The notes under the pieces were generated by a model that did not search any database, was not told where the DNA came from, and saw nothing but the letters and a program-made list of their open reading frames with translations. Both the position numbers and the translations under genes were made by a program. A DNA stretch of 64,000 nucleotides, taken from Bugula neritina. Lineage: Eukaryota > Animalia > Bryozoa. Of this stretch, positions 1-64,000 are shown piece after piece (positions within the stretch are counted from its first letter, which is position 1; each line of letters begins with the position of its first letter). Location: the NCBI GenBank assembly GCA_964035545.1, contig OZ037766.1:16048722-16112721 (forward strand). The letters run 5' to 3'.

Positions 1-401
1 TGTTGTGCATATATATTTTAATGAGCCTGAATTTTGCTCTCAGGTTGACTATATTATTATAATTTTACCTGTTTGTCATTTTATTTATTCACTTATAAAC
101 AAACATACTTGTTTTTGTTTTCAAAGGAGTATGCATGTAAAACTGAGTTTATTACTTATGTTTTCAAACAATTGTAACAGATACTCTTTCAAAATCATTT
201 CATTGAAATTGTTTTCAATGCATGATTATTTTTTTAATAAAGAGAAATACATTTAATATTTTACTGGAATTTGAGATATATGTATTTTTTGGCACTGTTG
301 CAAAATTCACTTCAAGTTATTCTATGTTTGCAATGTTGAATAATTTAAAGCTATAAAATTAAGTTTAAGTTAAAATATTGGATTATATTTCATAATTGTA
401 G

Positions 402-2861
402 TGTATATGATGTTTAGCATTATGACAATGCTTAGTTTGCTCAGAGCTTCCTTGTCACATCCAGGCAGAGTTCCGCAATATGTAGGATCTATGGGTGAGC
501 TTATTTTGCTGCCTCTGTAATATATATTATTTCACCGCTATTAATAGTTTATACTAAAAACTTCAGCTTTTCATTCAGTCTACTAGTGATTGATGAATAT
601 ATTAGAAGTACCATTTATTTCTGTATCCCGATAAGATATTAGACTGACCACATGTTTACTGTGTATTGAAGACTATAACTCACTATAACTATAACAACTT
701 TGGTTGGCAAAAAGATTGCATTCTCACTTTTGAAGCTCTTAAAAATCAAAGCCTTGTTTGTTTACTCTGTTATACCGTAACACATTTGGATATGGGAAAG
801 ATTATCTTCTTAACCTCTGTGAGTCTCATTGTTTTAGCGTCATATTTATTGTTCTTGAGTGCCCTAAAATTGTATTTTAGAATTGGCTTAAAACAAGATT
901 GTTTAAATAAAATTTATAATAGAATAGCACTAAAAGTGACTAGAAGACCTCGTGTAAAGTTCACTCACAGTCTGGTGTAGTCTCACAGCTCTCTAGTGAA
1001 GTCCTTGTTTGTGCAGATCAAGCTGATTGGCAGTACTGTGATAAATGTAGCCACAAACGTCCCCCTCGAAGCCACCACTGTTCAAGATGTGGTCACTGTG
1101 TTACCATGATGGACCATCACTGCCCATGGTAAGTGTACCATGCAGTTGCTCATGGTAGCTATGTTATGGGATTACTACAGTAACTACTGCAGCGAAGGTT
1201 AAGTCGAATGTATATAATAGTTCTTGCTATTTTACATCAGTTGTGTCCCCACCCAATACCACATTGGTTAATTTATGCATCTGTGCTGTAGGATTAATAA
1301 CTGTGTGGGGCAGGACAACCGTTTTGCCTTTCTACAACTGATATTTTACACCATGGGGCTTAGTGTAAGTGCTCTGGCCTTCTGTGGAACTAAGTCTTAC
1401 AAACTACCACCGTGTCCAGAGAAGTATTGTCCTACAGTAAGTAGTTTAAATGTGTATGTAAATGTTTTGTAAAATTCTTATTGTAACAATATTCTATTAT
1501 ATTATACTGTATAGCATCTTGCCTAGTAGTAAGACACATGCTGTACCTTCTTGTGTGTTGTTTGTATAATTTTAGGATAGCTGGTTTGTAGAACATGAGC
1601 ACGGCTTGCTCGTCGCATCATATGTAATGTCTACTCTCATGGCCGTTGGTATAACTGCTTTGTCTTGTGGACAGCATTTCTCTGTTGCCCTGGTATGATA
1701 TTACCATAACATTTTATAGTAAAATATGTTACAATTATAATGTACTAAATCTGAACTTGGGTGTTTACTTTTTAATGCAACAATAAATCAGATAGTTTGT
1801 TTTACAGTTTACATGATGCTTTTGAAGTACGGTAGTGCAAATCCATCAAAATCTTGGAACATATACTCATTTGAGTTAGTTTCAGTCTTCGGCATTTTAT
1901 TTGATTTATTATTTTTGGTTATACATCATTTTATTTTTTAGTCGGCTTTTATGAATTTTCAGTTTTTTAGCTACTGTATTATATCCTATTTATATTTCTT
2001 ATATGTTTTAGGATGTAACTACTATAGAATCTATGATTTCCAAAAACCCTCTGGAGTAAGTATTGGTCAATGTTATGATTTGCTTTCTATTTCTCAGACT
2101 TCAACCCACTTATTGGCAACACAACTCCAACATAATGTAAATCATTACGGGAAAATAACTCCAATTTAAAGATTTGCTCTCGCAATAAATTTGTTTTAAA
2201 CATAATAATGCTTTAAATAACTCTATTGAGAAAGTATTTTTTAGATTGGAGTTATCTTTACTTGAACATAATTTACATTATAAGGTAGTTACATCCACTG
2301 AACTATAACTATAGTTTCAGTTCAGTGGTTACACCATACCGTAAACACACAAGACACAAAGTAACAGAGTTGCAACATCTACAGATCAATCTTTTATTAT
2401 TACTGGCCCCTCCCCATTTGAGCTCAGTCCAGCGAATCAAATAGCAGCATAATTACTATATAATAATTACATTATAATTGGAGTGCATAACAATATTGGT
2501 CTGCCAGGTATAGAGCTCTACATTACTTTAGCCTGTGCAACAGTTTAGATAAGTGGTGTTAACAAAATGAAATCTCTAGCCATTTATGAATTAAAAAATA
2601 TGCTGTTTTGCTAACTTTTGAAACTAGTTTCTTGTATATATAATGTTGTGATTAATACCATATTAAGTAGGACTTATAGAACCAGTTAGATATAATGATA
2701 TCTGTTGGTGTGTTTATAGCCTGTACATGTCTCGTCCAGAAAGACCCATGAAGTACCGATATGATGAGCTGTGTGGTACAAAGAATGTTTTGCTATGGCT
2801 GTGGCCTTGTCGTAGCCGACTGCAGAATAAGCAGCTGCTGTATGACCCTCACATAGTTTAG
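402..2861 (+). CDS. ZDHHC21: DHHC palmitoyltransferase, ZDHHC21-like (5' end upstream of window); exons 402-494, 1017-1128, 1292-1436, 1576-1692, 2012-2055, 2720-2861
   Basis: Phase-consistent GT-AG exons translate to ...[12 protein letters not shown]...[43 protein letters not shown]...DVTTIE...[31 protein letters not shown]. This has the DHHC cysteine-rich domain, the TTxE motif and a short C-terminus resembling ZDHHC21. Confidence 0.9.
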
Positions 2862-4039
2862 TTTGAATGCAATTAATTTTGCGTGAGTGATCAAACAGAT
2901 TTGATGTAAAAAAGAAATTTTCAAGTGTTGCATTTCTGGTGATTGTAAATCTTTACGAAATGAATTGTAGTGTGTAAGTTGCAAGCCAGCTATTTTATGC
3001 TTCAAGTTTCCTATTGCTACGCGAGTTCATATGAATGCTCAATTTGTCTGTAGAGTGTAAATGTTTTCATACTAATGTTCTATTCTTTATATTATTGAAA
3101 GAACTGTATCTCTTTTTTTTACTCATGCTAGGTGCATCAGTCTATAAACCTAAACTTACTGTGCAAGTTTCTATAACAATCCTTATAGGCCCCGTAAATA
3201 TTTTTGATGTGACTCAATATTTGTAAAGCTATCATGTAACATCTTTATTTGAAAAACTTGGTGATGGCTTTGCCATAATTTATATCCTAAACTTTAGACA
3301 TGGTGTTTTAAGCTGTTGTAATGTGATATAGGTATATAAAAATCGATATTACTACTTATGTCTTCCTATTTCTTATGCTAAGCCAATAGAAAACAAGTTT
3401 TTTTTAGAAATGAGCAATCATAAGATCCTGCATTGTTACGTCTCAAAATGCAGTATTCTATATACTATTGTTTGTAAAATATATAAATTTATTCTAATGT
3501 TGCAATTGAGGAATGATGTTGTGTTTGGGATGAAAAGAAGTTATTAATTAATAGAAAACTTCTTTACTAATCTCTCATGATACAAGATGTTTTAATTATG
3601 ACTGTCAAAATTTGTTTTTGGCCCATGTATTGTTCATTGCAATCATAGAGTGCTAGATAATCTATGAAATGGTAAAATCATATAAGTTGAGTCTTCCTAT
3701 AGTTTTTTTTTTAAGTTGTTTAATAAGTACCTACTTCTAACAAATTGTATATTGTAGTAAAAGTCTATAAGAATATTTGACATCACAAAACAGCTTTATA
3801 ATTCAAAAATATATAATACCGCTCAATAACAGTGTATTTCTATAGACACGACTAGGCAAATAAATTTTAAAGGCACAATTCATTGCAAATAATAATGATG
3901 TCAGCCTTGCAACAGCAACAACTTGTCTCCAATTTTGTTGATGTCTACTTATTATATAACCAGTATTTACACTGAATTTCACGCGTTTTCAATTGCGTGA
4001 TATGTAATAATCAAGCAATTAACTTGTTTCAGAGAGTTG

Positions 4040-4160
4040 TCCTTTTCCCAATGAATTATTACAATGTCAAATCGCGCCTGATTGGATTATTAAAACAAGT
4101 CATGTGATAATCACGTGCCAACAATGTTGATTGAAAATCAACAAGTTTCAGTTTGTAAGT
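4040..4160 (+). promoter_or_regulatory. Probable LRMDA promoter / non-coding first exon
   Basis: Locally CpG-containing patch with reverse CCAAT (GATTGG ~4080), E-box TCACGTG (4111-4117) and a GTAAGT donor at ~4155, upstream of the coding ATG at 4654. Inferred, no transcript data. Confidence 0.4.
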
Positions 4161-4653
4161 AATAAAGTTTTAGTTTTAACCTTGGACATATTGATATATC
4201 ACCATTGAATTTAGAAATAAAACTGAAGCTACCTTAAACATACAACTATAGTAGCTTTATTTTAGTAGACGTTAGTTTAAAGTGGTGCATAATTTTAATT
4301 TCAACTTTGTGATATTGATCAACTTCAAGCACTAGGTCTAGACTAGTACAGTACTAGTAGTAGTAGTAGTAGATAAAATTCAAATTGTATCAATAAATAT
4401 ATTCATGAAATGTTAATATAATTGATTATTAAATTTAATAAATAATTATATAATTCAATTTGACTTTTGTTGGGAAACCTCAAAATTAGTGAAATATTAG
4501 GAACCAGGTACTACCTTTTTTGTGGTAAATTATAATAGTAACTACTGATTACTATCAGTATCACTGTATCAGTATCACTATAAGTATTGTATTAGTATTT
4601 CTACTGGTATGATTTTAGCTTGAATTGAAACTAAGACTAGGTTAGAGTATCGT

Positions 4654-7600
4654 ATGGCTAAAAGTAGGCAGGAAGAGGTTACTACTGAAACTCCAAGCCT
4701 CGAGCCAGTACTTGATGGGACAAGGGTGAGTAAGTGTAAGTTACTAGAAGTAAGTTATGCTTATACTTATACTATAACTTATAGTTATAGTAAACTTATA
4801 CTTATAGTTAGCACTCAACAGTAACTCAGCATGAGAGTTCATGACAAGGATGATATTACTAATAAATATTTTGATCTATTAATTTTTCCCATTATTATTA
4901 TGTTTTACAATGATGAAATACTCAGTGATCATTTGGACTTTAGAGTTTAGATAATTAGTGCAATCGCCCTGAGGCTTAACATAGACTGTTATAATAATCA
5001 GGATAATAAATAATAATGCTTATAGATTTAGTGATGGTAAATATTCTCATCAGCCCTACATTAACATCATTAGACTTAGTCCTCTGTTATGGGTATGATG
5101 CCCATACTAGTGAACCGTGATTGGTGTTAGGCTACTGAGTATTACTATTAGTATCACTATCACTGTGATTGAAAGTATCAGTATAGCTAGGTAAGCTAGC
5201 TAGCATAGCGATATCGATATTGTTTATGATGATCAAAATTTCTCATTGTCAATATAAGTCTTTGTGTGTGAATGTTTGCATTACCTGTTGAACTTAGTTT
5301 ATACGACAATCTTATTTTACAAACGGTGCAGTAAATGTTTTGCTATTAAATTTAGAATTGTTTTGATATCATCAATAAGTTGACAATTGTATAGATAAGT
5401 AGTTTTTACAACTGCTGGAAGGCGACTTCATTTTTTTCGACTCTCCCATCACACAGCAGACGCTGCTGAGTGTGTCAATTCATGTATGAGTAACTATTTA
5501 AATTTTAAAGTATTAGCTGATTCCAGCAAGAGTATTTATTGAAATAGTAGCATATTTACTTCCTCAATTCTGAGTAGTGTCATTCAATCTAAAATCTGGT
5601 ATTTGATTTTTGGAAATTCCAATCACTAAAAGGAAGACTCTCACCAAAGTTTTGCACACTCAACCCACTTTAATGTCATATCCTAATGCTTTTATTTCTT
5701 TTTTGTTTGTTTCAATTTGACTAAAAATTGTTAGAAACCACTATGCTGATAACTGTTCTAAAGTTCCATTCTATCATTTTCCATACTTGGTTTAGCTTGC
5801 AAATAACATTAAAAACGTGGCAAATTTCTTTTTTCATTAAACTTACTAGATTTATAAGAGCTTTCTAATTATCAAGAAAAACATGTGCTCATAAAATCAT
5901 CATTGACAAATAAATATGAGCTGCACATAAAACACTGCTAGAATATTAGTTGTTTACTATTTTTAGTTGTCAAGGTTAAATGGGTTGTAACTCAATTAAA
6001 TTAGATTATTGATTTCATAAATTATAACTACAATTTTAAATAATTCCAGTAAAATACTTATAGATATGTTGTTACCTAAGATGATGATGCTGTGCTTTCT
6101 CTTCTTCTCACATCACTTAACATTAACATTATTATCTTTCATTTTTATTGTATTTGGTACTCATATATTTTGTCATTTTATAAATTTGTTAGTCTTGTTT
6201 TGCAATATTAATAGCTAATTTCAATGTTTGTAGATATTTTTATGTTGTTTCATTTAATTGCAATTTTGCATTTTTTCTATTTGCCATAGTTATTGTATAT
6301 AATATTTGCTTTAGTTATATTGTGTATATTTGTCATAGTTATTGCTTATTGCAGCTGATTTTTGCTGGAAGAGATTGTTATTTGATTCCTGAAGAGCTCT
6401 ACAGCTATGCTTCAACAACAAAGTCTTTAGACCTCACGTTCAACTGCATCAAGTATTTAGCCTATACATAACTTATTATTCTCTAAGATGAATAAAACTT
6501 GATCCCCTGGCTAGTTGTGTTAGTAAATATCAACCATTTACTGCAATATTAGAAAAATCCAATCTGAATTACACCTCTATACCAAACCAATAGCCTTTGT
6601 GCTTAAACCAGTTAAGATATCATATTTCTGTGAAACAGTCAAGATAGGAAACAATTTATCTCTTAAAAAATTTTATGATCAACTCTGGATTCAATTTTTG
6701 CCTTCATTATGTTTGGTCAAGCGTCATGAGTTTGGTTAATACGTCAACTTTGCCAAGTTCTTGCATTATAACAATAACTTAGCCTACTTTTGTTATAGCT
6801 CACAGCCAGCAGAAGTAGTTAACCTTTTTATCCATTGGCATTTAAAAATTGCTTTTTGCATTAAATTCCTCACTCAAATAAATCTTCAGTGTTTCAAGTA
6901 AAATCTTTACTTTTTGTAATTCTGTTAGAGATCATTCATTTGATTGCATAGTATAATTATATTGGAATCTAGTAAAGATTACATTGCTAATGGAAAGTGA
7001 TTTTTGTCATCATCAAATTGATCTTGGCAAGTTTTGATAAAGCTATAAAAGGGTGCCCGGCTAAGTTAAATTATCTAAAATCTGGCACTTCCTAGGAAGA
7101 GCATTAATGCACTTTAAGATTTTTGATATGTTGAAAATAACCCGATTTTGTACAAACTTTACGAATTGTCATATATTGATGCCATAACTTGTTTAAGAGT
7201 TTTGATATAAATGTGCTACAACATATTGCCAGTGTTTTTTAAACAATGGTTGTTTATAAACTTTATCAATATATTGTCTAAACTCTACAATAATAATAGA
7301 TATATTATTTATGTTTTAGCGATTTGGTAGGAATAGAAAAGTTCTCCGTCACATTAGAAGAGTTGATTTTGGATAATAATGAAATAACTGAAAACACATC
7401 TTTTCCACTGCTTAGTAGCCTGCAACTTCTTTCCCTGTGCAATAATAAAGTATCCTTTGTAAAGCAATGTATAGTGTAGCATCATTTCTTATTGACATGT
7501 GTATTAAGATGTTTCTATATTATTTAGTTTTTGTTTGTATTATTTGGCATCTAATCATATAGAACAACTGAATCTTGCAGGTAATTTCTCTTGCCAGTGT

Positions 7601-10600
7601 TACTGCCTTGCTTTTCATTAAAAGTGTAAAGTGTTCATATTATTATGTAGATGGCAGTTGGCTGAACATTGAGTCATTTACACTGGTTGGTGATAAAAAG
7701 GTCATGGGTCACTACAAACTGTTGACTGTCACTTGAAATTCGCAAATTAAATTAGTCATACTTGCTTCCTTCTTTGCCAGTATAAATTGTATCCTTATCA
7801 CTTATGAAAAAGATATCTGATTTATATCAGTTCATCGACGAAGTTGAAAATAAGTTACCAAAGTTAGCATATCTCAGTTTGCTGGGTAACAAAGCATGTC
7901 CGGACTCCCTCACTCAATCGGACTGTGATGAGAGTGATTACGAGAGATACAGGTAGGAAAGTTTAGCATGTACAATGCTATTGTTGTGATAATAAGCATT
8001 GTGTAATATATCGCAAAGCAGCCGTTAGTCTACGCTTCTCTTGCTTGCTACGTGCTCCAGCAAGATTCACTAGTCTAAAATAACTGCCCTCTCACCGTGT
8101 TGGTTTTGTGTTGAAAAGTCAGCATGTTCTAAAACAAAGATCACAGTCCACCACAAGGATCCAACAACATTGTTTTTCACTAAGACGAGTGCCACATTAG
8201 ACAGATTTCCACACTCACCACTAGCCAAAATTTTGTACTCGCAGATAATTTGTACGAATTTCATATGGTCAAAATACCCAATGTCCAGTGCGAGACCCTT
8301 TTGCAGAAGTCATTTTATTGGCTGATCAATATTTTCAAGTTTATTTTTTAATTTTCAGCAATTTTTTTCTACTTTCACAGCATTATAGTGCAAATTTATT
8401 CGGGCATCGCCATGGAAACAAAAGCGATGTAGGTTCGCAGTAAATTTATCATTCGCTAGTTAGTTTTAGTTCCTGCTGACAACGCATTGTGTGTGGCAGA
8501 TAGCTCCTGCAGAAGATATTTACGCAGCTGGTTTCGCACTAGGGATTTTGTCTAATGTGGTCTTAGACTAAGAGGTGGCTACAAACATAACTGCATTTAC
8601 ATATACATCTTGTATTGCAGGGCAATGATATGCAAATCATTTTAATGTGAGGTTGTTTTTGTAGTCACTTCCTGGTATCGGGTTTTAATATAGAACTAAC
8701 AAGTGTAATCTGTCCTAAAACAGCTTTTCCTTTATTAGAAGTTAGAGTAAGTTTTTAGCATCAGTACAACACAGAGCTCATAGTTGTGATTTTTATACTC
8801 TATAGCAGGGGTAGGCAACCGGGGTCCCCAGGGCCACCTGTGGCCCTTTGCCCGTTTTTCAGTGGCCCTGTTAATGCTGAAGGTAAGTAAAAACTGGTAT
8901 ATGCATTCTGCTTAGCACAGCATGGGTCTGGTGGAAAATTACTTTAATATAATAAAATTTGATATGTTTACAATCATGTGACCCTTCGTTTTGTCTGACT
9001 TCTGAAGTTGCCCATCCCTGCTCTGTAGTCTATACCACACCATTACATAGGCCTAACTTTATTTTGTAGAAAATATGTTGTGTACAAGTTTCCTCATCTG
9101 AAGTTCTTAGATTCAAAGCCTGTGACAGCAAAAGAAAAAAAAGAAGCAAAAAGAACTGGAAAGTATTTAAGGGTGGTGAAGCCTGCATCAGTTGAATCTG
9201 AGGTGACCATCACAAGAAGTAATGGAGTGTTAAATTATAGCCCTGAAGGTTGACTGCGACTCGATCATGACTGACTATTAGTTAACAGACACCATTATAG
9301 TCATGATTTAGTACTTAGGGCTCTGGTTTAGTAAACACGAGTCAGCAATTAAAATCCTGCTAAACCGTTATGACAATTTGTGATGTTAGGAAAGCATTTA
9401 GTTATAATTGCTCCTGTGCCACATATGAAAAAGTCCTTAGCCTGCTTAAAAACTTCTTTCCATTGGGAGTTTGTTCTCGCAGAGATTTTGACTATAAACC
9501 CACATGAGTTCCTTTATTACAATTATATAACCTTGTAATTCATTAGATTATTTCACTAGGATGAAAACGCATCTTATGGGGAATCGGCTCGGCGTCCTCT
9601 TGATTACAAACCATTACCTGATGATTCGCCTTTGACATTTAAAGGAACCCCACCTGCTGCAGGTAACAGCTTTACTCAACATATTGTATAATAAGCATTT
9701 GTAGTCATATTACTAGCCATCAAGCTGTTATAAAGTTAATAAATAAGGTTGACCCTCAAACTTCAAAGCCTTTGTTTTTCTTGATAAGTTTCTGCCATAT
9801 GGAGCTAGTTTCTGTGCTAGAACGGAACGAAATTTTTTGTTTTTCTTATGAATTATCTAAAAAGCACTTACTCAATATATTTATTTTGCATTGAATAATT
9901 AGTTATGGTAAATAAAACATATAAATCAAGATCTCATTTGCTATTATTATAGTACAGAGTAAATTTATTAAAAAAGGGGTTCAACTCGGTTTCCATCATT
10001 TATGTAATAAAATAGGACATATAGAAGGTCAAATAACAATGTCATATTTGAGACGTGTTAGGAATAAAATTATTTATGTTGAATTTATTGTAGCAACCAG
10101 AGTATTTATAAGCTGTTTATAAATGCTGTTGAAGAATTAGTAATGAAATCATAATGTTTATCTCACAGTTATAAATTTATTAAAAATTATTTATGTATGG
10201 CCGGCATATAATTATTGCCACATAAGCTTTAGTGCAGTCTCAGCTATAAATTTATATCATTCGGAGATTTCATGTCTTTAAATAAATTTGATTCCATAAT
10301 AAGAAAATGGTTTTAGTGAAAAGTTGTTTAGTTATTATACTCCATGTAACTATTCCTTAAATGTATATATTTTGCAGATAAGCTTATTCTCGGTTAGTAA
10401 TTATGGACACGTTGCAATAAAACTGTGAAATATGGATTTTTAGAAAGTTTAAGGTTTCCCAAAATTGTTGAATTTATTTTGGAAATAACTGAGTCAACTT
10501 GAAAAATCAAACTATCCTAAGTTTAAAGCAATCGACTCTAGTGATTCTAAAAATCTAAAAGTGAATATTTAGTAATTATTAAAGTTGTAGTAAAGATAAT

Positions 10601-11426
10601 AGGATAGTATAAAAGATTCCTTACAGTGCGACAATTTCCTCAGTTTCACAGATTTACTGTAACATGACATATATATGTGTCTCTAGACGTGTGTCCTAGC
10701 TTTCTGTGTTGACCTGCTATGCAGCTTGTAGGCAGTTTCTAGTAATTATGTTGAGCCATCTTCTAACACTCTCTAAGCATGCTCTTTCAACATAGTTGAC
10801 TTCCAGTTGACAAATAGGCTGGTGTTTCACCTTAAACTGACCGCCCTGCTTGCTCCTAACTGCTATAGTTTTGAACTTTTTGGCTTTCAAACATTAATGG
10901 TTGACTAATTTGAAAATAAAAAAATAATACTACCTGGTATTTTATACCAGTTGCTTAGTCAATACTCAATAGATTATTATATGATGTAAAAAAGCATATT
11001 TTTTGTGCATATTTTGGCTGTCTTGAGTTTTAACTTTTCATTCTCTTGGAATTTTAGAGTTATATTCATAAATACATTATTTATGCCCATATAAATTGGT
11101 GAAATATTTTATTTTAAATTTGAGTGTTTGTTAGCTATATTGTAGAAAATAAATTGTTCATGTTCTCAACTGCCATCACTGCATGTATATACGTTGAGTT
11201 AAGGAGAAAAGCATGTGCACCTGCTTTTATATGTTGTTTAGTTGTATGAACCTTTCATGTGGATATTTCTGGTATAAGATATATTCAGTCTTGCACTTTA
11301 CTAGAGTATGTTTCAATTTTAATTTGTTATCTACTTTTTTTAACAGGTACATTTAAGAAAGCTAAATATGTATATCATGGCAAGCACTCTGAAGGTAACA
11401 GATTTATTCGAAACAATGACTTATAG
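4654..11426 (+). CDS. LRMDA: Leucine-rich melanocyte differentiation-associated protein (LRMDA/C10orf11) orthologue, 251 aa; exons 4654-4725, 6355-6452, 7320-7449, 7813-7952, 9070-9202, 9560-9662, 11347-11426
   Basis: Spliced ORF of 756 nt with LRRs (SLDLTFNCI, LEELILDNNEI, LQLLSLCNNKISDL, LAYLSLLGNKACP), an LRRcap (DYERYRKYVVYKFPHLKFLD) and the diagnostic C-terminus KYVYHGKHSEGNRFIRNNDL*. Confidence 0.93.
4755..4810 (+). repeat. TTATA(C/G) hexamer array at the start of LRMDA intron 1
   Basis: ttatgcttatacttatactataacttatagttatagtaaacttatacttatagtta. Confidence 0.7.
7450..7812 (+). other. U12-type (minor spliceosome) GT-AG intron in LRMDA
   Basis: The 5' site GTATCCTTT matches the U12 consensus. 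A branch box TCCTTAT lies at 7792-7798, ~15 nt before an AG with no polypyrimidine tract (GAAAAAG). The flanking exons join in frame (NNK|ISDL). Confidence 0.85.
8071..8570. mobile_element. Probable MITE with degenerate terminal and subterminal inverted repeats
   Basis: TAGTCTAAAATAAC (8071) vs GTGGTCTTAGACTA (~8557-8570). CCACATTAGACA (8192) is inverted at 8549-8560, and AGTGCGAGACC (~8287) is inverted (one mismatch) at ~8529-8540. Confidence 0.45.
8806..9020. mobile_element. hAT (Charlie-like) MITE, 215 bp
   Basis: TIRs CAGGGGTAGGCAAC / GTTGCCCATCCCTG match at 12 of 14 positions. Flanked by an 8-bp TSD, CTCTATAG (8798-8805) / CTCTGTAG (9021-9028), with one mismatch. Confidence 0.85.
9316..9502 (+). 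mobile_element. tRNA-derived SINE family, copy 1 (degenerate)
   Basis: Body AGCATTTAGTTATAATTGCTCCTGTGCCACA..GAAAAAGTCCTTAGCCTGCTT..TCTTTCCAT..GACTATA aligns with the copy at 29993-30172. Confidence 0.7.
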
Positions 11427-11742
11427 GTCAGAAATATAGAAGTCAGTAATACAAAAACACTGCAGCAACATTAAAACTGTAGCAATGTAGCACTTATAAA
11501 AGTTTATTTTATTTTCTATGCTATTTTACTATTAATTAAAGTTGTCCTCCCTGGCAATGTGACCTGTCTAGTGCTATTTTGGTATTTCTTCATATTTTCT
11601 CAGGCTGATCCTTATAATATAATATGTTCAGTCACATTTATTGCTCAATTTATTCACTCATTATTTTATGATTATAGAATCTTTTGGCTTATTGATATTT
11701 GTATTGCATTCTTGTAAATTTATAATTCTGTGATGCGGTTTC

Positions 11743-11760
11743 AATAAAGCACAATTTATT
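11743..11760. terminator. Opposed poly(A) signals of LRMDA (+, AATAAA 11743-11748) and the FAM241-like gene (-, 11760-11755)
   Basis: Both hexamers are present, and strand composition switches from T-rich to A-rich here. Confidence 0.55.
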
Positions 11761-11910
11761 AAAATAAACTGATTTTTCAAAATATCCTACAAACTAAGAG
11801 CACCCAACTCCTCAGTGTAATTAAACAAACATTTTTGCAACTTAATTGTAAACGAAAATTAGTATTAAATTAAAATCTTTAATTTGCATTAAATTTATAA
11901 TGAGCAAGTT

Positions 11911-12864
11911 TTAATCGTCGTCATCATCGTATGAGGAAGTGGTAACCTTTGGAGTTGTGGTTGTGATTGGAGAGCTGGAAGTGTATTCTCTAGATGTCGA
12001 GGCAGTGCGGCTGGTGGGACGTCTATTGAACCTTCCTTCTTCACCTATCACAACGTTACATTACCATGAAGAAATATACTAACTGTAAAATAATATTCTC
12101 ATATCATCGTTTAGTAATCAGTTTCTATTCATAAAAAATAGTTACATTTTTTATATACACTGCGTTTCCATGGCTTCACATTATGGGAATAGATGCTTGT
12201 AAGCATGAATTTGTGGTTGCGGTTTGCATTAACTTATTGTTGCGCGTGATTTTATTCCATCCGATTGTTTCCAAACATCAATAAAAAAATCCATATTTCG
12301 AAACTCCAGAAACGCAGTGACAATCATAAAGTATTATATAAAAGTACGTGCTATTTGTACAGACTTTAACTATCAATGTAGTTTTGCAATTCCTATAAAT
12401 ATATAATATTTTGTTTCGATCAGTGTTTTATTCGGCACAAAATGGTAAACTTGGTAGCACTGCCATGAAAGCTTTCAACAACAAAAAACCAATCATAATA
12501 TTTTATTCAATATTATTTGTTGTACAGTAGTGACACCCAGTGAACCTACAATTTTGTATAGACAGTTTTAACAGTTTAGTTATAACGTACCATATCCATT
12601 TGAGTGCATCCAGTCTGACAAGGGTTCTCCATATTCATCAAAGAACTTGTAGAAAACAAACAGAAGTTCAAACAAGGCAAACCATTTTAGTCCAGACATG
12701 AGTAGAGTGAGTAGAAGCCAGAAGGTCATAAGAGGTGGAACTGGCCATTTCACTAGTGTCCATTTGGGGAATCCCAGAGTAGCTAGGACATTATTCATAC
12801 CATATAGAGTTGTCCTCACTTGAGGTGGTAGAAACACCTTATCAAATTTATTCACTATCACCAT
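11911..12864 (-). CDS. Small membrane protein with FAM241/DUF4605-like domain, 135 aa; coding exons 12864-12591 and 12044-11911
   Basis: MNNVLATLGFPKWTLVKWPVPPLMTFWLLLTLLMSGLKWFALFELLFVFY resembles the FAM241 core (LNRQLVNMGFPQWHLGNHAVEP...LLMMLGVRGLLL). A phase-1 GT-AG intron leads to an S/T-rich tail ending YDDDDD*. Confidence 0.72.
12158..12319. mobile_element. Short MITE in the FAM241-like intron
   Basis: Perfect 11-bp terminal inverted repeat CACTGCGTTTC / GAAACGCAGTG. Confidence 0.55.
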
Positions 12865-14046
12865 ATTCTATTTTTACTGTTTGGAAGTTGAAGAGAGACT
12901 TTATGTAATGCTAAGTCTACAAACAACAAATACTGTATATAATTTTATACCGGCATAATTATTTCATATGTAATTATACATGTTGGCAAATTCAGTCACT
13001 TCAGTTTACCCTAAAATGGCATGGGGATAAATTTGTAGGTTTTTGAGAGAGTTATAAGTTCTAAGGGATTAAAATAACAAGAGAAGTGTTTCTCCTTAAG
13101 CTAAACAAATCAACTGTAAGTTCTTGTACTAATGAAAAGTTTTAATATATTGCAGCTAAAATAGAGTAACTGTCAATCTACCCTCCGTAAAAAAATAAAT
13201 TTCAATAATAATAGCTTATTTCATGAAAAATGTATAGTTTTATTTTTCATTTGAGAGGTCTTCTGCCACATAGCCCTTGAAGTATGTACTTTTAATCAGC
13301 ATAAGGTTTGTACACTGTAAAAATATATTCTACAGCATAGAAGGAGAAGAATTCTCAAACAAATATAATCTAGGTAATATTCAATCTTATATAACTCCTT
13401 TGGCTTACTCTTGCACAGAATTTATTTGTTTTACTTCTATAATTTGTATCATATTTATTCAAAGTATAAAACCAATAAGTCCTTTGCAATCTCTGATGAT
13501 ATAAAAGAGTGTCATATAGGAAATAATTTAGAAAATAGTAATTTCAAAAAATATAAATAATGTATTGAGACACCAATTTAAATGAAGCAACAATAATTCT
13601 TGATAGATCTCTTTTATATCCATATCCACAATAATATTTAATTAATGTTATGATAGACAGTATGCACAGTTTTGTATCTATTTATTCAGCATTACATAAC
13701 TTTTTTGAACAAAAAAATATTGAATTTGACTTTTCACTTTGCTGTTATGATTGTAGAATTTTCCATCAGCACATGACCAATATATCATCGTATGCATAAT
13801 TAGGAATATCAACAGATGTCATAATTTAAATGAGTTTTGTATGTAATAACATATATATTTTGTATATCATTTTTTATGTTGAATATTACTCATTTAATAT
13901 GGCTTGCTGCATGTCTTTTTCACCTATTCTCACCTATCTTCACTTTGTCCTGCTCGGGTAACGGGTTGTTGCATGTTTTTTGTCTATATTACATTTGTTA
14001 TTTAAAAAGTGGACTGTCTAAATATTATAATAATAGGTAATAATGT

Positions 14047-14098
14047 TTTTGCTTGATACCAATCCAATGTCATACTATGACATTGGTACCAAGCAAAA
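14047..14098. repeat. Near-perfect palindrome/hairpin
   Basis: TTTTGCTTGATA[CCAAT]CCAATGTCATA-C-TATGACATTGGTACCAAGCAAAA. Confidence 0.8.
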
Positions 14099-14179
14099 CC
14101 ACATATTATCATTATGTGTCATTGTTAATGATAGTTCACTATTACATATTTCCTAGGTGATTGTAAACTTTCTGCTTAC

Positions 14180-14390
14180 CACTAAGCTAATCGTGAACCA
14201 TTCCAGATGGTAACTCCTTTTATATAAGCTATTGAGCTATTTCAAACTATCAAGCATAGCGTAAGTTATGAAAAAAATGATCAAGAAAATTGATTGAGGC
14301 GAACGTCATCACATTTGTTGCAATTAAGTAGTTTCACTTCATACAAACAAGTGAGGTTTCACTTTCGTTTACGCCGTGCTCTTATGGTAA
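14180..14390. promoter_or_regulatory. Probable bidirectional promoter (FAM241-like on -, annexin on +)
   Basis: A minus-strand donor (GTAAG, 14179-14175) and a plus-strand donor (14387) face outward about 210 bp apart. A CRE-like ACGTCA (~14303) and local CpGs lie between them. Inferred. Confidence 0.45.
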
Positions 14391-14640
14391 AGAGGTTAAA
14401 TTATGCAGGAAGAAGCTCTAGCAATAATAATTAGTTGCAATCATAGTTATTATAGTTGATAATTTATAAATATATGCATATTCATATTGATATTAATATT
14501 CGTTGGTAAGCTTTACTGTAAACGGTAAAGCTATAAATAATAATATATGACTGCTGTTGATAAAATGCTTTCATGATTATCATTATGACTCTGTATTTGA
14601 TATTCATATTATACTTGTAGATCTTATTCTTATCACTTAT

Positions 14641-14915
14641 CAGTTATACTTATACGTATACTTATACTTATAGTTATAGTTATAGTTATTGACTTATAAT
14701 TTGTAAATTAGAATATTAATTATACTTATAATTGTAGTTGTAGCTGAACTTAAAGTCAAAGTTAATGTTACAGTTAGGCTTATAGTCTAAGAGACTTTAA
14801 TTACCAACATATATACTTATAGTATTACTTATAGTTATACTCATCCTTATAGAGTTATAGTAATAACTTATACTATAACTATAAGTATAAGTTATAGTTA
14901 TACTTATAGTTATAA
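14641..14915 (+). repeat. TTATA(C/G) hexamer arrays in the annexin 5' intron
   Basis: e.g. ttatacttatacgtatacttatacttatagttatagttatagttatt and tataagttatagttatacttatagttata. Confidence 0.75.
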
Positions 14916-16545
14916 TATTAATTAAAGTTGATGTTTATGTTGTTAATGATAATATTTATATTATTATTAACATAATCAGTTTTTGATATTGATTATTGTT
15001 ATTATCATTATAATAATCCAAGTCAAAGTTTCAGTTCTGTTTGATCATTGTCATTATGATTTAGAAGTTTATCATTTTTGCTTTTTATCAGTTCGAACCT
15101 ATTCAGCTATTGAATACATGTTTACTATAACTAATATTATCATTTTTAGTTTTATTACAATCTTAGTTTACTAATACTAATACTAATAGTAATAGTTATT
15201 GTTATAATAACCTCAGGCTCAAGTGAATCAAATTAAAATTTATTTATTTTTAAGGTTTGGTACTGACAGTAGTATAAATAATATTATTATTATGATAGCA
15301 GTTAAGCTTTATGTTCTAATTGTGTACATTTTCATGAACTAATTTTCTTTAATTTACTTGTAGTACACTCAACAATTTAAATTGATTGTTGAAATAGTGT
15401 TTTTTTAAGATATGGCAGCTTTCGATGCATGAATTTTGTTCATCTTTATAAAGCATCGTGATATGCCCTATATATCAAATGTAATTGGATTTTAAGGCCA
15501 TTATTTCCAAGGCTATTATTTCCGAAAGGATTTTTAGGTGGGGTTAAAGTTGAATAGTAAATTTACTAAAAATGATGCCATGTATATGATGCAACACAGA
15601 ATATGAAAAATTCAAATGTAAACACTAACTTTTTTGTATCTTTAAAATGTTTTTGTTTCTTTTGACATTATTTTATTATTTATTGATACATACTACATAG
15701 TACTGTAAATTTTTTGATGAAGTAAATTATGAAGGAGCTTTAAATTGGGGGCTTGACCAAATGTAAGATTCAATAGGTTATAATACAATCATTATTACAA
15801 TCTATCTCAATAGCACATTTGTAATGTTACTGCCAGCTCTGAGCTAACATACTTGTGCGTTACATTGGATGAAAAGTGGTATGCAAGAGTGACATCTATA
15901 GTAAATATGGTAGTGATATCTGAAATGATTAATCTCTAAAGACTTAGCTTTTTTACAGCTTACTGAATTGTGGAATGGTACAAATTCAATTTTAGTTCAA
16001 ATCATATGAATACATCAGTAATCATTTTATTATATTATTGAAAAACAGTGTTTAATAAGTTGTTTAACCTAGCATTTATGTTTATTTTATGTTGAACATG
16101 GTCTATTGTGAATAAAAAGCTTTTTTATGTGAAGTCTCATTTCTATTCAGGTATACAAAGTAAAAAAACTAATCATTTGTTAAGTATTTTTTTCATTGTA
16201 ATTTCCCTCAAACACCATCCTAAAGATTTTGACGTTTTTATTAGCATTTCCATTTCAAATAGGCGATATGCTTTGATGACAATCTATAAATAACAATCAT
16301 CTCTTTATTTACTATATCACGGGCTTAGTGTTTCAATGTTGCGTAATTGTTGGTATAAATCAATATGATAACATCAATAATTGTTATTTAACCATACTTT
16401 TTGTACAATTATGTTGAATTTGTAGCATGTCATGTTGTGTTGTGTATATGTATTAGCAGTCATACTAATTTGCCTATATCGTCAACAGCAATCAGTGACT
16501 GTTACTGATATAAATGCCTTTTATTTCTCTTTATACAAATAGAAG

Positions 16546-19500
16546 ATGGGTAGAAGTAGCAGCAGTAGCAGCTCTTCAGACTCCTCTGATGATGAAAGGA
16601 AGAGATACAAGAAAGAGCAGAAGAGGTTGAGAAAAATTGTAAGTGTTGACACTTCAACTTTCAGTATGTGAATAGTTTTCAATAGCAACAAAAGCAGCTT
16701 TATATCTCTCATTATTTTACTTACAACTTTGTATACTAAATACTTATTGTACTTAAAGATTGCCTACTTTGATATTTTTTAGTTTGTTCTATTTTATTTG
16801 ATATTCCGTATTACTGATCAGCCATTGAATATTTTATAGTGTGTCTTGTTACAATCAGTATTTTTTAGTTCTTTTAGTTAATTCTTGCTCAGTTACTTTT
16901 TTAAATAAACTATTCATTAAAATTCATAATGTTTGTGCAGGTTCTATCATTCCTACACCCTGATGAACTCAAATCAATTGAATAGTATCCATATAGATAG
17001 ATAGTAACGTCACATAGTCCATATGTTTGTAAGATTCATGTAACACTGTTGTAGCAAAAGTATGGCCCTGGGTACTATGATAATAAGCCCAAGAAACACC
17101 ACAAGAAAGATAAACACAACCAGTATTCTGTGGTGAGTTTGCTGTCAAACAGTGAGTTGCATTTCAACCTGTATTGGGCTTTGAATATAAGCTCTCTTTT
17201 CCATTATTTAACTTTTTCTTGATGTAAGAAGCGCTCTGCAGTGCACAGCCTTATATCTCTAGTATCTTTTATGTGTAAGCAAGATTGTTAGTAAAGTTCT
17301 GTAAAACTGTGTTTGCCTGAATGCTGAGTATCAATATGTATTATTTGATGATGCAGCTCCTGGAAATGATGAAATTCTGTGTAGCAACTACTTGCAATAA
17401 TTTCCTGTTCCCTCAAATAGTTTTAGATGATAATATTATGCTAGTCAAAACGTATAAAACATAAATATGACTGATTGATTGATTTATGATAGTGAGCTAG
17501 CAACCATACCAGCATAATAATTGCCTGTGCTAACTCTAGTACTCTGTAGTGCAAGAACAAATGTGGTTGATTTTTCATTACTATTTGTTGTTTATCAGAA
17601 AAGTAATTATAGACACCTATATATAATTATTGTTAGTACATGATTATATAAAAGCTCTCTAAAATTTGGTAAAGAATTAATTATTTAAAATTTTCTTTTT
17701 AAGTTTTCTCCCTTTCCTTTAAACAGATGAAAATTGTTGACTTATTACACTAGCAATGAAAACATAATGACCAGAAGTTTTAGGAGTTGTATACATTTAT
17801 AACAGTTTCAAAAGTCGTCTTATTCCAACACTTCATTGTGGTTTTCTCAATTGGTATGTCACTTTGCACTTTAAAATAAGAGGCATAAATTTGATATAAA
17901 AATGTAAGGCCATGCTGCTTAAGTTACTCATAACAACACAAGTGCTTCTTGGTATTGTTATGTAATTCAATCCTTTGTGTTACTAATAGTATATAGACCA
18001 CAGTTCTAGACCCCAAAAAGTCATCTAATCAATTTATTTCATGACCTGTGGTTTGCTGCAAAACAAGAGCAAAAATATTTTTTGTTTCTATCACAGAAAC
18101 TTTGGGTAGGAAAATTTTACAGAAATGCTAAGTTATTTTTCATAAGCATGTTTAAACTTTAAAAAGCTTAAAAAAGAGTGAAAATTGATCTTTAGTTTTA
18201 TTTACTTAGAAATTCTATCAAATAATGTGTGACATTGTGTAGAAATATTGTAAAGAAATATTGTAAAATGATATACTGTAACTCAGTAAGCTGTACATCT
18301 TTTCCTAATGGCATGATGGCTATCAAGTAAACCTGTGTGCTATTTCTATTGCATTTAGTGGGCTCTAACTTGATTATTGTCTGAAAAAAATGTACGTATT
18401 TTTTGTATTGTTTTGATTTGCTTATTCTACGCTTATTCTTAAATTTCATGGGTTTTATTATACTGTTATATATTATTTTTATTTTGTGTTCAAGTGTTAG
18501 ATTGTATTAAATTAAATTGTTGCTTCAAAACTGGAGTGAATTTGTTAACAGAACTAATCGTAATTTTGTGTGCTTCAGCCCGGCCAGTTTTCTGTTGGAC
18601 ATGGACCTAGCAACCCATATGCTGCTGCATACCCCCCTGCACCTGGTGGATATCCTAGTCAACCTGGATATCCCCCTCAAGGTGGTGCATATCCTCCAGC
18701 ACCAGGAGCTTACCCTCCTTCGGGGTCTGGTCCTCAAGGGTATCCTCCCTCAGGCTACCCTGGTGGAGGTGTGTATAATAAACTACATGTCGACATAATG
18801 ATTGTGGGAGTAGTCTTCTCAACTGATTTGTATTCCTAAAATCTAATCTAATTAATTATATATTTTTGCTAGCAAAATATTTGTTAAATAAATAATGTTA
18901 TGGCTAATTTTCCTTAAATGATCAAGGCAGTTGGTCTATAGAATAATCTAGATAATGATATATTCAGTTCCATGTGCTTTTCTAATGCAACATGTATAGA
19001 ATCAATTAGTTATTGTAACTTATAACAATCAATTACTCGTCATTTGCTAGATGACAAAAAAGGTTTTAATATTAGTCAATGTTATTTTAGAATGGTAACT
19101 TGTACATCTATTATAGTTCGCTCATCTTAATCTAATGTGGCAAACATCTTAATCGCCAATAAAGATGATAGGTGCTAATGCTTATAATTAGCCCTATTGG
19201 GCTGTGTATAGAATACATGTTATACAGTTTCCTATCTTCAATAGCAACCATTTATTTGATGATAAGATATCATATGTGTTGGTGCTTGTACTCATGAAAT
19301 CTATTTATATTGCAATAAGCTACATTTTATTACTTGGTATTTTATAGACCATTTGTAAAGGAGCTAACCAGGTTTTAGTAACGTCTTCAAGATCTAGCTT
19401 AGCATTGATACCTGAGTTACAATATGTTTGCTATTCCAATGGCATTGTAGTAGAATTATTAGTACATGAAATATAATTATGATGCATTTCAGCAGATAAT

Positions 19501-22500
19501 TATACTACTATTTTCCAAATAAATAGAAAATTTAAGGTTAGCCACATTATTATGCAGATGCACGTTTCTGTGAGTTGTGTTCTCATGTTCGAGTCGCTCG
19601 CGACGTTTTGATGACACATTGAATCGCAGCTTCCGGAACCTTAGCAAAGCTGACACATCTAAGAATAATTGCAATTAAACCCTGTGATTGCACTTTGAAA
19701 TTTTTAGGAATATCTGTTGTGTCAGATGTTGATGGCTAACCATAGTTGCTCATGGCCTTCTAGAGTCTAGAATCTAGAACCTAGATGGTATAATTAAGGA
19801 TATTTAAGAATTATCTACCCTTTAGTGCATTTATTATGATTAGACAATTCTGACTGTGATATCAACAGCATTAAAATTCGGCACAAACACTGAATTAGCA
19901 ACAACCTTTTGTTCAGACTATTTTCAAAGTGCATTTCAATGATAAAATGTTTTTGTTACTAAGATTTTACAGTCTTGATCTATTTACCTTTTTGTTTAAA
20001 ACCTGCGTTTGCACCAGATTTACAATGAAACTGCATAGTTATCTAGTTTTATTTCTTTCTCTAGCCCCTGGAGCTGGACCATTCACAGCCCCTGGACAAT
20101 ATCCACCTGGCCAAGGTTTTCCAACACCTGGTAAGATTTCAGCTTCTCACAGTCTTCAATCTTTTTGGTTGACAATGACTATAATCGAATAACCTTTCCA
20201 ACTGCCTCTTGTTAAATTCAGTTCTGCTATAATTTTTTTTAAATGTTGGTCTGAAAATCTAGCTCTATATGAATATCTGTAACATACTCCTTGTGCTGGT
20301 AAAGGTTTTCTCTTTTAATTGCCATCTTTGAAATGTTATGGTGTTGCTGGGGTTGAAAATAATGACCATTTGCCGTATATCCCAACACTATGGCCAGTTT
20401 TACATTTCCTTCAGCATAAGAAAGACAACTTCCTAACCAATTTACTGTTGCCACTATTCTCACAGTTCTCAATTATTGTTAAAAAATATCTATTCAATGC
20501 TTTTTTTAAAATATATGTATAATGTATGCTAAATAAGTGTAACATATCTAATTATAATAGTTTTAAGTTAATAATAAGCAATTATTTAAATGAAGCAATT
20601 ACAACAAGTACACACCTATCAATTATATACCTACACTTCAATTATACAGACTAGACTCTAAGTTTAGACCTAGTTCTCTACAAATAAGCTAAGCAGCATT
20701 TTAAAAAATTACAGCAGCAGCCATAAAGCAGGGGTTTAGCTAATTTTTCCTGAAATGCCACTACAAGCCTATGAGTGTGTATAATTAATATGCTCTTCAT
20801 CTTTAAACTTGACGAAAAATTATACATAATTTGTAATTTAACAGCCTGAGTAAAAATGTACAAGTTTTAGAAACATTTATAAGTCAAGCATTTGTAATGA
20901 GAGAAGGCAACTCTTCATTTTTAATTATTGAAATGCGTATTGTAATTGTTTTACATTGAAACTGATTAGAAAGTTTTTGAAACAAGGTTTATGCATTAAC
21001 ACACTATTTCAAATTTGTTATGTTTTTTTACTTTTTTTTAAAACATGCATTTTTAGTTAGCTTTCAAGTGCTCATATAATTTAAGGGTTACTTACCATGC
21101 ACAATTCATGTTTTTATTACCATTTATGCCACTTGTTATACTGTTGATTTCAAATATAAGGTGTGAAAACATCTAGCTCTACCACTTTGCACAGGAACTG
21201 TGTTTCATAAAAAGTTATGCGCTGATCTGACATGAAACACATGGACACTAAACTTTGGCTAGTAAATAGCTTTCACATCAGAGCTAAAGTTTTTGGGTTG
21301 TAGGAGTTGGCCTACCTTCAGCTTATCCTGGGGGAGCTCCACCACCCATAAGTTATCCTGGGGGAGCCCCACCACCAATAAGTTATCCTGGGGGAGCCCC
21401 ACCACCACGTGGATACCCCCAGTATGGATCTGGATATCCTCATTGAACTCTAACAACTTTTATTAACCTGCTAAAGTTTTTTGCTTACTGCTCTTCCTAA
21501 CCCCTTCCTCTTCAATTTTTAATTCCATGTCCTGTCTAGTTGTCTCCCATTTGCTTCAAGTGCCAGTTGTTGATTATATGCTAATTTCATTAACCCTAGT
21601 CATCAATAAAGTGGTGAACTCACTTTTTGTCTTTCCTACAGCAATAGTTAATTTATTAACAACTATTTTTAAATTTTTATAATATTTTTGCTTTCTTTTC
21701 TGTAATAAACAAATTCAAAATCTTGAGATCCGGTTTGTTTTTTCTTATTTTACATTTATTTAGTATGTTCGGCATATTTATGTACTTGTTTACTTCACAT
21801 CCATAAGATCGGCTTGTTCACAGAATTTAAGCTGGAGGAGTGGTTGATAACTGATGAATAACTCTGCTGTTAGCACAATGAAAGTTCAGCAAATTCTGCA
21901 ACTAAACTGGATTAAACATATACTAATAGCTGGCACACACAAAGTCTATTTCACCGGGATATAGTCATGGGTTTTTGGAACAATCTGGAAAGTTTAGCTT
22001 TTGAAAGACTATTTTCTCGAGTCTGGTTATGGTACAACTTATCGTAGATTTCGAACTCTGTGAATATGATTGGCTGAATGTAACCGTTGGCAGGTTCTGC
22101 TTTCAACCCTTGCAGACACATTTCAACAGTATGTTCTAGCTTCAAAACCTCCATTCTATTGTGATGAGATAGGCCTTGTATGTGCCAGCTATAGCCTACA
22201 CAAGTTTTCTAATACTGTAAAAACTACTCTTGCATTGTTATAGTGTCTGTCAATTTACAAAGTAGATTTTGCTCCATGCTTTATGTTGCCTTGAATGAAA
22301 ATTCAATTATTGCAATACAATTTATTTAAACCTCTTTTACTCTTGTCATGTGCAGTGTATCTGTTAACAGCGGAAACATTTTTACTTGTCAGCTTTGTAA
22401 TACCTGTGTTTACATCCTTTAGTGTTTATCTGCAGGAGGTGGATCTGATATTGGGTTTGGAGGACCTCCAGGGGTAGCACCTGGTGGATTTTCTGTTCCT

Positions 22501-25500
22501 CCACAGTCTAGCTATGGAGCTCCACCATCTGGTCCTCCTAGTGGCATGGGGTTTGACTCTGGATATCCTGCCCAACCTGGTGGTTCTTATCCTCCAGCAC
22601 CAGGTGCTTTCCCACCCTCAGCAGGTATTCACTGCATTATCAGCATTTTATTATAATGACTAAATTATTAGTGCTAACGTGTCTCATCTGTCTACATTCA
22701 GGTCTACCACTTTTTTCTAAAAATACATTTTAATTAAAGATGGATCATATACTCTTTCTTTAAAAATACCAATATCTGTATATGTGTGATATTCTAATAC
22801 AATTATGAAAGACTAGGTGTGGTCTAAAGTACAAGAATTACTACATGGAATAATTCTGAGGATGGTTAGGCATGTCTGCTAGTATGAGTAGGAGTTTATC
22901 CTACTCCCTGTGTTAAAGTTCAAGTATTTAAAAATTGTATAAGTCTGCAGCTGAACGTACAGACTAAAGGAATGTTTCAAACATCCATTATGAAAGCTTG
23001 TAATATGATTTCTTTATTGAAAGATTTCTATGCACCCATTATATAAGCGCCTGACAATAAACATTTGAAGTTTTGTTCCCATCTTTAAAGAGTACAACTG
23101 AATCCGAAGGTTATTTTATCTATTATCTTCTAACACAAACATTGTCAAGACAAGAGGCACAATTAATTACATTTGGAATTAGGATTTTTCGCTTATTCAC
23201 GAGTGATGAGAGTTCTATCAGAGTTTTTTCTATCACTAAATTCCATCCAGATACTTCGCTGCCGGTTCTGGTTTGTGTAAACTCATGACATCACGAGGTA
23301 GCCAAGTCAGCCTCATGCAGCTATAGTATTTGTTTATTTAAATTAATCTGACATTGTTCTAATCTACATTCAATGAGCTAATACGTCTCATTAACAGTAG
23401 CTTTTGGCCAGATAAAACATGTACCTCTTTCTCCATAAACAATTTCGGAGAGCTCTGTTTATGCTAAGACGTATTGTGAAATGCTGGCATTGACGTGCGT
23501 TACAGTCGTCAGTATTTGAAAACTTTTAAAATGTAATCATTGGAAGAGCCAAAGAATACGCTGTCCATGCAAAGTTTTACCAAGCCACTTGATATTCAGA
23601 GTATGCTGTCTTGTATTGTGTTCCAATTTTTCTTGTTGGAGTAACAACTGTTTAGATGTTGTATTTTACTGCTGGCATGAATTGATGGTAAAAGTTGACG
23701 TTGAAAACATGTTTGGTTTGGACAGTTATGTAGTATTTAGGAGAAACTGCATAATTAAAATTGTTTGTGTTAAACAGAAAGATTCTTGTAGGTAATCAGC
23801 ATTTGCAAAAAACTGATAGTTATAGAATCATGCGATCCGATTCTTTCAACCTGTATTTTTTATTTCTTGGCCTTAGATCTTAAGCATTTGGTTATGCAGT
23901 GCTCTTTTGTTAATTGGGAGATTTGGTTAATATCAGATAAAAGAAACATAACATATATAAGAAAAGATAACTGTTGTTTAGAAATCAAAAGTGAAATTAG
24001 ATATTTCCAAAAAAGCTTAGATATGGTTGAATATAGTGCAGCATTTTGACAGTGTCAAGCAATACTTAATTTAAAATTTGTTGAGAAAATAGAATCTTCT
24101 TATAACCAATACAATAGAATTTTTCTCAGCTTTTTGATTATTTAGTATTATATTTGCATTGCACTTTGTAATTTGGTGTTATATGAAAACTTTTTTTAAT
24201 GACAGCCTATGCAAAGTTATAGAAACACATGTATAGAAAAATGAGCATAAACTATTGAGTTAAGCATAGAAAAATATATAACCTACTATTAAGGTTACCT
24301 ATAATATATGTGTTTCAAAGGTGGGCCTCCTGGTGGATATGGTGCACCTGGCAGTTACCAGCCACCACCAGCAGCCCCTGTAGCTTATCAACCACCACCA
24401 GTTCAGGGCGGCTACCAACAACAGCCACCCCCTCAAGGCGGTTACCAACAACCACCCCCTCAAGGCGGCTACCAACAGCCACCCCCTCAAGGCGGCTACC
24501 AACAACAGCCACCCCCTCAAGGCGGCTACCAACAACAGCCACCCCCTCAAGGCGGTTATCAACAACCACCACCAGTTCAAGGTCAACAACCAAGTGGAGG
24601 CTATCAACAGCCACCAAAGCAACAATCGGTACTTAAATTATTTTTGATTAGCATTTGAACATAAACATCGGAGTTATTCCCACATCAATTTGGCTGAAGT
24701 TCAACAGTTGCGTGTTTTCACACCCGTAGTTGAACATGGCAGCAAGATATTTTTAAAAATCAATTTTTGCTCATCTATAAAAGATGTCTCAGCTTCTGCT
24801 AGCACCAATATGTCTTCCTGTCATAAATTTGAAATTGTTTTTAGGGAACGGCAGCTCTGGCCAAGGACTTCTCCAAAATGGCTACCATGGGTACTGCTGA
24901 AAAGTTTCAGGGCACTATTAAGCCTGCCCATCCATTTAATGCTGAGCAAGACTGTGAGATCCTCCGTAAAGCAATGAAAGGAATGGGTATGAGATATTGT
25001 TGGGCCAGAATATTGTGTATCCCAAGTATTTGGAGTATGCCAGTGTATTTCTTGTTTTTATGATTTAAATCCTCTGATTATATAATAATTTAACATGTTT
25101 TGCTTAGCATCAGTTTCAATGAGATGTAAAAACATGATACTAATGCATATTCCCGAAATACCTTCCACATAGTAGCATTACTCATGATACTTGAAACTGA
25201 AAAAGCTGAAACATAGACACAGGTCCAACTTTTCACAGACTAGTATAAGATATTTTGCTTAAAATTAGTATATAGAATGTATTCACCATGTTATGTCATT
25301 TCTAGGCACTGATGAACAAGCTATCATTGATATTGTGAGAAACAGATCTAATGTTCAACGACAGCAAATAAAGAAGCTTTTTAAAACTATGTATGGCAAG
25401 GTAAGATGATCAGCTACAAGTTTGTAGTATTGCTAGAACTTGATGCAGTGTCGAAATACTTTTTGGTGCATGCTGGAATATTCTATGACCTATGTTATAA

Positions 25501-28500
25501 ACTCGTATAACTGATTTTCTGCCCTGTAACGCTAAACAATTCAAAATAATTTTTAAAAAAATGGATTACTATTATACTACAAGTACATTTAAAAAGCAGT
25601 GCTATGCTCAGCGTACTGCATGGTTGAACTGAGTGAAACTCAGACAAGCTGTAGCTCTGTTTAGCTATGGTAATACTTAGCATGTCTTTCATATGTTCAG
25701 TCTCTAACCACAGAATTGAAATTTTAAATATAAAATTGTGGGTTGGTTCAGTAGGCTAGACTTTTCCGTACTTCCCTAAAGGCGTAAGGTGATTTCAAAT
25801 TACGTAAAACCTAGAATGATATCCATAACGTGCTTCTAATTATTGTCTTGAGTCGGTGGCTAGACGGTTAGATATATAAGGAAGAGTAGAAGACATGGCA
25901 GAGGTCCAACAAGTCTTGCTGGTTGTAATCAATATTGTAATTGTAAACACATCCGACTATAATGAATGAAAATATTTCTGAAGTCACTGGAATATCATTA
26001 TACAAAGATTTAAATTAAATTAAAAACTGTCTTCTGAAGTTAAAAAGATGGCAGGCACCTTAACTACCTGTGCATCCATCTTATGGCAAGATTCCAAAAT
26101 ACTACAGCATTACAAGCTATTGTTGAAGTGGAGTGTTGCCAAAAATGAAATATATCAAGTTTTATTGAAATGATGCCACGTCATTTTCAAAAAATGCTGC
26201 TGTGTTACTTATTAATTTAAATTTATACAAGAATTAAATTAATTTTTTGGCATTAAGTCATATAAGATAATGAACAAATTTTTAGAAAACAAAAAATCGT
26301 AATACATGCCTGATAGATAGCAAGCATGGTCTGAACTAATCTAGACAAGGTGCAAGAATGTCTTCATTAAAGAGATTTAATCAGATTTTACTTTGAGCAT
26401 TTTGAAAGAGATGCGTAGCATTTTTACTCTCATTTGGTTTTCATTTGCCCTAACTACAACAAATCATTTCATACAATGTTCTGTTTACAATTGATTCAGG
26501 ATATTTAAAATATTCTCTTATCAAAATTGATGATCTCGTGACTATTGAAATTATGCAACAGGAAACTCATTTATAGTTGTTCTCATGTCTAGCCAATCGT
26601 TGCAATATTTAGTGCTAGGATGGGCTTATCTAGAGTTCCTCTCTTATATAATCATTGATGTCAAAATTAGTATTATATTAAAAAATAATAATATATGCAC
26701 ATCTCAGTAACTTTATTGTTTATTTTTTGTTCTTATCTGTTGCATGCCAACACATAAAACAGCTAATGTCATGGGTTTAGTTTTCGTTTTGGCCTGCCAA
26801 ATTTTAAATTTGTTTGTGAATAACAAAGTTGGACTTTCACACAGCCTTGATGGAATAGGTTCTTAGACCTTGCTAAATGTTGATATGCTCATTGGCTTGC
26901 AAATTACTTGCATGTATGAAAAACGTGGAAATAAGAGGTGGCATTTTGAAGCTCTTTATCTTGATGTTTAGGTGTATTATAATGCGTTTTAATTATTTTT
27001 ATGCAAAATCATAAGTTACAAGTTTTAAATATATACTTTTTTAAATTACAAATTCTAAACCACTTTTATAGCATCTTTTGACACATTTTTCAGACTTGAC
27101 AACTCACCCAGGGAAGCCTTGTCATACTAACCACAATAATGCATAGTCACATGTTATGGTGTATTTATTGTATACATGGTATTTATATTATTATGTAAAG
27201 TTTGTCAGGCATTATGTTATTTAGAATCGCAGACTCAGTGATTTGCATTGCAGACTGTTGTAAATTCCTTGAAAAAATTCCTGGCTGGGCAATGTTCACT
27301 ATCATGAGTCAAAAATATCTATGATACAGTTGATGGTAGCTGATGTCTGGATGTTTGTGGTCACAACTGGTCACTACATCTGCTGCAGCTCATTGACTGA
27401 CCACCTCAATTTAGCCTCCTGTAAATCAACACAAATTTAGCTGTATGCAGCCAGCAAATTGTAACTGCCCAGGTTTTTTAGTAAAACAATGTTATATCCA
27501 ACCTACAAGCTGCTGAATATGTTCAAAATTTCACCAATTTGACAATTTTTTGAACTGTTAAGATTATAGAGTTGTATTAGTAGACTGTCAAACATGGGGC
27601 ATATCTGAAAAATAATTTAATCTATCTGCATATAAAGCCGAAAATGAACATATGCATGTGCGTGTGTTTGCATATTTTCAAAGGATATCATGTGCAAATG
27701 TTTTTAAATAAATAAATTGAATGCAAATTTAACGTTTATTTTTATAGCTGCATGTACTTTCTCTCCACCTCTTTGCTATCTCACTATTGTTGCTTACTAA
27801 TAAAAATGTATTTTGTTGAGTTTTTCACCAGTTATTTTGTCTACAGTTTCTTTTGATCAGTTGTTGATTTTCTGTGCCGGAAGCAAAGGTCCAGTCCTCA
27901 GCTGAGAATGTTTTTACCACCTTTCTTTCACTCATGCACCCTATAATTTTAGGATCTGATTCGAGATCTGCAGGGAGAGCTTAGTGGGAACTTCAGGGAG
28001 ACGATAATGGCACTGTTTGAGGCTACCACCTATTACGACGCCTGGACTCTTAATCAAGCTATGGTGGTTCGTTTTGAAAATTTTAGAAGTTATATTTTCA
28101 TTTAGAAATACTTAAGCAACCAGACTTCATCATTAACTTTACATGTCAAATCTTTTCTGTTTTCCATTTAAGTATATTCCATATTAGTGTGTTGTTTAAA
28201 CATGAATAATTTGCATATAATAATTTTGCTTAGGGACTTGGCACAAAAGAAGCACCTCTGATTGAGATTTTATGTACAAGAACTAACGCTGAGATACTGG
28301 AGATTGTCAGATGTTATAAGCAACGTGAGTTTGTATCTGTAAAAATATCAGTGCTGGTGGTAAATGAAAAGATGGCGCTGAAGTTTGTTTAGCACATTAT
28401 GAGAAATAGGTTTAGACTTTGTTGTTTTTACTTGGTGATACTTGAAAATATGCGCTGAGAATCTATCTTAAAGTTGAGACTATTACTCGTCACATTTTAT

Positions 28501-31500
28501 GTTAATTCAAAATTGTTACTCAATCATACCTAAAATGTCATTAACTGCAAGATTTTACAAATTTGAATATAACTTAATGAAACATTTTCTATCAGTTATA
28601 TTGTTTTTTATTTGTAAAGCAAAAGTCAAAATTTGTGAAGCTTACCGATGATATATTTAGCTTGTAAAATTCGCTCCAACTTGTTTTAACCAATTAAAAA
28701 CCAAATAATCAAACTTAGAATTTGTGCTGCGCATTGCAAGTATTATGGCCGATGGCGGTAAATTATAATGAGTGTGATAATATAGCGTTCTACGTGCATG
28801 AGCAGCAGGAGTAGTGCTAGCTCTTGTGATGGATTTACTGTTAAATATGCACACCACAGTTGCAATATTTGCGCTCTGCACGAAGTCCCAAATTTTCACA
28901 GTACACAATTGCAGATATTTTTGACGTGCTTAAAATGCGTAGGAGTAATGAGATCGCACGACCTGTTGCTTTATCAGCTGATGAATATGTCAATCGCTCC
29001 TTCTTAATACTACTTCTCGAAATTTTATTGCCCTGTCAAGTGAGTGCTGTCAACCAATTGTACTCTGTTGAATAAATATTATATAATAAACCAAATAATA
29101 AATCTCATCTTGTCATCTTGAATTTAGACTAATCCACATGATTTTCATCATTTAGAATGTATCTAATTTATTTGCACTCCAGTAATTCAAGGTCGCTGGC
29201 AAACCTTTGACCTTCCTATTGATGACAGCAACTGGCCAGGTACCTCTAGGTGACCCCGCGAGTCTGCTCATTTTGGACCCATCTTACTGCATGTCTTTGC
29301 ATCTCTAATAGGTTTTAAAACCAATTCTCTTATCAGCATATACGGTCTGTGCAAAAAATGCAATATGCAGTTTTAAGGTTTGTCAACCAAATGTTTGTAT
29401 ATCAGAAATAATTGTGATGTCCCTCTAGCTACATTTGTTTCAATTTTTTGTTAAAATCCATACTCTAAGTCAATGAAAACCAGCAGCATATGGAAATTCA
29501 TAGGGCTAAATAAGTCGCTATATTGTCAAAGTTTTGGTATAGGTCATGGACAATCACTCAGTTCGCTCTTTCCTTAAGATGTTACCTGAACAACTTGACT
29601 GTTTTAGATTTCCGAAGAGATCTGGAAAAAGATATAGTGGATGATACTAGTGGTCACTTCAAGAGACTGCTGGTTTCTTGCTGTCAGGTATGACTCTGCT
29701 GACGCTGCTTTATCATATCTCAGCATGTTGTAAGGACGTGCTCTTAATCTGGTTTGTGCTTTTCAACCAGTTTGACTTTTTATCTACAGTATCATGGTGT
29801 AGGTTATTTCTTACTGCCAGTTGTAAGCTATAAATTGCTGAAGTGTGTGCAGGTTTGGTTTGGAGTTCTGATTGAATATACCCAGTTTAAACACAACTAC
29901 TGAATGTTAAATATATTAGGAACCTTGATAAAGCAAGAGACATAAATCCAATATAAAGATAAGGCAATGCCATTGTTTTTAATGGAAAAATTGGAGCAGT
30001 CATGTTGAGTGGTTAGAGATCTGGCTTAGTAAAACCTGAGGCAGTGGTTCTAGTCCAAACACCTATGAGCATTCAGTCATAATTGCTCCTGTTCCACATT
30101 AGAAAAGTCATTAGCCCGCTTTAAGAGACTCTTTCCATCAGGGGTTCTCACAGGGGTAGTGACTATAGACTTCTGTAATATATTGAACCGTGAAGACTGA
30201 GCAGATCACCTACATTCAACTGTCGCAGCATGAAGGAGGTATCAAGTTGCAGTTTTTAATATTTCCGTTTTATGTTTCAAGCATGAGAAGCTGTCTGTTG
30301 GTGAAATAAAGCAATTACTCTCCAAACCCAAAGTTTTAAACCCAAGCTAATCAAAAGCATGCAGTTCTGCACCAAGTGCATGGTTTAACAGTTATGGAAT
30401 AAGTACCACACTGAACGTCTACATTAAGATGCAGAAAGAAGTATAATACTTTATATGGTCAACTCTTTGGCTGCAATAAAGTTTCAGAGTTTACTGTAAA
30501 TAGCTGGATACGGCTCAATTTAGTGTTCTTCATCATCACATCCCAAATAAGGTGCTGATTATCATTTTGATGAGTTCTTGTAGTTTCAATTTTTAAACCC
30601 CACACAGCCATGCAAATAAATGTACTTGCTATAAATATTTAGAAACCTAGGCCGAAGCACTTGATAGACATTAATGGTACATAAGAAAGATAGCAAATAC
30701 TGTTCCATCCTCTTTTTTGCTTCTTTTCAACGTCACTGATCATTTGTAGACCGCTCTGCAACTTATGTTACACTTAGGGGTCATTAAAGGCTACTATTTC
30801 ATTTAACACACGTGCTCATATTGCAGTGCAAAACCTGGCAGCAATTTGTTGAAAGTTTTCCGTCTAGACTTAAAATTAAATATTGGTTTTAGTATCAGTG
30901 CTTGCAAATTCTGTAACTCTCCGGCATATTTGCCATCAATTTACAATTTTGTTTATTCTAGATAGTGCATAGTAGAGTATCAATTTGTAAAATTTTGGCA
31001 CAAGTAGACAGAAAATGTGCAAAAATTCTAGATTTTACTGGTTTTAATAAGTTTGGTATGTTCACTAATAGCCAAATAAGTCCTAGTTCTGCATGCAGGA
31101 TCCTAAAAGTAGTTCATCAGTCTTCAGTAATGCCCCCAATTCAGCTGATGATACTGTCAGGATACTCAGTCTTATATACATGTATCACGATAGCAGCAGG
31201 AATTTTGATCAACATTGAAATGTTGTCAGCTCTGTGCAATGTATATATTAGAGACTAAGTTGCAAGAGATACCTTTGTACACCTGCAGAGGTTGTCAATG
31301 TATCTGCAAGGATAAGTGTCACCCACCAGAAGCTTGTAATTATTGATTTTATATGGTATAATATTGTTTTGCGTGGTTACATCTCTACAATGCCAACAGA
31401 ATTTTGTGACATGTTGCTCTTTGCGTATGCCTTTTTTATGTCAATTATTATATACTCCTAGGACAAGAATTTTGCCAAATATGGTGTGTTTATTATGGAA

Positions 31501-34500
31501 TATTGTGGCTGCGTAGTGTCTCAGCTTTACCAGAATGGTAGGCTATGATAATAACATATGTGTACAAGATGCAATGTGATTGCTCTACATCCTATATTGG
31601 ATTTATGCCTCTTGTTTTGAAGTACAGGTTGAGCATACTGTTTGAAAAGCCACACAAATTAGTACTAGATAGTGAGCATCTCCGAACTTGTCAAACCTAC
31701 ACATACCTCTATAATAATAATGCATTACTAAAAAATTTAGGTTGCATACATTGGATTCTTCTATGTTAACTTCAGTATTGTTCAAGTGTGAGTGAGTGAG
31801 TTCACTATGGTGTTGGGTGTGCCTTGAGATAAATTCTTTAGTCTATCAAAAATGCAATCGTAGTTTAAAATCAGGGTTATGATTCTATATAAATTTTATA
31901 ATCTCTCAACGCCTGGGGTTATGGGGATGTTTTGATCTGCTTTGTCTATCTTCAAATACATTAATTACCTGTTGCTAGTTACAACTGAGATTAATTCTTT
32001 GAAGGAGATCATCTTAAACTGTGATAGTGGAATCAAATACCATGATGTAAAAGTATGATGTGTACAGGGTACATCCTCTAGAGTTATTGTGTTTCTATTT
32101 TGCTGCTGGTAGGCAAATGAAAGTGTAGATCCAATTTTATTTATGCCTGCATAAATACTTTACTCTTGAATCATAATGTAGTATAGAACATTTACCGGAG
32201 TGTTGTCGAACTTGGTGTTGTGAGTTTTTATAAAATCACTGTATTATATGGATGCCAATTTGATGACCTAAAAAATTGGTTTATATGTTACCATATCTGC
32301 TCTTCTCTAGGGCAATCGGGCCGAGTTGACACCCGCCCAGTGGAATGATGTCTTTACGAAAGGACCTGAGTCTGTTGTGGACAGAGCATTGGCCAAAAAG
32401 GAAGCTGAAGAACTTTACAGAGCTGGCGAGAAGAAGATTGGAACGGATGAGTCTGCATTTTTGAAGATAATGGCTCTGCGACATTTCTACCAGCTGAGAG
32501 CCACCTTTGAGGAATATGCTAGGGTAAGTTTTGTTGTGTTACAGCTAATCTAGTGTTCGTTGGTAAGGTTTTAAATTGAGAATCCAATAAATGCACCTCT
32601 CAAACTGCAAGCTAAGAGAGGTTTTACTGCTGCTTCCAGAAATAAAGATAGTTGTAGAATAATTTTTCAACTGATAAACTTTTTGTTTTAAAGAATTATC
32701 TTCTAGATTTGTAACTTTTGTGTATGCAGTTTGCATAAAGGAGACAACTTCTGTTATGACTTTAGGTTAGACTGTTTTAGAGCACAATTAGTTCCTCTCT
32801 GGAATGTTTCCATAGTAACTTGACTTATAATCTGAGTCAAGGTCTTTTGATGTGTTTTTTGTCTAAATGATTATTATTATAATCATTATTACGTCTGGCT
32901 GATGACATGGCAGTTAGCTGTTCACCAACTGAGATCTTGCGTGTCCTGTTGAAATTTTCCACGGGAAGTGGTTCATCATTTGCCCGGTGGTCATCAAACA
33001 AAAATGTATGAAGGCATTTCAGCTATGAAAGTTTTACGTACCGCTAATATTTTGACTTTACAGTAGTTATAAGATAGGCTTTCAATTGTTTTTACTTCAA
33101 TAATCTAATAAGGTCACCAGTTTAGAGATATGTTTAGTTACCTTAAGCCTTAATCTTGGCCATTACTGTAAGCAAGTAGCCGGAAGAGATTGTAGATTCT
33201 GAGACTTGAGTATGCCTGTCACAGACACCATATTTCAGATTGTCCTGACTTTTGAGTGTCAAATTTTTGCACACTTCCTTGCTTTACTTGACTTCTTTGA
33301 TTAGCATACTTATATGGTTTTTTCTGTGAAGTACATTGGTGAGTCATTGGGTAATTTTCCATTACAATATGAGTTAAGATATCATTTAGCAGACAGACCA
33401 ATCAGCGCACACTAATAATATGCAAAATAATCTTTTGTACTTCACTGTAAAATATTCACAACTCAGTTTGCTGATGTCTGCCATTGATTAAACCTCAATG
33501 TTATTTTGCTTTCCCATTTTAATACTCCACATACTACCAACATAATAATATTTCTACTAATATTCACAGTTAGCTGGGGTTTGCATAAAAATTATGTGGT
33601 CAGTTGCAATTTTGATGTAGTAAATACAATCAGTTCCAGAAATAAATAAGAAATATGTAAAATCAAGTACTCTTATTTACATTTATTTTTGTTAAATAAG
33701 TACTTTTGGGTTAATTTCAGTATATTTTTATAAATGAAAATAGAAATATATGAGACTGTAGTTCTTTTTATTATTGTTAATTTGCAAAGCAATAGCTGAA
33801 TACTGGATTCATAGATTAAAAATCAACAGACCGCAATTTTATAGTCCGGTTCACAAGTACCACGATTAAATAGCAGTTACATCATTAGTTTCCAGTTGAT
33901 TGTATTTCACAATTATTAGGAAAATAATATTAAATGCATACATTTACAGGAATTTGACTGCTTGTTGCCAACAAATTCCAGCTGGGTTCATAATTTGTTA
34001 TGAAAAATTGAGAAAGATTTCACGGAAACAACACAACACGTAAGGCATGTCATCACTGATTTGGCATTGTGGCAGCTATCTCGCCCTACTTTCTATTCTC
34101 TAAATTTGATATAATTGATTTTCTGTCAACAAAATTATGAGGATAAGAAATCTGGGATTTATTTTCAGCAAGTAAACATCAAACTGTGAATTCAGGAGTG
34201 GCTAGCTGATGTGGCTGCCGAGCCCTGGCACTGTGTAGTAATTTATAGATTAATTAATGCAATAATCTGTACATGGATCAGTCAGTGAGAGCTTACATTT
34301 TAATAGCAGTTATCAGATCTATATAGGTCATTCACAGAAAATATACACACGTTAGTTTTGGGCTAATTAATTGTGCTGGTCGGTGTACATCTGCGTAGCC
34401 TTTGTCTCAAAGCTACTAATTGAGGTCTTAAATGATACTTACGTCTTTGTCTTAGTTAGGTGTAGAAAATGTAGGCTTTTACTTTAGCTTGGGCTTAGAG

Positions 34501-37500
34501 CTTTATATTTCAGTATAATTGAGTTATTCCAAAGACAGTAACCTACAGTGCTACAAATACCAGTTTTAAAAGAAAATCTACACTTTATGTCTGCAATATG
34601 GAATCAATGGGGATGTATTACAGTAGCAATAGATAATACTGAGGCTGTCCTAGCTGCCCTAGAGATATTTACCGAAATTTCAGAAAATATCTCCTCGTTT
34701 AATTATTCTTAAAATAGTGCGGTGTTGGTGTGTGCATGGAGCAGAAGTATTTTCTTGTAGGAGTTATAAGGAGTGTTCAACTTTGGATACTTTCATCTGT
34801 TAAATCCACAAAGATACGACTCGAAGTATTTTTGAGACATGTATTTCAGCCAGTATTTTCAAAATGTCAAGCTCAGTGCCCATCTCAACACTTAAAAACG
34901 GACTCCACCGTTAGTCTGATATCTTGTGGTTTGATATGAGGCCCTACAAGATGAATATCTGTAGCAGGGTATCACAAAGAAGTTATAATGCTTGTTATAT
35001 TGGCTCAATGTTGCAGCAATATTCTTTTTACCAGGGAAAAGTTTTGGCTTTAGATCTTGGAGGCAGCAACCAACAAGCCTTAAAGCTTCAATTTTCAAGA
35101 AATTATTTTAAAAAATGTGAATTTAACAGGTTTTGGCTATTGAATCGGAGGTTATGAAATACTAAATGTACTCATTACTATTATTAGTTTATGTCAACAG
35201 CAAAAGGCTAGACCTAGCTGATCATCCACCTCTCCAGTCAGCTTAATACAAGTGGCAAGGTCATTAGTAAAATATTGCTGCCAACCCTTGAACCAGCAAG
35301 CTGTTACGTAATATATTTATAATAGAAGTACGCGGCTTACATGCTATGCAAGCATGGCCTTTTAACAGTGCAACGGTTGGCTGATTTTTATTAACGACGT
35401 CTGGTACAGACACCACCCAATACTGTTGTCAGTTGAGGATTTATGCTAAATAGATACCGGTATTATATTATACACATACTTTGTGGTTGCTAAGCAAATT
35501 GGCAGTGCATGGGCATAATAGCTTCACTGTCTTTGTATATTTATCACTGTCTATGTGAATTTAATTTATGAATGGAGGCAACTACTCAACGCTGGCCTAC
35601 AAATACTACATCTAACCACAAACACTCTACCCTATTATGATTGTGAGTAACACTTGAACTAATGTGCTACAAACAAGCCAGACTGTGCAGAATCCATTGT
35701 CTGATTAGTGCAACATGTTGCTTACTATGCAACACCGGGTAAAATCTGGAGCTTATCTAGCTTCCTCACAATGTTACATTTAGGATGTTGTTTCTCAAAT
35801 GTATTGTAAGGAGTTTTGGAATGATCAAGATTCAACAGGTTAAATTATGTCTGCAAATAATGTATATTATCTCAGATGAAAACATTTCTTGAGTACACTA
35901 TTGCCAGAGAATGTGAGAAAATTAGATAAATATGAAAACAGTAAACCGTGTATTGAGATTTTAAACTCAAAACAAAAGTGCACCATTTCATAATTATTCA
36001 CATCAGGGAGACAAAATTAGCATGTTTATCAAATTATCCTGAAAAGTATTTTCACACAAATCCAGTTATCAAAAAAATCATAACATTCTCCTACTTACTG
36101 TTCTTGACACTGTACAAAATTGTATCACTTCAAGTGAAAAAATTTAGAATATGGTTTTATTCAAAATGTATATTGTAGGCATTGGCATTGCTATTCTACT
36201 GGAGGTGTGCACCTTGTAGACTATTATTCTATAGCAGTGTGTAGTATAGGCGGTATGCCTTATAAGGCATGTAATTTTTTTCTTGGTCTCTCACACCAAA
36301 GGTCATCTTTCTTCATCGGCGAGCTCTCACAATAAATAAAAGCTTAGCCAGCTGCAGTGAGGCAATTGCTTCACTTGAATGAAAAACAGGATGAGATTAT
36401 TCCCATTCAACTTTGCACCAAATGGTTTCTTGAAACCGCCATCAGAGTCACTGAGGACAAGTACACGGCCGAAAATACTATCAAAACACTGGCATCAATG
36501 CTTGTGCTTTCCAATAAGAAAGCCATAGTTGAATTATTCAATCTATTCCGCCATGCTGATTCAACAAGGGTGGCACTGTAATGTCGAGATATAACTGAAC
36601 CATCATCTGTATGGCTGTCGGCCATTGCATTAATTTTTGGCAAATCTACTTGAAGTCCATCAGATGTTTCATTGTTGAAGCTTTCACTATATCTACCTTG
36701 AACAGGAAAGACCATTTCACCGAATGGAAGTTGCTGCCGTTGGATGTCTAGCAAGTGACTACTTACTCCATCTAAAATTAGAACAGTATGAATGAAACGG
36801 GATGTTCCGGTTTATCAAATCAATTCGTATTTCAACTTATTGGGGATGTAATGTTAGTCGCTTATAGTTAGAGTCAATGGTCACACTTCGGTGAACACAT
36901 GCTGGAAAATTAGGCGAGCTAGATTTCACAATTTCCGGTACAAGGTAATTTATTGAAATGAACAGTACCAAGTTATCAGTACGACAAAGTGTTCTTGAGA
37001 ATGTTTATGTGTCCTAGTAATGTTCGTAATTCTACTACTTAAGAATAAGTTTGGTTCTTTAGCCTTAGGTGCATGCTTGTTAGCTCATAACTATAAACTA
37101 GTATAGTTACCAAAGGTACGCGTTATACAATAGGAATAAATGCTATAATCTGAATACCATCGACACTTGAGCATCACACAACTGACATTAATGACTAATA
37201 AGTATAACTATATTATTAATTGTATAACTATAAGTATTCATGCTGGTGGTGGTTAAAGTGAAAATGATGATTTAACTTATCTACTAACATTACGAGTACC
37301 TTAAACTTAGTGCACGAGCAATTTATGCATCAGTTGCACTCGCAGCCCTTAGTCCTAGATGATAACTTATAAGTATAAGTGATCATTTAAATTATATTCA
37401 AACTGAAATTAAACTCAATAGTCGATATAAAATTAAATAAATATAAATAAATATTCAATGTATACAACATTAAATTTAATAATGCATTACTACTGATATT

Positions 37501-40500
37501 AATTTTAGAGCATTACATTTACAGCTTGGTGATTTGTATTTAGTTTTAGTGTGTGCAAATCGAAATTAGTAACTAAATTGAAAACTTAAAAAATAAAATA
37601 TAGATTATATAAATATAAATATATAATAATGCAACAACTTTCGAGTAAAAGTAAACTGTAAAAATAAAAAAGCTATCAGCTATGCCCATGGAACCCGAAC
37701 TGAAAGGTTTACTTTCAGTTTAATATTAAATTTACTTACATGCCATACACATTATCCAAGCAAGCTGGCATACATTTTTAGTCAAACTCCGTGTTGTGTG
37801 CATAGTAAAGCTGGTGGTTGAATATACTTAGATTAGGTGAAAGCTATAAAGGCAGCAAGTAATTCACCAAGTGTGATCCTCTTTCTCCGCACGAAAGCAA
37901 ACTACTACTGCCAAAGAAGCAATATTTAAAAGTAGGCTTGCGCAGTCTTAATATAAGCTCGTCTGCAGGCGAACTTTTAAACTCACGTGGCTAGAATGCG
38001 TAGTTTCAATTCGTCAAGCTACATTTGAGACCGCCCACAAAGCCACCTACACGCTTGACTACCCAAAGTTAATATAATATTATATTCCATTCATGAATAT
38101 TCTCTGCCCGTAGTCAACCGTTATGAAAGTCTTCCCTTCCCTTATTTGATACTCAGACTGGTATAAAAACCTGCTCTGTAGACCATATCAAACAAATGCT
38201 GGCTGTGCTTTGCAGGTCTAGTTTATCTAAGCTTTTGTTTATATTACCAGTGTAAATTACTAGTCTATTTTAACTTTTTTAAAGTAGCCTCGACAGCTAC
38301 GACAAATATTATATAATTTATAGATAAAACTAAAGCTTATAGGCTAAATATTGCGGTATATTTTATTTAGTATAAAATATATTTTTCTTACATATAGGAT
38401 CTTTGGTCAAATGTTCTGTATTATTGTATTGTATTATGTTTGTAAAAAAAATTTTAATGAGTTTCTGTACACCTAGCATCATTTCGGGCACTAGGACATA
38501 ATATGCAGAGTTAACTTGTACCAGTTATAACATTGCAGCATACATTAGCACAGCCAGCAATGGGGATATTTGTCTGAGACAAAAAAGAGAATAATTATAC
38601 TCATTAGTGTAAGACTATGTTGTTGTTGACTGGCTTATTTTTCTTACAAAATGCTAGGAACTCATTTCATCTGGAATTTTCCATTCCATTGCTACTGAAA
38701 CCCAACATAATACTGCTCTACAGAAGCACTACACTTTGATCAGGATTAAAAATGCTAGCACTACGATGCTGCTGATGGCTGCATTCTTCTAACAACTCAT
38801 TTGCTGCAGTCTCTTAATAATAAAAGTAGTTTTCTAATTAATTGGTTCTTAAGTATACTAATGCTAATTAGAGATCTGAAATTGAATAGGATTTTGTTGA
38901 TCTGAAAACTTTCAAATAAGGCTGTTGGAAAACCTGTATTCGAAAAATGCTGCAACATTGACTACGAGAATGTAACCTTGTGTTGTGTTGAAAGAGGAAG
39001 TGTGTTTTTGAAAGTGAGATCATCAGGGTCAGCTGTCACATATTTCGCTTCCTGTTGCATCCTCAGGTTGGTATAATTTTGGAATTGGAATTATAATCAA
39101 CTGACTGCTACGTGATTCTGGACAAAGTAACTGCATGTATTGTATAGCACATTTACTCTAAAATTAGTTACGTGATACATCATGGCAGATATTGAAAATG
39201 CTATAACCCTCCTACTTCCTCCTAAGACATAACATTTGCTACTACCAAAATGCAAGCCACTGAAAGAAATCTACTTCTTCACGGTCTGCTTCACACAGGG
39301 GTCCTCCCTGAATTCTTTGTTACAGTTGTCTGTGATGGCATCAACCTCATTGGGATTAGGGGCAGTTTTCATGATTTTGACTCTCTTCAACACAATATGT
39401 ACTGATTGTAATGCCTGCTTTTACTTATATTATTATTATTAGGCTGCTGATGCAATTTCTAAAATAAATGGGCTTAATTTTAATTTATTTGTCAGTCAGT
39501 CAGCCCTGACTGTTAGCACTTATCGCTTAGTCAGTTATGAAGAGAATCAGTTCATCCCTCTTTTAAACATGTCTGATGTGTGTTTTTGTCCCTGAAATGC
39601 CCTTCGAAAGCAGGTGGTGTGTAAATTATTAGCTCTTCAAATTTGCTTTTATAGAAGAAAGGTGGCCAATACATAATAATAAAAACATAGCAAGTGCAGC
39701 ACAATACTAATTTTAATAATGTGGAAAATTTTGGTTTTAGGAGTGTTTTTAGGTTACCTTGATAAACAACATATAGTTACATACTTAAGTTATAATTGAT
39801 CTCATTCTATTACATTCTCATTACATATTATTAGATGTCTGTAAATAAAAACATTATAGTACCATGCTATAGCATTACAAATATATTCATAGCATTTCCT
39901 CTCCAAGTTCAATAGACAAAATATGCGCCACCCTGATTTGACCCTTCTAACTAATGGTATTGGAATTCAGAATAGACTATGATCATAAACACCATCGCTT
40001 TTGTATCATGGGGGTAGCCTATTAGCCCATACGTTTTATCCTTCATCTAACATAGTGGAACTCGGTACAAGTTTTATTTTATGTAAATTAATGTAATAAT
40101 CTTTAAGATATTTTTTTAAAAACACTTGTGTTCTCATGAGTTTCTTTCAAAGATATAATCCCATGCCTCAAACCGAATGTATGCATGACAGATGTTAAAC
40201 GCTTATGCTGGTGCCAATAGACTGTCCAGGTACTTTTCTAAAAAAAAATACCTAAGAAGTCATGTTTTCACGAAGCCCAAACATATACATAAATTTGAAG
40301 ATCATAAAATTATTTAAATGTCTCAGTTACTGTAACCAAATGTCTTTTAATTTTGCCTGCAGTGCTGCCTATAAAACTGTGTACCCCGATGCTGCCGCTG
40401 TATTTTGTAGATCTCTCAGCGAGACATACTCAACTCTATAGGAAGGGAAATGTCTGGTGACCTTGAGTCAGGTTTCAAAGCTCTTGGTAAGCTCCTTATC

Positions 40501-43500
40501 TTGTGTATTTCAGCAGTGCCGTGCACCTAAATAACCCCACCAACTCTTTCCACGTTCAACTCCTATGGTTACTCAGCGCTATGGAGGCTTCCTGTTAGAC
40601 TAAGTTGCATATCAAGTAATTCTGGCACATAGGGACTGAGGCTAGAGTTGTAAAGCAGTGGTAGAAGTGTGCCAAGCTTATACCTACCAGAGACAGTTAT
40701 TATTTTGTATGTTGTACAATCTAAGAGGCAACTGGGTTATGGAAACAACTTTGTGCTTGTGTTTTAACTCACCAGAGACTTTTTTTCAAGGTACTGCTAG
40801 GTTACCTTTGAAAATTCAACTTGACAATTAATGCTAGTTAGCTATCAGTTTTACCGTTTCAACGGCCATGTTTGGTTCTCAACTGGTCATTTTAAATTCT
40901 ATGCTGTCCAGTTGCTAAGTGCCTACAAGTCAATTTGTAAATATATTAATTTATATGACCCAACACCAGTCATTTATAGTGGTTTCAATATTGCTTGCTT
41001 GTCTGTTCTCTTTCTGCTGACTAGATTGCATTAAAAGCCACTTCTCTTTTATTCTCAATCTTGAGAATTAGCCCATAGGTGTGTATTGTCTGTAAGTTTT
41101 GACCGTTGAATGGGAAATCTTGTTTTATGCCATGATCAGCCAGAGCTTGGTGGTTGTTAGACATTCACTAGACAACCTCAGTTATATAACAATGCCACGT
41201 TTGATTTTGAAAACCTTTCAAATTCATTTCAATTGCTAATAGTAATATTCTGCTCTATTATAAACTTTTCAACAGCTTGGTGCTAAGCAATTTTTCATGT
41301 ATTTTGCCATTAGAAAAATTATTGAATTTTTATATCTATTTTAAATTTATCAAAAGTAGTTTTTAATACAGTACAAACAGGTTTCTTTGTTAATTCTACT
41401 GCTGTGTAGCAAGTATGTTGTTCGGACAGTGTGGTTTTGTTAGATTTATGTTCTCTACGTTTTTGTTTTTGGTAGAAATCTTTATAACACGTGACTCAAT
41501 TTTCTGGCCATTCGGTTATAAACGACTTTTTTGCCAGTCTGTTATCGCTAAAAATGTAACCAAATGGTTATGAAATTACTAACTTTTGCCAGACGGTTAT
41601 AGCTTCTCAGTAGAGCGCTATGTGCGCGACCACCTATTGGTTGAAAATTGTATTGTATTGAGTGCTTGAGCCTTGAGGTTTATATTTCGGCGCGGCCCAG
41701 TAAGCTAGTCGAATATACGCTCTTGGCTTCGCTCAAAGACGGTAGTTTTGTATTGCTACAATCATACGGGTATAAATAATCGTTGGTTCGCTTATTTAGG
41801 ACGCTCCCTCATATCGCAGCTGCTATTCAAAGTTAAACATAATTATAAAGATTATTAATGTGTAAATGCAAGAGCTAATGTCAATTAATTTGCCATGCTT
41901 TCTTATCCTATATTTCCCTCCTCCATTTCAAATATTGAAATACTAAGCATTAGCTTTCTCCCTACTTGATTTAAAATCTTTTGTTTGTTTGAAATGATTT
42001 CAACAGTTACATTGTAAAGGCTAATGCAAGGCCGATTTGACTTAAATTATTTCACTCCAAATTATTTAATCGGTTACCACCAAAGTTGCTATGAAATTCG
42101 GTTTAGACAATTTTAGCTAAAGGCCAACGCTAGAATCTTAATGTTTTGGAGCTCTATAGAGCCTCTACCTTCTATAGCTTAATATTTAAGGCCTTTTCCT
42201 GACTGAAATGAATAATATAACAAGTAGAGCTTTTGAAAAAGCATTTTAACGAGCCTTATTGCATTGAGATGTTTTTTAAAATTTTGTGGAAGTTCTTGAG
42301 TGAGGTAAATGCAGTATAGGGAGGAATTCAGGAAAGCCTGTATTCTGGGAAGGGAAAGTAACAAAAGGAACTACATTGTATGTAGCTATAATTCATCAAT
42401 GGGGGAATTGGTAGGCTATAGAAGTTGATGCGACAAAATATCTTTGGTGGACTTTTTAGATTTGGGTTTCAATAAAGGCAGTTTTTAGAAAGTGTACTTT
42501 TATCATTTTCTGACAGTTGCTGCGATTACCTAATGTGCTTCATAAATACACTGGAAAGTCTCCCACGTTGTGTGCTCCGTCTTTTCAGTTATGACAATTC
42601 CAATTCTTTTACTTTATTGATAACTTATATTATGTTTCTTCTTTATAGTCAACATTTACTGTCTTCCCTTACATCAATTATTCAAATAAAACATTGCATT
42701 CAGTTCCTACATTCACATTTTGAGAATTTTTCTGAAGCATTAGGGGAGTTGTCTTTTCTTTCTATAGCTTTCTGCACCTAACTATTCCTGATTGTCAGTA
42801 AAGTCCATCATATCTTCCTGTTATTATAGGTATAAGCCCGCTTTTCACCATAACATTTATAGACCTAAAATATATAGCTTTGTTTATGAATAGTGACCAT
42901 CATGTGATGCTCAGCATCAGTATTAATTTCCCACCATAAATAGTGTAATTTTACAATATTGAGTAATTGCCTACGAGAAATTTTCAGTTTTTTTTCAATA
43001 AAATTGCTGGAAGTAGAGCATTTCACACTGAGAGCTGAATAGAAATGTATAATTGTTGTTTATGGCAGTTTTTCTTTGTTCTCTCTGATATAAAGCGTTG
43101 GGTGTTGTGTATTCAGTGATAGAGGATTGACTACCAGTAATTTATTATCATCAACTGCATTGTATTGATGGTCTGAAGGAGCTAACTACAAAAGAGGCCG
43201 GAAGCAGGTTATACATTCAGTAGTTTCAAGATGCTCTATGTATGGCTTATCAACCTCTGAATAATTAGTATTTAATGGTTGATGGTGTCGAAATTATAAA
43301 TGAACATAACTAAAGGTATCTAAGAAGTATAATTTTACCCATGACTCACCTTTAACAAACACATATCAAAATGCCTCATAATGTTCAATCATAAAAAGTT
43401 GAATATTCAACAGCCATCATAAATTTGATGTTTACAATAATCAAAGAGAAAAGTTGTTTTAAACAAGTCAAAACTTGGTACTATAAGCTAGCAAGTACGG

Positions 43501-45644
43501 AGGATTGTATCTGGCACAAGGCTACACCCTCTTGCCAGTAAAACGAAGTACACGTGGCAAGTTTCACCACTTTCCCAGTGCTTGGGTGGAATTCTTCTGC
43601 TAGATGTTGACATGGGATAAAAATTCCTAGTCAGCAAGGCACCATACTGCAGCAAATATAGCTTCTCAAAATATAACAAATACAAAATAAAATGGCTTAT
43701 TGTAAGGCTGTCGTGGAATGTTTTACTTTTCCTGATAATCTATTTCTTATACACAGAAGAGGCAAAGGTGGCATCGTCAAAATAATATTTGCATTTCTAC
43801 ATATTATTCTAGCTAGGTAGACCAGCATAGCTGTGTTTCTCTACTATATATCCTTTATGGGCTGTTTGAAGATACACCCATTAGTTGTCTGGTATAGTTT
43901 GCAGCATTACCAGCACTAAGACTATGTTGACACTGAGGCTATTTTTAGTACAAAAAGCTAAAAACTGAATCTTGGGTTATGTGTTTAATATAATAGTCTA
44001 TAGTTTGTTACATCTTAAGCCACCAACTAGAAGATTCCTGTTTATGGAAAGAAACTTTTCTTTATAGCAAACAAAATATACATTTTTTACAATTATATAT
44101 TAAAATATTCTAATTTCTAGAGCAACATATATACACCTATTCCATTAGCATATTCTATATGACATGTGATGATGTATACAAATTCTTTTTGTGTGGCATT
44201 GAATGTAAAATGCATAGTTGAATTTTCTGTATAGAAATAAGGGCAAATATTTTGGAACATTTACTTTTACAGCTTTTGTGTTGTGTTTTAGTGATGAGTG
44301 CAAGAAACAGACCAGAGTATTTTGCTGATAAGTTGTACAAGTCCATGAAGGGTGCCGGCACAAACGACTCCACACTGATTAGAATTGTCGTGTCAAGATC
44401 TGAGGTTAGCTTGTACAGCATGCATTAGCATTTTGTTATACTGCTATTCATATGACGGCAAGAAATTATTAGGCATATCCCTATAAGTGCAAACAATGTA
44501 GTTGCAGTGTAGTGTTACTCAAAGTATCTAAACAGGAATTGCATTGGTTAGCAAGAATTCTAATTATTGGGTGGATGGAATAAGGTACTAGCCAGACCAA
44601 GTCAGTCTGTTTAAACAAGAAGTTGTCTTCTCCCTACATCTCTGCGAATTGAACTTTTGTAGTCAAGTATGATTGCGATTATAATTTATTGATATTTCAG
44701 TAACCTGATGCCTGTGCATAGTTTAAGTGTGTAACATATGTCTGTTTGAAATGGGTTTTGTTTGGTGGATCTACAGCTAAGATAATAGAACTGTGACAGT
44801 TTATAAAAGTGCTCTGCTTAAACAACTTTGTGTAGCTTATGAAAGCATAATTGTGTGAGAAATGTAGAGTCTAACGGGTATGAAAGCTAAACCTCCAATA
44901 GTACATGTCTCTCTAACTAATACAAGCATCATGGTGGATGTGGGATATATTATTAGTACTACTCTTAATACATATAAAACAGCTGTTGCATGTTGTTGTG
45001 GCAACTTATTCAGCTGACAAACATGTAATGAAGCCCACAATGTATTTATTTATCACTCAGACTCTGGGGCATATTATGCTTTCATTGTATATAGATTATA
45101 TGTCAAACTTCTAGAGGCTTTATCAGCATTGAAATGATTCATGAGCTTAATTACCATTTGTATCACACATTATTTGTGGGGCTCTCCTGGATAATTGCAT
45201 CTTTAGATCTGTCTGATGGAGTTTGATTAGCTTTATGCATCATAACTCAAAAGCTAATTTGGGGACACAACTCCAAAAGAGTTTGAGCTCTCTTAGAAAA
45301 TGTCACTTATTTTCAGCTTGATGTAACATGATAATGACTGACATGCTATGCGATGTTATTGTAGTATACTACAAGCACCTGCTGTCAGTAATCACAATAG
45401 CAATCACATGATTCAGTTGGCGGAAATAACATTCTCGATGCCCTATTCAAATGTTTTGTCAACTAATGCCAACCCATAAGATAATATTAAATTAAACTTA
45501 TGCTATGATCTGTAGATTGACTTGAAGCAAATCAAGGCTGTATTCTTTGACAAATATAAGAAGACTTTGGCCAAGTTTATAGAGCAAGATACAAGTGGAG
45601 ATTATAAAAAAATGCTTGTTGGAATTGTGGGATACGATTGGTAA
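16546..45644 (+). CDS. Annexin (A7/A11-like, invertebrate annexin B type), long isoform ~658 aa; exons 16546-16638, 17055-17132, 18579-18768, 20065-20130, 22436-22624, 24321-24628, 24845-24986, 25306-25400, 27953-28066, 28234-28324, 29608-29687, 32311-32523, 40411-40486, 44292-44404, 45516-45644
   Basis: Phase-consistent 1977-nt ORF. A G/P/Y/Q-rich N-terminus is followed by four annexin repeats with endonexin motifs and acidic cap residues: [49 protein letters not shown]. It ends [14 protein letters not shown]. The exact start codon is less certain than the core. Confidence 0.92.
21304..21446 (+). CDS. Alternative terminal exon of the annexin locus (short, core-less isoform ~189 aa)
   Basis: Phase-1 acceptor (TGTAG). 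Reads [47 protein letters not shown] with a 30-bp tandem repeat x3. No strong phase-compatible donor; followed by T-rich UTR-like sequence with AATAAA at ~21605 and ~21704. Confidence 0.72.
21927..22191. mobile_element. MITE (PIF/Harbinger-like TIR)
   Basis: Imperfect ~27-bp TIR: TAGCTGGCACACACAAAGTCTATTTCA vs the reverse complement of TGAGATAGGCCTTGTATGTGCCAGCTA. Confidence 0.72.
24385..24575 (+). repeat. Coding minisatellite (27/30-bp units) encoding PPPQGGYQQ(Q) x~6 in the annexin N-terminus
   Basis: Repeated CCACCCCCTCAAGGCGG(C/T)TACCAACAACAG. Confidence 0.9.
29993..30172 (+). mobile_element. tRNA-derived SINE family, copy 2
   Basis: The head has A-box-like TGTTGAGTGGTTAGA and B-box-like GGTTCTAGTCC. 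The body matches the copy at 9316-9502. Confidence 0.72.
36407..37803 (-). CDS. Uncharacterised nested antisense gene, 142-aa protein with signal peptide and C-terminal hydrophobic anchor; exons 37803-37740 and 36771-36407
   Basis: ATG at 37803, perfect GTAAGT donor, TTTTAG acceptor and matching phase 1. Protein: [26 protein letters not shown]|[12 protein letters not shown]...NNETS...LNNST...[28 protein letters not shown]. Minus-strand AATAAA at 36161-36156. Confidence 0.72.
37900..38060 (-). promoter_or_regulatory. Probable promoter of the nested gene
   Basis: CpG-containing patch with TATA-like TATATTAA (~37955-37948, minus strand), E-box CACGTG (37984-37989) and GC box CCGCCC (~38031), directly upstream of the nested ATG. 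Confidence 0.45.
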
Positions 45645-46060
45645 ATCTTTGAAATGATACTAGAAGAAGCAAATATTAGTAATAATACTTCCACAAAGTT
45701 GTGAAACCATTGTTTTTGTGTTAAAGCCAGTTTTTTACTCATTAAAGTTGTTAATTTTGGTATTTGCTTTATTCTTCTGCCTACTAAAACGTAAGTTAAA
45801 TATGTAACAGTGGTGTTTATTTTAATTCTACGCACAATTATTTTGTAGTTTTATAGTAATATAATTATATTGATTTTTTGTGAGTTTTCTTTTCTTTATA
45901 TTTCTGTAACTATTAATAATGTAGTTTCTATGTTGACTTTGGGTTCTGGGAATTTTTCATGGAAATAAATTTTCAAACTATGCTAGTCAAATTTTGTGAT
46001 AAAGTTGTTTTGATGTCGTATAGAAAACAGTGTGGAACTTTTCCATGTATTTCAATCACG

Positions 46061-46085
46061 AATAAATCACATGAATTGGTTTATT
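46061..46085. terminator. Opposed poly(A) signals of annexin (+, 46061-46066) and collagen IV (-, 46085-46080)
   Basis: Both hexamers are present at the point where the T-rich annexin 3' UTR switches to A-rich (minus-strand T-rich) sequence. Confidence 0.5.
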
Positions 46086-46714
46086 ATCACAATTGTTAAT
46101 AGTAATAGTATCAACATAATAGAAACATGTCTACTGACTACAATTCACAGATAAATATAGTCTAGTGTTTGAATAACTCAGTTTGTGTAAATATTAGGTA
46201 ACCCTTACATCTCCTTACATTATAAATGATTGATAAGGATCCTTGGTCTAAATAGTATCTAGCACCATATTTCTTGCAGTGCCCATAACTCCAATAAGCT
46301 TATTCACACATAATCATTTTAAAACTAAATACAAACATGAGCAAAATTTAAAATAACCCCTTTCAAATCTAAATTCTTAGATAAGTATCAATTATTTCAA
46401 TGATGTTTTCATTATTAAGATACTTACACATAATATTAAGATAATTTAACAGGGCAATTTGTGGTGACTGTAAAAAAATTTTTCATATAAATAAATTACC
46501 AAACACACTCAATAAAATAACAGTAATGCAAAGACTAATTATATTTGAAAATTTTATTACTTGATATACTACATTTCTAATGAAATTTATATATATTAGT
46601 TGCTTGGCGCTTTGTTTTGCAAAAGCACTGTCGATATTTTATAAAATATTTTTAACAACACATCTTTCTTTTAGCAATTCTACTCTCTATTTATTGTACT
46701 TTGAAGTTGTCCCC

Positions 46715-49700
46715 TCACGGTAATGGCATATCTAGCTGACAAACATTACATCTACTTATTTTCTCTTTCCACGTGTCCCCTTTCAACACTTGACTCTGAC
46801 TTCGAGGATCCCAGTCTAAATCTTCCGACGCAATCAACCAAAAGCTGAACTTGTCTGAATAATAGTGACAAGTTCCGTGACTCCCACATTCGATATACGG
46901 GTGGGCTTGGAACCGCTCCAAACAGGATCCTGGGCTCATCAACTGCTGACCACCACCACCTCCACCACCTATGTGCTGATAGTAGAACAGACAGACGATC
47001 TTAAGAAGTATAAATAATATATGTACATATGTGAACAGCTGCTAATGTAGAAATTCAGTTTCTGAACAAGTAATTGCCCACATAGTTTTACCTCAGTAAA
47101 TACGTTATAATGAAAACTGCTGTCCTGGTTTTACAGTAAAACTTATCAAATGGGGCACTGGTCAAAAGAATTTATACTGCTTCACCAACATTGTTTAGCT
47201 AAAGAGTTTTCTTCAACAAATAGCTGAGAAATGACTAACCATAAGAAAAGAGAATCCAGTCCAGATGGAGTTCCAGCCAACAGGGCATAGAGGAGTATTT
47301 AGAGTTTGACTGTGGGTAGCAATCACCATTGATGGTACTTGGCATACAGAACATCTTGATATGTATGGATAAACCTGGAGTATATTACATAACATAAAGC
47401 TCAATAGCCCACAAGTTGTCACATGACCTGCATACATCAGCCATTAAATGAAAGCTAACCTCCATTGTAAAAAAATTAATTCACTAAAGAAAAACTGACT
47501 AAAAAGTTAGGTGGTTTTGGGCTGAGCATTGTTACCTAGAGGCACTCAACTTTTGCAAAATATTTTAATAGAAGGATGTAATATACATAGCAGAATTACA
47601 TAATACAATGTTCTATTAATAGCAGCAGTTTTTATATGCTGCATACTCACATCTCTACCAGAAACAGGCATCATGGTGACATCTAGACTTGTTGACAGCC
47701 AGTAACTGTTTCCTGTTCGACTAGCATACGTACATTTACCATTTATATTACAAAACATAAAAGGCATTGGATTAAATTCCTTCAAACAGCTGCTAGCAGT
47801 GCCTAAAATATTAACATAACAAATATAATATAATATATAAAATTAATAAATCTACAGATTATGATAAAATTTTCTAGAACCACTTTTTATGAGCACAGGG
47901 CAAAGCGCCATGGCTCACATATATTATGATTTTAATTTAAGATAAATTAAACTGATAGTGATAACCCATGCAAATGCAAGTTTACCCAAAGTTTCAATGA
48001 GCATGACAAACCTAGATCCTGAGCACTTGTTCGGCCATCATCTTCAGTATGGAGGAGACTGTATCCATCCCACAGTTTCACTGACCCTTGAGGACATGAG
48101 GGTATTCGGTCTGATTGGCTGTGTCTGGCAATAATATACGCTGATGGACCAGGCAAGCCAGCCATTCCGATCATCCCCTTCTCACCTGTTGGCCCAGGTA
48201 ACCCAATGCCTTCTGAAAATAATTATTATATCTTTTTGTCATACATTCATATTAATTCATATATTAAATGAGTCAGATTGCATGAAAATGTTTCCAAATA
48301 TGAAGCTAGACACAGCAGTTCAATGATCAATCAAAAAGGAGGTGATATTTTATTGAATTTTAAAAATGTGACTCAAGAGTTACCTTCTCCTTTTTCTCCA
48401 GTTTCACCTTTAGCTCCCCTAGAACCAGGCAGCCCATCCAATCCTGGAAATCCAGGTATACCAGTCATTCCCTTCTCACCCTTATGACCGTCTAAACCTG
48501 GTAAACCTATTAATCCAGGATATCCAATCTCCCCCTTTGATCCTCTATCTCCAAGCATTCCTTTTTCTCCTTGATCACCAGGAACGCCATTGAATCCTAA
48601 ATAATTAACGGAATTGCAAATCAGTATTGTAATTTTGTTCATCAATGTAGAAATTTATACATTAAGACATTACACAAAGTTAAGTTTCTTTGCAGAATTC
48701 TCCACCAATGCACTTTTGAAACTCATTTTTAAAAATATATTTGACTTTTGACAAGGAAAGTTTAATGTATAACAAGTCAGTGCATAAGTTATGATAACTC
48801 TAACAAGCTTTAATTTTCTAACAAGCCAATACTTTGCGGCAAATTAAGAGGACATAGCACATTTTTTGTAGTAGCCACGCACTATAGACTATAAACTGTG
48901 AAGAAGTAAGCAACTAACATCTGAATGGGAGTAATAATTTTATTTACCTGGTGGTCCAAGGTCTCCCTTACTTCCTTTTTGTCCATTGGATCCCGTAGCT
49001 CCGGGCTCACCCTTATCGCCAGGTAATCCAACACCTGGTGCACCAATATCTCCCTTAGAACCATCTGCTCCTGGAGCTCCTGGACTTCCTGGGTTACCAA
49101 TATCTCCTGCAGTGAAACAATCAGTAAATTATTAGATTATGATCCCTTAAATCTTATCATCTTATACTGGGCATATTGGTGATGAGAGTGTATTGGCTGA
49201 TGTAGATGCATGTACCTTTTTCACCATTTGTCCCATCTACTGCTATTCCTGGCTCTCCTTTTGCACCAGTTTCTCCTGGTGCACCTTTCATACCTGGAGC
49301 TCCATCTGAACCAACTTCTCCCTTAAGTCCTACATATAATAGCTTTGAGAATAAGATTACATAGAAAAGTAATACAGCTAATGAGATTATTGAAATACAC
49401 TATGCTCAGCCATTCTGCATAATTAATACTTTATATACAGAAAAACTATATAATAAAACAGTTTTATGATTCGTTCACTTAATGACAGAAACATAAAAAA
49501 TTGTGAGTATAGCGTATAACTAATCAGTTTCCAAAAGCAATGTAATTTGTTCCAGGCTTTCATCCACTCTTGAAAAATGCAAAATGAGAATTTTTCAAAC
49601 AGTTTTACGCAAAGCACAATACTTTCAAGGCACACTACTTACAGCAAGGATAATAGAATCATTTACCCAACTTTATTGTTCATAATTATATTAAAGTCTT

Positions 49701-52700
49701 CAAACATTTAACCCCTGATTTTGAATTCAAAAGGTAATAAAAATGACACACTTTCTTAAGTTGATAATTCATGAATGAAATATTTTGTACCTGATAGCAT
49801 AATGAGATTAAATACTACAATATATCACAACTGAATACTGTTTGCTCCTATAAATAACAAAACTTGATGCAGAGATGTTGCAGCTGTTAAAATATAAACC
49901 CGATATAATGCTCAAAATATCGTTGGAATATTTAAAAATAATTCACCAAATTACAGCTTCTTGTAGTCTATAAAGCTTAGAATAAGCAACTAATACAATA
50001 TACCAAAAACCAATAAATAGAAGGGTCGATGTTTTATCAATTTCATATCTGCAGTACACCAACTGGATGTAATATGAGTGAAAATTTAAGGTCAGTGGAC
50101 CGGTGAATCATTAGTAGTCTCAATGCAAAAAACCGTTGCTTGAAAGTTTGAACTGATTAATAGCTGACTCTGAGGCTAGGCTAGGGTGCAGAAGCCATGG
50201 CTAAATGTCAGTCACAGAGACTAAAAGTGACTGCAAGAGGCTAGCACCTCGAAACTGATCAACGACCACTTTTAATTTATTATTTTTATATTTACCAAGA
50301 AGTCCGGGTTCGCCTTTATCTCCTTTAATTGATTCACCTGGCTCTCCCTTTGTACCATTTTGACCAACAAGTCCTTCTAATAACATAGGTAAAGGTACAT
50401 AAATCTATATATAGTTTCATGAGTTTCTAGTTTCTTGTAAAATGAAAACAAGCAGCATCTATGACTTGCTATATCAGGCTTATACACTACTGCTATTAAT
50501 TAATAAACAAAGGAATGCACCTTCAACTTGAGTCAAGTTTTTAAACAAAACTCTAAGTTAAAAACTTGCACAATGATTGTCCTTACTGATGTTATTTTTG
50601 TGTTCTCAATTCTTGACAAATTCTACTTACTAAAACATATACATGATTTAGAAAAGAATCATATGTCAGCATAAGTTACCAATCAATGAGTGAACGCAGT
50701 TTAATTATAGCTTGCTTCTTTATATCACATTAGGGTATGTATATGGATTTCATGGTTTGAAGCATTTACCTGACCCTGGAGAACCTTGAAGACCTCTTGG
50801 GCCAGGATTGCCGACTTCACCCCTTTCACCCTTAGTTGCAAATCCTGGTACTCCGATATCTCCCCTTTCACCTTTGTCACCTGGAGTAATTGTCAAGAGC
50901 AACAATGGAAGCATATTGTGAGCATAATTATTATTTCTTATCAAAACCACCAGCAAATAAGTTATTCTAGTTAAAAGTTTTTAATACCTTTAAAAAAATG
51001 AGATTTATATGAACAATTGAATAGGATAAAGAAATACATTCGTTAGAAAAATAAACTCTAAGGAATGATGTTTTATAAATGCATTTCGCAAAATTAAATC
51101 AATTTTTAGATGCTATTTCACTTCCCATATTATAAAATATAGTTTTGCAATGTACAACACAACATTTTAGCTAGAACCAGGTGCTGTGATTTCTGATAAA
51201 CAATGTCATAGGTGGCTAATACTAGATGTTTACAACATATTTAGAATCTAACTCCACTTTACCAGGGAATCCCCGCAATCCATCTGCACCAGGTTCCCCC
51301 TTCTCTCCAACACGACCAGCTTTTCCTGGTGTACCGGGCACTCCATGATCTCCTGGCTCTCCTTTTTGACCTTCCACACCAGGTTCTCCATTATTTCCTG
51401 GAGTACCATCATCTCCTGTTTCACCTTTCATACCAGGTTCTCCTTTAAATCCACCAGCTCCAGGAACTCCCTAATCGTATTTTGTAATTATGTTAAATTT
51501 CCTTTTAATAAACATCTCACCTTAAAAGCCATTCTGTATAGAGTTGCAACTCAAAGCGATAATTCTAAAAACTCTGTAAATAGATATTATTGTTACTTGG
51601 AAATTCATTGATGAAAAGGTCACATTTAAAATCACCCGTTTAACCTCTGCATTGCTTTACAAAATGAGTTTTCATATACCCTAGCTCTATGTGCCCGTGC
51701 ATGTGTGTTTGTGTTTATATTTAATAGAAAATGCCACAAAGCAAAGAGCTCAAAATTACATTATAATTATGTGGTGAGAGTGCTAATGGTAAATTCATAT
51801 CTATAAGGAACAGCTGTATCAGAGTTTGTCCCTTCATCTGCACAAATTAACAGAGTTTTATGGCCCACAGCACTTCAAAGTAGAGAAAACTAACTTTTTC
51901 ACTAAAGCATAAAGATGCGTAAACCCAAACCAGAGAGCTCAAGTAACTCTAGGAGTCACGAGCCTTGCATAACGCTTCGCAGCTTGAGTTTACGACCATG
52001 GTTTATCACTATATCACTAGGTTATGGCAATATATATATAACTGTTAAGCTATTATAATAGCTAGCATGCTGAAAAAGAGGAAACATTTCTTACATCTTT
52101 TCCATCAACACCATCTTGGCCATCAATACCAGGCGCTCCTGGGTTACCATCATTTCCTGTCATTCCTTTTTCACCTGGCTCACCTTTAACTCCAGGTATA
52201 CCGTCCTCACCATCTCTCCCTATTCATTATCAGATAAAAACTATATGCATGATCAAATAAATAAAAGTTTGAAATAAAAGTTCCAAGTTAGTAACTAATG
52301 GCAGAAAATGTGCAGTTAATGCAAGAATAACTTATGTGTAAGCAGGGAGCAGTGGTAGTTTAGTGATTAGACCACTAGTGTAGTGCCAAGGTCATAGTTT
52401 CAAACCCCAGCCGGGCAGTTGGTAATGTTGTAATTGCTTTTGTACTCTAAACTAAAGATCTTAAAACTACTATGTTGCCCGCATGACCTTAGTGTATCTG
52501 AAAAACCCATCTTTGTGCAAATCGATTGTTCCCAAAACTTTTCACAGAACTAAATGCTTCAAATAAAAATGAGGCTTTGTAAGCAAATAAAGTAAGTAAA
52601 AATGAAAAAAAAACATCTGATAGGGTGAGCAAAAAAAGAAAACTCATCTACTAAAAACTGGATCAACAACTCCTAACCTGGTTCGCCTGGATTTCCAATT

Positions 52701-55700
52701 GGACCAGGTTCTCCTTTTGTTCCATTTGCTCCAGATGCACCAGGTTCACCCGTCGTTCCAGGCCAACCTGCAAAACCCCAAATTGCAATACTGTAATAAC
52801 AAATTTATAGCTATAAAAAGATTGTTCTAGAGTATTGTGTTTAAAACTATAATGTGCTTTTGTTTGAAGGCAACCAGTTCTATCAAAACTTTGAGTATGT
52901 TAAATCGGTTTTCATTTAATTACCAACTAGCTGTCATATCTAAACACATTATCGCATTGAACCAAAGCATCGTATTATATTCAAATTATTTAGTGTTACT
53001 ATGTTGACAATACAAATCTCATATACCTTGATCACCAGGTTCCCCTTTGGTACCATCTACTCCAGGAATTCCTGGAAGACCATCACTACCAGGTCTACCT
53101 CCTTCTCCAGGTCTTCCAATAGCACCCAAATCTCCTTTCTCACCTTTCTCACCCAAACCAGCCATACCCTTTTCCCCTGTAACAAAGTGTCAAATTAGTG
53201 AGGACTTTTATCTTTCTTCTGGACTAGCAGGATTTTTAATAACTATTTTAATATAAAATATTTAAAATTGACTATTTTTACCAAAAAATGCTTGGAGTTG
53301 CTGTTTTCTTACAAACAATAATTTTTACAGTTTGAGCATGTCTTGAAATATTATTCTATGGCAGGTGACCTCATTAACTTTTAACTAGCGTTCTTTTAAA
53401 ACTAAAAAATAAGTAATTGAAACGTAATGAATATGTCATTCTAAATACCTCTAACTCCTGGATAGCCGATTGCACCTCCCTCTCCCTTTTCTCCTTTAGG
53501 TCCACTGTTGCCGTCAGAACCTGGTTGCCCAGGTTCTCCAGGTTCACCATCTTGTCCAGGCACTCCTGGTGTTCCAACACCAGGCTCACCTTTTACTCCA
53601 GGATCTCCAAGATCTCCCTTTTCACCTTTCTCCCCAGCTATTCCAGGTGGACCTAAAAGCGTAGTCATATATAGAAATGTATTATCATGTAAGACAAACA
53701 AATAATTAGCATGTGAACACTCACGCACTCACTTTCTGTATCAATATTCAACACAACTAGGCTCTCCGGGTGCTCACCTAAAGCACTTGGGCTATAAACA
53801 TGTTTAGTTCTAAATCTTTTTTTCATCTTTAAATCACAAAACATATATGCATGTATCTTTTTATTTTCAATATTTATGAGTAAAAATCAACCATTATCTG
53901 AGAATATTTATTTGAAAATATTAATTGTCTCAAACACTTATGCAACATAATATGATTACCTTCTGCACCATCTTGCCCTGGAATTCCATTTTCTCCTCTG
54001 TCTCCTTTCATTCCATCAGTAGCAACTCCTGGTTCTCCCTTTTCTCCTTTATCTCCATTTTCACCTGATGATATTCACGCGATATTATTGTTGCGTTTAT
54101 ATAACACGTATTATAACTATCTTATGAGAACTATGATTTTAACACATACACACACGCACACATGTACGCACCCTCACACGCACCCACACATTATTGGCGA
54201 GTATTGAATTAGTAGACAGATAACTGTTGTCAACTTCTTTTCTCCAAAAAGCTATTTTCTATTTAGACATAAAATTAAGTTATAGGCAGCTACTAGAAAA
54301 TAGTAGGTATGCGAATGTGATTTTTGAACTATATTTTTGTTTCAGTTTTATACTGTTATCTTTAAAAAGACAGCTGGTAAAAAGCTTTTCTTTCACAACC
54401 ACATCAAATAATGGATAGCATTTATAGTTTGAAGATCAAGTGTTCAACAAATACTATTATGCTGTGTTTTATTCAAACCAATAATTGTTTTAGTTATTGA
54501 AAACATGTAGAGATGGAAGGTACACCAGAAATAGTTCTTAAGTAAGAATTTCAAGTCTACTACATTGCAAACAAACTCAGTACCTACATCAGAAACCCTG
54601 ATAATAACTAATCTATAGTTTCAGCACACGGAGTGTTTTACAATATAAGATTTATTTACCATTTATTCCATCTATTCCATCTATACCAGGCACTCCATCC
54701 TTTCCTGGATCTCCTTTCATACCATCATCACCTTTTAGCCCTCGTTCACCTGCATCTCCTTTCTGACCATCTTCTCCAGGCAGACCTATAAGTCCTTGTG
54801 TACCAGGTGCCCCTACAGTCATCCACACCACAAACTAGTAAACATGTTCTAGTTAGCAGCTTACACTGCATGGGATTGCTAATATTATGTCATTTGTTAC
54901 TTATTAAGCAAGCGGCGGATGAAAAAGTATTTTTCTGCTGAAGATGCTTTGATTATAATAGACTAAACTCTTCTGACATATAGTCAATAAGCAAAATTGG
55001 AATAAATTCTTACCCCCTGTTCATTTTTAGTTTTCAACTATTTTTTTTACCAAAATAACCAACACAATTTTTATAATATATTTTGATAAGTTGTTATACA
55101 ATGCAAAATTTTGAATTTAGTCATCATCAAGCTTTTAGCTGGAAATGAGAGTATATATAAATTTATATCTTATACTCTACATGATCTAGAGCTGAAAAAC
55201 TGTACTTATTTACATAAATGTATGATAGTATAAATCTTAACGTAAATATATTATGTGTGGAACTGTTTCCATTACCTGGTTCTCCTTTAGCTCCTTCAAA
55301 GCCAGGAATGCCATCAGCACCTGGGTCACCAACACCTGGCTCACCTTTCTCTCCCTTTTCACCTGTGAGAGGGGGAAGTGTTTCACCAACTTCACCTTTA
55401 TCTCCCTGCATAAAGCAAAGATCTGACCCAGTTTAGCATTACTAATATTTTACAATATGGAATCATACCAATACTTGAACTGACACCACTTCCTACTTTT
55501 CTAATTTACCATTTGAGGTATTAAGTAAAATGGCTAATATTCCACACTCAGATCTGGTATGTAACACCAACATGTTCATCGTGTACTTTATTTCAAAAAG
55601 CATAAATACATAAAAAGCAACTGCTCCCCGAGCACATTGCTCATATAGTAGTTTGACTGGCCCTTTGCTAATCTAAAGTTTAGACTACAAAATGGTGCAA

Positions 55701-58700
55701 GACTGCAAATAGTTATTATGATTTCGTAATTGTGAACACCGACCATTTTAAACATGCTGTAACAGTTGTTAACTAGCAACTAGTCCAGTACCAAGCTGTA
55801 GCCTATAATTTGGGAATTGAACTCACACAAAAAAACTATGCTGCACAACAATATTGCATATGAGAGCAATGATCTTTGACAATTACAGTTAATACAGCAG
55901 AAGTGCATGACTGCGTAGCACAAGAGTGTACCTTAATAGATATCCCAGGCACTCCTTTTGGTCCAGGCTCTCCAGGCTCTCCTTTCGGTCCTGCAATACT
56001 AGTTCCATTCATGCCTGGTTCTCCTTTTGGGGAGTCGATAGGGCCGGTTGTATCACAGGGACAGATACCAGCTTCACCCTACAATAATGCATGTTGAAAT
56101 ACGAACATATCATACATTGAAATTTGTAATGATGTAGTAAGACGATACACTATAATGGTACGTAATGATTACACAATGTGGTAATACATAATGATAACAC
56201 AATGTGGTAATACATAATGATAATACAATGCGTAATACATAATGATAACACAATGTCATAAAGCAATGCTGTATTATGCCAATGTCATATTGTACATTAT
56301 ATACAAATGCTAATATAAGTAATAAAACAATATTATAATGCAGTATAATAATACAATGTAGGACAGCATACACAATAGTTTTGAGCTCAACTTACGAAAT
56401 GATACAGAAGAAGAATAAAATATCACTCATATCCATTATTTAAACTTGTGTGGCAAACCAAAAATTTAAATAACTAAACTTCTTCAATTTTTATGAACTT
56501 TGATGAGGAGTAGCTATATAGTTAAAATTTTAGTAGGAATATTATAATTTCTTTTGCTAGATTGTTCATATTATATAGAACACAGGCTTTTGCCATTTTC
56601 ACCTTTACTGCTCATATTTCATATCTATACAGATCTAGCATTAAACTATAGCAAGACTGTCCAGAGGTGAGCTGTTTGTTTTGTTCTGGTAAATTGTGAG
56701 TAAAAGCTGAACAATTGAAATGAGCTAAGGGCTTGGAAACATATAATTTGTAGGCTTACCAATCCAAGAGGGATTTCCCATAACTTGAACAAACTTAAAT
56801 TATATATTGTTGGTAATGCTTTATGAAAGTTAGGTGTCTTTAGGACTAAGTCTACACCACACTATAGGAGTGATAAACTATTACAAGAGTGCTTGAAAGT
56901 GAAGTTCACAGTATTCCTTAAGGCCTGGCCTAATGCTCGTGAGAATCACACGAAACTCGTGTGACGATTTTCGTGAGTTATCCTCTCGTTTTGACCAGCC
57001 GCACACTCGTCGGCCGAAACACATAATAAATAGTTCGTGAATGAGTCTCGCACGTGATACAAACAGCAGAAAATTGCCAAACAGTGAAGCGTGGTAGAAA
57101 TGAAATAATTACTATTGCTAAAATTCTATTGACCAATCAAATGGTGCTTATCACTAATTGCGATTTTTCGTCCAACAAAGACAATTCCATTTGGATTTCC
57201 TCAAGTTTGTGTTTTCATGTCAAATAGATGATTTTGTGTGATTCTCACGAGTGTGTGGCCAGGCCTTTACAGCTATTTTGGGCCACAAAAGATTAAAAAT
57301 TCACAGATAAACAAAGAGGAGATTATTCCTCATCTGCTAAATATCAATTGTATGCCATATAGTATATTTTCTATATGTAAACTAATATTTGGATGGTTTG
57401 TGCTTCATGTATGACTTTGGTCATGTTTTTAAGAGAAAGTATACATACCTTATCTCCCTTGCTTCCATCTTTACCCATTATCCCCTACAAGAAAACACTG
57501 AGGGTGAGTAAACAGTGCTGTGAGCTCTACTAATAATAAACAATAAATAATCACGATGTTAAAATTAAAATATTTACACTAAGTTAGCATACAAGCCAGT
57601 TCAAAGTTAGAGAATTAATTCAGGAATCACCAACATTATTTTAGGTGCATTTGGTGAGGGTAGCAGCTATACATAATTATGGTGTAAAAAGCTGTGAAAT
57701 ATTTCAAAATGTTAAAACAGGAGATCAAGAAGTTAGCTTAATAATCTGTACTATACTACAACCATACTACAACATTATCATATTTATTATTAAATCAATA
57801 TGTAGAATGCATAAGCAAACATTAGTAAATAAACCTACCTTTGCTCCATCACAGCCAGGCAACCCATTGATACCAGGACGGCCAGGATCTCCAGCAGCAC
57901 CCTATAGCAAAATATTATTAAGTTGTCTTTTTTAATAATATATCAAGGTATGATGTCTATGATTTCAACAGCCTAAGTTCTTTAATTTTCATAGTAAATT
58001 TTTGTTTGAGTTGAAATTTTTATGAGAACATAACTTCTTTTTCCACATTTCTAGTCTAAAACGCATGCTTTTCCCAAGTTATCCATTACAGCAGCTACCT
58101 CACAGCTGTGCGGTGAAACACGTTACATTTCTACTGCAGTTGCAAGAATAACTTCTTGCAGCAGGCACTTGCTATTTCATTATTTAAGAACATCAAACAA
58201 CTTAACCTTCCAGGTTTAAGTAACTTGGCTGCATTATCTTTAATGAGCATACAGAAAACACAGCTACCCTCTTGTGTTGTAAACCAGTTGGTATTTCAAT
58301 TTGCAGTGAATAGAATTATTATACTTAAGTTACTGCTGTTACATGCATTTACAGATACTATTATGTATACTGACTGGTGTGCCGTCTTTTCCAGGTACTC
58401 CTGCTGGTCCCATTCTTCCCTGCAAGTAGAATTGGGTATTGCGAAGATAAGCTAAGATATAATACAACAATGATATATTTTAGGGCAGTTTGCCTGGTTA
58501 TTAAACTCCAGACAAATTTAATGGCAATGAATATTAACAGGCAGAGTGTGCTAGCTTTTGTATGCATACATTTAATTACAGAAAACAGGCAAATTGTAAA
58601 ATATAATTGTAAGTAATAAATTGCTTTTGGTTAATTGTTTTTCAAACAGACTTTCTTATTGTTTTTAACTTACAATTCTAGCAGATGTATATAAATATAC

Positions 58701-61700
58701 AGACAAGCATGGTGTGCCAAAGTTTGCAAGGGCTTACAAATTTACGTAGATTCTATAACAAGGGATGTTAATTATATATGAACACACCTCACATATGTAT
58801 GTTATTTGTAACCAGACTAAAAAGCCTCACTTTAATTTCTAATAAAGTAGGTTCCCCTTCAGTACATAAGCACATACACCACATGTTCAGGTTAGAAAGC
58901 AATTTTGGGTATGATTTCAAGGCTGACGAAACCTTTTTCTCCATTCACTAAGCTGGGTGTGTGGCGTTGGTTTTAATTTTTAATAATATTTATCTCGTTA
59001 AAACTGTAAAGGAAGTGCCTGCTCCTTGTACTAAGTATAGTCTTTGCTGGTAATAATAAGATAGTATTATTATATCCAGGCAATCACAGCTTGCTGATTT
59101 ATTGAAACTGGACAAAAGCTGATGTTAAATAACTTGACACACATAACGTCACTAAACTTTTAAAACAATGTTGAATAGTCAGTGTAAAGAACTAAAATAG
59201 CTAAAGACTGACTGTTAGAAACATGACTGGCTGTCCATCTAAACATCAACAAGCATGATTAACATCTCTGTTTATATACACTTGGTGCACATACTTTACT
59301 GATGAAAAGGAAAACTAAATGTTTCATTGTTTAACATTTAAATGATATGGAACTTTGTATTTGCACGTGTATTACAATATTTTGTCTTATCTTGTCATAC
59401 AAATATTATATCATGATATACTTGGAGCATTTATTAATCTGTTGCAGAGAACTACATAAATAGTTACTTTTACATAGAATGACAAGGCACTTTAATGATC
59501 AGTGCCAAAGTCAAGCCTAGTATATAATATTACATTATAATAAGACTGACTTCCATTCAAATTAGACTTTTCAACTTGCTGGCATTAAATGGACTAATTA
59601 GTAATTAGATTGTTATGAATATTACTGGTTGCTCATATCTTTCTTTCTCTTATGCCAGGTGAAAGTTATTGTAATGAGCATTTCAAAAAAGTAGTTATGT
59701 AGGCTTTAAAACAAATTAGTTGTTCATACCAATTATACATTACTAGTGCTTTTCTGTTACGTGAGTAATGAATTGCTATATAATAAGGTTAATGAGAAAT
59801 AGAGCAAAAACAACTGTTATCATTTTTCTTCCAGTAGATTTAATTGTCAGGGTATCATTGCCCGCAATTTCTTTTAAACCTGATATGTTGTACTGGTAGA
59901 GATAACATAATACTGCAATAGCTGTTTCATACTGTGGTAATATATACATGCACACTGTACGCTGTGAACATTCACTACAATCCGCTCACTTGTTTACAGT
60001 TTAAATACTTATTAACTCTAGTGTAAAGAAACCATCATTTGTAAATAGCTTTAACTAATTTTTGTATTGATAAAAAGGAATGCTTTAATAACAAAAACTT
60101 TTTATGCAGATTTTTCCTATAAAATGGTTTGTCTCTCATCATAACAAAAGGAATATTTTTGGTCAGCCTTTCTTCACCTAATCTCAACTTATTAGATGCA
60201 GAGCTAATATCTTGCATAGACACAATGAACTTATGAAAGAAAAACTAAAATTAAAGTCTTTTAGTCAGGCTAGGGACTGTAGATTCTCTCTTTAATAAAG
60301 CTTAAACGTAGCTTTAGGCCTTTACTGTATCACAGGAAAAATTTCTAATGGGTGCATTTCCTGACACTATCGATAGCCTTGCTAGGACTTCGCCCATCAG
60401 TCTATTAAATGTAGTCACTGAGCAACAACTTATTATTTAATAAAAATTCTAAACTATATTGAATTATATAGATTGTTCTAAAACCCTGCAGACTCCCTTA
60501 TGAAAAAACAGTTTTTTCCTAATATTTTAAGTAGGTAATACTGCTTGAAATTGTCAAATGTTGTTATAGATTTGCTATCCGGCTATTTATTATAAACCAG
60601 TGGTCATAAAATGAATATAACCTAACTAGTATATATATTACTACTTACAGTGTATCCTTGCACACCACGGTCTCCCTTTAACCCCATTTCTCCCTTTAAA
60701 CCTTGGCGGCCAGGCTCTCCAGGAACTCCTACAGATCCCGGAATGCCTTGCGAGCCCTCTGGCCCGAGCTCACCCTTTAAACATGAAATACAAGTTCTAA
60801 ACACGAAAATAATGTATGCAGCAATGACTAACAGGCTGAAACGTATCTATAAAACAAGAGAGATTTTAATTCAACTTTTTAGCTTGTACCTCTACGTCTG
60901 TAAACTCTAAATCAATTTGATAGGTTAGTGTACATGTAAGGAATTTGTAACTCCAATGTACAGATCCCGGTCCATAATGTACAAAATATTTTAAAAGTTC
61001 TGAAGATCTATATTAAGACACACTGACTGTATGGATAAATTAAACACACTTGAACTAGTAGAATTGTAAAGTTTATACTCACTGGTACACCCCTAGGCCC
61101 AGCAACTCCAGGTGGTCCCTGCATTCCCTATCAACAAAAGATCATTAAACTAAAATAATAATTGTACAGCATAGTTGCCTTATGATAAATAATAACACAT
61201 TCAGCTATAGCAAATTAGTGTACTACAATTATTAGAGCCCATCTTCTGTTGGGCCAATACAGCTTTAGAATGTAAAAATATGTCTATCATTATACAGAAA
61301 TAGGTTGCCTTATTAGCAAAAGCAAAGTTTAAGCAATATTTTTAATACAGACCTGCATAGTGTTTGAATATATTATGTTCATAATGCATTGAAGTACATA
61401 TTGAGATTAACATGAGTAAACATGTGCTGTATAAATATTAGTCTGCAAGATGCAAAAGTATATAAGAGAAAATCTCGCTAGACTTTGTGTTCACGTGGCA
61501 GCTGTGAGAAGATTGCTTGCAGAAATAACCTTTCATAAGCAAACGTTCAACCCCAGCAGTCTGGAATGACTGTCAAGTGATGTGGCTCCAACAGGTGTTA
61601 TGTATGTAGACATTACTATGATGGAAGTAAATTTTACGAAACTGGTAATTTGATATTAGTTTAAAACCATAGTATGTTGATAGACTACATAGTCTTCCAA

Positions 61701-63513
61701 TGTCTACTACTTTTTTTAAAAATATTGATGACTATTTAATGAGTGTAGATTCAACTTCAGCACATTGTCAATTTAAAACAATTTGTGTTTTAAATAATAT
61801 TATATTATATAGTAACTTTTAAAAAAGGTTATGCTAAATATGTTTGATCTACTATTCAAGATGCCATTTGCTATTTTGGTATTTCCTGAGCACTGTGCTA
61901 TAAGACTCGTACTGCAACTGTTTTCATAGATAACTTGAAAAAGACATTTAGTCATAAACCTAACAAAAGTATTCATTGTTGTATTTCAATGATAACTGCT
62001 GACTTATGTAATATTATGTCATGTCGCCTATATTTGACCTGATGAGCAGTACAGTGCTCTATTGTGACGCATGTCTGTATTATATGGAAAGTATGTTTAT
62101 ATTGTAGGAAGCTTCACGAATGTAGAAAAGAAACTGCAAAAAGTACCTATTAGAGGAAGAATAAAACAAAAGCTAAGTGTTACATGGCATAGGTAGATCT
62201 TGATCACGTAATGCAGCAGTGAAATTCACATAAGAGTTAGTGTAATACTGTGCTACTGTATAGGTATCTGAGTAATGTAACTAGCACAGTAAATGTGTTA
62301 ACAAACAAGCACCTGTCTTCCATCCAGTCCCGGCTCTCCGGCGACTCCCGCTGTGCCCTTCTCTCCTTTCTCACCTCTTTGCCCTGCTTCTCCTGGTCGA
62401 CCCACTTGCCCTCTTTCACCCGCATTACCAGGTCTTCCTTGAACACCCTAGTGATTATAAATAACATTCCATATAAGAGAACAAACAAAAATTTGTAGTC
62501 AGGTTTTGCCTTTATTTGATTAAAAATGGTGTTGGTATTTAGTTAAGCAAGGGTAATTAATTAAAAACAGCAGCCAAATGGCTTTTTAGTTAGGACAGAG
62601 AAAGTTTACTTCAGTCAGGGAATGAAGAATGATGTCCCAAGAGCATTGCCAATCAAACATTAAAACTTTAAACCAAGTGATTATACCATATTGTTATGGC
62701 TTTGCAAAGCTCACACTTATTGAGCAATAGTACTTACTCTGTCACCTTTTATCCCAAGACATTTGCATCCTCCTAGACACTGCGGATTTTGTGTGACAGG
62801 TGAGATTGTAGAAATCTGCAAATCATAAAAAGTTTTCCAGTAAGTTATATAGCCTACTCCCTCATTATAAACTCATTATATGCAGTAAGATAATGCTCCC
62901 ATTTCTCATGTATAGAATTTATATAGTAGAAAAGTGTACAACAAATTCATTTATATTTGAGTTTGCTTCTACAGAGAGGAAGAGAGAAATTCAAAATTTT
63001 CCTATAAGTACAGCTACAAAACTGATCAGAAAAATTGCAATAAGTAAATCTGTGACACTTCAAAAGAATAGTGTCAGTGGAAGCAGCTCTGAAATTAGAT
63101 TATTCAACATCATTTATAAGTCAGCATAGCTCACTATTCATTGTACTCAGCAAGATATCTACACATTTGAGTAGCAATAAAACTTTCATATCTGTTTATT
63201 TTGAGGCCCAATCTGACTAGATTACATAAAGATTGTATATACCTGCAGGCCAGACATTCATCTAATGACTATATTTTATTACAAGAGTAAGTGAGAGGCC
63301 CATAAAACCTTCAGGCTAATTGGCTCATACTAAATGAAAAAGAGACACTTACATTGGCTATGGGACTGATTGTAGTGGTTGTTGCGTTAGGTAAAGTTGG
63401 GAAAGTTGCGCCTTCAGGAAGATCGCCACGTTCCGGAAAAGCCCCATTTTTGGCGGCTGACGGATCAGCAGCAGCCGAATCGCTGCTGAATAATGTACTC
63501 AAAGTGAACTGAG
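46715..63513 (-). CDS. Type IV collagen alpha chain, short/divergent (5' signal-peptide exon beyond window); exons 63513-63353, 62815-62738, 62447-62313, 61127-61083, 60774-60649, 58419-58375, 57901-57839, 57484-57449, 56078-55932, 55405-55276, 54812-54660, 54064-53960, 53652-53449, 53176-53027, 52767-52678, 52219-52095, 51470-51263, 50880-50770, 50376-50296, 49329-49216, 49106-48948, 48596-48384, 48212-48012, 47802-47651, 47374-47240, 46975-46715
   Basis: 26 phase-consistent exons (~1,140 codons). They encode a 7S-like start [15 protein letters not shown] and an interrupted Gly-X-Y region. The NC1 domain is complete and tandem, with 12 Cys ([40 protein letters not shown] / HSQ..CP..W.GFSFLMH..SPGSCLE..IEC..GTC..SFWL..ISRCNVC). 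Confidence 0.95.
52345..52510 (+). mobile_element. tRNA-derived SINE-like element, copy 3 (diverged body)
   Basis: GGGAGCAGTGGTAGTTTAGTG (A-box-like) and AGTTTCAAACCC (B-box-like) head similar to the 29993 copy, followed by TAATTGCT. Confidence 0.5.
56170..56258. repeat. 26-bp minisatellite x~3.5 in a collagen intron
   Basis: (ACACAATGTGGTAATACATAATGATA)n. Confidence 0.85.
56921..57266. mobile_element. PIF/Harbinger-like MITE, 346 bp
   Basis: ~35-bp TIRs AGGCCTGGCC.....CTCGTGAGAATCACAC and its reverse complement. TTA target-site duplication at 56918-56920 and 57267-57269. Confidence 0.88.
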
Positions 63514-64000
63514 CTGAAAGTATACAAATCCCATGTTAATGATTAAACAGATGTTTAATTCTGATTTGCTCAAAAATGAGCTTTAAATAATTTATAGTTT
63601 CAGATGATTTCACCAGTTTAAATTCAGCAAGTCTGGTTGAGGACGCATAAATATAAACATTAAGCAGTTCAATTTTCGAAATTATACATAGTTGAGCAGC
63701 TTTTGAAGCGAAATTTGTATTAACACATTTCACAATTTAGTATATGTGTGCACAGTGTGGGCTGTTTGCAATTTCCAATTAAAATTGCAAAATTACTTGA
63801 ATATTACTCTAAAGGCACACCTGTCAATACTATTAGTAACTGTTTCAGGTTAAATAAATGTTTTGTCCTTAACAAACACATCTAAATTATAAATTCTTAT
63901 TTAGTTATATATAACCAGCATGTCAATAGCATATTATAGCTAAGGCCATTTAATCCAAAAAATATATGGAATTTTTTTTCAGGTTTCCATCAGTGCATAA

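What the first reader, a model, noticed from the sequence alone, without database searches (positions are those of the whole stretch)
36407..37803. Hidden antisense gene nested in the largest annexin intron: orphan secreted/membrane-anchored 142-aa protein
Seen: the ORF track shows only a 115-aa fragment from a TTG start. A 64-nt upstream exon (ATG 37803, GTAAGT donor) splices in phase to a TTTTAG acceptor at 36771 and completes [26 protein letters not shown], which has a signal-peptide layout. A cysteine-free ectodomain with N-glycosylation sequons (NET, NNS/NST) follows, then a ~20-aa hydrophobic C-terminal segment and an 8-aa tail. The locus has its own promoter-like patch (37900-38060), a poly(A) signal (36161-36156) and the same intron hexamer motif seen at other 5' ends. 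Inference: a lineage-specific type I membrane or GPI-anchored glycoprotein. I recognise no family. It may explain why this intron is ~7.9 kb and could interfere with annexin transcription.
Basis: partly seen in the sequence, partly recalled or inferred. Interest (0 to 1): 0.8.

Follow-up and report, generated by a model that had tools for sequence, protein, structure and literature searches.

The report
Conserved small membrane-protein gene inside annexin intron
The predicted two-exon gene hidden on the opposite strand of an annexin intron is real, transcribed and under strong selection; it encodes a small membrane-anchored glycoprotein of an unnamed family found only in close animal relatives (apparently bryozoans), where it sits in the same intron each time.

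Summary
Exon 1 (37803-37740) joins exon 2 (36771-36410) exactly as predicted. Two independent intron-less contigs from a close relative (96% nucleotide identity) align to the window as those two blocks and encode the full 142-aa protein.

The gene is single-copy and lies wholly inside a 7,887-nt annexin intron (32524-40410), antisense to the annexin. It is not a species-level orphan. About 18 distinct lineages carry a homologue (59-98% identity) with a 28-residue invariant core. Synonymous sites are saturated between species, and dN/dS against the close relative is about 0.05.

In two other species with genomic contigs, the homologue sits antisense in the same annexin intron, with the same phase-1 intron in the signal peptide.

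An exhaustive profile search of 1.84 billion representatives found nothing outside the family. Pfam, PDB sequences, the ESM Atlas feature search and a fold search also gave nothing.

Best reading: a taxon-restricted type I single-pass membrane glycoprotein with a tiny cytoplasmic tail. Its membrane helix is conserved along one face, which suggests a packing partner. Its biochemical function is unknown.

The genome matches Bugula neritina by assembly size. Moderate interest.

The parts
37923..37930 (-). TATA-like TTTAAATA, 21-28 nt upstream of the 5' end of the related transcripts (inferred core promoter)
   Evidence: Sequence read. L003 and L004 both begin at window 37902. Function is inferred only.
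37804..37902 (-). 5' UTR (minimum extent, 99 nt), no upstream ATG seen
   Evidence: L003/L004 bases 1-99 align here, with 5 mismatches in 99.
37740..37803 (-). Exon 1 coding part: ATG plus 21 codons plus 1 base. It holds the n- and h-regions of the signal peptide.
   Evidence: Homologous exon 1 with the same phase-1 GTAAGT donor is present in L005 and L010. Full-length homologues have matching N-termini.
36772..37739 (-). Intron, 968 nt, GTAAGT...TTTTAG, phase 1
   Evidence: Absent from the intron-less contigs L003 and L004, which join 37740 directly to 36771.
36410..36771 (-). Exon 2 coding part: end of the signal peptide, conserved N-terminal motif, variable glycosylated linker, invariant core, membrane helix and short tail
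36407..36409 (-). Stop codon TGA
35974..36406 (-). 3' UTR (minimum extent). It contains the AATAAA at 36161-36156 that the related transcripts read through.
   Evidence: L003 aligns down to 35974 and L004 to 35983, neither with a poly(A) tail.
32524..40410 (+). Host intron of the annexin gene (7,887 nt), GTAAGT...TTGTAG
   Evidence: Flanking exons are conserved in L005 and L010.
32311..32523 (+). Annexin exon upstream of the host intron (first half of an annexin repeat)
   Evidence: PF00191 match over the cut-off at window 32401-32523. 85% identical to L010 over 72 aa. Translation.
40411..40486 (+). Annexin exon downstream of the host intron (second half of that repeat)
   Evidence: tblastx to L005, L010 and L011. 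Sequence and translation.

Best explanation
This is a genuine, independently transcribed two-exon protein-coding gene lying antisense inside an intron of an annexin gene.

Shown:
- Its mRNA is at least 0.97 kb and is spliced 37740|36771.
- It encodes 142 residues.
- The gene is single-copy and under strong purifying selection on the protein.
- It belongs to an unnamed family with no detectable relatives outside a tight group of species.
- It has kept both its own intron and its nested position in three deeply diverged species.

Inferred:
- The N-terminal hydrophobic stretch is a cleaved signal peptide.
- The roughly 85-residue Cys-free luminal or extracellular part is N-glycosylated at the two conserved sequons.
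- The C-terminal hydrophobic helix stays in the membrane as a type I anchor, with a 3-8-residue cytoplasmic tail that begins with an invariant Arg.

More speculative:
- The invariant juxtamembrane core, together with the single conserved face of the membrane helix (D114, F121, Y125, M132, R136), forms an interface with a conserved membrane partner or with itself. The protein would then act as a small accessory or assembly subunit rather than as an enzyme or a globular ligand.

The nesting itself is most likely a frozen genomic arrangement, not a regulatory device.
For: Splice and transcription:
- Two intron-less contigs from different sequencing runs align as two blocks that abut at the predicted junction and encode the full ORF.
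- Intron-less contigs of about 1.2 kb for other members recur in many runs and in JGI samples. Some start with adaptor remnants.

Selection:
- Against the close relative, exon 2 has 10 synonymous and 2 non-synonymous changes. dN/dS is 0.007/0.137, binomial p 1.2e-5.
- Against L005 and L010, pS is 0.77-0.94 (saturated). Over the 39-codon core segment pS is 0.75-1.04 and dN is 0.03-0.10.

Family:
- 20 database clusters with E down to 6e-69, 47 invariant columns, and a 28-residue invariant run.
- The gene is single-copy in its own genome by DNA and by protein search.

No outside relatives:
- The profile search of 1.84e9 representatives returned only the family's own cluster.
- Pfam, PDB sequences, the Atlas feature search and Foldseek against PDB gave nothing significant.

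Conserved nesting and gene structure.

Topology:
- Hydropathy peaks at residues 10-25 and 105-135.
- Sequons N55 (nearly invariant) and N100/N101-S-T (invariant).
- R136 is invariant after the helix.
- AF2 predicts a long helix over residues 81-141 with pLDDT 76-88 for 91-140.
- Conservation in residues 112-137 has its best periodicity at exactly 100 degrees, p 0.006.
Against: - No signal-peptide, GPI or topology predictor was available. Cleavage, glycosylation and membrane retention are inferences.
- The AF2 model is of low overall confidence (pLDDT 62.7, pTM 0.31).
- No partner, expression pattern or phenotype is known, so the 'accessory subunit' step rests only on conservation patterns.
- The transcript evidence comes from a relative that is 96% identical, not from this very genome.
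- The taxa of the other members are not labelled.
Confidence: 0.72

Rival explanations
1. Same gene, but the C-terminal hydrophobic segment is a GPI-attachment signal that is cut off, so the mature glycoprotein is lipid-anchored.
For: The hydrophobic stretch lies at the extreme C-terminus, with only 3-8 residues after it. Small residues (S, T, N, D) lie upstream as possible omega sites.
Against: - A hydrophilic tail follows the hydrophobic stretch, and its first Arg is invariant.
- Specific residues in the segment are invariant and lie on one helix face, with 100-degree periodicity, p 0.006. That is not expected of a discarded signal.
- The spacer between the small residues and the hydrophobic run is short.
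Confidence: 0.18
2. The N-terminal hydrophobic stretch is not cleaved. The protein would be a two-helix hairpin with a glycosylated luminal loop.
For: The N-terminal segment keeps a loosely conserved pattern (Cys and Leu positions) across members, and AF2 draws it as a long helix over residues 4-33.
Against: - The segment is far more variable than the rest of the protein.
- It has the n/h/c layout, with small residues at -3/-1 before the conserved mature N-terminus, in every full-length member.
- Its own dN is high against the close relative, with 3 non-synonymous and 0 synonymous changes.
Confidence: 0.07
3. The ORF is a chance open frame, a transposon fragment, or an untranslated antisense RNA.
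For: An open frame of this length is expected about 0.5 times per window by chance. There is no known domain.
Against: - It is single-copy in the genome.
- The protein is conserved while synonymous sites are saturated, and dN/dS is 0.05.
- Splicing is conserved and in frame in three species.
Confidence: 0.01
4. The nesting is functional. Transcription of the nested gene and of the annexin interfere with or are coordinated with each other, which would explain why the arrangement is kept.
For: Same intron, same antisense orientation, and the widest gap between detected annexin exons in three deeply diverged species.
Against: Nested genes are hard to relocate, so conservation of position is expected without any function. 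No expression data were available. No other conserved element was seen in the intron.
Confidence: 0.15

Closest known systems
Nested intronic genes of animals (a gene lying wholly within an intron of a host gene, often antisense)
   Same: The whole transcription unit (37902 to at most 35974) lies inside one host intron, on the opposite strand. It has its own 5' end and its own intron, and the position is conserved across species.
   Different: The nested gene belongs to an undescribed family. The host is an annexin. No functional link between host and guest is shown.
Small single-pass accessory subunits with a signal peptide, such as the FXYD regulators of Na,K-ATPase (comparison from general knowledge, by analogy only)
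   Same: Size (about 115 mature residues), type I layout, a short conserved extracellular motif next to the membrane, a membrane helix conserved on one face, and a basic residue at the cytoplasmic boundary.
   Different: No FXYD motif and no Pfam match. The cytoplasmic tail is almost absent. No sequence similarity and no partner known.
GPI-anchored small glycoproteins
   Same: Signal peptide, glycosylated Cys-free ectodomain, and a hydrophobic C-terminus.
   Different: A hydrophilic tail with an invariant Arg follows the hydrophobic run, and the run itself is conserved on one face.
SEA-domain autoproteolysis motif (G|SVVV), recalled from knowledge
   Same: The invariant core contains G-S-V-I-S, reminiscent of the cleavage motif.
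   Different: There is no SEA Pfam match. The ectodomain is too short, and it is predicted helical or disordered rather than an alpha/beta sandwich. Probably coincidence.

Membership tests
Nested antisense intronic protein-coding gene | The whole transcription unit lies inside one intron of a host gene, on the opposite strand | tested here: met
   The transcript blocks 37902-37740 and 36771-35974 lie inside annexin intron 32524-40410.
Nested antisense intronic protein-coding gene | Independent transcript with its own ends and splicing | tested here: met
   Intron-less contigs from two runs share the same 5' end. The 3' end is not defined, because no poly(A) tail was seen.
Protein-coding gene under selection | dN/dS well below 1 and the frame kept in relatives | tested here: met
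   dN/dS 0.05. The core is invariant while pS is saturated. The frame is intact in all 20 clusters.
Type I single-pass membrane glycoprotein | Cleavable N-terminal signal peptide | tested here: inconclusive
   An n/h/c layout and a hydropathy peak at residues 10-25 are present in all full-length members. No dedicated predictor was available.
Type I single-pass membrane glycoprotein | One hydrophobic helix of about 20 residues followed by a basic residue on the cytoplasmic side | tested here: met
   Kyte-Doolittle maximum 2.19 at residues 117-131, R136 invariant, AF2 helix 81-141.
Type I single-pass membrane glycoprotein | Conserved N-X-S/T sequons in the ectodomain | tested here: met
   N55 is nearly invariant and N100-N101-S-T is invariant. 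Actual glycosylation cannot be tested here.
GPI-anchored protein | C-terminal signal: omega site, spacer, and a hydrophobic end that is removed and therefore not position-specifically conserved | tested here: inconclusive
   The hydrophobic end is present, but a polar tail follows it and it shows one-face conservation. No GPI predictor was available.
Taxonomically restricted (lineage-specific) gene family | No detectable homologue outside the lineage | tested here: met
   The exhaustive profile search of 1.84e9 representatives returned only the family's own cluster. Pfam, PDB and Atlas gave nothing.
Species-level orphan gene | No homologue in any other species | tested here: not met
   20 clusters at 61-98% identity, about 18 lineages at a 95% cut.
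FXYD family (PF02038) | FXYD motif and a profile match | tested here: not met
   No Pfam match at E up to 1 for any of 18 members.
Multicopy transposon fragment | Many copies in the genome | tested here: not met
   One place only, by both DNA and protein search of the 216-Mb assembly.
Annexin (host gene, PF00191) | Annexin repeats over the Pfam cut-off on the + strand, flanking the locus | tested here: met
   Five matches over the cut-off, at window 25281-25400, 28219-28326, 32401-32523, 44318-44419 and 45513-45626.

The most novel reading that the evidence does not exclude
The family is a newly evolved, lineage-restricted (apparently bryozoan) obligate subunit of a conserved membrane machine. 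Its invariant 28-residue juxtamembrane module and one-face-conserved transmembrane helix would dock onto a channel, pump or receptor, as FXYD or KCNE proteins do. Its antisense nesting in the annexin gene would couple the expression of the two.
Probability: 0.2. Interest if true: 0.55.

Novelty: new member of a known kind. Interest (0 to 1): 0.38.

Why it matters
The finding shows that a gene model read from raw sequence alone can be right to the base. It also adds an undescribed, strongly constrained small membrane-protein family to a phylum with very little functional annotation.

The contrast is unusual for a taxon-restricted gene: a 28-residue core is invariant while synonymous sites are saturated, and there is no relative among 1.84 billion cluster representatives (standing for about 15 billion proteins). 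This marks the protein as doing something specific and important in these animals, which makes it a reasonable target for localisation and knock-down work.

The conserved guest-in-annexin arrangement is also a clean microsynteny marker: collagen IV, then the annexin, with the nested gene in its intron.

Tried and rejected
Searches that gave nothing:
- Pfam on exon 2 and on 18 members: only DUF4781 at E 0.03-0.045, below the cut-off.
- PDB sequence profile search: best E 1.4, a membrane-helix match to GPR155, rejected as noise.
- ESM Atlas feature search: top score 0.79, within the range of shuffled proteins.
- Foldseek against PDB with the AF2 model: no match. The model is mostly one long helix plus disorder, so further fold searches were not run.

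Literature and sample look-ups:
- Searches for nested genes in bryozoan annexins and for the run, sample and JGI identifiers of the homologues found nothing. The taxa of the other members therefore stay unlabelled.
- The 'BRYA16' sample name could not be traced in PMC5041132.

Readings rejected:
- Transposon: the sequence is single-copy.
- DNA-level conservation, such as an antisense regulatory element: rejected because synonymous sites are saturated.

Step left out:
- Exon 2 was searched by reference (window:36410-36769:-) and exon 1 was only translated.
- All whole-protein work used the natural intron-less contig L003:100-528, which differs at 5 of 142 residues.
- For the same reason, I could not look up whether the exact 142-aa product is already in the protein collection.
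Full report
**What is in the sequence**

- ATG at 37803-37801, followed by 21 codons plus one base, ending at 37740. A GTAAGT donor follows.
- A TTTTAG acceptor with AG at 36773-36772. Exon 2 starts at 36771 and the split codon is TAT.
- The frame stays open to a TGA at 36409-36407.
- The mechanical ORF list shows only the 115-aa TTG fragment 36407-36754.
- The window is AT-rich (about 33% G+C) and stop codons make up 7% of all codons. About 0.55 open frames of this length (134 codons stop to stop) are expected in the window by chance. ORF length by itself proves nothing.

**Proof of the gene model**

A word-based protein search with exon 2, given by reference, returned 20 clusters at 61-98% identity with E down to 6e-69. 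None has a name or a Pfam domain, and none comes from NCBI or UniRef.

The 98% hit, P0001, is encoded on two roughly 0.97-kb contigs assembled from two different sequencing runs.
- Both contigs align to the window as two blocks: bases 1-163 to 37902-37740, and bases 164-969 to 36771-35974, at 95-96.5% identity.
- From the ATG equivalent to 37803 they encode an uninterrupted 142-aa protein. It differs from the window's two exon translations at five residues.
- Full-length members from other species have N-termini of the same kind, and the gene-caller start of P0001 (M-A-Y-G-V-S-S) spans the junction.

**Selection**

Against the close relative:
- Exon 2 has 10 synonymous and 2 non-synonymous differences (dS 0.137, dN 0.007, ratio 0.05). 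The binomial probability under neutrality is 1.2e-5.
- Exon 1, the n-region of the signal peptide, has three non-synonymous changes and no synonymous ones, as expected of a loosely constrained leader.

Against the two homologues for which genomic contigs exist (L005, L010):
- Synonymous sites are saturated (pS 0.77-0.94).
- The 39-codon segment from L-P-K-I to N-N-S-T has dN of only 0.03-0.10. Nearly every synonymous site differs between the window and either contig (pS 0.97-1.04), against 0.75 between the two contigs.
- Conservation therefore acts on the protein, not on the DNA.

Across 24 distinct mature sequences, a run of 28 residues (T76 to T103, apart from one L/I column) is invariant. 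So are D30, R33-G39, F43, L65-I68, E109, D114, F121, Y125 and R136.

**Copy number and genomic setting**

The locus is single-copy in its 216-Mb assembly, by both DNA and protein search.

Annexin repeats (PF00191, over the cut-off) lie on the + strand at window 25.3, 28.2, 32.4, 44.3 and 45.5 kb. The exons flanking the locus are 32311-32523 (ending ...E-E-Y-A-R, GTAAGT donor) and 40411-40486 (I-S-Q-R-D-I-L..., preceded by TTGTAG). The host intron is therefore 32524-40410, 7,887 nt. It is the largest of the gaps between the annexin exons detected. The nested unit occupies 37902 down to at most 35974.

**The nesting is conserved**

tblastx of a 33-kb contig (L005, P0013) and a 21-kb contig (L010, P0014) against the window shows the same order of conserved blocks:
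- collagen IV NC1 exons;
- the last annexin exons;
- the 40.4-kb annexin exon;
- the small gene on the opposite strand;
- the 32.4-kb annexin exon;
- the remaining annexin exons.

A shorter contig of the L010 species shows the same (L011). The host intron measures 4.2 kb in L005 and 6.4 kb in L010. In both it is again the widest gap between detected annexin exons.

In both species the small gene has an exon 1 of 64-67 nt that ends in a phase-1 GTAAGT donor inside the signal peptide, and an exon 2 that begins just before the conserved motif.

**No relatives outside the family**

- A profile built from 18 members was scored against 1.84 billion representatives (50% clusters of about 15 billion proteins). 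It found exactly one protein, the representative of the family itself.
- Pfam, PDB sequences, the ESM Atlas feature search and Foldseek against PDB gave nothing significant.
- At a 95% identity cut there are about 18 lineages. The lowest pairwise identity is 59%.

**Organism**

The assembly size and sequence count (216,009,554 bases, 321 sequences) match the published Bugula neritina assembly tzBugNeri2.1: 216.00 Mb, 320 scaffolds plus the mitochondrion (PMC11480708). This identification rests on matching figures, not on a sequence comparison.

That paper says the Ensembl annotation was built mainly from transcript alignments, so a model of this gene may already exist there. I could not check. 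The other members come from unlabelled transcriptome, metagenome and metatranscriptome assemblies. Shared microsynteny argues that at least L005 and L010 are related animals, but their taxa could not be established.

**What the protein looks like**

- Hydropathy has two peaks: residues 10-25 (leader) and 105-135, with a maximum of 2.19 at 117-131.
- The mature part has no Cys in this species and is acidic (11 D+E against 6 K+R).
- It carries N-E-T at residue 55 and N-N-S-T at 100-103. Both sequons are conserved.
- AlphaFold2 run with the family alignment gives a low-confidence model (pLDDT 62.7): a leader helix, a disordered stretch over 29-65, a short helix over 66-73, and one long helix over 81-141 with pLDDT 76-88 for residues 91-140.
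- Within residues 112-137, conservation is periodic with its best angle at exactly 100 degrees. The moment is 0.337 against 0.137 +/- 0.07 for shuffles, p 0.006.
- D114, F121, Y125, M132 and R136 lie on one stripe of the helix. That pattern is what a helix-helix packing surface in the membrane looks like. It is hard to reconcile with a GPI signal that is thrown away.

**Mechanism proposed, and how far it is shown**

- Shown: a spliced, conserved, selected, nested gene.
- Inferred with fair confidence: entry into the secretory pathway, leader cleavage around residues 23-26, N-glycosylation, and type I anchoring with a minimal tail.
- Speculative (about 0.2-0.3): the invariant juxtamembrane module and the helix face bind a conserved membrane partner, or mediate self-assembly, in the manner of small accessory subunits.
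- The G-S-V-I-S in the core recalls the SEA autoproteolysis motif. Neither size, predicted fold nor Pfam supports this reading.

- The AATAAA at 36161-36156 is read through by both related transcripts, which continue about 180 nt without a tail.
- The promoter patch is only consistent with the data: both transcripts share a 5' end at 37902, a TATA-like TTTAAATA lies 21-28 nt upstream, and A is at -3 of the ATG.
- Interference with annexin transcription is untested.

The window's exons were never joined. Whole-protein analyses used the natural intron-less contig by reference.

**Verdict**

This is a new, tightly conserved, taxon-restricted small membrane-glycoprotein family in a conserved nested position. 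It is a sound, moderately interesting annotation result, not a new kind of system.

Noticed in passing
window 46730-56100 (-), and about 57600-62450: A collagen IV gene lies on the minus strand. Its NC1/C4 exons are at 46730-46978, 47234-47380, 47642-47804 and 47993-48205, with Gly-X-Y exons upstream. Its 3' end converges on the annexin 3' end about 1.1 kb away, and the order is the same in L005. Gly-X-Y-like frames and tblastx hits beyond 57.6 kb suggest a second collagen gene, possibly head-to-head.
   Followed up: partly
window 24308-24658 (+): An annexin N-terminal exon encodes a Pro/Gln/Gly/Tyr-rich repeat (G-G-Y-Q-Q-P-P-P-Q units), like the long N-termini of annexin A7/A11-type proteins.
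   Followed up: no
L003, L004 (Logan contigs) versus window 35974-37902: The closest transcripts differ from the window by about 4% in nucleotides (dS 0.137). That is more than expected within one population, and possibly reflects a sibling lineage of the Bugula neritina species complex.
   Followed up: no
L016-L025, L026-L030: Transcripts of two other family members (about 1.2 kb) recur in many JGI samples and sequencing runs. This suggests the animals, perhaps as planktonic larvae, and this mRNA are abundant in environmental samples. Several contigs begin with sequencing-adaptor remnants.
   Followed up: no
L014 2815-3441: P0003 (208 aa) and P0006 (171 aa) are longer than the family norm because the gene caller ran through flanking sequence. 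The stored locus L014 did not translate to the query as recorded.
   Followed up: no
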